The notes under the pieces: generated by a model
The model's database searches: none
What the model was told of the DNA's origin: nothing
The model's input: only the letters and a program-made list of their open reading frames with translations
Part shown: positions 1 to 64,000 of the stretch, piece after piece
Layout of the letters: the number at the start of each line of letters is the position of its first letter
How positions within the stretch are numbered: position 1 is the first letter of the stretch
NCBI GenBank assembly: GCA_963775465.1
Contig: CAVZIW010000012.1
Span: 86,568-150,567 of the forward strand
DNA: 64,000 bases
Reading direction: 5' to 3'
Source: Candidatus Bathyarchaeota archaeon
GTDB lineage: Archaea > Thermoproteota > Bathyarchaeia > Bathyarchaeales > Bathycorpusculaceae
Made by a program: the position numbers and the translations under genes

Positions 1-361
1 ATCCGTATTCTATATGGGCGTGTATGTCTGTTCTAGAGAGATTAGTTCAGCGACCTACAAATAATCTACGGAAGAATATATGTGATTCTATTCTTTGCAT
101 GGGCAGGGCGTTTTAGTGGATAAAATAATATTTAATAGAGATGAACCACATTCAAAAAAACTTGTTGCTCTTCTCGGATAAAGCGTGTAGACGTGTGGAG
201 TTTTTTTCGTGTTTTTGATATTCTGATTTTAGGTTGTTTTTTGTGGTTAGCCGCTAAAATTGCTCCAAAGTGTGTTACAGCAAGTTTTTGTTTTAGAAAA
301 AGTTATAGCGTAGGTGGTCATTAAGCCATAACTAAAACAGATCTTTGGATGGTTATGTTTC

Positions 362-1448
362 GTGCCTGAAATTCGCGTAGCAATCGTTGGCGTTGGCAAC
401 AGCGCATCAGCCCTCGTCCAGGGAACCCAATACTATAAGAACTGCAAAAGAAGACGAAACCGTGCCTGGCTTGATGCATGTAAATTACGGTGGCTACCAT
501 ATTCGTGACATTCGTTTTGTTGCGGCTTTTGAAGTTAACAAGGATAAAATCGGCAAGGATCTCAGTGAAGCTATTTGGGTTAAGCCGAATTGTTGTGAAA
601 AGTTTGCTGATGTGCCCAACCTTGGGGTTACGGTTTCTGCAGCGCCTATCCTTGATGGTGTTGCGCCTCATATGCGGGAAACTTTCAACGTTTATGATGA
701 TTCTGCGACTTCCAAAGATATTGTTGTAAATATATTAAAAGAGTCAAAAGCTCAGGTTTTGGTTAACTATTTGCCTGTGGGTAGCCATGATGCCGTACGG
801 TATTATGCGCAGTGTGCCATCGATGCTGGTTGTGCTTTTGTTAATTGTATGCCAGAGTTTATCGGTTCAGATGCATCTAAAGAGTGGCCTGCAAAGTTTG
901 AGAAGGCAGGTTTGCCTGTTTTGGGTGATGATATTAAGAGTCAGGTCGGTGCGACTATTCTTCATCGGCAGCTTGTGCGTCTTTGTCTTGACCGGGGAGT
1001 GATTGTTGATGAGACCTATCAGCTAAATCTTGGCGGCGATACTGATTTTCAGAACATGACTGTTGAGAACCGTCTCAAGTCTAAGCGCATAAGCAAAACT
1101 GAGGCTGTAACTAGCCTTGTGCCGTATCCTTTGCCTACTCGTATTGGTCCGAGCGATTTTGTGCCGTTTCTTAAGAACAAGAAAATCTGTTACATCTCTC
1201 TTAAAGGACGCAAATTCGGCGATCGCCCCATAAACATCAGTGTAAAGCTTGAGGTTGAAGACTCACCTAACAGCGCTGGCGTGGTTATTGATCTTATTCG
1301 TGCGGCAAAGATTGCGTTGGATCGAAAGACTGCTGGTGCTCTTTTGAGTATGCCCTCTTATGCGTTTAAGCATCCGCCCATCCAGATTCCTGATTCTCAG
1401 GCTCGTCAGTGGACTGAGGATTGGATTGCGGGTAAACGTGAACGTTAA
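362..1448 (+). CDS. ino1: myo-inositol-1-phosphate synthase (apparent frameshift near 441)
   Basis: GTG at 362 gives MPEIRVAIVGVGNSASALVQG (Rossmann start), which joins the 387-1448 ORF frame near 441; motifs GDDIKSQVGAT, QLNLGGDTDF, LEVEDSPNSAG. Confidence 0.93.
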
Positions 1449-1522
1449 AATTCTTTTTTCTTCATGAAACCTTTTATTTTAGATTTTTGTTGGTTATTCA
1501 GTAACGTTAGAAGGTTTGTGTT

Positions 1523-1942
1523 ATGGTAAAAGTTGAAGCATACGAAGTTCCTGAAGGTCTTTATTTTTCCAAGGATTTTGAATGGGTAAAAATTGAAGGC
1601 GACAAGGTTCGGATCGGCATCACAGATTACGCGCAGAAATCTTTGCGCGAGATCGTCTACGCGGAGTTGCCAAGTGTTGGTTCGGATGTTAAGCAGGATG
1701 AGCCGTACGGCACTTTGGAGTCGGTAAAGGCTGTCTCAGATTTAGTTGCGCCGGTGAGTGGAACGATTCTGGAAGTTAACGATGAGGTTCAGTCAAAGCC
1801 TGAAACTTTAAACGAAGATCCGTTTGGGAAAGGTTGGTTGCTTGTTGTTAAGCCTTCGAATTTGCAGGCAGAGCTTGCTAACATCATGGATTTTGACAAT
1901 GCAGTCGAGTGGCATAAAGCTCAAGCAGCTGCAAAATGTTGA
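1523..1942 (+). CDS. gcvH: glycine cleavage system H protein (lipoyl carrier)
   Basis: GITDYAQ, ESVKAVS (lipoyl Lys), NEDPFGKGWL. Confidence 0.95.
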   Translation: MVKVEAYEVPEGLYFSKDFEWVKIEGDKVRIGITDYAQKSLREIVYAELPSVGSDVKQDEPYGTLESVKAVSDLVAPVSGTILEVNDEVQSKPETLNEDPFGKGWLLVVKPSNLQAELANIMDFDNAVEWHKAQAAAKC

Positions 1943-1956
1943 CCAGGGCGACTTAG

Positions 1957-3303
1957 ATGGTTAGACGCATAATCATCATAGGTGCTAACGCGTCGGGTGT
2001 TGAAGCTGCTTCCGCTGCCCGCAAGAAAGACCGTACTGCAGAAATCACCCTCATCACTCAGGAAGTAAATGCGGGTTACTCTCGTTGTGGTTTGCCTTTT
2101 GTTATCGGCGGAACCATATCTGCTTTTAGGGATTTGATTGTTTATCCTCCTGCTTATTTTCAGATGCTTAAGCTGAATTTGCGCACTGAAACCAAGGCTT
2201 TGGCAATTAACACTAAGGAAAAGACTGTGAATGTGCAGACTGCTGGAGGACCTGTGGAAACGTTGGCGTATGATGCTCTTGTGATTGCTACAGGCGCGGA
2301 TTCGTTTATGCCGCCTATCAAAGGTAGAGAAAAACCAGGTATTCTTTCCTTGCGTGACATTGAGGATGGCGAGAAGATTGATGCTGCTGTTAAGGCAGGC
2401 GCTAAATCTGCTGTAATTATGGGTGCTGGCCTGATCGGTTTAGAAGTGGGCGTCGGCTTGATGGAGCGTGGTTTGACTGTTACTATTGTTGAGTTGTTGC
2501 CGCAGATTTTGCCTCAGTTGTTGGATGCTGATATGGCAAAGATGGTTCAGGAGCATTTGGAATCCAAGGGTATGCGTATTCTTACTAGAAAGGGTGTTGA
2601 AGAATTCATTGGCGAGGAGAAGGTTACTGCGGTTATAGCTGGCGGGGAAAAGATTGAGGCTGACTTGTTTGTGAGCGCTTTTGGTGTGCGTGCAAACACA
2701 AGGCTTGCTGTTGAGGCTGGGATTGCGTTGGGTGAGTCTCGTGCTATCAAGACTAATGGCAGGATGGAAACTGAAGTTAGGGATGTTTACGCTGTTGGCG
2801 ACTGCGCTGAGGCGCCGAGTATAATTACTCATAAGCCTACGTGTGCGCAGCTTGGAACCATTGCTGTTAGGCAGGGTAAGGTTGCGGGGACAAACGCTGG
2901 AGGCGGCTACAGCCAGTTTAGCGGGGTTTTGGCTTCTGCTGTGACGATGTTATTTGAGATTCAAGCAGGCAATACTGGTTTAACTGAAACCGGTGCAGAA
3001 CGTAACCGCATCGAAGTTGTCACTGGAGCCATTAGCAGTAAGACCAGAGCTGATTATTTCCCAGGGGCTAAACCCATAAAAGTTAAGCTTGTGGTTGAAA
3101 AAGAAAGTCAACGTATAGTCGGTGGGCAGGTTATCGGTGGAGAAGAAGTTACTCAACGCATAAACTGTCTTAGTTTTGCCATCCAAAAAGGAATGACGGT
3201 TCGTGAACTATCCAAAGCAGACACTGCATATGCACCGCCTCTTTGCGAAACCTGGGAACCCATGGTTTTGGCTGCTGAACTGGTTTTGATGAAGCTGCGT
3301 TAA
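1957..3303 (+). CDS. FAD-dependent pyridine nucleotide-disulfide oxidoreductase (CoA-disulfide reductase / NADH oxidase family)
   Basis: IIGANASG, YSRCGLP (redox Cys), GAGLIGLE, YAVGDC, YAPP. Confidence 0.9.
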   Translation: MVRRIIIIGANASGVEAASAARKKDRTAEITLITQEVNAGYSRCGLPFVIGGTISAFRDLIVYPPAYFQMLKLNLRTETKALAINTKEKTVNVQTAGGPVETLAYDALVIATGADSFMPPIKGREKPGILSLRDIEDGEKIDAAVKAGAKSAVIMGAGLIGLEVGVGLMERGLTVTIVELLPQILPQLLDADMAKMVQEHLESKGMRILTRKGVEEFIGEEKVTAVIAGGEKIEADLFVSAFGVRANTRLAVEAGIALGESRAIKTNGRMETEVRDVYAVGDCAEAPSIITHKPTCAQLGTIAVRQGKVAGTNAGGGYSQFSGVLASAVTMLFEIQAGNTGLTETGAERNRIEVVTGAISSKTRADYFPGAKPIKVKLVVEKESQRIVGGQVIGGEEVTQRINCLSFAIQKGMTVRELSKADTAYAPPLCETWEPMVLAAELVLMKLR

Positions 3304-3362
3304 GCAGTTCCCCCTTTCCTTCTTTTTAGAAAAATTTAAGTTTTAAACGCTCTAATTCTTGG

Positions 3363-3932
3363 GTGGTGAAATTGTTGAATACATTGATTGTTTACGGCAC
3401 CCGATACGGTGCAACAGCTAACACCTCCGAGGAAATTTCGAAAATTCTTGCAGAAGAAGGCTTTACTGTTAAAGTTGCGAATGCAAAGAAAGAAAAAATT
3501 AAAGACATCTCACCCTATGAGCTTGTGATTGTTGGTAGTGGTATGCAGATGGGTAAATGGACTGGTGAAGCTCAGGATTTTTTGAAAAACTTCAAGGGCG
3601 AGCTTGGTTCAAAGAAGGTGGCGATTTTTGCTTCTACTATGAAGTCGGTTTCTGAACGGGAAGGAAAGCTGGAGGATTTGGAGAAAGCTCGGAAAATGAG
3701 CATTGATGATATTGTTACTAAGTATGGTTTGAATCCTGTCTCGACTGGGTTTTTTGGTGGGGTTTTGGATTTTAATAAGATGAATTTTGTGTTTCGGCGA
3801 ACGTTTGGTTTTATTCGGCCTCAGTTGGAGAAGGATGGCTTTAAAGAAAAGGAGCCTGGGGTTTATGATCTGCGTGATTTTGAGGAAATCCGCGTTTGGT
3901 CAAAGGAGCTTGCGGGTAAAGTTACGCAGTAG
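3363..3932 (+). CDS. flavodoxin-domain protein (HemG-like)
   Basis: LIVYGTRYGAT, VIVGSG, FGGVLD, DLRDFEEIRVW. Confidence 0.85.
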   Translation: MVKLLNTLIVYGTRYGATANTSEEISKILAEEGFTVKVANAKKEKIKDISPYELVIVGSGMQMGKWTGEAQDFLKNFKGELGSKKVAIFASTMKSVSEREGKLEDLEKARKMSIDDIVTKYGLNPVSTGFFGGVLDFNKMNFVFRRTFGFIRPQLEKDGFKEKEPGVYDLRDFEEIRVWSKELAGKVTQ

Positions 3933-3933
3933 T

Positions 3934-4403
3934 CTATTCTATTTTGGAGGTTCCTGGTTGAGTGAAAGGTTCTGTCATGCCGACGAGTAGTTTTCCAAAG
4001 GTGTTTATGTGGTCTTCTTCTTCAGCTAATATGTCTTCTAGTAGTCGTCTTGTTGTGTAGTCGCCTTCGCTTGCTGCTGCTTGAATTGCCTGTTTGTAGA
4101 GAGTTATGGCGTCTTCTTCGTCTTGTTCGTCTTGTTTTAGCATTTCGATGAGGCTTCCGCCGACAAAGATCGGGTCCGGTTTAGTTGTGGCTACGCCGTT
4201 TAGGTAGTCTAAGCGTTCAGCTAGGCGTTCGGCGTGTTTCATTTCGGCTATTGCTGTTTTTCGGAATATATCTTCTACTGTGGTGCCGTCTATTCCTGTA
4301 ACTTGCACGTGTTGCCACATGTATTGGATGCTGACTTGGAGTTCTCGGGCTATTGCTTTGTTTAAAAATTCAAAAGATTTTGTGAGGTTCTTTGAGATAA
4401 CAA
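3934..4403 (-). CDS. bacterioferritin / ferritin-like di-iron protein
   Basis: In-frame upstream extension LNKAIARELQVSIQYMWQH; EMKHAE and EEEDH di-iron motifs; the start near 4403 needs one indel in a T homopolymer. Confidence 0.85.
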
Positions 4404-4560
4404 AATAATCCCTGCATTAGATTAAATGAATTGGTATATAAATCAGATTAATGTTTTTTTTTGAATGCTGCTGGTTGAATGAGAGTTTTTTTGTGTTATT
4501 AGCGCAGGATTTTTATGCTGATTGTCTTAAAAGTTGTTTTGTTGGTGAATGTAGAGGAAG

Positions 4561-5115
4561 ATGTTCAAAATCGTAATCGTTGTGGTAGCAGCTTTGCTTG
4601 TTTCGTTGATAGTTGGGTTTGGTTTAGTGCTGTTTGATGTTTCGGGCGCTTTTGCCACTGGTACTGATAGTTTGCCCAATGATGCTGCTGTCGAGTCTGC
4701 CTTGGTTGTTTATGATCCTGGTTTGTCTGGTGGAGCTAAGGATGCTGCGACAAAGATTGGCTACAACCTGCAAACTGCTGGTTACTCTGTTGTCTTAGCT
4801 GGGGTAAGTAGTTCTGCTGCTGCTAACGTTTCTGGTTATGGTGTAGTTGTTGTGGGCGGTCCAATCTATGCAGGTCAGGCTTCCAGTTCGATAAAAGCAT
4901 ATTTGAATGAGCTGAACTTGGTTGCAGGCACTAAAGTTGGGGTTTTCGGTTTTGGAAGCGCTAGCATTGATGATTCTGATTTGGCGGTGGTTTTAAATGA
5001 AGTGGCGCCGCTTCCGAGTACGAGTTCAGTAACGATTAATGCGGCTGTAAAAATTGTTTCAGGCAGCAGTATGGATGAAAAATGTTCTGAGTTTGTAGTT
5101 GAATTGTTGAGTTAA
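4561..5115 (+). CDS. membrane-anchored flavodoxin-like protein
   Basis: N-terminal hydrophobic helix; ALVVYDPGLSG and VVVGGPIYAG flavodoxin-like motifs. Confidence 0.7.
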   Translation: MFKIVIVVVAALLVSLIVGFGLVLFDVSGAFATGTDSLPNDAAVESALVVYDPGLSGGAKDAATKIGYNLQTAGYSVVLAGVSSSAAANVSGYGVVVVGGPIYAGQASSSIKAYLNELNLVAGTKVGVFGFGSASIDDSDLAVVLNEVAPLPSTSSVTINAAVKIVSGSSMDEKCSEFVVELLS

Positions 5116-5796
5116 GTTTTGACTTAATTCAGTCTCAGTTTTTTCTGTTTGATTTGGTTGGGGTTTTTTCTTTCTGATTATTGGAAGGACAAACTCTACT
5201 ACTACGAGCAGGATTATCAGTGAAATGATGATTGGTAGGCCCCATTGGTTGCCTCTTAGGAAAAGGGTTACCCATCCGAACCATGGAATTCGCATGACAA
5301 CTTTGCCGATAACTAGGTTTTCTGGGACGCCTTGTCTTGTGCTCCAGAGTCTGTTTGAATCGTAATCGTCAGGTGAAGGTACAGCTGGCCATTTTTGACC
5401 GTTTCCGTCGCCTTTTGTTTGGAAATATAGGGTTCCGTCGATGTTTTCCACCGCCACTATTCGATGGACGATTGGGGTGTCTTGTGGTCTTGTTGGGTTT
5501 TGGTAGACGATTATGTCGCTGTTGGGGTAGTTGGTGTTTAGGTCTTTGGGGTCTATTTTTTGTATTACTATGATGTCGCCGACGTGCAGTGTTTGGTCGA
5601 AGGGGTGGCTCCAGCCGTCGCAGGCTCCGTCGTAGGGGACGCACATGCTGCCGCTTTCTACAACTCGAACTGGGACATCGGTGTTTAGCGCTATGCGTAG
5701 GCCGAAGAAGAATCCTAAAACTACTGCAATAACAACAGCGATGGCAACTGCCGATTTGAAATAGTCGTTTTTTGTGATCTTTGTGATGGCGTTCAA
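5059..5796 (-). CDS. archaeal signal peptidase I (S26, Sec11-like)
   Basis: VVESGSM, GDII, IVHRIV, TKGDGN, IGKV..IPWFG. Confidence 0.9.
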   Translation of the reverse strand: MNAITKITKNDYFKSAVAIAVVIAVVLGFFFGLRIALNTDVPVRVVESGSMCVPYDGACDGWSHPFDQTLHVGDIIVIQKIDPKDLNTNYPNSDIIVYQNPTRPQDTPIVHRIVAVENIDGTLYFQTKGDGNGQKWPAVPSPDDYDSNRLWSTRQGVPENLVIGKVVMRIPWFGWVTLFLRGNQWGLPIIISLIILLVVVEFVLPIIRKKKPQPNQTEKTETELSQNLTQQFNYKLRTFFIHTAA

Positions 5797-5904
5797 GTGC
5801 GTGCCTTCAATTGTTGACTCTGTAGTAGAAATTCATCAGGATTAATAAACTGCATTCCCAAGTGAGACAGCAAACAAGAAATATCTCTCTTCCAAGGTGT
5901 CTTT

Positions 5905-7128
5905 ATGGTCTGGGGCATACTTAAAACCAAACGGGCGCAAACAGTTTTCTTTCTGATTCTGTGCATCATGGGGTTTTTTGCCATCCTAAGTTCAACCATG
6001 TCTAAAAACCCTGTTCTAAAACCCTTTGCCGCAAGCCTTGGAACGCCCGATGATTTGCTGGGCATAGTTGCTTCAGCTTCAACAATACCGGGCATTTTGA
6101 TTAGTTTGCCTGCAGCGTCTTTATCTGATATCTTTGGCAGGCGTAAACTGCTGTTGTTTGCTGCTTTTGTTTTTGCTTCTGCACCTTTCTTGTATTTGGG
6201 GGTAAATTCTTGGTGGACGTTGGCGCTTGTGAGGTTTTATCATGGTTTTGCAACTGCGGTTTTTGTGCCTGTCGCTGAAGCGTCGATTGCGTTGTTGTTT
6301 CCTGAAAAACGTGGGGAACGTATGTCGTTGTTTAATTCGGCGACGGCTATGGGTAGGGCTTTGGCGCCTTTTTTGGGCGGATATTTGCTTTTTGCCACCA
6401 ATGAGAGTTTCTTTTCGCTTTATGTGGCGGTTGGGATTGCTGGTGTGACTTCTTTGGTGATTGGGGTTCTTTTTTTGGCGGAGAGAAAAACCACTGATGT
6501 GCAGTTGGTTTCTCAGGAGAGGTCTGCGCGGGGAATTTTTGGCGGCTGGCTAACAATTATCAAGAATACCCACGTTTTAGGTGTGAGTTTTGTTCAGGCG
6601 ATTCAGTACTATGTTTTTGGGGCAGTTGAATTCTTCTTGGTTGGTTACTTGACGGATGTTGTTGGTTTGAATCTGCTGTTGGTTGGAGCTATAACGGGTA
6701 GCGAAATAGTTGCGTTGGTAATTGCAAGACCATTAGCTGGCAGGGCGTCTGATAGGATAGGAAGAACTAAACCAATTTTATTTGGCATAGTGGCTAGTTG
6801 CGTGTTTGTTGGCGTTATTCCCTTTGTTTCAGATTTTTGGCTGCTGCTTTTTTTGGCGGTTGGCTACGGGGTTTCTTTTGCCACGGTGTTGTCTTCTACT
6901 TCGCCGTTGGTTTCTGATCTGGTTCCGGCAACGCTGGTTGGGGCTTCGATGGGTTTTCTTTCGACCACGATGGACATTGGGCAGACTTTGGGACCTATAG
7001 TTAGTGGTTTAATTTTTGCTAGTAGCCTGCGTTATTTGGGTTTGTTTTTGTCGCTTGTTTTGTTGTTGGCTGTTTCGGCTGTAGTTTTTGTTATCTCAAA
7101 GCGGTCTCATTCGGTTTCTGCTGGCTGA
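5905..7128 (+). CDS. MFS transporter
   Basis: ~12 TM segments; SDIFGRRK and SDRIGR motif A. Confidence 0.9.
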   Translation: MVWGILKTKRAQTVFFLILCIMGFFAILSSTMSKNPVLKPFAASLGTPDDLLGIVASASTIPGILISLPAASLSDIFGRRKLLLFAAFVFASAPFLYLGVNSWWTLALVRFYHGFATAVFVPVAEASIALLFPEKRGERMSLFNSATAMGRALAPFLGGYLLFATNESFFSLYVAVGIAGVTSLVIGVLFLAERKTTDVQLVSQERSARGIFGGWLTIIKNTHVLGVSFVQAIQYYVFGAVEFFLVGYLTDVVGLNLLLVGAITGSEIVALVIARPLAGRASDRIGRTKPILFGIVASCVFVGVIPFVSDFWLLLFLAVGYGVSFATVLSSTSPLVSDLVPATLVGASMGFLSTTMDIGQTLGPIVSGLIFASSLRYLGLFLSLVLLLAVSAVVFVISKRSHSVSAG

Positions 7129-7155
7129 TCTGTTTGTCTTTGTAGGAGTTTTCGT

Positions 7156-8478
7156 TTAGAATCCTAATTTTTTCTGCAGGGGCTTGATTAGTGGCGGCAA
7201 CGCGAGGCTGCAAATTATCAATACAAATGCTGCATTGTGGAATAAGATGAGATTGGTGTATACTGGTTCGGTGAATACGTTAAATCCGTAGTAAGTTACT
7301 GTGTCAACGCCGAAAGCCACAAACCCAGTCCACTTCTCCAAGAAAAGAATGCTCTCAAGAAGCGATGTGAAAAGTAGGGCAACTCCAAACCCAACCAGAC
7401 CAAGCCGGATGTAGAATTCTTTGGTTTTACGCTTAACTGACCCTAACAATAAGCTGGCTTTGTGGATCAAAGAAGCAGCGAGCAGACAGAAAAAGGGCAG
7501 CGCCACATAGTTGTATTTGAAAGCGCTAACGTAAGGCACTGTTAAATGGAACCCTAAAACAAAAACCAAATCCACAGCTACAACCGCTGCAATTGTTCCA
7601 ACGCAAATGGCATCCAGCCACAAGAATTTCTTTAGCGTTTTTCGATAAATGGCTGCGAGTGCCAGTGTGAGTAAACCAGCTGCAAACAAGAACCACCCTG
7701 CACTCTTAACAAAGATGATGGGCAAAAAGAGCAATGAAGGGTTTGCGACGAGTTCGGGATGTGTAAAGTCACTGCTGAAATACACTCCTAGAAAATTTTG
7801 GTTGGCAAAGCCTCCGAACCAAATTGCCTGCAGAATGATTGAGGGTGCAAGAAAAATCAATGCCTTTCGGATTGTGATTTTGAAGTTCCAGTCTTTGCGC
7901 AAGAAAATAATTAACAAGAGTGGAATTATCAGGAATATGGCGAAGAGTTTTGTCATGAAGGCAACTGCGAATAGGATTCCTGAGGTTAGGATGAGTTTTT
8001 CAGAGTTTTTCTTGACAGCTAAAATGCCCACAGTTAGGAATATTAGGCCAAAGAAGAGGAATTGGTTGTCGATTAGAAATATTCTTGAAATGTAGACATG
8101 CCATGGGACTAAGCCGAAGAGTGCTGCAGCCACCAGCCCTGTGCGTTTATCATAAAGCAGTGTTCCCAAAGCATAGAGGGCAAGTACAATTCCTAACCCA
8201 AACGCAGTTGCAATGCCAACCCCGTTAAGGTACGACAAACCCCAAACGTGAAAGATTGGTGCATCCATGTAGAAGCCAAGCGGCGGCTGATTAATCATAA
8301 GCCCCGTAGTGACAAAGGGAAAGCCTTTTGCGATTACGTTTGAGGCAGCTTCAAACTCGAGCTGCGAATCCCAGTTGAAATAGGTTCCAGTGGATATCAA
8401 AACCAGAAAAGAGGCAAGCAGAACTCCTACTATCGGGTAATGCTCGCTAAGATGTGTTTTGAGGTTTTTTGTTTCCAC
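7156..8478 (-). CDS. GT-C fold glycosyltransferase (family 39 / ArnT-like)
   Basis: Polytopic membrane protein; WDSQLE, NQPPLGFY, GLVAAAL, MTKLF; probable GTG start at 8478. Confidence 0.75.
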   Translation of the reverse strand: METKNLKTHLSEHYPIVGVLLASFLVLISTGTYFNWDSQLEFEAASNVIAKGFPFVTTGLMINQPPLGFYMDAPIFHVWGLSYLNGVGIATAFGLGIVLALYALGTLLYDKRTGLVAAALFGLVPWHVYISRIFLIDNQFLFFGLIFLTVGILAVKKNSEKLILTSGILFAVAFMTKLFAIFLIIPLLLIIFLRKDWNFKITIRKALIFLAPSIILQAIWFGGFANQNFLGVYFSSDFTHPELVANPSLLFLPIIFVKSAGWFLFAAGLLTLALAAIYRKTLKKFLWLDAICVGTIAAVVAVDLVFVLGFHLTVPYVSAFKYNYVALPFFCLLAASLIHKASLLLGSVKRKTKEFYIRLGLVGFGVALLFTSLLESILFLEKWTGFVAFGVDTVTYYGFNVFTEPVYTNLILFHNAAFVLIICSLALPPLIKPLQKKLGF

Positions 8479-8588
8479 TTGGTTGCCTCGTATATCATAC
8501 TTGTGATGTTTTGTTTTTAAAAACTTGTTAACTTTCCTTCTGCAGAAAATTTTAAAGCAATCGCATATGTATTTTGCTCTGAGCACAA

Positions 8589-8915
8589 ATGGCTGGCAGA
8601 AAACTGTTTGTTTATCCCGTCGTGGTTTGGATGGTACTTAACATTTTAATCATGACTCTTTCGTTGCTTGGTGGCGATACGGCCGATCTAAACAACTACA
8701 TAGAAATCGTCTTGTGGGTCGGCTCCATCGTAGGCCTCTTGTCGAGACGTAAGTGGGGTTTTGCCTTTGCCATTTTTACGTTGAGCTACACCTTGAGCAC
8801 AAGCGTTGGCATCGTCATCTACTACGGCATCTGGATAAACGCCATCCGAGTAATCATAAACATCCCCATAATCATCTACCTGTTTAGAGAACTCTTTGAA
8901 GGCAAAACCAAGTAG
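8589..8915 (+). CDS. small membrane protein (about 4 TM)
   Basis: 108 aa hydrophobic ORF with ATG start. Confidence 0.7.
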   Translation: MAGRKLFVYPVVVWMVLNILIMTLSLLGGDTADLNNYIEIVLWVGSIVGLLSRRKWGFAFAIFTLSYTLSTSVGIVIYYGIWINAIRVIINIPIIIYLFRELFEGKTK

Positions 8916-9393
8916 CTGCAAAGTCACCTGCTTTTTATGGTAAGTTGCATAATTTTGGGTTTAATTTTAAAAGATGCAACAGTTAAAATTCAAAACAATG
9001 TTGCAGCAGCATCAGCAGCATCTTCTCGCGCACCGTTTGCTAAAGAAATGAGGAAACAACGAATTCGCATAGCTTTGCACTGAGCTAAAAGTAAAAAATT
9101 ACCACGAAACTCGTTGACTAATTTTTGCGGCGGTTTAATGTGGTCCATCTCACTTACTGTAGTTACTGCAGGTTTGTCAACTCTTTTTTTATTCACTAGT
9201 CTATGCTGATTTTTTTATTTTTAGAAATATGTGGATATTTGTGTTATCTGTGGTGACTTCGATGGCAATGTTTTTTGTTCTCTTAATTGGTGTCGTTTTT
9301 GACCAATTTGCTAGGATTAGAAAGGTTTTGTTTGGTTTTAGGATTTTTGCAGTTCGCGGAAGGTTTCGGGAGGCTTGCCAAGAATAGTAGGTC

Positions 9394-9545
9394 TCAACAG
9401 CCGGCACTAGGTTGTTTTTTGTGGTAGATCAGCAAACCGGCAACTACCAGGGCAACTGCTGCGACCAAAACAGCGGCAACAAGTGTGTTTGTGAAAGGCT
9501 CTATTTGTGGCGGTTCTGCACCAGTATTAATCTTGGGACCATACG
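9394..9545 (-). pseudogene. orphan C-terminal membrane anchor of a surface protein
   Basis: Reads NTGAEPPQIEPFTNTLVAAVLVAAVALVVAGLLIYHKKQPSAGC*, an EPF-TM-basic tail with no upstream gene body. Confidence 0.55.
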
Positions 9546-9833
9546 GGGGAAAGGGGGAGAATTATTGTTAATGATCGTCTCTTCTTTCCCATAAAAAAAA
9601 TTATTGAAGCAAGTTGTTTAAAGGGGTTTTCGTCAAGATTTCTTGACTACCTCTGGAAAACACTAAGTCAAACTTTATTGACTAAAGTATAAATTGAATC
9701 GCTGAACCTTCATTAGTTTACATTTTATCGGAAACTAATCTATCCTTCAAACACTGGTTTAAATGAGTACTTGTTGGTAAGGTTTTGCTGAGATGTGATT
9801 TGGATGGTTGTTTGGGAAACGTTTAAGTGAGTT

Positions 9834-9851
9834 GTAAACAGTACTGTTTAC
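9834..9851. promoter_or_regulatory. palindromic operator of the RHH-RelE TA operon
   Basis: Perfect 18 bp palindrome GTAAACAGTACTGTTTAC between a TTTAAG TATA-like box and the GTG at 9853. Confidence 0.7.
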
Positions 9852-9852
9852 G

Positions 9853-10083
9853 GTGGCTTATTTGGCTCAAGTACAACTCCGACTTCCACAAAAAACCCTC
9901 GAAGAGATAGATGGATGGGTAGCGGAAGGTCGCTTCAAAAACCGAAGCGACGCCATAAAATCAATCATAACCTACTACCAAGAACGGGAAAAAACCTGCA
10001 ACTTCTTCAACACACTCCTAAAGAGAAGCGAAGAAGCAAAACAGCACCCAGAATCTCTCGTCCCAATAGAGGAACTTGAGTGA
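9853..10083 (+). CDS. ribbon-helix-helix (CopG/MetJ) antitoxin
   Basis: VQLRLP..LEEID..V.EGRFKNRSDAIK; overlaps the toxin start. Confidence 0.85.
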   Translation: MAYLAQVQLRLPQKTLEEIDGWVAEGRFKNRSDAIKSIITYYQEREKTCNFFNTLLKRSEEAKQHPESLVPIEELE

Positions 10084-10349
10084 TCTTCAAGGTACTTCTG
10101 CATCCTAATGCAGCAAAAGAACTCCAAAAAACCCAAAAACATATCCAAGCCAGAATAGTTGAGAGCGCAAAACAACTACGTGAAAACCCCGACAGAATCG
10201 GAAAACCCTTAAAGCAATCAGATTTCTGGAGCCTAAGAGTAGGCGATTACCGAGTCATCTACGAGATAGACCAAAATAAAAAACAAGCAGTCATTCTTTT
10301 TGTTGGCCACAGAAGCAAAGTGTACGATGATTTCTCGAAAATGCTCTGA
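10080..10349 (+). CDS. relE: RelE/ParE family toxin
   Basis: WSLRVGDYRVIYEI...VGHRSKVY. Confidence 0.9.
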   Translation: MIFKVLLHPNAAKELQKTQKHIQARIVESAKQLRENPDRIGKPLKQSDFWSLRVGDYRVIYEIDQNKKQAVILFVGHRSKVYDDFSKML

Positions 10350-10457
10350 CATTTAGTAAAATTTCTTAAACCTTCCTTGATCGGTTATGTTTTTTATTGG
10401 TAGACCCGCAAGCCAGCAACTACACTGACTGTTGCCTCTGCGAGAATGACCGCAAAG

Positions 10458-10949
10458 TTATTGTTGGGAAAGGCTCCGTTTGGGATCTCTTTCAGCTTCT
10501 TGGTTGAATTCTTTGGGAGTCATAACTTTGCTTTTTAGATTAGGCAGTCTTTCAAAGTGATCTTTGTTTTCCGTTAGCAAAACGTCGCAGTCTTCCAAAA
10601 GAAAAGAGGCGGCGATGGCTATGTCTTGGTATTCTATGGGGTGCCCTTTTGAAATCAGGTAGGCATTAAGTTCTGCTATTATTTTGGCTGCTTCGCCGTT
10701 TAGGGGTACCCAACGGAATTGGCTGAGCACCTTTTCTGCCTTCTTTATTGCAGCCGCATAATCCTTCCGCAAGTATGAGCCTGTTAAGATTTCTGAGACG
10801 CTCACAGTACTAATGTATGCGTTGTTGGTGCTGGTTAACTGTTTACATAGTGCTATCACGTCTTGTTTTCCTCTGTCTATATCCACGATAATGGAGGTAT
10901 CAACGAATACAGTTGTGGGTTTGCTTTTCTCTCTCTTTTTCTGAGGCAT
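10458..10949 (-). CDS. vapC: PIN-domain toxin
   Basis: VFVDTSIIVD, STVSVSE, DIAIAAS, LLTENKDHF; ATG at 10949. Confidence 0.9.
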   Translation of the reverse strand: MPQKKREKSKPTTVFVDTSIIVDIDRGKQDVIALCKQLTSTNNAYISTVSVSEILTGSYLRKDYAAAIKKAEKVLSQFRWVPLNGEAAKIIAELNAYLISKGHPIEYQDIAIAASFLLEDCDVLLTENKDHFERLPNLKSKVMTPKEFNQEAERDPKRSLSQQ

Positions 10950-10950
10950 T

Positions 10951-11202
10951 TTAAGGAACCAGCCCAAGCCGCTTGAATCTGCTTGTTGAATCGGAGCGAA
11001 TGTAGGAGAGCATCTTTTCAAAGTCAGCGGGCAAAAAGTCTGTGCAGTTTTTCCAGACTTCTTTGTCTGCTTTTTCAATCATTATCTTGTCGCCTTCCAC
11101 GACTTTCATCTTTACCATATCCCCTTCGGCTATCCCTACTGCTTCGCGTATTTCTTTGGGTATTGTGACTTGAGAATGTCTTGTTACAGTAACTGAAGCC
11201 AT
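10951..11202 (-). CDS. vapB: AbrB/MazE-type antitoxin
   Basis: VTRHSQVTIPKEIREAVGIAEGD; directly upstream of vapC. Confidence 0.88.
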   Translation of the reverse strand: MASVTVTRHSQVTIPKEIREAVGIAEGDMVKMKVVEGDKIMIEKADKEVWKNCTDFLPADFEKMLSYIRSDSTSRFKRLGLVP

Positions 11203-11220
11203 ATTGATCTCCTGTGAGGA

Positions 11221-11266
11221 TTACTATCAATCTTACTAATAAAGAATTACTATAAAATGATAGTAA
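11221..11266. promoter_or_regulatory. probable VapB operator
   Basis: Inverted repeat TTACTATCA...TGATAGTAA plus further TTACTA copies just upstream of vapB. Confidence 0.55.
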
Positions 11267-11298
11267 ATTAATCTTGAGAGTGTTTAGTTTGTTTTTGG

Positions 11299-13224
11299 TT
11301 AATTTTGCTGTTTAGTTTTTTTGGGGGGTAAACGTATTGTGAATGTTGTTCCTTTGTCTTTTTTGCTCTCGAAGGTAACTGTGCCGCCTAAGGATTCTGT
11401 CATGCGTTTAATCACTGCTAACCCTAGTCCTTGACCTTTAGCTTTGGTTGTAAACATTGGAGTAAACAACTTGTTTTTTGCCGTTTCGGGGACACCAACA
11501 CCTGTGTCTTTAACGGTTATGACAAGCTGATTTGCTTCTTTGTGGGCAAGTATTGATAGTTTGCCGCCGTTTGGCATTGCTTGAACAGAATTATTAACCA
11601 GATTGTGCAATATGCGGTTTATGAAGGTGGAATCAGATACAGCCTTCTTAGCTGTGGCATCTATTCTAACCTCTAGATCGATATTCTTTGGCAAATCGTT
11701 CTTTTCCAGTAATTTGTCAATTATGGTTTTCAGGTCGATTTCTTCTACTCGAGGATTAAGGGGTCTGGAATAGTCTTGCAGGTCTGCCACGATCTTGTTA
11801 ATGTAATCGACGTTGTTTTCGATTTCTTGCAGGTTTTCCAACACGTTCTTTTTTGCGTCGCTGTCTGGTGCCGGATCTAGTTCTGTTTTAGCTAGGTAGA
11901 TTTCGCCTGTTATTGCTTGTAGTGGATTGCGGATGTCGTGACCCACCATTCCTGCAGTTAGGCCGATAGCGGATAGCCGTTCAGAGTCTTTGAGTTGTTT
12001 TTCCATTTTTTTGCGTTCTGTAATGTCGATTCCCATCTCTAAAATTATGGTGGAGCCGTCGGTTTCTAAGAATGGGAAGTCATAGATGTCATAGTCGCGT
12101 CCGTCTGGTCCTGTCCATTCCCAATGATGAGGCGCGTTATTTTTTAGGGCTTTGTAGGTTTCGCAGTTCTCGCAGGGTGAATTGAGCTTGAATAAGTATT
12201 CGTAGCAGCGTTTGCCGTGTGATTCGCCAAAACGTTCGCGAAAAATCTTGTTAGCAAAGGTTACCTGGTAATCCTTATCGAGGAGAGCAACATAAGCTGG
12301 GAGGGTTTCAAGTATGGCGTATAGGCGCTGTCGTTCCTTTGATACTTCTTCTGTGCGTTTGCGTACTCTCTCTTCTAGTTCCTCGTTGATCAGTTCGAGT
12401 TTTCTTTCGGTTTTTTTGCGTTCAGTAATGTCTTGCACCATTCCGACTGAGCGAACAATTCTTCCGGTTTCATCTCGAATATTTTCGCATTTTTCTAAGA
12501 CATTTCGTATTTCTCGAGTTGTTTTTCTTACTACTTGATGTTCAATTTCATAAGAGTCTTTATTCTCACGCAATGACTTGGAGTATGCGGCGTCGACTGC
12601 TTTTCGATCATCTGGATGTACTGCCTCCAGAAATGCTTCGTACGTTGCGGCGAATTTTTGTGGGGTTAGACCAAAGATTCGGTACACCTCATCTGACCAA
12701 GATAGCTTATTGGAGACTAAGTCAAGTTCCCAGCTGCCGACATGAGCAATCTCTTCACTTTTCCTTAGTCGTCTTTCGTTTTTCTGCAGCTCGTCTTGAG
12801 CTATTTTTTGTTCTGTTATGTCCTCAAAAATAGCTACGAAATAGCCCTTTTCAGGGCAGTAAGCTGAAATCTTAAACCATTTACCCAAAGATTCTGCATG
12901 ATTCTCAAATTGAACTGGCTCTCCCGTTAGAGCTACTCTGCCGTAGACTCCTATCCAGTCAGAAGGGTCCTTTTCGACTCCGGGAAGAGCGGATGTGACT
13001 CTCTTGCCAATTACTTGTTGCCTTTTTAACCCTGTTAATTTTTCGAAGGCAAGGTTAACTTCAAGAAAAACATAATCAACTGGCTTACCCATCTTGTCTA
13101 TTACGATCTTGTGGTAAGCAAAGCCGTCTAACATCTTATTAAAAAACATGTCAAACTGTTTTTTGTTGATTCCTGCTTTTTTATTCCATGCGTTAATAAA
13201 ATTGTTGCTGGACAATTTGATCAT
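11299..13224 (-). CDS. multi-PAS sensor histidine kinase
   Basis: PAS/PAC repeats (DITE); H-box GHDIRNPL; N-box NLVNNS; DTGVG and GQGLGL. Confidence 0.92.
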   Translation of the reverse strand: MIKLSSNNFINAWNKKAGINKKQFDMFFNKMLDGFAYHKIVIDKMGKPVDYVFLEVNLAFEKLTGLKRQQVIGKRVTSALPGVEKDPSDWIGVYGRVALTGEPVQFENHAESLGKWFKISAYCPEKGYFVAIFEDITEQKIAQDELQKNERRLRKSEEIAHVGSWELDLVSNKLSWSDEVYRIFGLTPQKFAATYEAFLEAVHPDDRKAVDAAYSKSLRENKDSYEIEHQVVRKTTREIRNVLEKCENIRDETGRIVRSVGMVQDITERKKTERKLELINEELEERVRKRTEEVSKERQRLYAILETLPAYVALLDKDYQVTFANKIFRERFGESHGKRCYEYLFKLNSPCENCETYKALKNNAPHHWEWTGPDGRDYDIYDFPFLETDGSTIILEMGIDITERKKMEKQLKDSERLSAIGLTAGMVGHDIRNPLQAITGEIYLAKTELDPAPDSDAKKNVLENLQEIENNVDYINKIVADLQDYSRPLNPRVEEIDLKTIIDKLLEKNDLPKNIDLEVRIDATAKKAVSDSTFINRILHNLVNNSVQAMPNGGKLSILAHKEANQLVITVKDTGVGVPETAKNKLFTPMFTTKAKGQGLGLAVIKRMTESLGGTVTFESKKDKGTTFTIRLPPKKTKQQN

Positions 13225-13282
13225 CTGTAATTTTAGAAGTCAGCTTGCCTTAAGTTGTATAAAAAGTTTCATCATTCAAAGA

Positions 13283-13490
13283 TAAGTAGTAATTCCGATC
13301 CATACGAAAAGAGCTGGAATAAAACCGAAAACAAGTTCATAGTCGACAGTCGAGCGACAACATCATAATGAAAAAAGCACAGCTGCCGAGCTTAAAGAAA
13401 GAATGGGATGACATTTTCAAAATTATGGACAAAAAAGATTGAAAATATCAGACGAGGAAGTTCAAAAGAAGTAGCTGCTGCTCGAATCCA
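13283..13490 (+). pseudogene. degraded AbrB-family regulator or antitoxin
   Basis: Across several frameshifts reads VVIP..IRKRAGIKP..KFIV..DNIIMKKAQLPSLKKEWDDIFKIMDKK..ISDEEVQKEVAAAR. Confidence 0.55.
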
Positions 13491-13748
13491 ATTTACAGGC
13501 GCTGAAAGAAAACTGAAACTGCATTGCCAGCGCGAAAGGTTAGCAAACTAAGTAGCTTCTCCTCCATGCAATATCGACAAGGGTAGTGCGTGCATAATTG
13601 GTTATTAATATATTTTGGGCTTAATTTCGCAAACAGAGCCTTCTTTGAAGTTTAGTAAGTAAAGGCTGCTATGCAATTTGCTATTTCAGGTCTTTGCGAC
13701 CGTTAATAGGCTAATTCTTTGTGACAAAAGCCATCTTTCAAGCATAAA

Positions 13749-14036
13749 TTAAGTGTAATCGATCATTCCTATGTAGCGTTCAGCTGTTTGTTCTTGGTTT
13801 CTAGTGGGGTTGAGGCTGTTGCACATTCGCCTAAACGATTTTTGCAACCTGGCTATGTCGTTCTTGGATATTTGGAGTGGAAGCTCGCTACTTTGGTAAG
13901 AGGTCAGTATTGAGTCCAATCCGTCAAGGGTTCTTCTGTTTCTAATAGCGTTCTCGCGTTTTGTCCTAAATTTCCTAAACCATTCTGAAATTTTGCGGTT
14001 TGTCAAGCGGTCTATGCACACATTTCCTACCCGCAT
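13749..14036 (-). CDS. hypothetical protein
   Basis: 95 aa ORF, no recognised motif. Confidence 0.3.
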   Translation of the reverse strand: MRVGNVCIDRLTNRKISEWFRKFRTKRENAIRNRRTLDGLDSILTSYQSSELPLQISKNDIARLQKSFRRMCNSLNPTRNQEQTAERYIGMIDYT

Positions 14037-14243
14037 CTTTGTTCCTTATTACTGATACGTACTTTATCGGATGATTTCCGCATACCTCGCACCTCGTCCA
14101 AGGCTATGCAAATATTAGTTGATCACACTGTAGGTTTTGTTCTCATATTCGGAGGGGAAAAACTCTTCAGGTATGCATCGAAAGTCCTTCCTAATTCAAG
14201 TAAAATATTATGTTTTTCCCAGTTTGCTTTACCTTCTGCACGG

Positions 14244-15404
14244 TTATGTCAACGGAAATCTTTGCCTCAAATATTCCTTTGCAAATTCACGGTCATGTGC
14301 TAATTCGGTGCTTTTCACGATTTGACCCTCCAGCCTATCTAAAGCAACCTTAAACGTCTCTTCCACACCATAGCCTTCACCCGAACTGAAAAAAGCACCT
14401 TTCTTTGTTCTGAATTGCAGTCGACAGTGAATCAACTGGTCGCCCTTGAAGTTTGTGCCGTGCGTCTTCATGTAGACAAATAGCGTGCCAGCCTCTAATT
14501 TTTCTCCGTATCTTTTGGAGAAAGACTCAAAGTGGCTCATAATGAAGCCTCGTTGATTTTCATCAATTTCCACGTCTTTAACTGAAAACTGGACAGTGAG
14601 CTTTTGCATAGGCAGCTCCATTTGAGCTAAAGGTTCAAGGAAGTCCCGTTTAGTAATGATGCCGATGGGTCTGCCTTTGTTGACTATTATCAATGAGGAA
14701 ATGTTGAATTTGTGCATTTGCTCTTCAGCATCTCGCAATTGGGTTTCAGGTAAAACTGTCACGACTGGTTTAACCATTATGCCCTTCGCTGGAATGCTTA
14801 GAACAGGAACTTTCTCACCCCCTCCAAAGCCAACCCTTTGCACATGTCTTGGTTGAAAGATATTCTCAATAATATCGTAAATACTCACAATTCCCACGAG
14901 TTTTCCTTCGCTGACTATTGGCACATGAGAGATTCCCTCGTTTCTAAAAAGGCTCAACACTGCTCCTATCGATTCGTCTTCTTCGATGACAAACGGCTTC
15001 TTAGTCATTACCTCTTCAACACGAGTATGGCCCCATCGCTCAATTACAGCTCCATGGATAACGTCCTCATCGGTGACGAAACCTAAGATTTTCTCTTCGC
15101 TGTAGACTGGAAGTTGCCTAATCTCGCTCTCAATCATTAACTTGGCAACCTTGCTGAGAGGATCTTTTAGGGTTACAGCAGGTGCTTGGCGCGTCAAAGT
15201 CTTTACTTTGGTGTCTGAAGCAGCGAGACTGGAGCGTATTATCGATTTGCGAGAAATAACCCCTTTGTAGTTGCCTTTATCATCAAGGACCACTAGAACA
15301 GGGGGCGTCTCTTTTTTAAAAAGTGATAGACAAGAAGAAAGTGTATCGTTCTCATGTACCTCTAAGAAACCTTTTGAAAAAACATCTTCAACAACTTTAG
15401 TCAT
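14244..15404 (-). CDS. 4xCBS-domain protein with C-terminal HPF/RaiA-like domain (putative ribosome hibernation factor)
   Basis: Four CBS repeats (IRQLPV, ISHVPIV, ISSLIIV); the last ~100 aa end in GEGYGVEETFKVALDRLEGQI, like HPF/RaiA. Confidence 0.75.
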   Translation of the reverse strand: MTKVVEDVFSKGFLEVHENDTLSSCLSLFKKETPPVLVVLDDKGNYKGVISRKSIIRSSLAASDTKVKTLTRQAPAVTLKDPLSKVAKLMIESEIRQLPVYSEEKILGFVTDEDVIHGAVIERWGHTRVEEVMTKKPFVIEEDESIGAVLSLFRNEGISHVPIVSEGKLVGIVSIYDIIENIFQPRHVQRVGFGGGEKVPVLSIPAKGIMVKPVVTVLPETQLRDAEEQMHKFNISSLIIVNKGRPIGIITKRDFLEPLAQMELPMQKLTVQFSVKDVEIDENQRGFIMSHFESFSKRYGEKLEAGTLFVYMKTHGTNFKGDQLIHCRLQFRTKKGAFFSSGEGYGVEETFKVALDRLEGQIVKSTELAHDREFAKEYLRQRFPLT

Positions 15405-15580
15405 AGAAAAAGCTCCAGTATTATCATTCTCATGGCGTAATTTAAGGTTTAAAATGAAAGTGGCAGCCCTTTTCTAAGAAGGGAAAAAAACTACATTCGC
15501 AAGGAATACTATAATTCGTCCATTTCAGACTTCAATAGGTAAGAAGAGACATTTAAAACGCGTTAATTTAGCTGCCCACT

Positions 15581-15910
15581 TTAAAGCTTTCGTTCTCTGT
15601 CTTCACTGTAGTCTCGGTCCTCATGGGCTTCTTCTTCAGCTTCATCTTGCCGATCCTCGTCGCGCATGCTTGCTTGTTCTCCTTTAGCTCTTGCTCTATC
15701 TTCAGCTTGACCTTTCGGCGGATAAACCGTACCCAACCAAACTTCAAACTGCCTCTTGTATTCAGGGCTAGAAAAAACCCAGTCGCACAATCCACCAACG
15801 ACCTTACTAACGTCAATGTTATGGTCGTAAGCTAAACCTTTTACAAATTCTTCCCAATTTGCAGGTAAAGATACATAAGAACTGCCCATAAAAATATTCT
15901 CCATTAACAT
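15581..15910 (-). CDS. hypothetical protein with acidic tail (possible RHH-like N-terminus)
   Basis: 109 aa ORF with an upstream TATA-like sequence. Confidence 0.55.
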   Translation of the reverse strand: MLMENIFMGSSYVSLPANWEEFVKGLAYDHNIDVSKVVGGLCDWVFSSPEYKRQFEVWLGTVYPPKGQAEDRARAKGEQASMRDEDRQDEAEEEAHEDRDYSEDRERKL

Positions 15911-16159
15911 GGTAGTGCTAAGGGATATTTAAGCTTCAAGCATGCGTTGTGCTGTTATATTACTTTCAAGAATCGGGTGAACAATCGAAAACGATGCAAG
16001 ATATAGAGCAACGAGCAAGAGAGCTTAAGCTTTGATTTTGGTTCTTCAACTCCAATCTGATGATTTTGAAACTAAATAGGTGAAACTTAACTAATGGCTA
16101 ATAAGATTGTTCTGTATTAGACCAGAGTAGAAATAATTAATTCTTCAGGGAGTGTTTTT

Positions 16160-16456
16160 ATGCCTATAACAATTGGAGTGTTATTTAGACGAATTGTCAA
16201 AGATCTGCAAGCTCAAGACAAAAACCCAAATAGCTATCTTAACAATTCAAACAGCGATCTCTACAATCCCAATTACGATATTAACAATCCAACTAGCAAC
16301 CTCAACAATCAACATAGTTGCATTAACGATGCGTCAAATAACCAAAACAACAAGGAAATACGGAGGAGTGTTTTAAGAGAGCTCATCAAGATGTATCTGT
16401 CGGATTATTTGTCTGAAGAACAAACTGAGAAACTTGTTGAAGAGCATATTCCATAA
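16160..16456 (+). CDS. small protein with Asn-rich heptad repeats
   Basis: GGGAGTG SD-like sequence; NPNSYLN-NSNSDLY-NPNYDIN-NPTSNLN-NQHSCIN. Confidence 0.6.
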   Translation: MPITIGVLFRRIVKDLQAQDKNPNSYLNNSNSDLYNPNYDINNPTSNLNNQHSCINDASNNQNNKEIRRSVLRELIKMYLSDYLSEEQTEKLVEEHIP

Positions 16457-16657
16457 AAATCATTGGAAGTTAGTTTGAGGTTGAAAAACAAAGGTGTTGA
16501 AAGTAAATTCACTTTAAGTTTGGGGAACATTCTGAAAGGGTTTTGCAGCTAGATTGCCCATAATCCTCGTGCGAGGTGTTCCAGGCTAGCTGTCTGCCCT
16601 GGCCTTTTACCTAGGCTTCTTATAATGTAGTTATTGGTATTTTGTGGAGGGGCGGCT

Positions 16658-16801
16658 TTATTGTTTTTTGTTGATCCATGTTTTGACCGCTTCTTGTACA
16701 GCTTTGGATAAGTCGCCTTTTTTGCCTCCGAATCGTTCTACGGTCTCTATTCTGAGCTGTTTTTCTAGTTCGTCTGGCATGTCTATGTTGATGCGGCCCA
16801 T
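16658..16801 (-). CDS. 47 aa RHH/CopG DNA-binding protein (absent from ORF track)
   Basis: MGRINIDMPDELEKQLRIETVERFGGKKGDLSKAVQEAVKTWINKKQ*. Confidence 0.8.
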   Translation of the reverse strand: MGRINIDMPDELEKQLRIETVERFGGKKGDLSKAVQEAVKTWINKKQ

Positions 16802-16935
16802 TTTAGTTCACTTGTTTTTTGCTGGTTACATATTGTTGTAATAAGCGAGTAGCCAATTTTTGTATTCGATTTTTTTGTTTGTCATGTTTTATCCCTTTAG
16901 AAGCCGCTTATTCACATTAACATATATGTACATAC

Positions 16936-16949
16936 ACACTTATAAGTGT
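16936..16949. promoter_or_regulatory. palindromic operator upstream of the RHH gene
   Basis: Perfect 14 bp palindrome ACACTTATAAGTGT, extendable with ACATAC/GTATGT arms. Confidence 0.5.
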
Positions 16950-17228
16950 ATGTGTTTAAGTGCCTAAATTGCCATGGATGTTCTGCAATTTGCACCGTTA
17001 GAGAATGAAAAGGCAAAACCAAGGCTTCCAAAATCTGAGGCATAGAGGAAAAGGCCTTTAAGGTTTTACGATGCTTCTTTCATAACTCAAACAAGTGAGA
17101 CTAATCAAAGTTCTTAAACAAAAAAACCAACCATATTACAGGTAACTGGGAGAAGAAGAAGAAGCGCACATTTTTCAATCTTCTTCTACCAGTTAAGACA
17201 CCTATTGAGGTTTAGCTTGGATTTGGGG

Positions 17229-17837
17229 TTATAGGTTGTTGGCAGCTATTTTCTTTGAGAGCTTTAGTCCGCATGATCCACAGATTAACCCCCATGTATC
17301 GTCAAAGTCTTTGACTTCCCACTCCATATGGGTTATATCGTGACAGAGTAAACATCTGTCTTCTCCAAAATCCATAATTAATCTAGTGAGTGACTTTGTG
17401 TGTTGCATTAATTCTTCTATTGCTTGGATTGTTCCCGAGTTCTCGAGTGTTATGGGTTTTGGGGGTGTTTCGCTAGATACGTTTTGGGTTGGGTTTACTG
17501 TTTTTTGTTCTGTTTTTTCTTCAGTGGTCTTGTTTGGTTGTGTGTTGGGTGGGTCTTTAGTCGTGTCAGTTGGGAACTTGGGAACAAATGTGACGGCGTA
17601 TTTTTTGGCTATGCGGCTTAGTTTTTCTGTGTTGATGCGGGTCATTTCTCTTAGGCTTCGTATGGCTTTCATTCGCATGATTAGAAATGCTCTAAAAAGT
17701 CCCTATGGGTTTCTTGGTGGTCTTCCTGGACCGCTGAGATGGAAACATCGCTTTATTGTGCTGTTAGCAAAGCTTAAGTCTACGTTTCTTAAGAGGGTTT
17801 CAAGGGTCTCGTGTTCATCCTGTCTCGCAGGGATCAC
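17229..17837 (-). pseudogene. chimera of an IS transposase N-terminus (DUF772/InsH-like) and a Zn-finger C-terminus
   Basis: GTG at 17837 in frame: ...GPGRPPRNP*GLFRAFLIMRMKAIRSLREMTR (TAG at 17703-17705), then a low-complexity linker and CLLC...CGSC. Confidence 0.55.
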
Positions 17838-17914
17838 TTCCTTGTTTGATTGGTTCTCAATGACACGAGACTCAGTTTCTAGTTATAAGCTTTTCAATTT
17901 AGGGACAAGCCAGC
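17832..17914 (-). mobile_element. IS left end / 5' leader, copy 1
   Basis: Directly upstream of the transposase remnant; ~80 bp similar to 38372-38452. Confidence 0.5.
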
Positions 17915-17951
17915 GCTCAAAAGCTATTTAACCAGGTGACAAAAATAAGAT

Positions 17952-18719
17952 TTGCGTGGTAAACACCATCAAAAATTGATGTTGAAAGTGGTGGTAAATT
18001 TGTCCAAATATGGCAAAAAATTGCGAGAAAATGGGTATAGTGCTGTTGATAGAACCTCAGAAAACGAGCATTTTCCAGGTTTAGGTGAGATTCGGGGTTT
18101 TCAGCAAGAAAAAAAGCGGGTTTTCAGCAAGCCCGCATCTACTGGTGGAAAAGATAAGTCTGCATATCGCAAAGTCAACATTTACACCAAGAGTAAAAGG
18201 CAATATACGAGTGAAAGGAGCAGACGAAAGTCAGTTCGTCTTCTGGCTGAAAAGGGATTAACACAACAACAAATTGCAACAGCCCTCAAGGTATCTACTC
18301 GGACAATTAAACGGGATTGGGACAAAATAAGACCCTACGTGAAAGCTCAAGTTCATAAAGAGATCAGGCAGGTTGAGGATGAAAGGCACAAAGAGTTTGA
18401 ACGTCGATACGAAGGGTTAACAGGTAATGAAAAGCTTAAACTTCTCAAACAAGACCTTAAAAACGCAACAAAAATGTCGAAGAGACTAAAACCCCGCCAT
18501 AGGTCCCAAGCGCCGGAGCAGCAAACCCGCCGCCAATTAGACTACATCATAGACCTTGATTCCCCTACAGTTGAAGGGTTTCCAAGCGTTATTTTTACCC
18601 AACAAGGCAGCTTTTCTCTTACAGCCGGATTTGACATGAAGATTTACGCAGTAAAAAATGGAGCAAAAACGAGAGTTATTCAGTATTGGAATTTCAAAAA
18701 CATAACGTCCTTCGATTAA
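17952..18719 (+). CDS. HTH DNA-binding protein (mobile-element-like)
   Basis: KGLTQQQIATALKVSTRTIKRDW; start uncertain. Confidence 0.6.
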   Translation: MRGKHHQKLMLKVVVNLSKYGKKLRENGYSAVDRTSENEHFPGLGEIRGFQQEKKRVFSKPASTGGKDKSAYRKVNIYTKSKRQYTSERSRRKSVRLLAEKGLTQQQIATALKVSTRTIKRDWDKIRPYVKAQVHKEIRQVEDERHKEFERRYEGLTGNEKLKLLKQDLKNATKMSKRLKPRHRSQAPEQQTRRQLDYIIDLDSPTVEGFPSVIFTQQGSFSLTAGFDMKIYAVKNGAKTRVIQYWNFKNITSFD

Positions 18720-19231
18720 TTCTCGATGTTGATCTCTAAATCTTCCAACCACAAAGTTATTACAGTTTAAGACCTGTTTTTTGAAATATCAGGCTCAGCG
18801 GGAATAGCTAATCTTCTTCTTCCTAATCTGGTTCCTCTTCAAACAAGATTTCTATTTGCCACAATCAAAAGTCATAATTCTCTACGTTAAATTCAGGATT
18901 AGATATAGGATCATCAAAAAACATCAAGCCGTCACCTTCATTATCCTCTCTATAACGTTCCTTCATGCGGTCATTTTCCACTTTTTGAGAGCCTTCCTAA
19001 GCTATTTTGCTATTTGTTTGAATTTCTGGTGCTTGGCGAATTCCTAAAATCGCTTTTAGATAAATTATTCCTGTTAAAATTAACATTAACAATACAAAGC
19101 CAAAAACATGTAAAGGATTAATGCAACAACATCCAATATTTTGCCGTCCATGCTGGATCTATTTATCAGTTTTTAGATTTAATCAGACTTGTTATTGGTA
19201 AGTGTTCGTAGAACGTTGAATGATTGATCGA

Positions 19232-19942
19232 TTATATCGCTATTTTGATAATAATTTTCTTTGAAACAACTGATTTTTGATACCTCCAGTCAACAGAGTT
19301 AAATTCCCTAAGCGTGTCTTCAATCGTGGACAAATCAACATATGTAAGAGAAATTTCATTTATGAGGTCATTAACATCTATTTCTTTTCTTCCAGCGAAG
19401 TGACTGTACAGCAAAATCATGGTTCTAAGAATATAACTAGTGCAACTTTCTTTTCTTTGCCGCCAAGAGTCATCTATCCATATAACCGAGAAATTTTTAA
19501 GAATCTCAAGATAACTGTTTACCGCTCTCTTGACGGCAATTCTGTCACCGTATTTCTCAATAGCCGATCTTACAAGAGCTTGGCGATCGATTTTGAGGCT
19601 TTTCAGATACCAGAGATTAATTTTTTCTTGAATGAATCGTGCAATTTCGCTCTGGCACACTAGGCTGAAAAGTAAAACAGGTTTAGTAGATTCAAAAGAA
19701 TATTGAACTGTAAGTTCGCGAAGATAATTTTGGGAGAAATATTCAATACCTGCTTTTTTCTCTATCCTTAAGTAATATCTTCTTATCATTTTAAGGGCAT
19801 TTTTCTTGGACCTTAAACCTTTGGCTTCGATAAGCGACAAGAGATTTGATTCTGCGGTTTTGTATTCAAGACCTGGAGTGCTGTACTGCAAAACTTTGTA
19901 AACAGAAACCGGATCAAAACTGTCATATAAACCAATAGGCAT
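19232..19942 (-). CDS. putative BREX BrxA-like protein
   Basis: Size, KYGDRIAVKRAVNSYL segment and divergent position next to brxF/brxC-like genes; AT-rich. Confidence 0.45.
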   Translation of the reverse strand: MPIGLYDSFDPVSVYKVLQYSTPGLEYKTAESNLLSLIEAKGLRSKKNALKMIRRYYLRIEKKAGIEYFSQNYLRELTVQYSFESTKPVLLFSLVCQSEIARFIQEKINLWYLKSLKIDRQALVRSAIEKYGDRIAVKRAVNSYLEILKNFSVIWIDDSWRQRKESCTSYILRTMILLYSHFAGRKEIDVNDLINEISLTYVDLSTIEDTLREFNSVDWRYQKSVVSKKIIIKIAI

Positions 19943-20166
19943 TATTCCACCAGTTTCTCTATTGTTCCTTCTTTTTTTATATAGATTTTATGAAAGGTTA
20001 AACACTCTTAAGCAGAGGGCTATTAAAAATAGTTTTTTAATAAATATCTGAAACACATTAATATTAAATATAAAGAAACCAAATATGATTTCTCAAGTCA
20101 GGTATTTAGCAACCGGTATTTCCGTGATAAGGTTGGCAAATATTGGAATATTGGAGATAACTATCT

Positions 20167-20631
20167 TTGAATGATTTCACAACACTATTAGCGAGTGCTA
20201 AAGAGCAATATAATAAGTTAATCATTATTAATGACGAACGAACAAAAGCGCATGATCCTGACTCTTATAAGAAATATTGTTTTGATAAGAAAATTCCTGT
20301 TTATGATTTATCTGTAGAGTTAGCCCAGCTCCTTTTAGAAATCCCTAAAAAAGATAGAGATCAGGAAGCAGCGGATAAGCTACGAGACTTTTTCCACAAA
20401 ATAGATTCTAATGTGATAGCGTTCGAAGACATCGATTATCTTTTCAGTGAAGAGGTTGGCAAGATAAATCCAATAAATACCTTTAATTATCTTACACGAA
20501 AAAAGAAAGTCATTATTTTATTTATAAAAGCAAAAAGAAAGAATAACCTACTTCTCTACTCATCAGAAGGCAGCCCAGACTACATGGAACTGGATATTTC
20601 CAATAATGAAGGATTCGTAATAGGTTGGTAA
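20167..20631 (+). CDS. brxF: BREX-3 BrxF-like protein
   Basis: A..QYNKLIII, LSVELAQLLLEIP...R, FEDIDYLF, INPI..F..L.R, L.Y..G.PDY; precedes a BrxC-like gene. Confidence 0.6.
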   Translation: MNDFTTLLASAKEQYNKLIIINDERTKAHDPDSYKKYCFDKKIPVYDLSVELAQLLLEIPKKDRDQEAADKLRDFFHKIDSNVIAFEDIDYLFSEEVGKINPINTFNYLTRKKKVIILFIKAKRKNNLLLYSSEGSPDYMELDISNNEGFVIGW

Positions 20632-20635
20632 AACG

Positions 20636-21190
20636 ATGAAAGTCAATCAACTGATAAATTTCCAAGAAATCCAAGATGTCATAGAGATTGGATCGATAAA
20701 AAACGAGAGAGAAATTGTTGAGCAATATGTAATATCTCCAACGTTAGAAGAAGAATTGCTTAACCTTCTTAGTGTTCTCTCGATTCCCAGAAACATAAAT
20801 CAGTCGATATTATTGGAAATTATGGTACAGGGAAATCACATCTTCTTGCTTTTCTTTCGTTGGTCTTGTCCAAAACAGAATTAATTGGATAACGTTAAAA
20901 ATCAGAATGTGAGAGAAAAGCTTCTTTCAATTAAAAGAGAGTTCTTTATAGTTAAGTATGAGCTTGATGCTATTAGCAAAACAGATCTCTGGCAAGGACT
21001 TTTTTTTATCGTGTAAGAAAGCAATTGAAAGAAAATTACGGTATTGACGAAAGGGAGATGGATCCTGAGAAAAGGCGATCAAAACATCAAGGAACTTGTC
21101 AAGGAAATAATTGACAATATTAAGCAAAAAGATCCTAAAAAAGGGCTTTTGGTGATATTTGACGAGTTTTCAGACTTCTTAAGGCAGCCA
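20636..21190 (+). pseudogene. brxC: truncated, frameshifted BREX-3 BrxC (DUF6079-like) ATPase
   Basis: MKVNQLINFQEIQDVI...YVIS; Walker A IIGNYGTGKSHLL in a shifted frame; Walker B GLLVIFDEFSDFL; sequence breaks off at ~21190. Confidence 0.65.
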
Positions 21191-21199
21191 AACCAGACA

Positions 21200-21842
21200 A
21201 ACTGGAGTTAACGATTCTGGAGTTGAAAGTGCGACGCAAAACCTGACGCGCCACCAGGCAAGCCAGTACAGCCGCCTCCAACCGAACCAATTGACCCCGA
21301 AATCAACGACCATTATGCACTTTTCTAGGCTTCTCTTTTGCTACTACAGCAGAATATTGGATAAACACCCACTAACCAATACGGATTTACTGAAGCTCAG
21401 GTAAAGAAGACGTTATTACAGTTTCAGCAGAAACCTGGGATAAGGGAAACCTCTGCACAAGTCTTCTCGTATGAAGCATCCACAGACAAGAATTCGGGTG
21501 AATCTTGGAGATGGATACAACATCATTGACTGGGGACGATACAGAAACGGTGTTATAGCCGTTACCATGATCTGGAGATACGCTGCTTCAGGTGACATAG
21601 CTGAAGTTGACATGAAACTCAACACAAGATACTCATGGAGTCTAAGCGGAGAATCAAGTAAAATGGATGTCCAGGAAGCATAGTTACTCACGAATTCGGG
21701 CACTGGGCAGGATTAAACTGACTTATACGCCTCAGAAGACGGAAGGCTCCTCACCATGTATGGCTACTCAGGATACGGCGTAACCTACCAAAGAACACTA
21801 GAACTCGGCGACAGTTTAGGCATCCAAGCAGTCTACGCATAA
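21200..21842 (+). pseudogene. matrixin (M10-like) metalloprotease, frameshifted and 5'-truncated
   Basis: AEVDMKLN, DVQ..VTHEFGHWAGL, Met-turn LTMYGY, LELGDSLGIQAVYA*. Confidence 0.7.
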
Positions 21843-21999
21843 TAAACTCTTCCCCTTTCTCTTTTTCTAATTAACATACCATTTTGGAACTGCCCATTTC
21901 TCGCTTCTAAAAACTAAAACGTGTGATCCACAAAACATTTCAGAGCCCCGAAAACACCTGAGCAAAAACCGGAAAAAAACAATAAACAACTAACATATT

Positions 22000-22100
22000 T
22001 GCCGCGCGCTATGAGCAGCATTATGGTTTGTCGAAACTCTGGAATTGTAGGCTTAGGTGTTGGGTTCTGGATAGAGTTTGGTGTTGCTGTCGGCGCACGC
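22000..22100 (-). pseudogene. orphan PEF-type C-terminal anchor fragment, paralogous to the tail of 38979-39956
   Basis: APTATPNSIQNPTPKPTIPEF versus SSIQNPTPTIPEF; shared DNA TAGGTGTTGGGTTCTGGATAGAG. Confidence 0.6.
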
Positions 22101-22216
22101 TAACTACTGATTTCTTAAGGTGTATTGTCATGACTTCCTCATCCTTCATTATGTATCGCCTATAAGTGATTATAGCGAATTATAATAGATGTGTAGCTGA
22201 ATAGGTTGACTGTTTT

Positions 22217-22233
22217 TAAGACAGGTTTAATTG
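22217..22233 (+). repeat. 17 bp direct repeat, copy 1
   Basis: TAAGACAGGTTTAATTG identical to 29055-29071. Confidence 0.7.
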
Positions 22234-22328
22234 CGCGCGCGGATTAAATTGTTGTTTGTTAATACTTAGTTAGAGTAAGTAAATGACATATACTAAGACA
22301 TCATAATTGAGTAGCAAAGGGGAGATCT

Positions 22329-23483
22329 TTGTCTCAAAATAGTAACGGGCATCCTTTCGGTGAATTACCAGAGGCGCTTGTAGAAAGAAATGCTTGGGCA
22401 ATGCAATAAATTAGGATCCAATTTGTCTAGTTCTTTTCAAAAACTCTATGACAACAAGACTCAAGTTCGGGCTAAACTGACTGAAAAAAAGATGCTTCAC
22501 AAAGACACCGATTTATCCTCTGCCCCTTCATATCCAACCACATGTGCAGTTGATGGTGCCTTTGCCATTGAACGGCTAATTTGCACGGATTTGGTTGCAT
22601 TTGCGGCGGTCGCAATGGAAGGACTAACTCCACCCTCAGAAAAAAGATATTGGCCTAATCCCCATCATATATCTGAAATTTTAACGGTACCTCACAGTGA
22701 TGACACAGGTTAAACATTTGCTAGATCAGTTATGATGTGCATGGAAATAGAAATTGCCTCTTCTGCTCCTCATAACGTAGTATATTCTTAATAGCTTCCT
22801 TAAGCTACCTCGCTTATCGCAATTGATCAAGGTCTCAATAAAATAGGTGATATGGATAAAAATTTGGAAAACCTTTTGCTGTCACGAATCAGCACTGCCA
22901 TGGAATCCTATTCAAAGATAGTAACCTGCGAAAGAACTGACAAAATATTTGCTGGTATTCCAAAATATACTACAAGAACCGAAATATCCAAGGACATCTT
23001 AAACCTTGATACATATGAGGATCGAGGGCTCCTCACATTTGTTCTTGAAGCCGGAGAATTCGTTGAGTACAGTTCCAATACAAAAAGATACGTAGAGGAT
23101 GGCACATCAACCAAACCCCCATCCAATCGATGAATCTTCAAGAGATAATAAACCAAATCTTTACTGGCCTAAATGAGCTTCAAATCGTATATTATCGACC
23201 TTGTAGCTATTTTCCAGTTTTAAGAATAGAGATCGCAAAGGCCATAATTAGTAATCCACATAGATTAGCTATTCTGCTTGAATCTCTAAGGCTTCAATGC
23301 AGCTCCGCAAGTATGCTTGAGCCTTTCCCACTTTATCTCGCCGACAGGATGGTTAAGCATCTGGGAACTGCTCTGCCAGCGATTAGACGAACTACTACCC
23401 AGCAGATGTCAGCTGAATGCGAAAACAAGATGGGTAACATCTACTTAGCAATGCATGGTTATCGGACAAATATAGGAATTTAG
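22329..23483 (+). CDS. nurA: NurA-family nuclease (split by several frameshifts)
   Basis: TTG start, PFGELPEALVE, CAVDGA, GIPKYT, EPFPLYLADRMVK; fragments 22390-22713, 22852-23133, 23130-23483. Confidence 0.75.
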
Positions 23484-23493
23484 AGGAGTAATA

Positions 23494-25249
23494 ATGACCG
23501 AAGACATTAAGAAAACATACGACAACACAGAACGAATCGGCGTAATAGACTATCCTTCATCCACAGGACAGCTTACCATAGACGTATTAGGAACAGCAAT
23601 CGGCAAGAGTCTTGTTGGAAGTTTAAGCGTATTCAATTTTAATCAAGATGGACTTGAACATTATGCATTGGGCCAAATCGTCGAAATCTTGATGCAAAAC
23701 GTGTGGGCCCAGGACCCAACAGTAAGAGGATTAATTCGACAAAAGGGAAGAATCGATCCAATCACCGAAAGACAGGACACACATATTGCAAAAATGACCG
23801 TTAGCTCAGTTTTTACAAAAAAGAACGGATCAATAGATCAAAGTATATTGGGAACTGTACCATCAACCGGCACACCCATAAAGGCACTTAGTCAAGATGT
23901 TCTAAACTCTCTGCTAGTAAGACTACCAAAAAGAGCTATTCTACCTTGGAACAGCTTACGGAAGCTCCGTTAAGATGCCTATGTGGTTTAAACACTTCGG
24001 GAGAGGTAGTCAAGGCGCTGGCGAAGCTTACCATATTGGGATATTTGGAAAAACAGGATCAGGCAAATCAGTGCTGGCAAAAATGATTATGACAGCCTAT
24101 TCAAGACATAGAAACAAATGGGGATTTTTGTTTTGGATCCACAAGGAGAGTTCTCCAAAGATTTCAGAGAAAACTCTTCCATTAAGTCAACACTTTGTGA
24201 CAAAATGTCTCGCAAAGTCCAAGTTTACGATTTACATAATCTTGTACTAACTGGCGATGACCTATTCAAAAAGATTCTAATAAACTCTGGTTTCTTGAGC
24301 AACTTGGGAATCTATCTCGAAACAAACAAAATGCAAGCCGCAAATGAAATTATGGCGATACTAAAAGCCAGAGGGACTTATTCACTTCTTGGTCCCCAAA
24401 TTCCACCATACCAAGCATATACTCGAGCAGCATTCGATTAGAGTTTGGTCTTCACTTCAAACCGACAATGCCTTAAGAAAAATATATTCCATGGCTGACC
24501 TCAGAGAACGCGTTCGAGTGTCATTGGAAAGCGCCGACGTAGAAGAATACTACCAGCTATGGTCAGGTATCGCCAATTTATTCAGGTTCGATGGAAACTC
24601 AAAAGCAAAAATCAAAGATTTGGTAGCCAAAATTCATGAAACAGACAATACAGCACAAGAAATAATTATAATTGACCTATCAGAAAAGAACGTCCCAACA
24701 GATATCTTTTGGAATGATACTATGAAGCTCGTTTTGATAGGCGAGTTTCTCGAAAAAATCACCCAAAAAGCTGAAGAAGTCTACAAAAAGGACCTGCTCT
24801 TAAACTCTCTTGTAATAATAGATGAAGCTCACAGACTAGCGCCAAAAGAAAAATCAGAAAACGAATATCTAGAAAAAGTGAAAAGCATATTAGTAGACGC
24901 TGTCAGGACAACAAGAAAATATGGCTTGGGCTGGATGTTTATCAGTCAAACACTCTCCAGTCTAAGTCGAGACATTCTAGATCAAATCAGGATCTACGTT
25001 TTTGGGTTTGGTCTAGGCTGGGGAATAGAAAGATTAGCACTAAAGGACATCATTGGAGGACAATTTGAAGCAATGAAACTATACCAATCATTTAGAGACC
25101 CGCAAAGCAGTCTAAACCACAAGGATTACCCGTTTATGACTGTCGGTCCAATTTCTCCCTTATCATTCTCTGGAACTCCACTATTCTTCAACGCCCTCAA
25201 GTACCCAGGCGACTTTCTAAAAGTCAACTTTGGAAAAGAAGAGAAGTAA
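23494..25249 (+). CDS. herA: HerA-family ATPase/translocase (split by frameshifts)
   Basis: HAS-barrel-like N-terminus; GKTGSGKS; DPQGEF; IIDEAHRLAP; TRKYGLG...SQ. Confidence 0.82.
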
Positions 25250-25492
25250 TACATGAGAACCTAAACAAGCATATCATTTGCTTTAAGATTTGACGGTCCA
25301 TAGAGGACAAAAGAGGCTATGTTTCTAGGTTTTTGCCTATTTCTTTTAGGCTCGGATCAATTGAGAGAGAAATAAATTCTTTGCATATTTTAGATTCTTG
25401 CCTTATTTTCCTAGAGCGCGAGTCGCGATATTGAGTTAGTAGCAAAAAATCTAAATTGCATCTAGCAAAATATAGATTTGCAGTGAATAACA

Positions 25493-27989
25493 TTGAAACC
25501 TTGGTACGAGGCACACAAATTTCCGATATCTCTCCCAGGTGAACCTTTGGATCCATTAAGTCCAAAGTTTGACGAAATATTTATCAGGCTACGACCAATT
25601 TACGACGAGTTAGATTCTTATCTTGAGAATATAAATCGACAATATGGGAAGTTTTGGATTTCAAGTCCATATGGAGGCACTGGCAAATCAACCATGCTCT
25701 CTTATGCTACGAAATATCTCTATCAGCATTTGCCCACTCTTAGAGCGCTTCCTATCCGTCTAAAAGTTGCAAAAGGTGAAGATGAAAAAACTGAAGGTCC
25801 CAGCGTTCAGCACAAATTTGTAAAAAGTCTTTTAACTGAATTTCTTAAAATCGGGTCTGACCTAAAAATAGCTGCTACTGTTTTCAATATAGAATATCCT
25901 GAAGATATTCTAAGAGAATTAAGCTGGTTAGAGAAACATGAGAAAGATTTGCAGAGATTGTGCGATAATCTCGTTGATATGAACGTTGAAAAACTTGAAG
26001 CAAAGTTTAGTCAAATCCTTGAAAAAGCTATATTACCATTAAGGCGAAGAAATGTCTTTTCAAAATATGTTCTCTTGATTGACGAGATGGATAAAATTAC
26101 CATAGAAGATCGCATTCTTTCATTTTTGAGCGGAAACCAAGGCTTTTTCGAACAACTTTACAACAAATACGGTTTTATTGCTTTTTTTGCGGGTCATCAA
26201 AGCTGGGTCAGAAGAATTCGAATAGGAGATGAATACAACTTCTATCTAGGAAAGACCTTTGATGTTCCCCTATTTGCAAGCATTGAAAATGTTCGTGCAT
26301 TAATTGAAGCAAACATGCTTCTACATTTTTCAATACAACCATCTGAGACTCCCTTCACGGAAGAAGGATATAGAAAATTGCAGGAGCTGACGAAGGGTAT
26401 ACCCAGAAGACTACTTTTTCTAGCTACTCAGGTCATGAATAACGGTGCTCAGAAAAAAAAGGTTGAACTCGGACCAGGATTCATTGAGGAAATTCTAGTA
26501 ACGGAAGAACATAGCGACCGAGCAATGCAATATCTGACCAAGAATCCTGAGACATATGCTAAACTCATGAGAGCCATTGAAAAAAAAGTGGATCAGACTC
26601 TATACCTTTTTTACAGCGCTCGAAATCAGATTCCAAAAGAATTTGATAATAATTTATCTTTAAGAACGAGAACTCTGGGAATTGAATGGTCTGATGATGA
26701 ATGGAAAGGTAACATCCAAACTTTGGTAGTAATTGGGGCAATCGAAGATAAAGGCTCACATAGAGAACTTTCAGAAGATTTGATCGTTCTTTTCGATGAG
26801 TTAAAAGAGCACCAGTCAGTTATCGACAAAGTTCTTGCAACAGTAATAAAGAGAATGGGAAAGCAAAAAATTGAATATGAAAAAATGCCAAAGCCGAATT
26901 TCATGAAAGTCGTTGAAGAGATTTTTGAGATCTCAAGAGAGAAGTGGTTCACCAAGGATGAGTTGTTGGATCGTTTTTCAGACCGGTCCAACGTGATGGC
27001 ATACGCGCAATTAAAACATCGAAAATCACCCGAGGCATATATTATCGGAGAATTCGAAAAGGCGTTTTCGACATGCATAGAAGAGAACACAAAGAATCAC
27101 AAATTGATGGAAATTTCAGAGAGCTCAGTAAATTATTTCAAGTTGATCCCCCCAGATTTGAAAGAAGCGGATAAAATACTATTCAATCTCAATTCGAGAG
27201 AACTAATAGATTCTTATGTGGACAAGATAGTAGGAATTAAAGAATGCAACGCAGAAAAAATAAAGGACATTGACAGCTTTCTAGAAAGAACAATGGTTCT
27301 TTTGAAACCTCATAAGATGGAAATTGAAAAGGGAATTTTAAGAACTAAGAAACGTCATGATTTATTTACAGAACTGAAATTTTCGAGTAAATTGAAAAAA
27401 CGAATCAACCATTACCTTAGCGAGACCAAGGAAACATGTCCTTCTTTAGGGATCGTCAAGGAAACCGTCAGCGATATTTGCCGCTCCATGTTTGAAATAT
27501 ATGTTTCTAATCAGAAGACGAGTCTTCCAGCAGAAATCATAATGGTCGTTGGTGAACCATTTCAAAATGTCCAGAAGTTGTACGATTTAATTGGGAGTTT
27601 AAAAGGAGACGTTAGAGTCATTGATAAAGACTTTGACAGTAGAGGCTTTATGTTCTTCGAAAAAATAAACCCGTCCAAGGCAACAAAATTGAGAATCCTG
27701 GGAGGCAAAACTAAAGCAGGATTAGCTTTTAGGGAAGAATACAAAGCTTTTAGAGATGAACTAGTAGAAAAGAGGCATCAGAGTGGAATTCAGGATACTG
27801 AGTGAAGAGGATTCTTCGGCACATCACGATAGATATGTTATAACTGATGAAACCGTCTATAGTACACCTCCTTGGAATATCATTCATAGGAAATATGGTG
27901 ATGTAAGAAGCCTTGACAATGTTTTTGAAAAAAAGAGAATATTTGAATTATATTGGAGTCGGGCAACCAATTTAGTCAGAAATAAGTAG
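25493..27989 (+). CDS. P-loop (AAA+/STAND-like) ATPase with C-terminal PLD-like HDR domain (frameshift ~27775)
   Basis: PYGGTGKST, LLIDEMD, TKGIPRRL; C-terminal VRVIDKDF...EFRIL...HHDRYVITD continues in ORF 27783-27989. Confidence 0.65.
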
Positions 27990-28209
27990 CATGGAACTTG
28001 AATCTTGGTTACATAATAAATTCCTTGCTTGAGTGAGACTGACTTAAACAAAGCAAAAATATCGATCTTTTATAATTTTCCATTTTTAAAGCCGGCCACG
28101 TTCAAAACAAAAAAATGGAGAATTCTGGTTCGATGCAACGGCTACTCAAGTCTTAAATTCAAATAATACGTATTTAAAAAACTACTACAATCTAAAGGAT
28201 ACATGAAAA

Positions 28210-29031
28210 ATGATTGTTGAAGAGCCACCGTTTTATGGTTCATGGAAAGGACGCGTTCTTGAAGCTATCGCGTTGGAGAACATACGTGATTGGAATGGGA
28301 TATTAGAATATACTCAGCTTTACCCTGAGAACTTAAACAAGGCACTTTCCGAGTTGTATAACTTGGATGTGATTACTCGCAAAGATGATGGTCTTTATTG
28401 GATTAAAGACATTGTGCTGTATCATCAATATCTAGAATATTTTGAAAGTCCTGATGATGAATATAAGTCTCCTCTAATTGAACATGAAGAGCCTAAAGAG
28501 ATCGCTTTGGAGAAAGCTCTTCCGAAAGATGAAAATATCGCTAATTTTGTTGTGAAATGGAGAGCTTTTAAGAACCTTTCTTTTTCTTTGGATGCACGTC
28601 ACTTTTTCTTAGAAGGCACATACCTTGATGATCTCTCTAAAGATCTTATTCGGCAAGCAAAAAAAGAGGTTTTACTCGTGAACCCTTTCCTAGAAGAATG
28701 CCATCTGAGTAATACTCTTGTTGATGCTGTAGCCAATAAAGCAGAGGTTACAGTTGTTACGAGATCTCCATCTGATAATAGACCTGACGTGTTAAAAGAG
28801 AAACAAGAATACCATGAAACCCTAAAAAAAGAAGGCATAACCATAAACTACGACCGCCGGATCCATGCCAAATTACTTGTTGTCGATCAACAAATCGCAG
28901 TGATATCCTCGATGAATTTCTACTCCTACTCATCAGGGGGATCTTCCTGGGAGGCAGGCATGATATCTATTGACGAACCAATCGTAAACTCAGTCCACAG
29001 CACCATCCATCAACTGCTAAAGAAGTTCTAA
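28210..29031 (+). CDS. wHTH plus phospholipase D-like (single HKD) nuclease-fold protein
   Basis: AKKEVLLVNPF, IHAKLLVVD, SSMNF, WEAG. Confidence 0.8.
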   Translation: MIVEEPPFYGSWKGRVLEAIALENIRDWNGILEYTQLYPENLNKALSELYNLDVITRKDDGLYWIKDIVLYHQYLEYFESPDDEYKSPLIEHEEPKEIALEKALPKDENIANFVVKWRAFKNLSFSLDARHFFLEGTYLDDLSKDLIRQAKKEVLLVNPFLEECHLSNTLVDAVANKAEVTVVTRSPSDNRPDVLKEKQEYHETLKKEGITINYDRRIHAKLLVVDQQIAVISSMNFYSYSSGGSSWEAGMISIDEPIVNSVHSTIHQLLKKF

Positions 29032-29042
29032 CGTCTACTTTT
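28969..29042 (+). repeat. PLD gene 3' tail, copy 1 of a three-copy ~65 bp repeat
   Basis: Core CCATCCATCAACTGCTAAAGAA at 29003-29024. Confidence 0.8.
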
Positions 29043-29054
29043 CCAAAATGAGGG

Positions 29055-29071
29055 TAAGACAGGTTTAATTG
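29055..29071 (+). repeat. 17 bp direct repeat, copy 2 (likely covers the xpb TATA box)
   Basis: TAAGACAGGTTTAATTG, ending just over 20 bp upstream of the ATG at 29093. Confidence 0.7.
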
Positions 29072-29092
29072 GTTTGGAATTGATTCATTGTT

Positions 29093-30442
29093 ATGCTTCG
29101 TTTGTGGTTTGACAAAGGCACTCTTCTTTTGAAGGGCGAAGCTGGAACTCCATATGGAAAATGGGACCCAAGGGTGGGCTGCTACAGAATTAAAGCATAC
29201 CATTACCGAGACGTTTTGGAATACTTGGCTGAAAGCAAACTCCAAGTTGAAGATTCTGTTCCGATGCTGCCTCCCCTGGAACAAATCAAAAGTAATGTTG
29301 CGCTACGGGATTATCAGAATGAAGCTTTGAACAATTGGTGCAAAGCCCGAAACAGGGGAGTTCTAGTTTTACCCACTGCAGCCGGAAAAACCTTCATCGC
29401 CCTAAAAGCAATTCAACAGCTGAAGGTTCAAACCCTCATTGTAGTTCCAACGTTGGATCTGATTGATCAGTGGAAAAAACGCGTCAAAGAATGCCTCAAC
29501 TTGGAAGCGGGTGCCGTAGGCGGAGGCGAAAAAACATTACGAATGGTTACGGTTGCAACTTACGATTCAGCCTACATACACGCAGAACAGCTAGGCAACA
29601 AGTTCACGCTAATTGTCTTTGATGAAGTTCACCATTTAGCTTCCACAGGCTACATACAGATAGCCGAAATGTACACGGCACCATACCGCATGGGCCTAAC
29701 AGCAACCTACGAAAGAGGCGATCAAAGACACAATTTGCTCTCACAACTAGTAGGCGACACCGTCTATTCAATCGACATCGAAGAACTTACAGGAGAACAT
29801 CTATCACCATACACCTACCAGAAAATAGCAGTTGAACTAACCCCCCAAGAGCAACAAATATACGAATCTCAAATGAACATCTTCAGAAGCTTTCTTCAGC
29901 AACGAAGAATTACATTAAGAAGCGCCGCCGACTTCCAAAAATTCATAATGACCACCGGCAGAGACCCAAAAGCACGCGAAGCCCTACTCGCAAGAAATCG
30001 AGCAGTGAAAGTTGCAGTAAACTCAAAAGCTAAACTAACCGCACTAGCCCAGCAGCTTGAAGCTTACCGAAAAGAGAAAATCCTAATTTTCACTCTCCAC
30101 AACGACCTAGTCTACAGAATTAGTCAGCGTTTCCTAATTCCAGCCATAACACATCAAACTCCAAGAGAAGAACGCCGAGAAATACTCTCAAACTTTGGAA
30201 ACGGCAAATACCCCGTCATCGTTACATCCCAAGTCCTAGACGAGGGCGTAGATGTGCCCGACGCTTCAGTAGGCTTAATTCTGGGTGGAACAGGCAGCAA
30301 CAGAGAATACGTCCAAAGACTCGGACGACTGCTCAGGAAAAAAGAAGACAAACTAGCTCGCCTAATCGAAATAATCTCCAAAGAAACCCTGGAAGTAGGT
30401 ACAAGCCGCAGACGCCACCAAAAAATACGAGGCGCACCCTAA
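29093..30442 (+). CDS. xpb: XPB/Rad25 SF2 helicase
   Basis: LRDYQ, LPTAAGKT, DEVHH, GLTATYER, LDEGVDVPD, QRLGRLLR. Confidence 0.92.
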   Translation: MLRLWFDKGTLLLKGEAGTPYGKWDPRVGCYRIKAYHYRDVLEYLAESKLQVEDSVPMLPPLEQIKSNVALRDYQNEALNNWCKARNRGVLVLPTAAGKTFIALKAIQQLKVQTLIVVPTLDLIDQWKKRVKECLNLEAGAVGGGEKTLRMVTVATYDSAYIHAEQLGNKFTLIVFDEVHHLASTGYIQIAEMYTAPYRMGLTATYERGDQRHNLLSQLVGDTVYSIDIEELTGEHLSPYTYQKIAVELTPQEQQIYESQMNIFRSFLQQRRITLRSAADFQKFIMTTGRDPKAREALLARNRAVKVAVNSKAKLTALAQQLEAYRKEKILIFTLHNDLVYRISQRFLIPAITHQTPREERREILSNFGNGKYPVIVTSQVLDEGVDVPDASVGLILGGTGSNREYVQRLGRLLRKKEDKLARLIEIISKETLEVGTSRRRHQKIRGAP

Positions 30443-32014
30443 ATGCTTCCAAACACATTGCTTTCAGTTTGGAAAAGGAAAGGCGAGATTTTTCCACGCT
30501 ACGCCAAACCCTCCAGCGGCAACATTGAGGCGGCTAATTTTCTCATAGAAGCATACAAGTCGCATATTGGAGAAAAGAAAAAAGTTCTAAAAGCTTTGGT
30601 CGCTGAGCTTGAAGACAAAGGTTACGAGTACCGCTTTGTTAGGGCTCTTTCTTTGTTGCTCGACCGAAAAAGCACCTTTGTCTGCAAATGCAAAATTAAC
30701 CCAGTTGACTTGAGAAGAAAAATATTTCAAGCCACACAACAGTTTGGCTTGCCTACCACTTCTGAGAACCGACAAAAAATCCTGAAAAGCGTAGCTTCAG
30801 AAATGGCTCTTTCAGTGGAGAATGTTGAGGAACATTTTTACTCAGACTTAGAGGGCGAGTTAGTTCTTGAAAATTTTGCGGCGCCTCCAGTCTCGGAGTT
30901 GTTGGGCGAGTACAATTTGGGCTTGACTCAGACGCTGCTTTTTGAAGCAACAGAGCTAAGTTTCACGGCGTCCGGCAACTGGCAAGACCTCTTCCACGCA
31001 ATAAAAAAGTTTGGTTTGATCTATGAAGTCTACAAAGATAATGGTTTGTGGGTGAAAATAGATGGCTCAGGTAGCTTGTTTAAGTTAACTCGAAGGTATG
31101 GAGTGAGCATAGCTAAGCTGCTGCCGATAATTGTAGCCAGCTCCGAATGGACTGTTAAGGCGAAAATTTTTTGGAGATTTACAAACGAAGTCTGCGACTT
31201 CAAACTTGAAAGCCAAAAGCATTCCTTACTGCTAAAGAAACAGCGCTTGCCAACTCTAACTTATGACAGCTCAATCGAAGAGGACTTCGCCTCCAAATTT
31301 CAAGCCTTAACCACCGGCTGGGCATTGAAAAGAGAACCTGAACCAATAACAGCCGATAAACACGTGATCATACCTGATTTCTCTCTTGAAAAAGCAGGCA
31401 TCAAAATCTACTTGGAAATTGTGGGTTTCTGGACAGAAGACTATTTGCGGCGAAAGATAGAGAAGCTAAAGCAGGTGAAACCAAAAATGCTGCTTTTGGT
31501 CAATGAAGCTTTGGCATGTGAAAAACTTTCTGCTTTGGAAAAACGACCACAGCTTGACTTGATTTATTACCGCAACAAAATTTCCTTGGCGCCGATTCTG
31601 CAATATCTACAAACGCAGTTTGAAGATGTCAAATCTAAGGAGATTAAGCTCCTGGAGGCTTTATCGATTAGATTTACCGAACCAGTGGTTGATTTTAGGG
31701 AATTCGCAGCTAGAATTGGCGTTTCTGCAGAAGCAGCAAGAGCCTTCTTAGCTGCTAGCCCGCCTTCCGGCTATGTTGCCCTGGCGGATATTTTGATGAG
31801 CAAAGAAAAACTTTTGCAAATCGGAGATAAGATAAAAGTAGCCATTGGTCAATCGGGAAAACTACCCCTTAAGGAGGCGGCAAGAATCATCGAAGAGGAA
31901 GGCGTAGACGACTCAGCCAATGTGCTGGCTATGCTTAGCTACAGAATTATATGGCGCGGAATCAACAGCGAACAAGCTGAAGTCTCTAAGAACCCCACGA
32001 ATTCTACCGAATAA
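30443..32014 (+). CDS. bax1: Bax1 (DUF790) endonuclease
   Basis: YNLGLTQTLLF, YDSSIEEDF, REPEP, IPDF, LEIVGFWT; directly follows xpb. Confidence 0.9.
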   Translation: MLPNTLLSVWKRKGEIFPRYAKPSSGNIEAANFLIEAYKSHIGEKKKVLKALVAELEDKGYEYRFVRALSLLLDRKSTFVCKCKINPVDLRRKIFQATQQFGLPTTSENRQKILKSVASEMALSVENVEEHFYSDLEGELVLENFAAPPVSELLGEYNLGLTQTLLFEATELSFTASGNWQDLFHAIKKFGLIYEVYKDNGLWVKIDGSGSLFKLTRRYGVSIAKLLPIIVASSEWTVKAKIFWRFTNEVCDFKLESQKHSLLLKKQRLPTLTYDSSIEEDFASKFQALTTGWALKREPEPITADKHVIIPDFSLEKAGIKIYLEIVGFWTEDYLRRKIEKLKQVKPKMLLLVNEALACEKLSALEKRPQLDLIYYRNKISLAPILQYLQTQFEDVKSKEIKLLEALSIRFTEPVVDFREFAARIGVSAEAARAFLAASPPSGYVALADILMSKEKLLQIGDKIKVAIGQSGKLPLKEAARIIEEEGVDDSANVLAMLSYRIIWRGINSEQAEVSKNPTNSTE

Positions 32015-32350
32015 TAAGCTTCCGAGATCCTCTTTGCGACGATGAAGCCATTTGACCTCGACAACACGCTAGTTGACTCCATTCGTGTAAAGGAGAAATC
32101 TTGTCATAAAATAGTGATTATTCTTGTTTTTTCCACTTTTTGAATACTTTTGAAAGATTAAATACATAAGACAATCTTTGCGCATCCGTTTTTCCAAAAA
32201 GACGCTCAAATCAACTCGGTGAGAAAAGAAGTTATGAAGACAAGCTCATACTCAAGAGCGTGATCATTTTCTCCTCTACCCAGAATCAGCTGCTTTAGCC
32301 CATTGGCCTTAATCGCTTCTACTAATTACACCATTTTTTTGCTAATTCAG

Positions 32351-32617
32351 CTATCGGGTTGCCCGATATCTTTTTCTTGAATTTGAAGCCGTGCGTGGGC
32401 TATAAAACATTCTTGTATCGATTGAATCCCTGTTGCCGTAACCTTTGTTATTGAACGCTCGGTTTTCAAGTCCACACACGCAACAAAAGAATCCGCCTTG
32501 TGCACCCTTAAGTATTGGACCGCCACATCGAGAACATTTATTGGCATTAGTGCGACTCGACATTAAACTCCTGATCCAATATTTGGGAAGATGTATATAA
32601 TTTTTAGCACAACCCAA
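32351..32617 (-). CDS. small Zn-ribbon protein
   Basis: CSRCGG...CCVCG; true start probably the internal Met (MSSRT). Confidence 0.45.
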   Translation of the reverse strand: MGCAKNYIHLPKYWIRSLMSSRTNANKCSRCGGPILKGAQGGFFCCVCGLENRAFNNKGYGNRDSIDTRMFYSPRTASNSRKRYRATR

Positions 32618-32721
32618 AATTTCGCTCTAATTACTAATAAGGGTATTTCCCTTTATTGTCAAAAAATAGGTCTTCATGATCCGCCCTCTTTATCTATTGA
32701 CAATTTTTCTCTATCCCACAC

Positions 32722-33192
32722 TTATCGGTTGGGAACCCACCGCCTCTTAGGATCGGAACCTTGTAGTTTTTCAGCTTGATAGCCACATGCATAGCATTTT
32801 CCGTCATGCACCGAAATTACATCACCACAGCTTGGGCACCGATACTTTTCAGACTGCCACTTAAGAAACTCATCCATGCCCTTTTCTTGGATCATTTTTT
32901 GGTTTTCAACCATGCTCATCCCGTAACGTGCGCTGTAAAGCTCGTCTATTTTGGCTATATTCTTGCAGGGCATGTCTGCGCATTCATAGCAGAAACGAAG
33001 TTGCTTTTTTCTTAGTTTATCGCAGTCTCTTTTAACGAATGCACAGTTTTTGTTACGAACTAAGCAACCTGAGCAATGCGATACTTTGCCTTTCTCATAA
33101 GGGACTCCCCGCGAATACGCAAGATATGCTTTGCAGATTCCACAGTTCATTCCACATGGCGCAATAAGGTCAACAGTAAATTCATCAACCAT
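32722..33192 (-). CDS. DUF3795-like Cys-rich protein
   Basis: IAPCGMNCGIC, CSGC, FCYECADMPC, CPSCG...CYACG. Confidence 0.8.
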   Translation of the reverse strand: MVDEFTVDLIAPCGMNCGICKAYLAYSRGVPYEKGKVSHCSGCLVRNKNCAFVKRDCDKLRKKQLRFCYECADMPCKNIAKIDELYSARYGMSMVENQKMIQEKGMDEFLKWQSEKYRCPSCGDVISVHDGKCYACGYQAEKLQGSDPKRRWVPNR

Positions 33193-33412
33193 ACTTTCTT
33201 TTATGACCAGAGAAAACTAATTAGCCTTACTCACCAAAGAGGATACATCAGAAGAGGCTGCCGGGATATGTTATCATTTTAAAATAACGTAAATGAGTAC
33301 AACAGCTCTTTCCCTAAACAGCTCCAGCATCCTGTTTGAACACTTTGTTGTATTCCATGATTCTCTATATCCCAAACTTTACAGCTATTTTTTCTTCCAG
33401 TTTCAACTTCTC

Positions 33413-33769
33413 TCAATTAGCTTCATCGAGGTTTGTCTTTACAAGTACTTCCATTTTTGTTCGGTTGCCACATTTAGGGCATTTCAGGTAGGCCCAACCT
33501 TCACCGTTTTTGGTCACTCCATGTGGACTAAAGAGATCAGTGAGGAATGATATTTCAAATTCATTGCCGCAAATTGGGCAATGGTATGCAGTGGTTCTTT
33601 TATGCCATAAAACAAGTGCGAATAATCCGCCTACCACTATTGCAATCCAAAGATACCAGTAAGTGATTAGCAAGATAAAGGCGGTAACTGAAATGACCGC
33701 AACGTAGATCCCTATGACTATCAATGATGTTGTCCAGTCACTTCTTTTAGGCTTACGATGACTAATCAT
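33413..33769 (-). CDS. membrane-anchored Zn-ribbon protein
   Basis: Two TM helices then YHCPICG...YLKCPKCG. Confidence 0.75.
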   Translation of the reverse strand: MISHRKPKRSDWTTSLIVIGIYVAVISVTAFILLITYWYLWIAIVVGGLFALVLWHKRTTAYHCPICGNEFEISFLTDLFSPHGVTKNGEGWAYLKCPKCGNRTKMEVLVKTNLDEAN

Positions 33770-33776
33770 CCAACTT

Positions 33777-34279
33777 CTACCTATCTAATTGGTTTTGAAT
33801 TACTTGACATATTCGGTCTGGATTGTGAGAGGAGAAAACAAACACTTTCCCAGTTTTAGGCGCAACCTCAACAGCAGCTCCAAAAGATGTCGTGTACGCT
33901 ATTGAGCCATCGGATCCGTATCGAATGCCTATCCCAAAATATCGTCCCAAGTTAGCTTTGGTTCTTCGGCAATAAGTAAGCTCATCTAACTGGAAGGATT
34001 TCCTGTTGAAGACGCCATAAACAACTGTGAGGCGTTTGCCCTTATTTGGATTCGTAGACCGCGATAATTCCAAATCAAAAAACCTATGAAGGCTAAAACG
34101 CCCCAGCTGATCGCAATCGGAACAACGCTGTCAGCCGATAACCCGGAAAAGAACAAAATCGTAAAAGTTATAAAAATTTCTAATAAAATGAACATTGCCA
34201 CTAAGCCCTTAACGAGCTTCCCCATCGGCACCCACTCAATGTAATCGACATCTTGCATGCCCAAAAAATAGGCAATCAA
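33777..34279 (-). CDS. 2-TM protein with PH-like domain (frameshift near 34045)
   Basis: ORFs 33986-34279 and 33777-34073 join: NYRGLRI...LTVVYG...YFGIGIRY...FSSHNPD. Confidence 0.6.
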
Positions 34280-34476
34280 TCATTTATTTTTCTTTATGAC
34301 ACATGCAATTTGAGACATAAAAGCGCCGATAACGTCGTTGAAGTTTGAGTTTGCCTGCCTTATCCATCAGTATTAAGATAGAGATTATTTTTCACTTTCA
34401 CAAAGCCCTCTGCTGTTGAGGGAGGTAGTTTTTCCCTGTGCTTTTTATTTTGTTTTAGTGATAAGCATTAGCCCAC

Positions 34477-34710
34477 GTGATTGTCATGAAAAAGAAAACT
34501 CAAATATTAGCAACCGAAAACGATCTTTTGTTGGATTTGACTTTTCATAGTGTTCCAGCTTCGCTGCTCTCTGAGTTTGCGGAAAAAATCGTGAAACCCT
34601 ACTATGGCGGCAACCTAAACGCAGCCATCCAAGATCTACTGCATAAATCCCTCGCGGAACACGATTTCGTTCAGTCTCACATCACTCACATCAAAAGCTG
34701 CGAGGCTTAA
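34477..34710 (+). CDS. conserved hypothetical protein (RHH-like)
   Basis: VPASLLSEFAEKIVKPYYGGNLNAAIQDL; co-oriented with the next gene. Confidence 0.6.
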   Translation: MIVMKKKTQILATENDLLLDLTFHSVPASLLSEFAEKIVKPYYGGNLNAAIQDLLHKSLAEHDFVQSHITHIKSCEA

Positions 34711-34713
34711 CAT

Positions 34714-34995
34714 ATGGGCAAAACTGTTGAGTCCTACAGAATGGCTCTGGAAGGAGAAATCAGCAGATGGAGTGGCTTTGTTAGAGCTCTACGCAAAGAT
34801 GACTGTGAAGCCTTCGAGCAGATGATGGATATGTGCCGGGGCTACGCTTCAGCCGGGAGCAATGCGACAAACCCGATACTTTTTGAACCCTTCGTTATGA
34901 GCATTTTGCTGGCGCAGCAGAAGAAGATAATGTCGCTTGAAAAGAAACTGAACACAAACCAACAAGCAGTTACTATGCTTAACCAAAAAAACTAA
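34714..34995 (+). CDS. small archaeal protein resembling the PolB2-associated (arCOG07300-like) family
   Basis: MGKTVESYRMALEGEISRW..F.RALR. Confidence 0.55.
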   Translation: MGKTVESYRMALEGEISRWSGFVRALRKDDCEAFEQMMDMCRGYASAGSNATNPILFEPFVMSILLAQQKKIMSLEKKLNTNQQAVTMLNQKN

Positions 34996-35207
34996 CTTTG
35001 AAGTGCAATAAAATATGAGGTATTATCGAGGTAGGGGTGCTTCCTGACTTTAGATAGTTTTGATTATAAGATACAAGCACTATACTTTTTTAATGGGTTT
35101 TTAGATTGATTTTTTATGGGACTAGGCGCAATACTTGTTGATGAAGGCATTCTGTTTTTTGCTTTGATTTTAGGTTTTGAAAGAAAATTTAAGGGAACGT
35201 TTTAAGG

Positions 35208-37766
35208 ATGACAATTAATAAAAAGGAAGCTCCAACAAATTTAAACCCTGGCATAGAAAACGCTCATTCATTAACCGCTGATGAAACGGTTAAAACTTTA
35301 GTCACATCACTTGAAGGTTTGACAAAAACAGAAGCTGACAACCGGATCAAAATATATGGTAGAAATATCTTAGAGGAAGAAGAAACAAGCAAATTAAAGA
35401 TTCTTTTTAGGCAATTCAAGAACGTTTTGGTCTACGTACTTTTTGCAGCTTCCCTCTTAACTCTTATAATGGGCGAATGGACGGACTTTATAGTAATCGT
35501 CTTCATCATTATGGTTAACAGTCTTATAGGTTTCTGGCAGGAGCTAAAAGCTGAAACCACGTTAAATGCTTTAAAGAAACTCACAGAGAGCAAAGTTAAG
35601 GTCATAAGAGAAGGTCAAAGCCTCATTATTCCCTCATCTGAACTTGTACCTGGTGACTATGTAGCTGTTTCTGAGGGTGACTTAATAACAGCTGATATGA
35701 GATTATCTGATAGTACGGGCCTTACCGTTGATGAATCAACACTGACTGGAGAGTCACTTCCAGTCTTAAAGGATCATTCTATCATACTTCCACCAAGCAC
35801 GCTTCCATATGAGCTAAAGAACCTGCTTCTTACTGGTACAGCAATCGTCAGAGGTTCAGGAAAAGGATTTGTAACCAAAACTGGTGTTAACACATATTTT
35901 GCTTCAATTGCTGAAAAAGCCAAAGGTTCTTCTCCAATCAGCCCCTTGGCAAAGGCAATCAAGTACTTCGCCAGACGCTATGTTATACTTTTATTGTCAT
36001 TGTTGTCGATTGTGGGGATAATCGGGTTCTTACAAGGCAGAGAACTATCAAACATAGCATACACCTTAGTTGCCCAACTCGTTTCATCCGTTCCCGAAGG
36101 CTTACCACTAGTTGTAACGGTTGTTGTTACAGTCGGGGCTCTTGCTTTGAGTAAAAAGAAAACTCTGACTAGGGATTTACCATCAGTTGAAACATTAGGC
36201 AGTGCAACTGTAATAGCGTCCGATAAAACAGGCACTATTACTGAAGGAAAACTAGCCGTCAAAGAAGTCCACGCGTTAAATTTAGAGAATCTTAAGGTGG
36301 GGGTTGCTCTCTGTAATGACGCTCATGATTACAAGGGAGACCCCATAGACGTAGCATGCGCCAAATGGGTTGAGAACTTTAAAGAAATTAGAACCAAATA
36401 CAAACCAATATGGACTTATCCATTTGACACAAAGCTAAGGCTGATGGCCACAATAAACGATGTTGATGGGGCGCAAAAACTCTTTGTAAAAGGAGCTTAC
36501 GAAGAACTCAAAAAAATGGCCATAAACTCAGATAAATTCAAAGAACTTGAGAAAGCGCTTACCAATATGGCTGAAAATGGCTTGAGAGTTATTGCAGTCG
36601 GCGTCGGAGAAGGATCCAGTAAATCTCCACTCTCTTGGAAGCTTGAGATAGTGGGCATTATTGGATTTTTGGATCCTCCTAAAGAAGAAGTAAAGGCATC
36701 AATATCAATTGCAAAGAAAGCTGGAATAAAAGTCATCATGATTACAGGTGACGATCCATTAACAGCTAAGGCAGTTGCAGAAGAAGTGGGCATTTGGGAA
36801 GAAGGCAATCAACTGCTAACTGGAAAGCAAATCGAACAAATAGATGACAAGGAACTCTTTGACAAGCTCAAGAAAACAACTGTTTTAGCTAGAATCTTGC
36901 CCGAGCACAAACACAGGATAGTAAAAGTTCTCCAAGAGAACGGAGAAATAGTGGCTGTAACTGGGGACGGAGTAAATGATGTTCCTGCCCTCAAGATCGC
37001 AGACTTAGGAATTGCAATGGGATCTGGAACAGAAGCAGCCAAAGGCGTTTCAAAGATGGTTATTCTGGACAGCAACTTGAAAGTCATAGTAGAAGCAATA
37101 AAGATGGGCCGAGTAATAGCCGATAATATTCGAAAAGTAATATACTATCTACTATCAACCGCTATTCAAGAACTTCTGCTTGTATCATTTGCTATAATTG
37201 CTTTTTTACCTTTGCCACTGTTTCCTATTCAGATACTTTGGATAAATATAGTAACTGACGGTGTTCAAGACAAAACATTCCCCTTCACTAAAGAAGAAGG
37301 TAATGTTATGAATAGGCCCCCGAAAAAATCGGAAAAACACTTTTTTGACCGATCTCAAATACTCAGAGTTGTTACATTCGGCCTCGCAGTGGGACTTGTT
37401 TGTCTCTTCCTTTTCATACACCTGATGGGAAAGTATTCATATGAAATCGCTGTTTCAGTGACATTCACCTCAGTTGTGTTTGCTCAGTGGACAAATGGCA
37501 TACACGCTCAAAAAGAGAAGCAACCTTTCTTCAAGGATATCAAACAGAGCTTAACCATAAACCCATACATCTTCATAGGAGTAGGGATCGGTGTTGTTCT
37601 TCAGTTGTCAGTGATATACCTAATGCCGGGCTTGTTTGACGTTGTTCCGCTTACGCTAGAACATTGGATTTACGTTCTATTTGTAGCTCTATTCGCATTT
37701 GCCATAGTTGAAGCTAGAAAGTGGGTCGAGTTTCTTATTGAAAAATACCGAATGAAACAAAATTGA
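35208..37766 (+). CDS. P-type cation-transporting ATPase (type IIA-like)
   Basis: TGES, PEGL, DKTGT, KGA, DPP, TGD, GDGVND, QILWINIVTD. Confidence 0.95.
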   Translation: MTINKKEAPTNLNPGIENAHSLTADETVKTLVTSLEGLTKTEADNRIKIYGRNILEEEETSKLKILFRQFKNVLVYVLFAASLLTLIMGEWTDFIVIVFIIMVNSLIGFWQELKAETTLNALKKLTESKVKVIREGQSLIIPSSELVPGDYVAVSEGDLITADMRLSDSTGLTVDESTLTGESLPVLKDHSIILPPSTLPYELKNLLLTGTAIVRGSGKGFVTKTGVNTYFASIAEKAKGSSPISPLAKAIKYFARRYVILLLSLLSIVGIIGFLQGRELSNIAYTLVAQLVSSVPEGLPLVVTVVVTVGALALSKKKTLTRDLPSVETLGSATVIASDKTGTITEGKLAVKEVHALNLENLKVGVALCNDAHDYKGDPIDVACAKWVENFKEIRTKYKPIWTYPFDTKLRLMATINDVDGAQKLFVKGAYEELKKMAINSDKFKELEKALTNMAENGLRVIAVGVGEGSSKSPLSWKLEIVGIIGFLDPPKEEVKASISIAKKAGIKVIMITGDDPLTAKAVAEEVGIWEEGNQLLTGKQIEQIDDKELFDKLKKTTVLARILPEHKHRIVKVLQENGEIVAVTGDGVNDVPALKIADLGIAMGSGTEAAKGVSKMVILDSNLKVIVEAIKMGRVIADNIRKVIYYLLSTAIQELLLVSFAIIAFLPLPLFPIQILWINIVTDGVQDKTFPFTKEEGNVMNRPPKKSEKHFFDRSQILRVVTFGLAVGLVCLFLFIHLMGKYSYEIAVSVTFTSVVFAQWTNGIHAQKEKQPFFKDIKQSLTINPYIFIGVGIGVVLQLSVIYLMPGLFDVVPLTLEHWIYVLFVALFAFAIVEARKWVEFLIEKYRMKQN

Positions 37767-38084
37767 AAACGCGTATGAATGTTACCCAAAATGATTATGA
37801 GCGCCCGCGCTGGAGAGTGGATCAAAGATAACAAACAGAGTAATTACAGATCTATCTATTGTTTTTAAAATTTGGCTAGGTTGATCGCTATCCAAGAAAC
37901 TTTGGGATTAATACACAGGGTAGGAGCGTTTTTCAATTCCTCACTGCTGACATTTCCAAGAAAAAGCTTTGATGAACTACTCTTACCTGTGCACCCCAGA
38001 ACAATCAAATTAAAATGCTTATCATAGGCAGTTTAAATATCTCCTGCACCGCATCTCCATCAACCAATAAAGGTTCTTGAGTAC

Positions 38085-38300
38085 TCACTTGTTTTTCTGT
38101 AATTCGCATTTTACTTCATAATTAACTATAACTAAACCAATCACTGTTGTCACCATTCCAATTCCAAGAAGTAGCCACAAATTGGAATTACCAAGATATT
38201 CGTCTAGCAATAGCCAGGTGCTTCTAAAAACAAGTACCGATGCAAAAAGAAGTACAAACTCACCAACTATCAGAGTCACTAATTTCATATCCATCACCAT
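38085..38300 (-). CDS. small 2-TM protein
   Basis: ASVLVFRSTWLLLD with hydrophobic helices. Confidence 0.6.
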   Translation of the reverse strand: MVMDMKLVTLIVGEFVLLFASVLVFRSTWLLLDEYLGNSNLWLLLGIGMVTTVIGLVIVNYEVKCELQKNK

Positions 38301-38371
38301 AAAAAAATGATATTGTGGATATATATTTTTTAAAGAGTGAAATTAGATCAAAACAAAGTTAAGCTCATATA

Positions 38372-38452
38372 GATCACTTACAGGCTATTGGTTCTCAATG
38401 ATACGAGACCCAATTTATAGTTATAAGCTTTCAAATTTTGGAACAAGCCAGC
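38372..38452 (-). mobile_element. IS left-end remnant, copy 2
   Basis: TTGGTTCTCAATGATACGAGACCCAATTTATAGTTATAAGCTTTCAAATTTTGGAACAAGCCAGC resembles 17850-17914. Confidence 0.5.
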
Positions 38453-38497
38453 ACGGCAAATACGACAAAGGGTTTGAGGCCAAAACAACTTTGAAAC

Positions 38498-38800
38498 CTA
38501 AATCGTTACGCTTGACTTTACCAACGCCTCGAGTTTAGGGTTGCTAACGCTCGTGTAAATGATTTTTCTATTATCGAAAGCGATTTTTCCAGAAGCCTCC
38601 AAGTAGTTTAGTATGCGTTTGAAGGTTTGGTACTGCATTTTTCTGGGCAAACTATTCCAGAGCTCAGTTCGAGTTGGATATTCATCACCATGGGAGATTG
38701 CTTTTTCAACCATCAAGATTGCACCAAGTTTTGGTCCATGAAGAACCTCAGTTCTCACAGTCACGAGAAATTCCCTTCTGGCTTGCGATCTTAGAGTCAC
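38498..38800 (-). CDS. small winged-helix protein
   Basis: PTRTELWNSLPRKMQYQTFKRILNYLEASGKI. Confidence 0.7.
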   Translation of the reverse strand: MTLRSQARREFLVTVRTEVLHGPKLGAILMVEKAISHGDEYPTRTELWNSLPRKMQYQTFKRILNYLEASGKIAFDNRKIIYTSVSNPKLEALVKSSVTI

Positions 38801-38978
38801 TTGCTCAAAATATCATACAAACTTACAAAATAATATATGCTATTAGGAAGCAAAGCAACTGCGACAAAAGATCTTAAACATTCAGCGATTCTTTAGGTCA
38901 TTATAGCATATACGTTTACAAATGAGAGGGCCAAAAATCAGCCCGGCAAGAAAAGAAATTATGAAGACAAACTCAAAA

Positions 38979-39956
38979 TTAGTATTTCCGCTTAAGATAA
39001 GCAACCAAACCCAAAGTGACTATTAGAAATGACACGGCAATCGGGAGCAGGATTATAGTTGGCGGAAACTCTGGAATCGTAGGTGTTGGGTTCTGGATAG
39101 AGGATGGCACTGTCGTCGAGAAAGTGCTTGGAGTTGGTGTTGGAGTAAACATTGACTGAACGTTTGAACTGACATAAAGTGTATGCAAGACATCTGCAAC
39201 TTCATTTACAGCGAGGTTAAGGGATTGTCCAGCTCTAACCCAATAAGCAGAATTAGGATTAGAAGTATCATAATTATTATCCATCCAAAAGCAAGTGTAG
39301 ATTCCACCGTCATCAAAGGTCGTGTCATAAGCAAGGTTTTTCGCCGCATCATAAGCAGAAACTGTCGACAATAATCCATCAAATTGCAAGTAGGAATTGT
39401 AGGTATCAGAATAAGCATTTGTTCGGGTCCCAACATAGCTTTCATAATTTGAATGGTTGTTGCCTGTTTCCGCACCCCAATCAGTACTTGCACCCATTAC
39501 ATGAGCAAAAACAGCCATGTCTGCGATATAATGGCTCATTATTCCCGCATTAATTGCAGCGCCTGAAAAATTTCCAACGTTTAGGCGACTCAAGGCATTT
39601 TGGTATTCCTCCGCGGCTCTGACGGCAGCGGCATCATCTTGAAGAACGCCAGTGGACCTAAAGTAAATGTGGTGTTTTGTTGTATCACCTATATGACCTG
39701 GAATTGAAGCATTATTGTTATCTGGAAGCTCTGTTCCATAAAGGTACTTTGCCAAATTGTCGACTAAATACTGCTTTTCGGTTGCAGGCAACCAATCCAA
39801 AGCATGCTGAGCTATCCAATCATGCGTTGAATAAACAGGGTGCGCGGGGTCATTCGAGTAGCCACCATTACTCCAAGCATCCGCCGCCTCAAAGCAAGAA
39901 GTAACCATGCTGGTGATTGCGAAGAGGACAAATAGAAATAGAAGGAATTTTTTCAT
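38979..39956 (-). CDS. secreted zinc-dependent phospholipase C / S1-P1 fold protein with PEF-type C-terminal anchor
   Basis: Signal peptide, mature N-terminal Trp (AWSNGG), THDWIA, HYIAD, HSNYE, T/P linker, IPEFP-TM-KRKY. Confidence 0.8.
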   Translation of the reverse strand: MKKFLLFLFVLFAITSMVTSCFEAADAWSNGGYSNDPAHPVYSTHDWIAQHALDWLPATEKQYLVDNLAKYLYGTELPDNNNASIPGHIGDTTKHHIYFRSTGVLQDDAAAVRAAEEYQNALSRLNVGNFSGAAINAGIMSHYIADMAVFAHVMGASTDWGAETGNNHSNYESYVGTRTNAYSDTYNSYLQFDGLLSTVSAYDAAKNLAYDTTFDDGGIYTCFWMDNNYDTSNPNSAYWVRAGQSLNLAVNEVADVLHTLYVSSNVQSMFTPTPTPSTFSTTVPSSIQNPTPTIPEFPPTIILLPIAVSFLIVTLGLVAYLKRKY

Positions 39957-40421
39957 ACTCGAATTTTCTCATTCAGGTAAATGCATATTTGTGATATTTG
40001 ATTTTTTCCATAACTGAATCTTGATAAGAAAAAACAGCCTAAAACTGATTGTAAATTAATAACTCCTTATCGTTAGAGCGTGCGCGAAAACCTTTCTTTC
40101 TAAGACTGCCAATGCTGTAAATTAAAAAACAAAAATGAAACACTCAAAGGAGATCCTTTGTGGAAATAGAAACCAGATGAACAGGTCCTTTGCTTTGATG
40201 GACTAACAGCACATTTGCTCATATACCGCGAGCAGACAAATATTCACAACTTGATGATATGTAAACAGGTGATTCGAATGGAGCTAATGGATAGAATAAC
40301 GATTAACACCTTCTGAAGACCCCATAACACGATAGGCATACAAACTTTTAAAGTACAAACAAGTCTCCAACTACTTTTTGATGCTTCATGGAGCCTTCTT
40401 GAAATCAGACCCGTCGCCAAG

Positions 40422-40485
40422 CCAATCGTAAATCAGTCCACAACGCCATCCATCAACCGCTAAAGAAATTATAGCATCTACTTTT
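40422..40485 (+). repeat. PLD gene 3' tail, copy 2
   Basis: CCAATCGTAAATCAGTCCACAACGCCATCCATCAACCGCTAAAGAA...CTACTTTT. Confidence 0.75.
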
Positions 40486-41084
40486 GTGAGGGTTCGAGGT
40501 CCTCCTGGCGCTATTTTGTTGAGTACTGAATCACCCGAAGATTTCAAGCTTCGACTAACCTTTCTAACAGAAAAACTGAAAAAAACCAACCGAGCTCTAA
40601 AAAAACCATGAAACGTCCTTTGACCGCTTTTAGTTGTATCGACACACTCACAAAATAATTTTAATAGAAATCACCATATTTTCTTGATGAACCATGTGTA
40701 ATCTTCCAAAAATCCAAACCCGGCACCCAAAAAAAAACCAACAAAAATCCAACGTTTCCTGGCACGCCTGCATATAGTCCTTCCACGAAGTAGCGACACA
40801 GAGAAAGCCAATTCAATATTTTATTTAATATGTTTTTGTTTTCGTAGCATTAGTTCAGACCAATAAGCTCTTCTTTTCTCATGAATATAAAAAAAGAAAG
40901 ATAGCTACTTAGAAACATGCGAGAGACGATATCACTTCACCTAAGAGTAACCTGCCCAAGGTTTTTCCATTTGAAATAATTTTAGGTTGCGATGAATTAG
41001 AATTTAGGTTGTTTAGACAATATACTGGTTTTCGATATTCGACCCTTAATCAACTATTCTATTATTTAAAACTTCCAAAATTCG

Positions 41085-42320
41085 TTAGATCGATGTTTCG
41101 TTTGATTCCTTGACGGCTAATAAGAGAATCACGCAGCCTCCGATTGTAGTTACACCAAGTGCAAATCCTACTTGTCCATATACTCCTGACGAGAGGGCAA
41201 GCAAAACGCCGCCAATTAGTGGCGCCAACACTTTTCCAATGTTATTAAAGAAGCTGTTTAATGAGAATACTGTGGCACGGTACTTTGGCAATTGTTGCAA
41301 AACTAGAACTGCAAAAGCTGGGGCTGCCATAGCTGCGAACCAGACGTGCATCATATCAAATGTGAAGGACAGCCAAAAGTTTGGTATGTAGAAGAAGGTT
41401 GCAGTGAATATGGCTGCAAGAAGTGTCGTAATCAGGGCGATGGGTTTTGCTCCAAATCTGGAGATCAGAGGCCCAGTAATTAGGGGTGCTAAGATAAAGA
41501 TGACAAGCGCTACTTCATAGATCGCTATGGTTTGAGCTGTTGTAGCACCGAATGCTGCTCTATAGAAGGCTATAGCAAAGATAGCAACTTCAGTTCCTGC
41601 TATAGTTAACAGATTAGCGATTATGCATGCCGAGGCGGACTTATTTTTAATGAGTTCTTTAAAGCCGCTTATGTATGGGTTAGATTTGTTGAATTGGTTG
41701 TGCTCAATAGGTTGGGATGGAACTAAAAATAAAATTAAGATCAGCCCAAGCAACGCGACGGGCATCATTAAAGTAAGCATCCCCGCACGCCATCCACCCA
41801 TCTCTGTTATAACGCCGACTATCGGGATTAGAATTAGTGTGACGCCGGAGCCGATCGAGAATAAAATACTAATTATTTTTGCCCTCTGTTTTTGTGGCAA
41901 TGCATCGGCAATTAGGCTCATCGATATTATTCCTATCATTACGCTTCCTGCTCCTTCTAAAGCGATGAATATTTGGAGTGCAAGCAAACTTGGTGCCAGA
42001 AAGCTGCCTATGGCCGAGGCGATTATGAAGAGTGTTCCAGTTAAAAGTAGCCGTTTGTGCTTGAACCTGAGCACTAGCACACTAAGCACTATGGCGCTGA
42101 CTACTTCTGCTGCGACGTTGACTGTGTTGAGCTGTGCGACTGTTGCTATAGCTATGGGTGAGGGCGATCCAAAGAATGTTCTGGCAATGTTGGTTGCAAA
42201 AAGCGTTAGTATAGCGTTTGCTAGTCCAGTTGAAAATATTGCTACGGCGAGAGCAGCGATGAATCTTTTCTTGTAGGCTGGTTGATCGTTTGTATCTTTG
42301 TTGGGTTGCTGGGTTGTCAT
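41085..42320 (-). CDS. MFS transporter (paralog of 49733-50893)
   Basis: ~12 TM; RFKHKRLLL.G...GSFLAP. Confidence 0.88.
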   Translation of the reverse strand: MTTQQPNKDTNDQPAYKKRFIAALAVAIFSTGLANAILTLFATNIARTFFGSPSPIAIATVAQLNTVNVAAEVVSAIVLSVLVLRFKHKRLLLTGTLFIIASAIGSFLAPSLLALQIFIALEGAGSVMIGIISMSLIADALPQKQRAKIISILFSIGSGVTLILIPIVGVITEMGGWRAGMLTLMMPVALLGLILILFLVPSQPIEHNQFNKSNPYISGFKELIKNKSASACIIANLLTIAGTEVAIFAIAFYRAAFGATTAQTIAIYEVALVIFILAPLITGPLISRFGAKPIALITTLLAAIFTATFFYIPNFWLSFTFDMMHVWFAAMAAPAFAVLVLQQLPKYRATVFSLNSFFNNIGKVLAPLIGGVLLALSSGVYGQVGFALGVTTIGGCVILLLAVKESNETSI

Positions 42321-42722
42321 CGTCTATCAACTTGATGCTATCTGAAGTGGTGTTGCATTTAAGAATTGTCGTATTCCATAGGGCGGTTGTCAATTCGTAT
42401 TTTTGCGGCTTATTTCTTGTTTGAAATGATTTTTCTGAGTATTCGGGTAAAAGTCACCTAATATTTTTGTTCTTGCGATTCCCACAAACGGCAACAAAGT
42501 TGTTGCGTCAATAGTTACAGTAAGCAAGGTTTCTTCGACTCCTAGAACAATGATGATTACTGACGGGTAATCCTTTAAAACCACAGATTCAACCGCAGTC
42601 TACAACAACATGCTCACAATCGATGGTACAACATTAAACCGTACCCTTCTTTCTTTTTTCTGTAACCTCCTAAGAAAAGTACTGTCTATTCAAGAAAAAA
42701 AATCAATTAACCAAAGACAAAA

Positions 42723-44870
42723 TCAATTTTTAGCTTCGAATAACCTTGTTTCCTGCTTTGGATGAAAATTCTCGATGAATTTAGGCGTCACTTCCATTAT
42801 ATAATCCCTCACCAAATACCCATCCGTGCCTGGTCCAGAATATTTGGATGTTGGATGCATAAAAGTCACAAACGCATCAAAACCGTTTTGCCGAGCGGTA
42901 AACTTCTCGCCAGAAACTTGAACAACTGAGAACGCTTCAGTTTTAACATCACCGTACCCTTCAATCAACATACATGCAGGCGGAAGAACATATTCTGAAA
43001 CGCCAAGCGAAATTGGCACAGTCCAACCTGCAAAGAGCGTGTTCCCATGAACCCATATCTGCAATTCATTGGTCTTTGCCAACTGAAAATTGCGACCTGC
43101 TGGAGATGCTTCAAAATGTTTTCCCCAAATAGCCCTAGCTTTTAGGCTGTCACTAAATACTGCAACTGGCACATAGGCTGGACCGTTTGTTGTTTCACGC
43201 AACAAGTTAATCAGGATAATATCTTCAGCTCCAAACGTGGAAGTTTTTTCTATGCGATGGGCACGAATAAGCAACGGTGGAAGACCAAAAAAGTCTGGCG
43301 GGTGAATGAGCGCTATTGCCTGACTAGAATAGACTTTGCAGACTCCCGGTTTAGTTTTTGATGAAGACTTGTGAGCTTCAATTATTTCATTCAAAATGTC
43401 TTGTTCAACCAATTTGCCGGTTGGATCTTCGTTTATGATTCCTACGGTACTGTAGCTTTTTTTGTCTTTGGCGTTGGGAGGAAGTGGATGAGCCTTTCCG
43501 TGCGGTCCAGGACTAAGGATAGCCCCCGGAAAATAAGCGCAATGCCCAAGAACACCAGTATCCAACGTTAGCTCAAAATTTTGAAGAAAGGGCTTACTGG
43601 AATTTTTCCAGATTTCCTCCATCATGCTCTTGTTTTTCTTAACATAATCCAGATGGCTAGAATATAGCAAACTATCAAATTTGGAAGAAGATTCGAGGGA
43701 TTGGTTTTCTGAGGAGGACTTGAATTGAAAGAGGTGCTTTCCATCTATGATTGTTGTAGGTGTATAGTTAGGTGGGATATGGCTAACCAAACAGAGCCTG
43801 GAAAGTTGTGTGGCGATTTCCAGGTTTTCACGTGTGATAGGAGCCATGATTTTCACAACAACACCCCTTTCGACCCACTCATGAATGCCTTCTAGATTTT
43901 GCGAAAAATCAGCGAGACCCTTAGGGGAGGCAACAACTAAGACTTCCTCTTTAGCTGACTGCGCAATTTTCTCATATTTTCTTTTAGCTACTTCAATATC
44001 TCCAATGACGAGGGTCTTTGGAGCGGGTTGTCCTGTTTCGAGTTCAACCATTTTTTCTGCCACGCCTGTAGAGTTACGCCATATATCTTCAAAAATAACG
44101 GCGAAAGCCTTCACAAGCGTTTTACAGTCAGTCCAAAGACAGGTGTCATTCTTTTCGATTATAGATGTTTCAATTCGAGGTCTTATAAAGAATAAAACTT
44201 CTTCTTGGTCTCTGATTATCATATGAGGGAAAAGCGTTAAACCCAAGTCGGGGTTTCTAACTTCAAAGTTAAGCTTGGTTGCTTGAAATTCTTCTTGGAG
44301 CTCTTTCATTATGTGTAGATTTTTCTCAGACAATTCTACCAGAAAACGAAGCGGAACATTCTTTTTCAAAAAACTACTGGATGCAGCTTCAAAAATGTCG
44401 CGCTGATTGGCTTGCGCCAAAACAGGAACAGATGTTATTGCAATGAGATTGTCTTTTGTCTCCTGAATCATTTGATAGATCTTTGAATAGATAAAAGATC
44501 TACCTTCAACTACCGTAAACTTTGCTGATACATCATCTTCAAGCCTGAGGTTTTGCCAGTTCTGCAGAATCTCCGCTTTGCTTCGCTTAAGGCTGCGGGC
44601 TTCCTCAATTTTAGCCTCTATGAAAAGATCAATGAATTTTTCAAAGGGTATAACACTGAAACGCGCGGGATGCTCTAAGGTTGAGTTAACGATACCCTTG
44701 CTTTGCAGTCTTTTTATGCTAGGGTAAAATTGTTGTTTTGTGAGCTTTAGTGCTTTGATTATATTGCTTGCTTTCTCCATACCCTTTTTTGCAAGATAAA
44801 CGTAGATTTGGGCATCAATTTCGTCAAATCCAAGGCTCTCTAGAGTCTTTAGCACTTGCTCTTGGCTCAA
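42723..44870 (-). CDS. long TrmB-family regulator 1 (HTH, two TrmB/PLD-like effector domains, ~190 aa C-terminal domain)
   Basis: LESLGF..IDAQIYVYL...LQSKGIV..TLEHPARF; two F/M-E-x-IW-xNS ends; C-terminal FVTFMHPTSKYSGPGTDG. Confidence 0.85.
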   Translation of the reverse strand: MSQEQVLKTLESLGFDEIDAQIYVYLAKKGMEKASNIIKALKLTKQQFYPSIKRLQSKGIVNSTLEHPARFSVIPFEKFIDLFIEAKIEEARSLKRSKAEILQNWQNLRLEDDVSAKFTVVEGRSFIYSKIYQMIQETKDNLIAITSVPVLAQANQRDIFEAASSSFLKKNVPLRFLVELSEKNLHIMKELQEEFQATKLNFEVRNPDLGLTLFPHMIIRDQEEVLFFIRPRIETSIIEKNDTCLWTDCKTLVKAFAVIFEDIWRNSTGVAEKMVELETGQPAPKTLVIGDIEVAKRKYEKIAQSAKEEVLVVASPKGLADFSQNLEGIHEWVERGVVVKIMAPITRENLEIATQLSRLCLVSHIPPNYTPTTIIDGKHLFQFKSSSENQSLESSSKFDSLLYSSHLDYVKKNKSMMEEIWKNSSKPFLQNFELTLDTGVLGHCAYFPGAILSPGPHGKAHPLPPNAKDKKSYSTVGIINEDPTGKLVEQDILNEIIEAHKSSSKTKPGVCKVYSSQAIALIHPPDFFGLPPLLIRAHRIEKTSTFGAEDIILINLLRETTNGPAYVPVAVFSDSLKARAIWGKHFEASPAGRNFQLAKTNELQIWVHGNTLFAGWTVPISLGVSEYVLPPACMLIEGYGDVKTEAFSVVQVSGEKFTARQNGFDAFVTFMHPTSKYSGPGTDGYLVRDYIMEVTPKFIENFHPKQETRLFEAKN

Positions 44871-45023
44871 CTAAACCACCTTCAATTAACAATGCACACG
44901 TTTTAGTTTAAGTTAATTATGGAAGGATTCTCTAGCTACATCATTTGGTCGTATTTTTTCCGACTACCTCGAAAATATCTGGCACGCGACAAATATTTGT
45001 TCAATAATAAAAGGAGAAAAAAA

Positions 45024-45689
45024 ATGAAAAAAAAGATAAATCTCGGAACTGTTTTAGCCTTGTCTCTGGCATTCATTGTTTCAGCTACTTGTGTTGATCC
45101 AGCTTTTGCCTTAGTTACTTACTATGACCATGGCTCCACAGGCGGAGTTACCGTTATCGACATTGCAGAACATCAACCACCCGTCCAAATAACCGTTGTC
45201 CACTATGACAGAGGCGATCACGGCATCGGTGATTACCTGGAGGTCGCTATGTGGCAATTTGTTCCGCCACTTGGCAGATCTGTGTGGGTGACAGTTGCGG
45301 TCGTAACCGACAGCCCCACAATAGCAGCCTTTAGCAAGGATTTCGTTTACGCAGGCGTTCCTGGTGGTCCAATCAGTGTTCTGTTGGTCAAACCCTGCCA
45401 ACTTCAAATATTCAAAATATGCAAAATTGTCTCCGCATACTGGACTGTCCCAATAGAAACCTCAGCGCTGACATTGCCACCCGGCCTATTGCTACTTAGA
45501 GGATATGGGCGTGTTCAAACCGACGAACAGGTATTCAGCTTGCCGAATGGCATAACGTGGACTGTTGAAGCTGCCGCTCTTAACGCACACGCAACTTTCA
45601 TTTGTCCAACATGGAAGTACTTTGGATCTGTCGGTGACGAAAGCGCAACGATGAATATTGGTTTAGATCAGTGGATAACCCACGCTTGA
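45024..45689 (+). CDS. secreted protein homologous to the long-TrmB C-terminal domain
   Basis: AGGAG SD; signal peptide MKKKINLGTVLALSLAFIVSATCVDPAFA; WTVPI, LPP..L..GYG, TF..PTWKY.G. Confidence 0.8.
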   Translation: MKKKINLGTVLALSLAFIVSATCVDPAFALVTYYDHGSTGGVTVIDIAEHQPPVQITVVHYDRGDHGIGDYLEVAMWQFVPPLGRSVWVTVAVVTDSPTIAAFSKDFVYAGVPGGPISVLLVKPCQLQIFKICKIVSAYWTVPIETSALTLPPGLLLLRGYGRVQTDEQVFSLPNGITWTVEAAALNAHATFICPTWKYFGSVGDESATMNIGLDQWITHA

Positions 45690-45784
45690 CTGCCATGAAG
45701 CTACACTCTCAAACAACTTTCTCTTTTTTCTGATTTAAAACTGAGTTAGTTCACTGGACACTTAATAGGGGAGAGCGTGATTGA

Positions 45785-46132
45785 TTGAGTTTAGAATATG
45801 CGATAAAAACGTTAATGAGTTTGGGACTCACACAGATGGACACTCAGGTGTATGTCTATCTCGCCAAAATGGGTCCTCGGAAAGAAAAAGATTTAGCCAA
45901 CGCCCTGAAGATAAACAAAAATCAGCTTTGTTTCAGTATAGAAAACTTAGTGGCCAAGGGAATGGTCAGTATTTCATTTGAACGTTCAGAAAAATATTCT
46001 GCTGTTGCTCTCGAAAAAGTTCTCAATGATTTCATGAAGCAAACAAAACAACAGGCGAAGACTTTGAAGACGAGAAGAACTGAACTTATCTCTACATGGC
46101 ACTCAATTATTGAAGATTCTTCAAGTACCTGA
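45785..46132 (+). CDS. HTH-only mini-TrmB
   Basis: LMSLGLTQMDTQVYVYLAK.G...LVAKGMV; ends after the dimerisation helix. Confidence 0.85.
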   Translation: MSLEYAIKTLMSLGLTQMDTQVYVYLAKMGPRKEKDLANALKINKNQLCFSIENLVAKGMVSISFERSEKYSAVALEKVLNDFMKQTKQQAKTLKTRRTELISTWHSIIEDSSST

Positions 46133-46155
46133 CGCATTAAAGAATACTCGAAAAA

Positions 46156-46383
46156 TTAACAATGTATTATGAATTTAAGATGTTCATTTTCTTTAAGTAA
46201 TTTCTCAAAAAATGGTTTCATGACAGGAATATCGGAGTTAACTGTGCTCCATACCCTTTTCAAATCAACCTCAAAGTGAGCACGGATAACCTTGTCTCGC
46301 ATCCCAGCCATATCTTTCCAAGGAATTTCGGGATAACACACCTTTATTGGAATGGGAATGTTTTTTGTTGCTTCTCCTCGCAC
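46156..46383 (-). pseudogene. HepT/DUF86 toxin C-terminal fragment
   Basis: GEATKNIP...PEIPWKDMAGMRDKVIRAHF; N-terminus missing and the Rx4H His is replaced. Confidence 0.7.
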
Positions 46384-46424
46384 TGCATTAATTATTTCTT
46401 ACAAATTCAACATTCCCGTAAACA

Positions 46425-46491
46425 ATTGACGAATCAACTGTAAAGTCAAGCCACAATACCATCCATCAACTGCTAAAGAAATCTTAACGTC
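46425..46491 (+). repeat. PLD gene 3' tail, copy 3
   Basis: Encodes IDESTVKSSHNTIHQLLKKS* versus IDEPIVNSVHSTIHQLLKKF*; 22 bp core identical to copy 1. Confidence 0.8.
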
Positions 46492-46927
46492 CTCGCTTCC
46501 AAATAAGAGGATGGTTGGTAGCTGCATTTTAGACAATTATCTGTTAAGACATTTTTTATTACAATGCGTAGTAACTGCAGTATACTACAGTTGGGAGCTT
46601 TGTGTGATTTGGCAGAACAGCGTAATAATCAATCAGAGTTTAGTTTTAAATTAGAAGAAGTTAGCAGAAAATTTGAAGAGATACGTGAACCTTTGAAGGA
46701 AGCCAAACCCGATTAGTGACACTTTTAAAGGCACATATTTTTTTTTATTAACCTTTTTCTTTGATAGAACATTCTAAACCGACTCATTAATCATTCAGAA
46801 AAACACTGCATGAAAACAAGATATATCAGACATAGATAAAGCCCCAGTTGGAAAAGTATTTGTCAATTAGGCATCAATATGATTAAGAACAAAAAAGGGC
46901 GAAGGTTTAGAGTGTATTTTCCGCGGG

Positions 46928-47521
46928 TTAACGTGACCAGCCTTTGATAAAGCCAAGCTGATGAATGTACATATTGGCATAGTCTGGCGCTACGAAGTTC
47001 CCGTCTCCAAGTCCGAAACCTTCCACCTGACTCAGTTTCTTAGTTCCAGTCAGTTCAAATTCTCCCTGAGATAGAACATTTTCCGGTGCAAGAAGAGATC
47101 CATCAGGCAACGAATGCCAACCAGTGACCCGAGCCATACCCCAAAAGCTAAGAGTTGGACGACCTGCCATCTTGAAGACAAAAGTTCCTTCACTTCTAAC
47201 TAAAGCGTTTCCGGTGACTGGGTTAAGTTCCATGTGATGACTGGCAACGAAGTCAAAATCATCAGGATAATAATACACCTTATCGTCTATGGTTATGTTG
47301 CAATCCACAATACTGGGATAACTCTCAATGATGACAAGTTCTGGAGCATTGCTATCATCAACAGAAACTATCGTGGAAGATCCAAAGACAATCTTAGAGT
47401 CGAAACCATAGAATTCTGGCTTGGGCTTATTGAACCACCCCGCTTCAGACGTTGCCAACATCGACGCCAACAGAAGCAATGTCAAAGCTACAATCGAAAC
47501 CATTATAGTCTTTCTTTTCAA
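46928..47521 (-). CDS. secreted beta-rich protein
   Basis: GGAGGTGA SD then TTG; signal peptide KRKTIMVSIVALTLLLLASMLATSEA; GEFELTGT...GFG. Confidence 0.75.
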   Translation of the reverse strand: MKRKTIMVSIVALTLLLLASMLATSEAGWFNKPKPEFYGFDSKIVFGSSTIVSVDDSNAPELVIIESYPSIVDCNITIDDKVYYYPDDFDFVASHHMELNPVTGNALVRSEGTFVFKMAGRPTLSFWGMARVTGWHSLPDGSLLAPENVLSQGEFELTGTKKLSQVEGFGLGDGNFVAPDYANMYIHQLGFIKGWSR

Positions 47522-47635
47522 CCTCTCACCTCCCAACAATTCGATAACTTATCCAAATCTGGATTGTCAAAATTTTATTAAGCCAAGAGACTTACATAAG
47601 AATGGACGACTGACAGCGTCTATCACTAATCCAAG

Positions 47636-49705
47636 ATGAAAGTTTTGAACGAGGAAAACATAAAGACAGTTCTCAGCAAATCAGGTTTGACTGAGAAAGA
47701 AGCCGAAGTCTACATTTTACTCGCTAAACATAAAGCTCTAAAAGCAACTGAAACAGCCAAACTGCTCAATAAAGACAAAGCCCAAGTATTCCGAATCCTA
47801 AAAAGCCTCCAAAACAAAGGCTTCGTTGAATCCACCTTCGAATTCCCAGCTCGCTTCACGGCAATGCCCTTCGAAAAGGTTATAGATTCAATCGTTAAGG
47901 CGAAACGAGAAGAAGTCACCTACATTGAACAAACGAAAACAGACTTTCTCAACTATCTAAATAGAAGACGACGAGAAGAATTGCCTTCACTAGAAAAATT
48001 CGTCGTGATTAAAGGAAAGAAGAAAATCTACTCAAAAATAACCCAACTGGTACTAAACACCAAGAACCAATTGTCAGTCATAGCAACAATCACAGACTTA
48101 ATGCTCGCTAACCACTTCGGAGTCTTCGACGCAGCCTCAAGTCACCCTTTTAGAGCAGAAATACAATATCGTTTCCTCACAGATCTTTCCGAACAAAACC
48201 TAAAAGTTATGAAAAAACTCTTGCAAAAAATACCAGAAATACGCTTAGATTTCAAAGCCAGAAATCCCGAATTAGGAGTGAATATGTTTCCAAGAATGTT
48301 ATCTGTTGACAACAAAGAAATCCTGCTATTTACCACGCCAAAAAACAGCAGGATCGAGCGAGACGACATCTGTCTGTGGACTAACTGCCGAGCACTCGTC
48401 GAAACATTTACCGCAGTATTCGAAGATTTATGGCAGAACTCCACAGATATCACAGAAAAGATTAAGGAAATCGAAACGGGAAAACAGAAACCCAAAACAT
48501 GCATCCTCAACGACAAGGAAGTAGCTAAAAGAAAATACGACCAAACACTGCAATCAGCAAAAAGAGAAGTCATAATTCTAACATCCTCAAATGGACTCAA
48601 AAAGTACTCAGAAAGCATTCCGAACTTTAAGAAGTGGGCCGAAAAAGGTGTTTCGGTCAGAGTTATGGCTCCCATAATCGGTGAAAACCTAAAGGTCGCG
48701 GAAAAACTCTCAAAAATCTGCGAGGTAAAACACGTCCCTACAAAATATATAGAGTCAACAATCATCGACGAAAAACACTTCTTTCAGTTCAAACCTGCAT
48801 CCCCAAACCCCGGGATATCACCCCAGTTCAAGAACACATTCTACACTGATGATGCAGACTATGTAGAGAAAATGAGGAACATGCTCAACGACATATGGAG
48901 AAACGCACAACATGTATCTGCAGTCACACTCGACGAGATCCTCAAAAAATCCCGCGCACCCTTCACTCAACCTTCCGAATTACGACCGAGCTACTTCGAT
49001 AAAGTCAGTGGATTAAGGTTCGAAAAAAGAAAACAACAAAGGACAGTAACAGAAAGGGATATACTAAACAAAATTATCGACAATAAATTCAGAAAAGAGA
49101 CTCCTCCTGAAAACCCAATGAGGTTACATGGCACTTTGGGGAGCGCTATTATTCATTCACCAACGAACTTCAACCTACCCGAGATGATGTTTGGGATATT
49201 TCACATTGAAAAACACTCCACTTTTGGAGAAGAAGACGCCATGCTAGTTTATCTTTGGCTTGACACTCCTAAAGGTCAAGCTTATGTGCCAGTTGTATTT
49301 GTAGGAGATAACCCGAAAGCCCAATCCATCTGGAAAATCATGATGGCAGGTACTCCAGCAGGCCAAAACATTCAACTAGTCAAAAAAGACGAGATCCAGG
49401 TCCGAATACACGGCAATACACTTTTCGCCGGTTGGACAAAACAAATTCCTCTGCTCCCTCCAAAATACAGCCTCCCACCCGCATGTTTACTTATAGAAGG
49501 ATACGGCAACCTCAAAACAGACTCCTACACCATGTTCTTCCCCTCAGGACATAGAGCAGAAACAGAACGCAACGGCTTCGACGCATTTGTCACTTTCTTT
49601 CATCCTAGCTCAAAATACTCTGGACCAGGAACAGACGGATTCTTCGCCAGAGACTACATCGCAACAACCTATCCACCTTCAACATCAAAGAACAACTCAA
49701 ACTAG
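47636..49705 (+). CDS. long TrmB-family regulator 2
   Basis: GLTEKEAEVYILL; CLWTNC; FVTFFHPSSKYSGPGTDG. Confidence 0.85.
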   Translation: MKVLNEENIKTVLSKSGLTEKEAEVYILLAKHKALKATETAKLLNKDKAQVFRILKSLQNKGFVESTFEFPARFTAMPFEKVIDSIVKAKREEVTYIEQTKTDFLNYLNRRRREELPSLEKFVVIKGKKKIYSKITQLVLNTKNQLSVIATITDLMLANHFGVFDAASSHPFRAEIQYRFLTDLSEQNLKVMKKLLQKIPEIRLDFKARNPELGVNMFPRMLSVDNKEILLFTTPKNSRIERDDICLWTNCRALVETFTAVFEDLWQNSTDITEKIKEIETGKQKPKTCILNDKEVAKRKYDQTLQSAKREVIILTSSNGLKKYSESIPNFKKWAEKGVSVRVMAPIIGENLKVAEKLSKICEVKHVPTKYIESTIIDEKHFFQFKPASPNPGISPQFKNTFYTDDADYVEKMRNMLNDIWRNAQHVSAVTLDEILKKSRAPFTQPSELRPSYFDKVSGLRFEKRKQQRTVTERDILNKIIDNKFRKETPPENPMRLHGTLGSAIIHSPTNFNLPEMMFGIFHIEKHSTFGEEDAMLVYLWLDTPKGQAYVPVVFVGDNPKAQSIWKIMMAGTPAGQNIQLVKKDEIQVRIHGNTLFAGWTKQIPLLPPKYSLPPACLLIEGYGNLKTDSYTMFFPSGHRAETERNGFDAFVTFFHPSSKYSGPGTDGFFARDYIATTYPPSTSKNNSN

Positions 49706-49732
49706 CAAAGCTCAAAACTTTGAGCAAATGAT

Positions 49733-50893
49733 CTATTTTACGCAAGGATCATCAGTTAAAAAGAAGAAAATGGCTGCTGCGAGTAGACTCAACGAAGCGA
49801 AAGTCAGAATAACCCCCGTATAACCGAATAATACGAGTGTAATTCCACCCAAAACTGCCCCCACACCACCTCCCAAAGTTATGAAAATGCCATTTATAGA
49901 CATCATTGTACCGCGAGCTTCTGGTACCTGCTCAAGAGTCAAATTAGTACTCCCCGGAAACCCCATGCTGTATATAAAAACGCCTAAAAAGCTTAGAACC
50001 AATGCAATCGACAATGTCGGAACAAAAGCAATCAGAATCAAAGAGGGACTGGAAACCAACAAAGTCGCAACCAACAAACGTTTTCGACCAATCTTGTCAA
50101 CCAGTTGACCACCCACTATACTACCTAAAGCAAAGAGAGCTGTAGAGCCAAGAGCTATCAAAGCACCTTGCGCCAAAGACAAGCCGAACACCTGCCTAAA
50201 AAAGGCTACACTAAACACAATACCCCACACAAAGCCTGCTTGCCTAACTAAGGTACCGACAAGACAACCAAAAGGCGATTTCTTCAAAAAAACCTGCTTA
50301 AAACTACTCGAATACGATTTTCTGTTAGCCAGTACCTGTGGTTTGCTAAGATAAGATGGAACACCAAGGTATGCAAATACGAAAGCCAACAGCGAAACTG
50401 GCAGAGCAAACCAGAGCAAAAAGGAACGCCAACTCCCAGTATCAGCAAAAAATAAACTTATAACCAGAGATGCTGCAAGGCCAGCTAAGGGTCCACCCGC
50501 AATTATCCAACCAGTTGCTCTTGGCCGTTTTTTTAATTCTAAAAATTCTCCAACTAATGTGAATGTCATCGCCCCAACCATCACAGTTCCTATTCCCTCT
50601 ATCGGGTAGAAAATCTGCATGAACAAAAAATTTGGAGCCAAAAAACAACCGAACGTTCCCGAAGTTATGCATAATACACCTATCAGGAGGAGTTTCTTGT
50701 GGCTAAATCTGATGCTCAATAGACCTAATATTGATCCTGAGAAAACGGCCGCTATACTTGAGATAGTAACTAACTGGCTTGCAGTGGCTAACGAAAATGG
50801 ATCTGCGGAGCCAAAAAACGTTATCGCCAGGTCTATTAGGAATATTCCTGTGAGAGACTCAATGATCCATGTTGAAAAAAAAGCCAAGGTCAA
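49733..50893 (-). CDS. MFS transporter
   Basis: ~12 TM; RFSHKKLLL.G; DKIGRKR. Confidence 0.88.
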   Translation of the reverse strand: MTLAFFSTWIIESLTGIFLIDLAITFFGSADPFSLATASQLVTISSIAAVFSGSILGLLSIRFSHKKLLLIGVLCITSGTFGCFLAPNFLFMQIFYPIEGIGTVMVGAMTFTLVGEFLELKKRPRATGWIIAGGPLAGLAASLVISLFFADTGSWRSFLLWFALPVSLLAFVFAYLGVPSYLSKPQVLANRKSYSSSFKQVFLKKSPFGCLVGTLVRQAGFVWGIVFSVAFFRQVFGLSLAQGALIALGSTALFALGSIVGGQLVDKIGRKRLLVATLLVSSPSLILIAFVPTLSIALVLSFLGVFIYSMGFPGSTNLTLEQVPEARGTMMSINGIFITLGGGVGAVLGGITLVLFGYTGVILTFASLSLLAAAIFFFLTDDPCVK

Positions 50894-51120
50894 AGATGGA
50901 ACGAAACGTTTTCCAGCTGTAGACTTTTTATTTGCCGTTTCTAATTATCTCAACTTCCTCAGAATTTTCTTAAAGACTTGTCTGAATAACGATAAGGAAA
51001 TTATTGAACGATACAGAATAAATAATTTGTCAAACTAAGTCTGCTCCATCTACTCACAGATAAAAGGATCGACGGTTCAAAGATAGCGTAGATTAACAAA
51101 ACTAAAGAAAACAGAATTTT

Positions 51121-53187
51121 TTATGGCGGCTTAAAGGTCATAATCAGCTCTCGGTTCATTGTCCCATCGGTTCCAGGTCCAGAGTACTTTGAAGAAGGAT
51201 GAAAAAAAGTAACAAACGCATCCATACCATTGTATTCCATCATACTTACGAAGCCTGAAGGAAGACGACTAATAATTATACCAGGCTTTATCTTGCCATA
51301 CCCCTCAAAAAGTATACATGAAGGCGGCAAAACAAATTTTGGAGGAAACAAAGGGATTGGTTTGGTCCAACCCGCAAAACGGATATTACCGTAGGCATGT
51401 ACTTGAAACTCTTCCTTCTTCATCCCTTGAAGATTGTCGACCATCGGGAAACCAGCAAAAGCTGCCTTTAAAGCATCCAAGCTAATTGGGCCATCATGGA
51501 CGAAGGCCACAGGAACGAAAGCTTTGCCTTTGGGAGTATCAAGCCATAACTGCACCATCAGCGAATTTCGAGCCCCGACAACAGATTTCTCATTCCAAAT
51601 AGATAACGTAATTATCATATCAGGTAGATTGAGATGTTTGTTCAGATGTATGACAGCCGATGATTGTTTTCCATATAATACCGCAGTGTCTTTCAACGGA
51701 TTTTTCACTGTACATTTTTCGGCGTTCATTATTTTGTTAATAACTTCTTTTTCCGACACAGCCCTTGGTTTCTCTATAATTGAAAAAAGCATCTTCTGAT
51801 AAGGGCTATCTGGCATGGAAGCCGAATAACAATCATCTGGAACAACCTTTAATCTACTTAATGGTGATTCCGTTAAAGACTCTAAGGTTATTAACGAAGG
51901 GGCATGTGCATTTCTCCAGAGGTCATCTAACATAACCTTCACTCTACAAACATATTCTTGATCTTCACTGTAGAACTGGGCTTTGTAAGGCGACGTAAGC
52001 TCCATCTCATTTTTTGGCGACGTTTCGAACTGGAAAAGAAATTTTTCATCGATAATGGTAGTGCTCATTTGGCTTGCAGCAACATGTCTCACTTCACAGA
52101 ATTTTGAGAATTCCTCCGCAGCTCCGAGGTTATCTCTGGTTATAGGAGCCATAATTCGAACAGAAACACCAAGATCTACTAATCTTTTAATTTGATTTGC
52201 TCTCTTCTTCCAGATTTTTCCAAAATCTTTTCCAGAAGTCATTACTATAATTTCTTTTTCTGCAAAACGTATTGCATCTTCATATTTTTTCTCAGAGACT
52301 TCCAAATTGGCGATTGTACACGATCTTGATGTACAATCGTACTTTTCCATCTCTGCTATCTTTGTGTCCAAGGTTGTTGAAGTTCTCCATAATTCGTCAA
52401 ACACAGAAGTAAATGCTTGGACGAGTGATTTGCAGTTTGTCCAAAGACATTTCTCATTCCATTCAGATCTACCTATTCTCGGTGAGATGAAGAAAAGAAC
52501 TTCTTCATCATCTCGCATTATCATATTCGGAAAGAGGTTTAAACCTAAATCAGGGTTTCTCACCTTGAAATCAAAACCAGTGTTCGCTGCTTTCTTGAAA
52601 AGTTCCTTCATCGGATTCAGTGTTTGTTCTGATAAGTCAGTTAAAAAATGGTACCGAATCTGTTTTCTCAAAGGATGATTAAAAGCTGCATCGAAAACTC
52701 CAAATCTATCGGCACGAGCTAACCCCGAAAATTTTGCCATAGCATAAAGATGGTTCTTAGTTTCAGTTGCCATTTGTGTAATCTTTGCGTAAATCTTTTT
52801 ATTACCTTCAACTACCGTAAATTTTTCTAAAAATGGCTCCTGCTGAACCTTGCTAATTATGTTCCAATCGTTAAGTACACTTTGCTTTGTATTCTCTATT
52901 AGTGCAGTTTCTTCTCGCTTAGCCTTGATAAATAATTCTAGAATCGACTCAAAAGGAACCGTCGTGAAACGTGTTGGAGATTCAAGGGTTGCTTCGATTG
53001 CTCCTTTGGTCTGAAGACTCCTCAATAACCGGTAGACCTCAACCCTATGAGTCTTTATACCTTTAGCTATTTCACCAGTTCTTAGAACCCCATGCTTAGC
53101 TAAAAAAATATAGAGCTCTGCTTCTTTATCAGTAAGCCCAAAACTTTTGAGGATTTTTCGCACTTTTTCCGTGCCCACTTGCACCAA
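51121..53187 (-). CDS. long TrmB-family regulator 3
   Basis: FGLTDKEAELYIFL; CLWTNC; FVTFFHPSSKYSGPGTDG. Confidence 0.85.
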   Translation of the reverse strand: MVQVGTEKVRKILKSFGLTDKEAELYIFLAKHGVLRTGEIAKGIKTHRVEVYRLLRSLQTKGAIEATLESPTRFTTVPFESILELFIKAKREETALIENTKQSVLNDWNIISKVQQEPFLEKFTVVEGNKKIYAKITQMATETKNHLYAMAKFSGLARADRFGVFDAAFNHPLRKQIRYHFLTDLSEQTLNPMKELFKKAANTGFDFKVRNPDLGLNLFPNMIMRDDEEVLFFISPRIGRSEWNEKCLWTNCKSLVQAFTSVFDELWRTSTTLDTKIAEMEKYDCTSRSCTIANLEVSEKKYEDAIRFAEKEIIVMTSGKDFGKIWKKRANQIKRLVDLGVSVRIMAPITRDNLGAAEEFSKFCEVRHVAASQMSTTIIDEKFLFQFETSPKNEMELTSPYKAQFYSEDQEYVCRVKVMLDDLWRNAHAPSLITLESLTESPLSRLKVVPDDCYSASMPDSPYQKMLFSIIEKPRAVSEKEVINKIMNAEKCTVKNPLKDTAVLYGKQSSAVIHLNKHLNLPDMIITLSIWNEKSVVGARNSLMVQLWLDTPKGKAFVPVAFVHDGPISLDALKAAFAGFPMVDNLQGMKKEEFQVHAYGNIRFAGWTKPIPLFPPKFVLPPSCILFEGYGKIKPGIIISRLPSGFVSMMEYNGMDAFVTFFHPSSKYSGPGTDGTMNRELIMTFKPP

Positions 53188-53308
53188 TCCCTAACATTCT
53201 AACGAGTTGTAAGCAACCTCAGTTACCAACCCATTGATAAATACGCAAACTTGTTTAACTTTCTTTTGTCGATTCGAAATCAATATTAAAGAAAAGGCAT
53301 AAGAGGAG

Positions 53309-54112
53309 GTGAAAACGATTAAAAAACAAACAATTTTTGGATTTCTACTACTTCTCTCCCTAGTAATCACAACTATAGTTGCTTCGATTGCTCCTGGATT
53401 TGCCAAGGACGTTTCCTCAAATATAAAGTACAACGTTAACGGAGGCGTAGTACATCTTCATTTGCCCCCAGCAGGCGGCGCAATAGCGGACCACCCCACT
53501 AATCTCCGCATAATTGCCTTAGATTTTACAAAGGACAACAAGTTCTTCGGATATGCAGGTCACGACGAACTAGTAGTTCAAATCTGGTATGCTCCAGCAA
53601 ACGCATATGTTACAGTGGCTTTGATAACAGATAATGCGAACTCTCAAGCAACAGATTTCTTCAAAACCGTCTTCGCTGGCGGAGCAGAAGTCAATAACAT
53701 AATAATAGTTGAAGAAAAACAATTAGAAGCTTGGACAGAATCAAAATCCGCCCACAGCCATAACATTTGGAATGCTGCAAACGATCAAACACTGATCACA
53801 GAACTAAACATGCCAACCCCAAAACTAATAACCTTACCTGGTCCATTAGCCCCCTTGAGCTTTACTCTCCCAGCAACCATGACTCTAACATTCAGAGAAA
53901 TCGGCGATGAATACCAGATCAAAAAAGGTGAAAACGTAGTAACATTGCTCAATCCACCATCATACTCAAGCGGCTACACCGTTTCTCAATACGGCGGAGA
54001 GAAACCAGCGTTTGTAGAAACCACCATCCCCGCTTGGCTAATAGGCGGTCAAGACGAAGAGGTGGGAGTCATACACACCCATTGGACAATGCTGTATATT
54101 CCACCAACATAA
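53309..54112 (+). CDS. secreted protein distantly homologous to the long-TrmB C-terminal domain
   Basis: Signal peptide ending APGFA; GHDELVVQIW...AYVTVALITD...FKTVFAG; C-terminal MLYIPPT. Confidence 0.75.
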   Translation: MKTIKKQTIFGFLLLLSLVITTIVASIAPGFAKDVSSNIKYNVNGGVVHLHLPPAGGAIADHPTNLRIIALDFTKDNKFFGYAGHDELVVQIWYAPANAYVTVALITDNANSQATDFFKTVFAGGAEVNNIIIVEEKQLEAWTESKSAHSHNIWNAANDQTLITELNMPTPKLITLPGPLAPLSFTLPATMTLTFREIGDEYQIKKGENVVTLLNPPSYSSGYTVSQYGGEKPAFVETTIPAWLIGGQDEEVGVIHTHWTMLYIPPT

Positions 54113-54173
54113 AACCGAAACAATCCCAACCATCTTTTTTTAACTAATACAATCTCAAAAGGACCAATCCAAA

Positions 54174-54551
54174 ATGAGCTATCAAAGAGTCCTGAAAGCA
54201 CTAGTTAATCTCGGACTAAACAATACTGAAGCTATGATCTACGTTTTCCTAGCACAACATGGTACTAAAGAAGAAAAAATCCTAGCTATCGAACTAGAAA
54301 TGCAATGTCAGCAGCTGCATAGAAGCTTAGGAAACTTGAAAGAGAAAAAATTAGTAAACACCAAGCCAGGGCATCCTACAGTATTTTCCCCCATTGCTTT
54401 CAACAAAGCTTTAGACATACTAGTGAAGGCGCATTTGAAAGAAACAATAGTCATTGAAGAGGAAAAAACCGAGATTCTTGACCAATGGAGCAATATGATC
54501 AACAAGAAAACCACAACGAATAAACGAAAAAAGAATACTGCAGCAGCTTAA
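54174..54551 (+). CDS. HTH-only mini-TrmB
   Basis: MSYQRVLKALVNLGLNNTEAMIYVFLA..G...LKEKKLV...HPTVF. Confidence 0.85.
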   Translation: MSYQRVLKALVNLGLNNTEAMIYVFLAQHGTKEEKILAIELEMQCQQLHRSLGNLKEKKLVNTKPGHPTVFSPIAFNKALDILVKAHLKETIVIEEEKTEILDQWSNMINKKTTTNKRKKNTAAA

Positions 54552-54699
54552 ATCTATAAAACGTATTTTTCGATTATTTTTACACGTAGAGACAACGCAT
54601 TTACTCCCTTCAGGATTTCGTTTACATATTATGCGGTTATCGAGATCAGCCTTTTGACATATAGAAAACGCGTGATAACTGCCCTTGAAGAAAATAAAC

Positions 54700-55110
54700 C
54701 TAGCGGAGTCCGCCTTCTTTAAAATAGTGGTATTCTTCTTTTTTGGAACCGAAACTTCTAACGCCATCGCGCTTAAGTTGACAACGTAACTCTTTGGCAT
54801 ATTCTTTAGTGATTTCTCCTCGCTTCTCCAAGTAACTAATTATCTCCTCAGCTTGCACTTCAGTGTCGCAGCGGCGAATGAAATCTACAGCTTGCGGGTT
54901 AAAATGACGCAGCTTATCAGGCATCTCTAAGCTAGAAGAAGCTTGCTCTTCGGAACCGATGTCTTCGCATTCGTCGCACCCACAGACTTCTGCTTCAGCT
55001 TTCTGAGGATCCTTCCTAACCGCATCTATAGAAACTTTGTTTTCACTGCTGGTTAGTTCTCGATAGAGGTTTGGAAACATCTTCTTGAGGTCTTTCTTGT
55101 CTAAGGCCAT
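54700..55110 (-). CDS. DUF2095-like archaeal protein
   Basis: KKMFPNLYREL; P.AVDFIRRC.T..QA.EII.YLEKRGEI; RSFGSKK. Confidence 0.8.
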   Translation of the reverse strand: MALDKKDLKKMFPNLYRELTSSENKVSIDAVRKDPQKAEAEVCGCDECEDIGSEEQASSSLEMPDKLRHFNPQAVDFIRRCDTEVQAEEIISYLEKRGEITKEYAKELRCQLKRDGVRSFGSKKEEYHYFKEGGLR

Positions 55111-55169
55111 TGTCTACCAATAAACATAAAATATTGAGGGTTTAAAAATTTTTTTGACCAAAACAAAAA

Positions 55170-55784
55170 TTATTCTGGAAGAAACCGCTGAGTTGGATTG
55201 ACTTTAAGGACCTTTTGGAGCTCGCTTACGCTTAACCCTTTTATTTCGTCACCAAAAGTTTCACATTTTCGTTTATTGCCTTTCTCCTCACAGCTGCGAA
55301 CGACGATTTCAAGACTATGTTTGCCTTGAGTCTGAGCATGTATATGAAAAGACGACAAGGTTTCCCCACGCTTATTCACAGAGCTCCAAGCAGTCTTCAA
55401 TATGCCAACACTTAACGTCTTAAGAAGCTCTAAGACTTCTATAGGCTCATCCGCATAAACTGCTATGTCGATGTCACTTCCCTGCTTTATGGTTCCCCTC
55501 CAAACGCTCCCAATCAAAACAGGACAAAACGTCGCCAAATACTCCATGACAGCTAATGCTTCCCTACGCATCTGCACTAAACGCTCTTTTCTCTGCGAAC
55601 CTTCACGTTCCTCGGCAATCTTATCCAGTTCCAAAGCTACTTCAAGGTTAGACGGCAAAAAATGTGTGCCAAAAGTCTGAGCTGCTTTTTGCTTTGCTTG
55701 TTTGTATTCTTTTTCTGCCCCAAAATAAAGAAGCGTAGCCGCCTCTCTTGCTACTCTGCACTTTATATCAGAGTCAAAAGACAA
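55170..55784 (-). CDS. nucleotidyltransferase-domain protein
   Basis: VAREAA.LLY..EKEYKQAK; LIGSVWRG...SDIDI. Confidence 0.8.
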   Translation of the reverse strand: MSFDSDIKCRVAREAATLLYFGAEKEYKQAKQKAAQTFGTHFLPSNLEVALELDKIAEEREGSQRKERLVQMRREALAVMEYLATFCPVLIGSVWRGTIKQGSDIDIAVYADEPIEVLELLKTLSVGILKTAWSSVNKRGETLSSFHIHAQTQGKHSLEIVVRSCEEKGNKRKCETFGDEIKGLSVSELQKVLKVNPTQRFLPE

Positions 55785-55788
55785 CGTG

Positions 55789-57039
55789 TCACCGTTTCGC
55801 TATGGATTCGTACAGATCAATTGTTCTCTTAGCAATCTTATTCCACGTAAACTCAGCTATAACACGTTTCCGCCCGTTCTTGCCTAACTGTTTACGTAAC
55901 TCAGGATTCTCCAAAGCGCTGATAACCCCCCAGGCTATATCGGAAGGATTGTTAGGATCAACATGGAACCCGCATTGCTCTTCACCACAGCAAATTACAA
56001 TTTCCCGCATACCACTAACACCAGCGGCGCCAACAACAACAGTTTTCTCCATCGCCATCGCTTCCAAAGCTACAATTCCAAAGGGCTCATAGTAACTGGG
56101 AAAAACAGCCAAGTCGCATGCGGCATAATGCGCAATACGTTCTTCTTCAGGTATGAAGTCAAAGCAGAACTTCACATACTCATCTAACCGAATCGTCCGA
56201 GTCAAATTAGTCAAGTACTCCTGCAGATCGCCCACACCGACAATGATTAACTTAGCTTTGGGGATCTTGGACAGGATGTGAGGCATAGACATTATCAACT
56301 TATCAACACCCTTAACCCCAACTAACCTACCTAAAAATAGAATCATCAACTCATCGTCTTTAAGGCCGTATTTAGCGCGGATCTTCTGAATACTCTCTTT
56401 AGAAACATTAGCAGGATTGTATTTTTGCGGATCAACACCATTGTAGCTAACTTGAATTTTCTCCTTAGGAAAACCAAGCCCAATCAACTCATCCTTCATA
56501 GCATAGGACACGGTAACAACCAAATCCGCCATCTTACCCGCACGCAACTCAATGTTACTAACCACGCTAGAACCATTACCTAAAGTCCTACCCTTCTCGG
56601 TGGAATGAACGTGAAAAGCCAACGGCAATCCAGACTCACGCTTAACCGTAATTCCACCCATCGCAGAAAGCCAATCATGAGCCACAACAACATCATACTT
56701 CATTCCCTCACGCTTAATGAGCTCATTAACAAGCTTTGCCGCTGAAAGATAATTATAAACCATCAGCTTACCAAACAAAATAATGCCTCTACCCCATTTC
56801 CGAATGTCCTCAGCAATCACATCAGGCAACGAGTCAGAAACATCAATGTGCAAAGGCCGATGAATCTCAATACCACGCCAAATCTCACGAGTCGGCAAAG
56901 AACCCGCATCATCATTCATAGTAAAAACAGTCACATCATTATCACTCAAGACAAATTTCCTAGTTATCTCAGCAGCGTAAGTACCTAATCCACCCACGAT
57001 TTTCGGCGGATACTCATAGACAAAAACAGCGATCTTCAT
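55789..57039 (-). CDS. GT4 glycosyltransferase (glycogen synthase-like)
   Basis: EYPPKIVGGLG, AHDWL, GRLVGVKG, YEPFGIVALEAM. Confidence 0.9.
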   Translation of the reverse strand: MKIAVFVYEYPPKIVGGLGTYAAEITRKFVLSDNDVTVFTMNDDAGSLPTREIWRGIEIHRPLHIDVSDSLPDVIAEDIRKWGRGIILFGKLMVYNYLSAAKLVNELIKREGMKYDVVVAHDWLSAMGGITVKRESGLPLAFHVHSTEKGRTLGNGSSVVSNIELRAGKMADLVVTVSYAMKDELIGLGFPKEKIQVSYNGVDPQKYNPANVSKESIQKIRAKYGLKDDELMILFLGRLVGVKGVDKLIMSMPHILSKIPKAKLIIVGVGDLQEYLTNLTRTIRLDEYVKFCFDFIPEEERIAHYAACDLAVFPSYYEPFGIVALEAMAMEKTVVVGAAGVSGMREIVICCGEEQCGFHVDPNNPSDIAWGVISALENPELRKQLGKNGRKRVIAEFTWNKIAKRTIDLYESIAKR

Positions 57040-57181
57040 GTCCCAAACGTCACCATTATTAGGTTAGCATCGTAGCCACAATACTAAAACTTTGCTCAAA
57101 CAAAAAAAAGACAAACAACTTAAAAAACCCAAACCTCTAAGGAAAAGTTTGATTAGACCGTTCTACATACCACTGAGGTAG

Positions 57182-57781
57182 GTGCTCAACACTATGAGTT
57201 TATCACCAATCAAAATAGAAGTACTAGAAACCATGCTCTTAAGCAACAAACCACAAAAAGCTATGGAAATCGCCAAACAAACCAACAGAGAATTCAACCC
57301 AGTAATGATGCACCTGTTAGGACTCGTCAGAATGGGCAACGTAAGCGTACCCGAAAAAGGACTGTACATCATAACAGAAAAAGGAAAAACTGTCCTGGGC
57401 ATACCAAAAATCACAAAAGAAAAAGCCCAAGCAATCCTTGCTTACATGCCACATGAAAAGGCCTTCAACTTTTATGAAAGCATCGACAAACCCCTAAACA
57501 TCCACGCCCACAATCTACGAGACTTCGCAAACAAAATAATCAAAGTCGACCAAACCTCAATCCAATTCCATACTCAACGCAACGACTTCGAAGCCTGGTT
57601 TAGAGGAATCGGCGACACAGAACTAACCAAAAAAATCAACATCCTCAAAAAAAGAAACACCTCAGGAGAAGACCTGCGCAACCAACTCCACGACATCATT
57701 GAACAACGCTACCTTACCTTAGCAGAACTTTCAGGTCAACCCATACCACCAGAAGACCAACACACTCACACTCACACCTAA
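57182..57781 (+). CDS. wHTH plus DUF5752-like protein
   Basis: N-terminal wHTH; AFNFY...AHNLRDF...SIQFH..RNDFEAW. Confidence 0.7.
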   Translation: MLNTMSLSPIKIEVLETMLLSNKPQKAMEIAKQTNREFNPVMMHLLGLVRMGNVSVPEKGLYIITEKGKTVLGIPKITKEKAQAILAYMPHEKAFNFYESIDKPLNIHAHNLRDFANKIIKVDQTSIQFHTQRNDFEAWFRGIGDTELTKKINILKKRNTSGEDLRNQLHDIIEQRYLTLAELSGQPIPPEDQHTHTHT

Positions 57782-57845
57782 AACAACAAACATTTCTTTC
57801 TCTACAAAACAGATTTTAAAAAGAAAAAAGCCCAAAAAAAGGGCA

Positions 57846-58829
57846 CTAGGTTATTTGGCTGTAGATCGGATGCCCCTTGAACTTCAGATGAGTAGATGAC
57901 CATTCTAAGGTTCCGCTGGGAAGTCTAGTACAAATAGACTGAACAGTTGCCCCTCCAGAAGTAAAGCGAACACCATCAAGCATCTCACCTTTAGTTACGC
58001 CTGAAGCGGCAAAAATCATTTCATTTCCCTTTGCTAACTCGTTTTCAGTGTAGGTTTTCTCAACATCAACACCCGCAGCTTTAAGTCGCTCCATCCGGTT
58101 CGCATCATCTTTCTTGTCTTTCCAAACCTTAACCAGCATTGTTCCACCAAGACACTTCACCGCTGTTGCCGCTATAGTTGCCTCTGCACCAGCACCTGCA
58201 CCGATAAGCAAATCAACACCTGAATCAGGCAAACACGTCACAATAGAACCAGCGATGTCGCCATCGGTTATAAGAATAATTCTAACACCCATCTTCCGAA
58301 GCTTCGAAAGCAAAGTAGCGTGCCGTTCTCGTTCTAACATGATAACAGTAAAGTTCGACAACGGCAAATTCTTCAGCTTAGCTACAGTCTTAACGATTTC
58401 TTCAACAGACATTTCCAGATTAATTTTGCCCCGGGCAATTCCGTTTGTTGCAACTTTGAAGTAGTAGCCATCGTCAGGAAGCACTTTTAAGCAACCGCGA
58501 GGAGCACAAGCCAAAGCACTAATGGCGTCTTTTTTGCCCTTGGATGTGGCAGTTGTTCCATCAACCTGATCAACTACGAATTCAACTTGAGGTCCATTGC
58601 CAGTGCCAACTTTCTCTGCATAACTAAAGGCTGGCGCGTTGTCCTTTGGTCCTTCACAGCAGATGACGGCTCCATCAACTTCAGTCTGGTTCAATATTGC
58701 CCTCGAAAAATCCAACGCGGTTTGGTCAACTTTGTCAGGATCACCTTTTCCTATGTGAAGAGCAGCACCGACAGCTCCAGCGATGGTAATTCGAGTTAAA
58801 GACGGCGATAAAGATCTAAGAGAGGTCAT
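57846..58829 (-). CDS. glpX: class II fructose-1,6-bisphosphatase
   Basis: EG.KD.AP, VDQVDGT, RERH, DGDI, FAASGVT.G.MLDGV. Confidence 0.85.
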   Translation of the reverse strand: MTSLRSLSPSLTRITIAGAVGAALHIGKGDPDKVDQTALDFSRAILNQTEVDGAVICCEGPKDNAPAFSYAEKVGTGNGPQVEFVVDQVDGTTATSKGKKDAISALACAPRGCLKVLPDDGYYFKVATNGIARGKINLEMSVEEIVKTVAKLKNLPLSNFTVIMLERERHATLLSKLRKMGVRIILITDGDIAGSIVTCLPDSGVDLLIGAGAGAEATIAATAVKCLGGTMLVKVWKDKKDDANRMERLKAAGVDVEKTYTENELAKGNEMIFAASGVTKGEMLDGVRFTSGGATVQSICTRLPSGTLEWSSTHLKFKGHPIYSQIT

Positions 58830-59782
58830 TGTCGATTCACCTTAAGCTTAGATTCATTTAACCATAACTCCGTAAACTCACCATAATTCTGAGCAATCGC
58901 CTCAACTGCTCGTTTCCGATCGATTTTACCTGCCTTGAAGTTAGCCAACGGATCCCAAAAAATTGTTCGCCCAACAGCAAACCCAATGATGCCAGGGATC
59001 GTAGCGCCGACTTTGAGCCATTCCTTCACTTTTTCCTTGGACTCACCACGCCCCAAAGTGATGACACCGACCTTTCGCCCCCCACTCTGAGCCTGAGCAA
59101 CAACAGCCTTAGCAGATTCAGGTTTATCAACGCCTTCAAGTTTCCAAATTGCTGGTTCTACACCTGCATCCTGGATCTCTTTAAGACTATCAACCATCAA
59201 TTTAGGACGCATTTCCACATCATATTTTTCCTTTGAACCGCCAAGCTCAGCCAGTTGAGCCTCCGAAGCTGGAACAATGAGCTCAAAAAGAAAAGTCCTA
59301 TCATTTTTAGCCAAATAATCGCCAAGTCTCTTTAATCTCTCAAGTTGCCTCTTATTCATGGTTACGTCATCATCAGGATTGTAACGAACCAGAACCTTCA
59401 CAAAAGTGGGATCAAACTCCTCAATGTGCTTCGCAAAATCTTCCCCATAATCAAAGTCAAATTCATTCTGACCAGATTTCTCAACGGGCATTGCAAACAT
59501 TAAAGCATCCTTCTTTGCCTGCCGCAAAACATCAGCACCAAATTCTTCATCCACAAGCAAACCTGCAATTTCTTTAGGAACCTTCTGTTTAGTGGCTAAT
59601 CGGAAGCCTTCAAAAATTATTTTTTTGTAGTCTTCGATCTGCCGCTTCTCATCACCGGTGGGTTGACGACCTTTTATGCCGAACATTTTTGCAAGAAAAG
59701 ACGAACGATGGTCAAAAGCCAAAATAAGTAACTCTTTTCGCGACCAATCAATCACACAAGTCACCGTGATTGTATTTTGCAT
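58826..59782 (-). CDS. DUF2090-like class I aldolase
   Basis: ILAFDHR, KVLVRYNP, WKLEG, LGRG, GFAVGRTIF. Confidence 0.8.
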   Translation of the reverse strand: MQNTITVTCVIDWSRKELLILAFDHRSSFLAKMFGIKGRQPTGDEKRQIEDYKKIIFEGFRLATKQKVPKEIAGLLVDEEFGADVLRQAKKDALMFAMPVEKSGQNEFDFDYGEDFAKHIEEFDPTFVKVLVRYNPDDDVTMNKRQLERLKRLGDYLAKNDRTFLFELIVPASEAQLAELGGSKEKYDVEMRPKLMVDSLKEIQDAGVEPAIWKLEGVDKPESAKAVVAQAQSGGRKVGVITLGRGESKEKVKEWLKVGATIPGIIGFAVGRTIFWDPLANFKAGKIDRKRAVEAIAQNYGEFTELWLNESKLKVNRQ

Positions 59783-59926
59783 CCATCTCTAATAAATCAG
59801 TATTGCTTTTAAAAAGCAGAAAAAATGTTACAAAAAATCCGCGGCAACTTGAGTCTTAGAAACCATAGTAGCAGAGAAACCATGAAATAATAAAACAAGC
59901 ATATCAGACTATGCTGAGGCGCCAAC

Positions 59927-60427
59927 ATGACTGAAAACCGAGTCGTCACCGTTAAGCTACCCGAAGATGTTTACCTAGAAATGGCTCTGCGCATTCCAGA
60001 AGGAGAGCGCAGCCACTTCATAAGAGAAGCCATATCCGAAAAACTACAGAAAACCCCCAAAGCCGACAAACTCTTAGCGCTAGAAGAACGCATGGACAAA
60101 ATCGAACAGGAATTTGGTGAAATAAGAAAATACCTCGCAGACCTAGAAATTCTAACTTTCCAACACGGCAAAATCAACCCCCATCAATACTGCATCGACG
60201 AGTTGGACCACAAAATAATGGAGTACCTTCTCCACTACAAATCTGCAACCACCCCCGAAATAGCAGAGTACATTAAAACCAACCGATGGCTCATCCTAAA
60301 TAGACTAAGAAAAATCCAGAAAATAAGCAAAAAACAAATCGGCAAACCCATCGTCGAATACTATGCAGGAGAAAAATCTGGAAAGAAAAAAGCTTGGTGG
60401 ATTGACGAGGAACTAATCCAAGAATAA
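59927..60427 (+). CDS. RHH / coiled-coil / wHTH transcriptional regulator
   Basis: VVTVKLPED...RSHFIREAI; C-terminal ATTPEIAEY. Confidence 0.7.
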   Translation: MTENRVVTVKLPEDVYLEMALRIPEGERSHFIREAISEKLQKTPKADKLLALEERMDKIEQEFGEIRKYLADLEILTFQHGKINPHQYCIDELDHKIMEYLLHYKSATTPEIAEYIKTNRWLILNRLRKIQKISKKQIGKPIVEYYAGEKSGKKKAWWIDEELIQE

Positions 60428-60465
60428 GTTAGCTTTAAATCCACAAGCATGTTTGTAGCAACTGT

Positions 60466-60544
60466 GGGCTCGTAGTCTAGCACGGATTAAGGCATCGGCC
60501 TCCGGAGCCGAGAATCCTGGGTTCAAATCCCAGCGGGCCCGCCA
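60466..60544 (+). tRNA. tRNA-Arg(CCG), intronless, with encoded CCA
   Basis: Acceptor stem GGGCTCG/CGGGCCC; anticodon arm TCGGC-CTCCGGA-GCCGA; T-loop GTTCAAATC. Confidence 0.95.
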
Positions 60545-60599
60545 AAAACTCTATAGAATAATGCATTATTTACTATTTTAGTGGGAAATCGCTTCGACG

Positions 60600-61376
60600 T
60601 TATATCGATGGATACCAAAATTTTGCCTGTTCCCAATAATGGAGGTAGAGGTCGCTTGCCAATCCAAGAAACGTAGCTTCACTTCCAAAAAAAGAGGGAA
60701 AGTCAACGGGTCCGTCAAGTTTGGGAAATGAAACCGAAGCTTCTTTCTCAGAAATCATTATAATTAACGGAACATCTGCCAGGAGTTTTCTTTCAACATC
60801 CTTTCCTGAAGGCAGGTCAACCTTTGTTTCTCTAATCTTCTCGCTCATGATCGATCTAAGCTTAACGCCCTTCAACAATTTGCCAGCCATAGCATGACTA
60901 AGATGCCCCATAACTTGAGGCGTCATAACCCAAACATGTTCGTTAGCATCCATAATGAGAGCTTCCCACCTTCCCAAATCCTCGTTTAAGTTATCCACAA
61001 GGGTAGCTTGGGATAATTCACCGAGCCTATTAACAAATGATGAAGGAATACGGTTAACATCATGAGCCAAGAAATAATCGCCTTGTCTATACGCTAGTTC
61101 CATAGAAGCTGAAAGACGTAAGAGCAATCGCCCGAGAGCAGATGTTGAATACAAGCCATCACTTTCTCTTTCAATGAGTTTGGCTTGGCTTAATCGTTGA
61201 AGTTGGCGTAAAGCCTCCGTCGCAGTTAAGTCAAGTTTGCGTGCAATATCTTGCATCTTCAATTTTGAATCGCATAATAACCGAAGAATTGCAAGCCTAT
61301 CCTCACTTGCCAACTCAAAGAACAATAAATCCAAGCGCTTCACTTCATCCATAGCGATCACTGCATGATTAAACAT
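60600..61376 (-). CDS. ArsR-type wHTH regulator with DUF1724-like C-terminal domain
   Basis: LASEDRLAIL...EALRQLQRL; YFLAHD...IP; DLYLHYW. Confidence 0.8.
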   Translation of the reverse strand: MFNHAVIAMDEVKRLDLLFFELASEDRLAILRLLCDSKLKMQDIARKLDLTATEALRQLQRLSQAKLIERESDGLYSTSALGRLLLRLSASMELAYRQGDYFLAHDVNRIPSSFVNRLGELSQATLVDNLNEDLGRWEALIMDANEHVWVMTPQVMGHLSHAMAGKLLKGVKLRSIMSEKIRETKVDLPSGKDVERKLLADVPLIIMISEKEASVSFPKLDGPVDFPSFFGSEATFLGLASDLYLHYWEQAKFWYPSI

Positions 61377-61455
61377 TGATGTTTAATCTTACACATCCTT
61401 GTCAAATAAAACTAATGGGATTTCTTCTCCATATGGATGTTTGAGGAAAAACAAA

Positions 61456-61716
61456 ATGAACACCCAAAAAATAACTCAAACAAAAATTGAACAAACCCCC
61501 CTTGAAAAACAAGCATATGAAGCAAAGAAAGGCTTCAAAATCAACCTAACCGCATATGCGGTTGTCAACAGCATGTTAGTGACCATAAACATGTTGACTA
61601 TTCCCCAGTTCCCTTGGTTTCTGTTCCCAATGAGCGGCTGGGGCTTTGGCCTAACAATGCACTATGTCTTCGGTGTCCGCCGACTAGGCAAACAAGCAAA
61701 ACAAGCACCCGCATAA
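61456..61716 (+). CDS. 2TM-domain protein
   Basis: GFKINLTAYAVVN...PWFLFPM.GWGFGL.MH. Confidence 0.8.
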   Translation: MNTQKITQTKIEQTPLEKQAYEAKKGFKINLTAYAVVNSMLVTINMLTIPQFPWFLFPMSGWGFGLTMHYVFGVRRLGKQAKQAPA

Positions 61717-61746
61717 AACCAGCCGTTAAAACTTGGAGGGAAAGCA

Positions 61747-62028
61747 ATGCAAACCAAAGAAAAAACAGAACGATACTTCTCAATCGAACTTAATTCAAAG
61801 CAATAAATCAAAAACATGACCCTAACAAACAATGGTCAAAAAGAAAACACACTAATCGAAGGAACAATCGGCAACCTAATCAAAGCAACCTTTAACGAAG
61901 ACATCATTTTTGAAGTCACGGGAACCAAAGGAACACTAAGACTTGACCTCCAAGCCAAAAGAAGTATTAGCGGTACCACTAAGATGAAGTCAAAGATGAA
62001 CACGGATAGAAGTTTAACGTTTAAGTGA
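61747..62028 (+). pseudogene. conserved hypothetical protein with in-frame TAA
   Basis: MQTKEKTERYFSIELNSKQ*IKNMTL...LIEGTIG...GTKGTLRLDL; stop at 61804-61806. Confidence 0.5.
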
Positions 62029-63252
62029 CGCAAGCAAAGCTTTAACGTCTTCTACCCAACTATCAATGATTTTCAAGTTCTCCTCTAGCTTTTTTAGGTT
62101 CTTCTCAAACCCTTTGAGCTGCTCTTGCTGATGCAGATAGTACCTAGCTAATTGGTTTAATGGTTCAACAAAATCAGATATTGATGCGTTTGTTTTTAGA
62201 TTGTTTCCTAAAGTTTTAAGGGTTGTTTGCATTTCATCAACGGATAATCCTGTGGTCTTCTTGAAGTCCCTTGAAACCCATTGACGCTCAAAGAGATTAC
62301 GTTTCTTCCAACCTTCAGATTGCTCAAGATAAGTTTTCAGTACTACCCCATAGAGTTCAGAAGTGCTTCTGTTTTCGCTTGATCTTGTTGTCTGCTCTTC
62401 TTTTGGTTGATTTGGTCTCTGTTCCTCGACTTCAGGTTCTTGACCTGTTAAGGGTATTCCAGCTTCCCTTAGCACTTGTATGGAGCTAGTTTCCTGTCCG
62501 TGATACTTCTTAGCAAGTGTAACCGTCATGGCAAAGCCTGCGCCCGCTGCCTCAGGAGAAATCTGAGCATTCTTGTTTAGCTCAAATAATTGTTCAAGAC
62601 TCATTCCCATTAGCGACGCCACCTTTCCTCCACCTTCAACAAAGCCAGGCGTTTTGGAGATTCCTGGACCGATTGTGAAAGCGTAGACGCATGTGCCCTC
62701 CATTTCGGCGGAGATCGTGTTTGATAATTCAACTTGGGCCGTCTTGAAAACCTCATATGCTCCCATGAATGGCGCTGCTCCCGAGGACGACACGCAGACA
62801 AAAACGCCGTGATTGCGCTCAATCATAGGTGGTAGAAACTTTCTTGCTAAACTCACAGGTCCTCTCAGATTTACGCGATAGCTAAAATCCCATAATTCAA
62901 CAGATGTATCCTTGACGGCGCCCATTGGAAACACTGTTGCATTGTTTAGAACAACATCAACTTTGCTGAACTTTTTGAGCGCTACTTCAGATAGTTTCTC
63001 GATGTCTTTCTCATTGCCGATGTCTGTCTTAACAAAAAAGGTCTTTCCTGCTCCGAATTCTTTGTTGATTTTTTCTTCTGCTGCTTTGCCGTTTTTCTCA
63101 TCGATTTCGGCGATAACCACATTCGCACCAAGCCAAACAAGTGATCTTGCCGCTTCAAAACCGATTCCACGTCCACCTCCGGTTACAACGACAACTTCAC
63201 CCTTCAATGAATCCTGAGTTAAATTTCCTTTGCCGATTAGCATACAGGTCAC
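62014..63252 (-). CDS. SDR-family oxidoreductase with C-terminal helical extension
   Basis: VVTGGGRGIG, LNNA, YEVFK. Confidence 0.88.
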   Translation of the reverse strand: MTCMLIGKGNLTQDSLKGEVVVVTGGGRGIGFEAARSLVWLGANVVIAEIDEKNGKAAEEKINKEFGAGKTFFVKTDIGNEKDIEKLSEVALKKFSKVDVVLNNATVFPMGAVKDTSVELWDFSYRVNLRGPVSLARKFLPPMIERNHGVFVCVSSSGAAPFMGAYEVFKTAQVELSNTISAEMEGTCVYAFTIGPGISKTPGFVEGGGKVASLMGMSLEQLFELNKNAQISPEAAGAGFAMTVTLAKKYHGQETSSIQVLREAGIPLTGQEPEVEEQRPNQPKEEQTTRSSENRSTSELYGVVLKTYLEQSEGWKKRNLFERQWVSRDFKKTTGLSVDEMQTTLKTLGNNLKTNASISDFVEPLNQLARYYLHQQEQLKGFEKNLKKLEENLKIIDSWVEDVKALLASLKR

Positions 63253-64000
63253 TTCCCCAAAGTTCTATTCAATTCTTTAAGAGCTTTTCTCTAGCGTCGT
63301 CTAATCTCAAGCTGCCGCCGAGTGTACGAGCTAGTAACACCTTTCGAAAAACAGATTAAGGAAAAATTGGAAAATAGAAAGATTATTTACTCGTGCGTTA
63401 TAGAACATTGTTTGCTTTGGGAAATAGTCAACGAAATCAAATTAGTTAGTGAATTTTTCACAACTGCATCCTTTGACTTCGCATTTGCTCTCTCTAACGT
63501 GTTCATCATAGGAATGTCCACATGTTTTGCAAGGTTTAAGGATTGTAGATGAAAGGATGGCATCTTAACTAAGAATATCGCTCACAGATTCAACTCCAAA
63601 TCAAAAAAATTGTTAAAATTACTAATTATTAAAATTAACGCGTTTTATTCCTAACTCTTGGTGAATTAGCAAACTAGCGTTTTGGCTTTTTTAGACTAAA
63701 AAAGACATAGGATGCACGTGATTTCTCCATATCCAGAGGATTCGAGGCAACGACTGCTTAAAACATCAGGGGGATTGACTTCTATATCCTAATTCATTTC
63801 TTTTTTATTTAGCCTCATTGTCTGCTTTGTTTTCATAGCTTGATTCTCCGTTGGGTTCCGTCTTGGATAGCCCTAACCGTTTTGGAAACAGCCACCTATA
63901 TCACTGGCGAAGCGTTCAAAAAATGAAGCCGCTCTAGATTGCGATCTTAAACCTACTGTCCCAAAAGAAGAAGAGCATTCAGTTAAAGTTTAGTGCTATA

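Follow-up and report, generated by a model that had tools for sequence, protein, structure and literature searches.

[quoted passage not shown] In the same account, six of the seven sugar contacts of TrmB are borne by its second effector subdomain, a flattened beta-barrel (PMC4158304). Sensor-less members of the family are named there too, and also in PMC9426492 and PMC3419521. In the LacI/GalR regulators, the input domain is described as an ancient homologue of the exported proteins that bind the same sugar, having gained a DNA-binding domain (PMC12026503).

Layout of the window and of the long regulators

Three long TrmB regulators, out of eight in the whole genome, are encoded in the window, i.e. 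the whole 64,000-nt stretch analysed here (Candidatus Bathyarchaeota archaeon, GCA_963775465.1, contig CAVZIW010000012.1, 86,568-150,567, forward strand), and a full cassette is present at two of the three (Table 1). The original prediction had placed the long TrmB and the exported protein of cassette A correctly; the former is read from a TTG start, and a longer alternative frame of the latter starts at 44919. The short TrmB of this cassette aligns with residues 1-115 of P0001 (37% identity, E 2e-24). This short paralogue, located after the exported gene, is a third conserved component, which had been overlooked at first. For cassette B, a decayed short TrmB was sought in 46100-46960, and no remnant was detected.

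Table 1. Positions of the cassette features, in window coordinates
Feature	Position	Strand	Remarks
MFS transporter, cassette A	41085..42320	-	same strand as long TrmB A and downstream of it; Pfam MFS_1 E 2e-30
Long TrmB regulator A (P0001, 715 aa)	42723..44870	-	PF01978 42.3 bits, PF11495 28.5 bits
C-terminal domain of P0001, aa 512-697	42780..43337	-	homologous to exported neighbour (BLASTP, hhalign)
Candidate operator GTCG-N9-CGAC	44948..44964		between divergent genes; conserved block
Exported homologue A (P0002, 221 aa)	45024..45689	+	signal peptide about aa 1-29, mature part 45111-45686
Short TrmB A (115 aa)	45785..46132	+	wHTH and helix only; PF01978 E 1.4e-11
Exported partner B (P0004, 203 aa)	46928..47539	-	other family than P0002; divergent from long TrmB B
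Long TrmB regulator B (P0003, 689 aa)	47636..49705	+	C-terminal domain aa 477-683, 49064-49684
Second MFS transporter	49733..50893	-	Pfam MFS_1 E 1.9e-36; convergent with P0003 (27-nt gap), downstream of P0005
Long TrmB regulator C (P0005, 688 aa)	51121..53187	-	Pfam TrmB and Regulator_TrmB; C-terminal domain aa 483-688, 51124-51741
Exported homologue C (P0006, 267 aa)	53309..54112	+	domain HMM E 3e-59; E 3e-6 to P0002
Short TrmB C (125 aa)	54174..54551	+	HTH profile match E 9.4e-30

The long regulator P0001 begins with a wHTH and its dimerisation helix (aa 1-115); the first effector subdomain follows in duplicate (about aa 120-272 and aa 288-430), and a linker leads to the C-terminal domain. 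P0003 is 42% identical to P0001 across 699 aa. The wHTH exceeds the PF01978 cut-off of 25.6 bits not only in P0001 but also in P0003 (52.0), P0005 (50.7) and the short TrmB (44.5). The PF11495 match of P0001, against a cut-off of 22.2 bits, covers profile positions 3-143 only, and the second copy of this subdomain was recognised by hhalign (96%, E 4.4e-9). The second effector subdomain of TrmB appears to be missing at the level of profile detection, as the Pfam matches stop at position 143-157 of 233. When the profile of the C-terminal domain was compared with segments A/B and with the mid-length TrmBs of the genome, the hhalign probability stayed below 1%. Furthermore, the NCBIfam equivalogs for TrmB, TrmBL1 and haloarchaeal TrmB reach at best 17-36 bits, with cut-offs of 500-650. 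A paralogue of the same genome, sharing the same core, carries a CBS pair where the C-terminal domain would be, which speaks for a sensor position. The regulator core forms 632 clusters at 90% identity, and public records call the long protein a 'sugar-specific transcriptional regulator TrmB'.

A domain shared by the regulator and its exported neighbour

The original prediction had aligned five motif pairs between the C-terminus of P0001 and P0002, and all five fall within a single BLASTP alignment (P0001 566-683 with P0002 88-205, 43/121 identical, 40.4 bits, E 3e-8). P0003 matches P0002 independently of P0001 (E 1e-10 over 174 residues), as does P0005 (E 7e-9), which also matches P0006 (E 6e-4). 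The suggested pairwise hhalign comparison, carried out with profiles of 48 exported family members and 80 fused C-terminal domains, proved significant, with a probability of 99.9% and an E-value of 1.9e-33 over 181 aligned columns. It joins P0002 31-220 to P0001 512-697, which bears out the proposed collinearity of the whole mature exported protein with the TrmB C-terminus (then put at about residues 515-705). The similarity between the C-terminal domain of P0001 and P0002 is far beyond chance, and BLASTP and hhalign together uphold the view that one unnamed domain occurs both as an exported stand-alone protein and fused to a divergent TrmB. A complex prediction of the C-terminal domain with mature P0002, run without controls, scored 0.02 against a mark of 0.32, which speaks neither for nor against an interaction.

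The domain also lies, as supposed, outside the known families. Pfam and NCBIfam searches with the C-terminal and exported domains gave no match and neither collection holds a model for it, while profile searches against PDB sequences returned chance-level matches only (E at least 0.16 with alignment A1, and at least 0.37 with alignment A3, the mature exported protein). A Pfam scan of the 48 exported members at E <= 1 revealed no recurring family, DUF4179 appearing in 7/48 with a best E-value of 0.018. A search for related loci with P0002 alone found no relative, and a search for longer proteins with the exported profile, a negative of little weight, found none. We are thus dealing with a new domain family, which comprises 443 clusters at 50% identity for a threshold of E <= 1e-3, and 315 at the stricter E <= 1e-10.

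In the tree, the fused copies make up one side of a branch (support 99/97), and their forming one group agrees with a fusion that occurred once. The nearest relative of a copy is not the one encoded beside it, so that the pairing must be old; a recent local duplication, considered as the source of the pair, was rejected on this ground. Could the fused domain be a relic without function, left by a chance fusion with the neighbouring exported-protein gene? Gene adjacency would make such a fusion easy and the single origin of the fused copies agrees with it, but we regard this as most improbable. Indeed, the domain is full-length in the 315 clusters, and it is retained without stops in 8/8 long TrmB paralogues of the genome. 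Moreover, the fused motifs are more conserved than the exported family, with a mean column identity of 39% (in an 80-row alignment that also covers the rest of the long proteins) versus 30%.

The three-gene module and its partners

The P0001/P0002 pair represents one instance of a three-gene regulatory module (long TrmB, exoprotein, short TrmB) specific to Bathyarchaeia. The exported P0002 family contains 48 clusters of 165-310 aa; 50 N-termini of this family are mostly hydrophobic and end in PAFA followed by K/S, and export via Sec is predicted. Signal peptides were called by a crude in-house rule and, in the P0002 family, also by this conserved motif. In this genome, a signal-peptide gene adjoins 8/8 long TrmBs and a 104-125-aa short TrmB paralogue adjoins 5/8; among the 25 TrmB-HTH ORFs of the genome, the five short ones are all located in modules. 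At the evaluable loci of other Bathyarchaeia genomes, a signal-peptide neighbour was found in 36/47 cases (about 31% expected, for a per-ORF rate of 17%), a short TrmB in 37/47, both together in 29/47 and a neighbour homologous to the C-terminal domain in 9/47, these and all other cross-locus statistics including related genomes. The order in which a long TrmB diverges from the homologue, itself followed by the short TrmB, was found also in another genus. We hold the homology and the module to be practically certain.

The exported partner is the variable part of the module. At least eight families occupy this position, esterases included, those that could be recognised being hydrolases (esterase and alpha/beta hydrolase; NHL/SGL propeller). 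P0004, for example, has no similarity to P0002 or P0001; it is related to the partner at another locus, C6 (E 4e-25), and belongs to an eight-member partner family. That the other families might be remote homologues of the domain was considered and rejected, as hhalign shows signal-peptide matches only. The partner is not homologous to the C-terminal domain in 34/46 modules, so that 'same domain, same ligand' fails as a general principle of the module. The original interpretation stands as regards the domain in its two forms, the unnamed family and the MFS linkage, but it does not extend to a common ligand across the module generally.

The MFS gene had rightly been included in the setting, since its linkage is not random. 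The subfamily to which the cassette A transporter belongs is encoded immediately downstream of the long TrmB at 12/42 evaluable other loci, distributed as 6/8 homologue-partner loci versus 6/34 others (Fisher p 0.0036, related genomes not being independent). Scores of the cassette A transporter against the NCBIfam subfamilies are all below cut-off, and its subfamily is not assignable to the importer or the exporter class. The second MFS is 31% identical to the first, and its convergent, small-gap arrangement matches that seen in other genomes.

The distribution of these cassettes raises another explanation, namely that they serve as accessory units for surface or conflict proteins of a variable kind (adhesins, toxins, public goods), which the TrmB pair would simply switch on and off, the fused domain being an intracellular mimic such as a decoy or an immunity-like copy. 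Of 150 other genomes drawn from the whole class, two yielded the fused domain, and of five genomes of the same genus none did, compared with eight paralogues here; this patchiness, together with partners that look like variable cargo, would fit such cassettes. So would the finding that the window DNA from 37000 to 54700 is largely missing from the five congeners, in contrast to that from 54706 onwards. However, the recognisable partners being hydrolases suits substrate acquisition, PADLOC returned nothing for the long TrmB, the MFS or the exported proteins (and sub-threshold hits only for the short TrmB), and no mobile-element genes were noticed beside the cassettes in the ORF lists, which were read without a dedicated search. 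We consider this explanation rather improbable.

Comparison of the two forms of the domain bears on what the fused copy does. The fused domains vary less than their diverse partners would lead one to expect: 79 relatives are 39-64% identical to the domain of P0001, and long invariant motifs (SKYSGPGTDG, EGYG, FAGWT) recur irrespective of the family of the partner. Conservation common to the two forms concerns chiefly Pro, Gly, Ala and aromatic residues, together with three Asn and one Asp, a pattern more suggestive of a common scaffold than of a common binding site. A Cys pair is kept in exported copies (65% and 52% of sequences) and absent from fused ones, and the Lys+Arg content of the exported copies is half that of the fused copies. 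A domain that stays constant while partners vary, with surface-like invariant motifs and mostly structural common residues, could be a protein-protein module, which would pair with its own copy or with the un-exported precursor of the homologue; the regulator would then report export load or build higher-order complexes, with no role for a ligand. This seems unlikely to us, as precursor sensing could fit only the one quarter or so of modules that have a homologous partner, as the Cys and charge differences point to a long separate adaptation to two compartments, and as the neighbouring copies are not co-diverging sisters. A related and very unlikely proposal is that the fused domain is a cytoplasmic 'self-image' of the exported family, used for homotypic recognition: the regulator would sense the un-exported or re-imported homologue, or what the homologue captures outside. 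If this is true, each exoprotein cassette would be transcribed in direct response to what becomes of its exported product, and such an archaeal one-component circuit would be of a new kind and rest on a new fold.

Proposed mechanism and relation to described systems

The best explanation, which we put forward tentatively and with slightly less than even confidence, is a one-component TrmB-type regulator whose input domain shares its ancestry with exported proteins. Its dimer would bind a palindromic site between two divergent promoters. In cassette A the candidate operator sits just upstream of a TATA-like element, AAAATATC (44972-44979, assigned by eye), which faces the exported gene, and this is where the regulator would bind. 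The operator block is conserved in two orthologous loci, and the L022 locus shows a symmetric double change (GTAG...CTAC). A related pattern, AGTC-N7-13-GACT, was found in 9/57 upstream regions versus 1.0 in shuffles, and inverted repeats of at least 6 nt in 15/36 divergent spacers, with 4.7 expected. The strict palindrome pattern is absent from cassettes B and C of the window.

We think it likely that the regulator governs the neighbouring operon, in which the exported-protein gene would be joined by that of the short TrmB; it would probably also control the adjacent MFS gene. The C-terminal domain, to which position and analogy suggest a 'sensor' role, would be the signal-input module, in place of the canonical sugar-binding second subdomain. 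In modules with a homologous partner, both copies might recognise an identical or related molecule, the one copy outside the cell and the other inside it, and the MFS would carry this molecule across the membrane. By analogy, it is conceivable, albeit somewhat doubtful, that the domain is a ligand sensor and has its ligand in common with the exported homologue. The short TrmB, presumably co-transcribed and limited to the DNA-binding and dimerisation parts, could feed back through operator competition or sensor-less heterodimers.

The abundant Bathyarchaeia have not been cultured, and little work has been done on how they regulate their genes. Among the papers found by searches on TrmB in archaea, judged by title and abstract start, none describes these proteins. 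The analysis defines a conserved module in which long TrmB, exoprotein and short TrmB are accompanied by a candidate operator; it may show how these archaea tie sensing to exported proteins, and it offers handles on the control of exported hydrolases and binding proteins by archaea of wetlands and soils.

Like TrmB and TrmBL1 of Pyrococcus/Thermococcus (PF01978 and PF11495), the long regulator has a wHTH, a dimerisation helix and a first effector subdomain, and its gene lies beside transporter and exported-protein genes, the usual TrmB setting in PMC4158304. Unlike them, it is about twice the length of their 338-position equivalog models, its first effector subdomain is duplicated, and an unrelated domain of about 200 aa is found where the second, sugar-contacting subdomain was not detected. 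The short TrmBs of 104-125 aa, reduced to the DNA-binding domain and a helix, resemble the wHTH-only members (TrmBL2, MreA and the single-domain Haloferax TrmB). However, the short TrmB is no stand-alone global regulator or chromatin protein here, but the fixed partner of a long paralogue, co-oriented with the exported-protein gene. The LacI/GalR regulators belong to another domain of life, use another DNA-binding domain and have no sequence relation to these proteins; moreover, ligand binding by the long TrmB is something we only infer, and its exported partner is homologous in about one quarter of the modules only. The two systems nevertheless appear analogous in that the input domain of the regulator is homologous to an exported protein, as with periplasmic binding proteins. 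RbsR and RbsB are encoded within one operon. If the input domain and the exported homologue do have a ligand in common, the module could be a source of new ligand-responsive regulators and would represent an archaeal, sequence-independent counterpart of the LacI and periplasmic-binding-protein story.

The regulator C-terminus and the exported protein

According to the original prediction, the C-terminal ~190 residues of P0001, the long TrmB regulator of cassette A, are collinear with the entire mature form of P0002, the secreted protein encoded opposite it. Both ORFs were found at the predicted positions and on the predicted strands (see table), their start codons 153 nt apart. BLASTP aligned residues 566-683 of P0001 with residues 88-205 of P0002 (43/121 identical, E 3e-8), and all five motif pairs put forward earlier fall within this alignment. 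The long regulators of cassettes B and C, P0003 and P0005, match P0002 independently (E 1e-10 over 174 residues and E 7e-9, respectively), and P0006, the second exported protein in the window, is kin to P0002 (E 3e-6) and to P0005 (E 6e-4). Alignment by hhalign of a profile of 48 exported relatives with one of 80 fused domains (probability 99.9%, E 1.9e-33, 181 columns) matched P0002 31-220 to P0001 512-697 and confirmed the collinearity. The homology spans the whole mature exported protein, and the feature is genuine, with strong statistical support.

Residues 10-77 of P0001 form a TrmB wHTH (Pfam, 42.3 bits against a cut-off of 25.6), and the Regulator_TrmB match covers only positions 3-143 of the 233-position profile. 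Homology between residues 120-272 and 288-430 (hhalign, 96%, E 4.4e-9) shows that the first TrmB effector subdomain is present twice. In Pyrococcus TrmB, as PMC4158304 describes it, the second subdomain provides six of the seven sugar contacts, and this subdomain went undetected in the long TrmB. Where the Pyrococcus protein has this subdomain, the long TrmB has, after a variable linker, an unnamed domain of ~200 residues. As had been anticipated, this domain fits no known Pfam or NCBIfam family. Its matches to PDB sequences are at chance level, no weak Pfam family recurs among the 48 exported members, and the fused domain resembles neither the TrmB segments nor the mid-length TrmBs of this genome. 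The genome also encodes a 553-aa paralogue that combines this wHTH and double-subdomain core with a C-terminal CBS pair, which argues that the C-terminal slot of this scaffold takes exchangeable modules, one of them a classical ligand sensor. The paralogue itself sits amid housekeeping-looking genes, with no exported neighbour.

Cassettes and partners in this and other genomes

HMM searches of all ORFs in the assembly (2.42 Mb, 15 contigs, 92% complete; the window is contig 12, 86568-150567) returned eight long TrmBs of 669-715 aa with the domain, and three exported stand-alone homologues. A gene for a signal-peptide-like protein adjoins the long TrmB in all eight cases, and in five of these loci a 104-125-aa TrmB paralogue, the short TrmB, is adjacent to the exported-protein gene. 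The short form corresponds to residues 1-115 of the long TrmB (wHTH and following helix; 37% identity, E 2e-24), and the genome has 25 TrmB-HTH ORFs, of which the five that are short TrmBs all lie within these modules. Three of the long regulators are in the window, where cassettes A and C share one arrangement. In cassette B, P0004 shows no similarity to P0001 or P0002, and neither a short TrmB nor a remnant of one was found.

Features of the three cassettes and of related loci (window positions unless a contig or locus is named)
Feature	Position	Strand	Remark
Phospholipase C-type protein, 325 aa	38979-39956	-	just upstream of cassette A
MFS, cassette A	41085-42320		then long TrmB P0001
Long TrmB P0001, cassette A, 715 aa	42723-44870	-	ORF
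Conserved spacer block, cassette A	44947-44968	+	aligned with two orthologous loci
Candidate palindrome GTCG-N9-CGAC	44948-44964		within conserved block
Exported homologue P0002, cassette A, 221 aa	45024-45689	+	ORF
Short TrmB, cassette A	45785-46132	opposite long TrmB	after P0002
ORF, 75 aa	46156-46383	-	between cassettes A and B
Exported P0004, cassette B	46928-47539		another family
Long TrmB P0003, cassette B	47636-49705		divergent from P0004 gene
MFS, cassette C	49733-50893		then long TrmB P0005
Long TrmB P0005, cassette C	51121-53187		
Exported homologue P0006, cassette C	53309-54112	opposite long TrmB	
Short TrmB, cassette C	54174-54551	opposite long TrmB	
CBS-ended paralogue, 553 aa	contig 6, 247911-249572 (L089:2412-4073)	+	
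Membrane protein	L003:2575-3171	-	MFS position
Membrane protein	L004:6069-6671	-	MFS position

The 325-aa protein starts with a signal-like segment and ends in a hydrophobic anchor; between them are a zinc-dependent phospholipase C match (Pfam, E 6.4e-9) and a stretch rich in Pro and Thr. The 75-aa ORF may resemble the C-terminal part of DUF86/HepT-type proteins, and 46187-46377 has a 70%-identical DNA match in a same-genus genome.

A pattern scan of species-representative genomes gave 71 loci, 67 of them titled Bathyarchaeota or Bathyarchaeia. The contigs of the other four (L027, L054, L082, L084) are 2.6-17.9 kb long and belong to bins labelled Dehalococcoidales, Oscillatoriales, Clostridiales and Euryarchaeota; these loci are probably binning errors rather than true occurrences outside Bathyarchaeia, and the bins may be mixed. 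In the 71 loci there are 54 different complete long TrmBs, 47 with enough upstream flank to evaluate. Among these 47, a signal-peptide protein lies in the first two upstream genes in 36, a short TrmB in the first three in 37, and both are present in 29. The divergent exported gene comes first in 30 loci, the collinear order exported gene, short TrmB, long TrmB is seen in nine, and the partner is homologous to the C-terminal domain in nine. Signal peptides were called by a crude rule whose per-ORF rate in the same loci, 17%, gives ~31% of loci expected positive; the observed 36/47 is in excess (binomial p 2e-10, the related genomes not being independent). One locus in a different genus of the same taxonomic family repeats the order of cassettes A and C exactly.

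Grouping of 46 partner proteins gave 12 domain homologues, eight members of the P0004 family, seven of a third family, four of an esterase-like family, smaller groups of 3, 2, 2 and 2, and six singletons, so that the partner is unrelated to the domain in 34 of 46 modules. The other families were considered as relatives of the domain family and rejected, the only common ground being the signal peptide. The partners recognisable by Pfam comprise alpha/beta hydrolases and esterases, an NHL/SGL propeller and one collagen-repeat protein. Among exported forms, P0139 (497 aa, a database protein) has a signal-like N-terminus and two tandem domain copies, and the L046 and L051 partners (425-428 aa) have extra sequence ahead of the domain. 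In P0002-type proteins, the 221-aa subfamily only, a Cys is conserved near residue 23 (window ~45090) of the signal-peptide region ([ST]-[AG]-x-C, then xxPAFA), which could be a lipobox-like anchor site rather than a plain cleavage signal.

Both MFS proteins of the window fall in a single subfamily (31% mutual identity), whose members lie immediately downstream of the long TrmB in 12 of the 42 loci that could be evaluated: six of eight with a homologous partner against six of 34 others (Fisher p 0.0036, again over related, non-independent genomes). NCBIfam did not classify this subfamily as importer or exporter. At two other loci of the genome, multi-pass membrane proteins of 198-200 aa follow the long TrmB at the MFS position, one of which weakly matches the ECF riboflavin S component, below threshold (E 0.0055).

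Distribution and history of the domain

An exhaustive search with the domain profile matched 443 clusters (50% identity) at E <= 1e-3, 315 at E <= 1e-10 and 156 at E <= 1e-30; the best 150 matches are all of TrmB architecture, fragments thereof, or exported forms. For the regulator core alone there are 632 clusters (90% identity), of which the top 120 are 516-781 aa long, nearly all ~670-750 aa, and are named, where a name is given, 'sugar-specific transcriptional regulator TrmB', 'helix-turn-helix domain-containing protein' or 'hypothetical protein'. Occurrence is patchy. The exported-family profile, which detects the fused domain too, matches five of 60 other same-family genomes, one per genus, and among 150 further genomes drawn from across the class the fused domain was found in two; it was found in none of five same-genus genomes, all 95-100% complete. 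At the DNA level, window 37000-54700, with all three cassettes, has short weak matches only in these five congeners, and from 54706 onwards they match it at 63-74% identity. The stretch with the cassettes may represent an accessory island.

A 54-row tree (IQ-TREE, LG+G4), for which one in five of the database fused domains and 18 exported-family members were sampled, separates three groups: the fused domains on one side of a branch (99/97), exported proteins of the P0002 type (100/100), and the other exported proteins (100/99). A fused copy and the exported copy beside it are in no case each other's closest kin, and the pairing is kept at orthologous loci, consistent with a single ancient fusion or release and subsequent co-inheritance. 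A Cys pair is kept in exported copies (65% and 52% of sequences) and in no fused copy, and Lys+Arg amounts to 4.9% in exported against 10.2% in fused copies; these contrasts fit a long residence in different compartments.

A candidate operator and the proposed circuit

The divergent spacer of cassette A can be aligned with those of two orthologous loci, and the candidate palindrome lies in the conserved block; one orthologue has GTAG...CTAC, a symmetric double change that preserves it. Perfect inverted repeats with arms of at least 6 nt occur in 15 of 36 divergent spacers, against 4.7 in shuffles. The pattern AGTC-N7-13-GACT is found in nine of 57 upstream 250-nt regions, several with near-identical versions (shuffle mean 1.0, maximum 5 in 200 shuffles; genome-wide rate 0.016 per 250 nt). 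Cassette A carries a weaker form of this palindrome, and cassettes B and C lack it under a relaxed pattern. The cassette A site is just upstream of AAAATATC, TATA-like by eye, ~45 nt before the exported-gene ATG. A section of PMC4158304 associates sites upstream of BRE/TATA with activation in the TrmB family, and the candidate site would occupy this activation-type position.

The evidence establishes homology, architecture, a conserved three-gene neighbourhood, an association with the MFS and an enriched palindromic element. A circuit can be envisaged in which a long TrmB dimer on the candidate palindrome would control the operon that comprises the exported gene and the short TrmB, and perhaps also the MFS. 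The fused domain would be the input module, a reading suggested by its position, the CBS paralogue and analogy, and the short TrmB might feed back by operator competition or through heterodimers. The original prediction went further, the fused copy sensing the ligand of the exported protein. By analogy, it is possible that both copies bind the same ligand in the homologue-partner modules; this reading is weakened because the residues conserved in both forms are mainly structural, and because the partner is unrelated in most modules.

Searches of the TrmB and archaeal literature, judged by titles and abstract openings, yielded no account of the module. By sequence, the domain is a new family common to a lineage-specific TrmB-type regulator and to exported proteins, within a conserved module. 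RbsR and RbsB exemplify the pairing of a LacI/GalR regulator with a periplasmic binding protein. LacI/GalR regulators and periplasmic binding proteins, as treated in PMC12026503, are the parallel to the shared-ligand reading, and the module is best placed as a variation on the one-component regulator theme.
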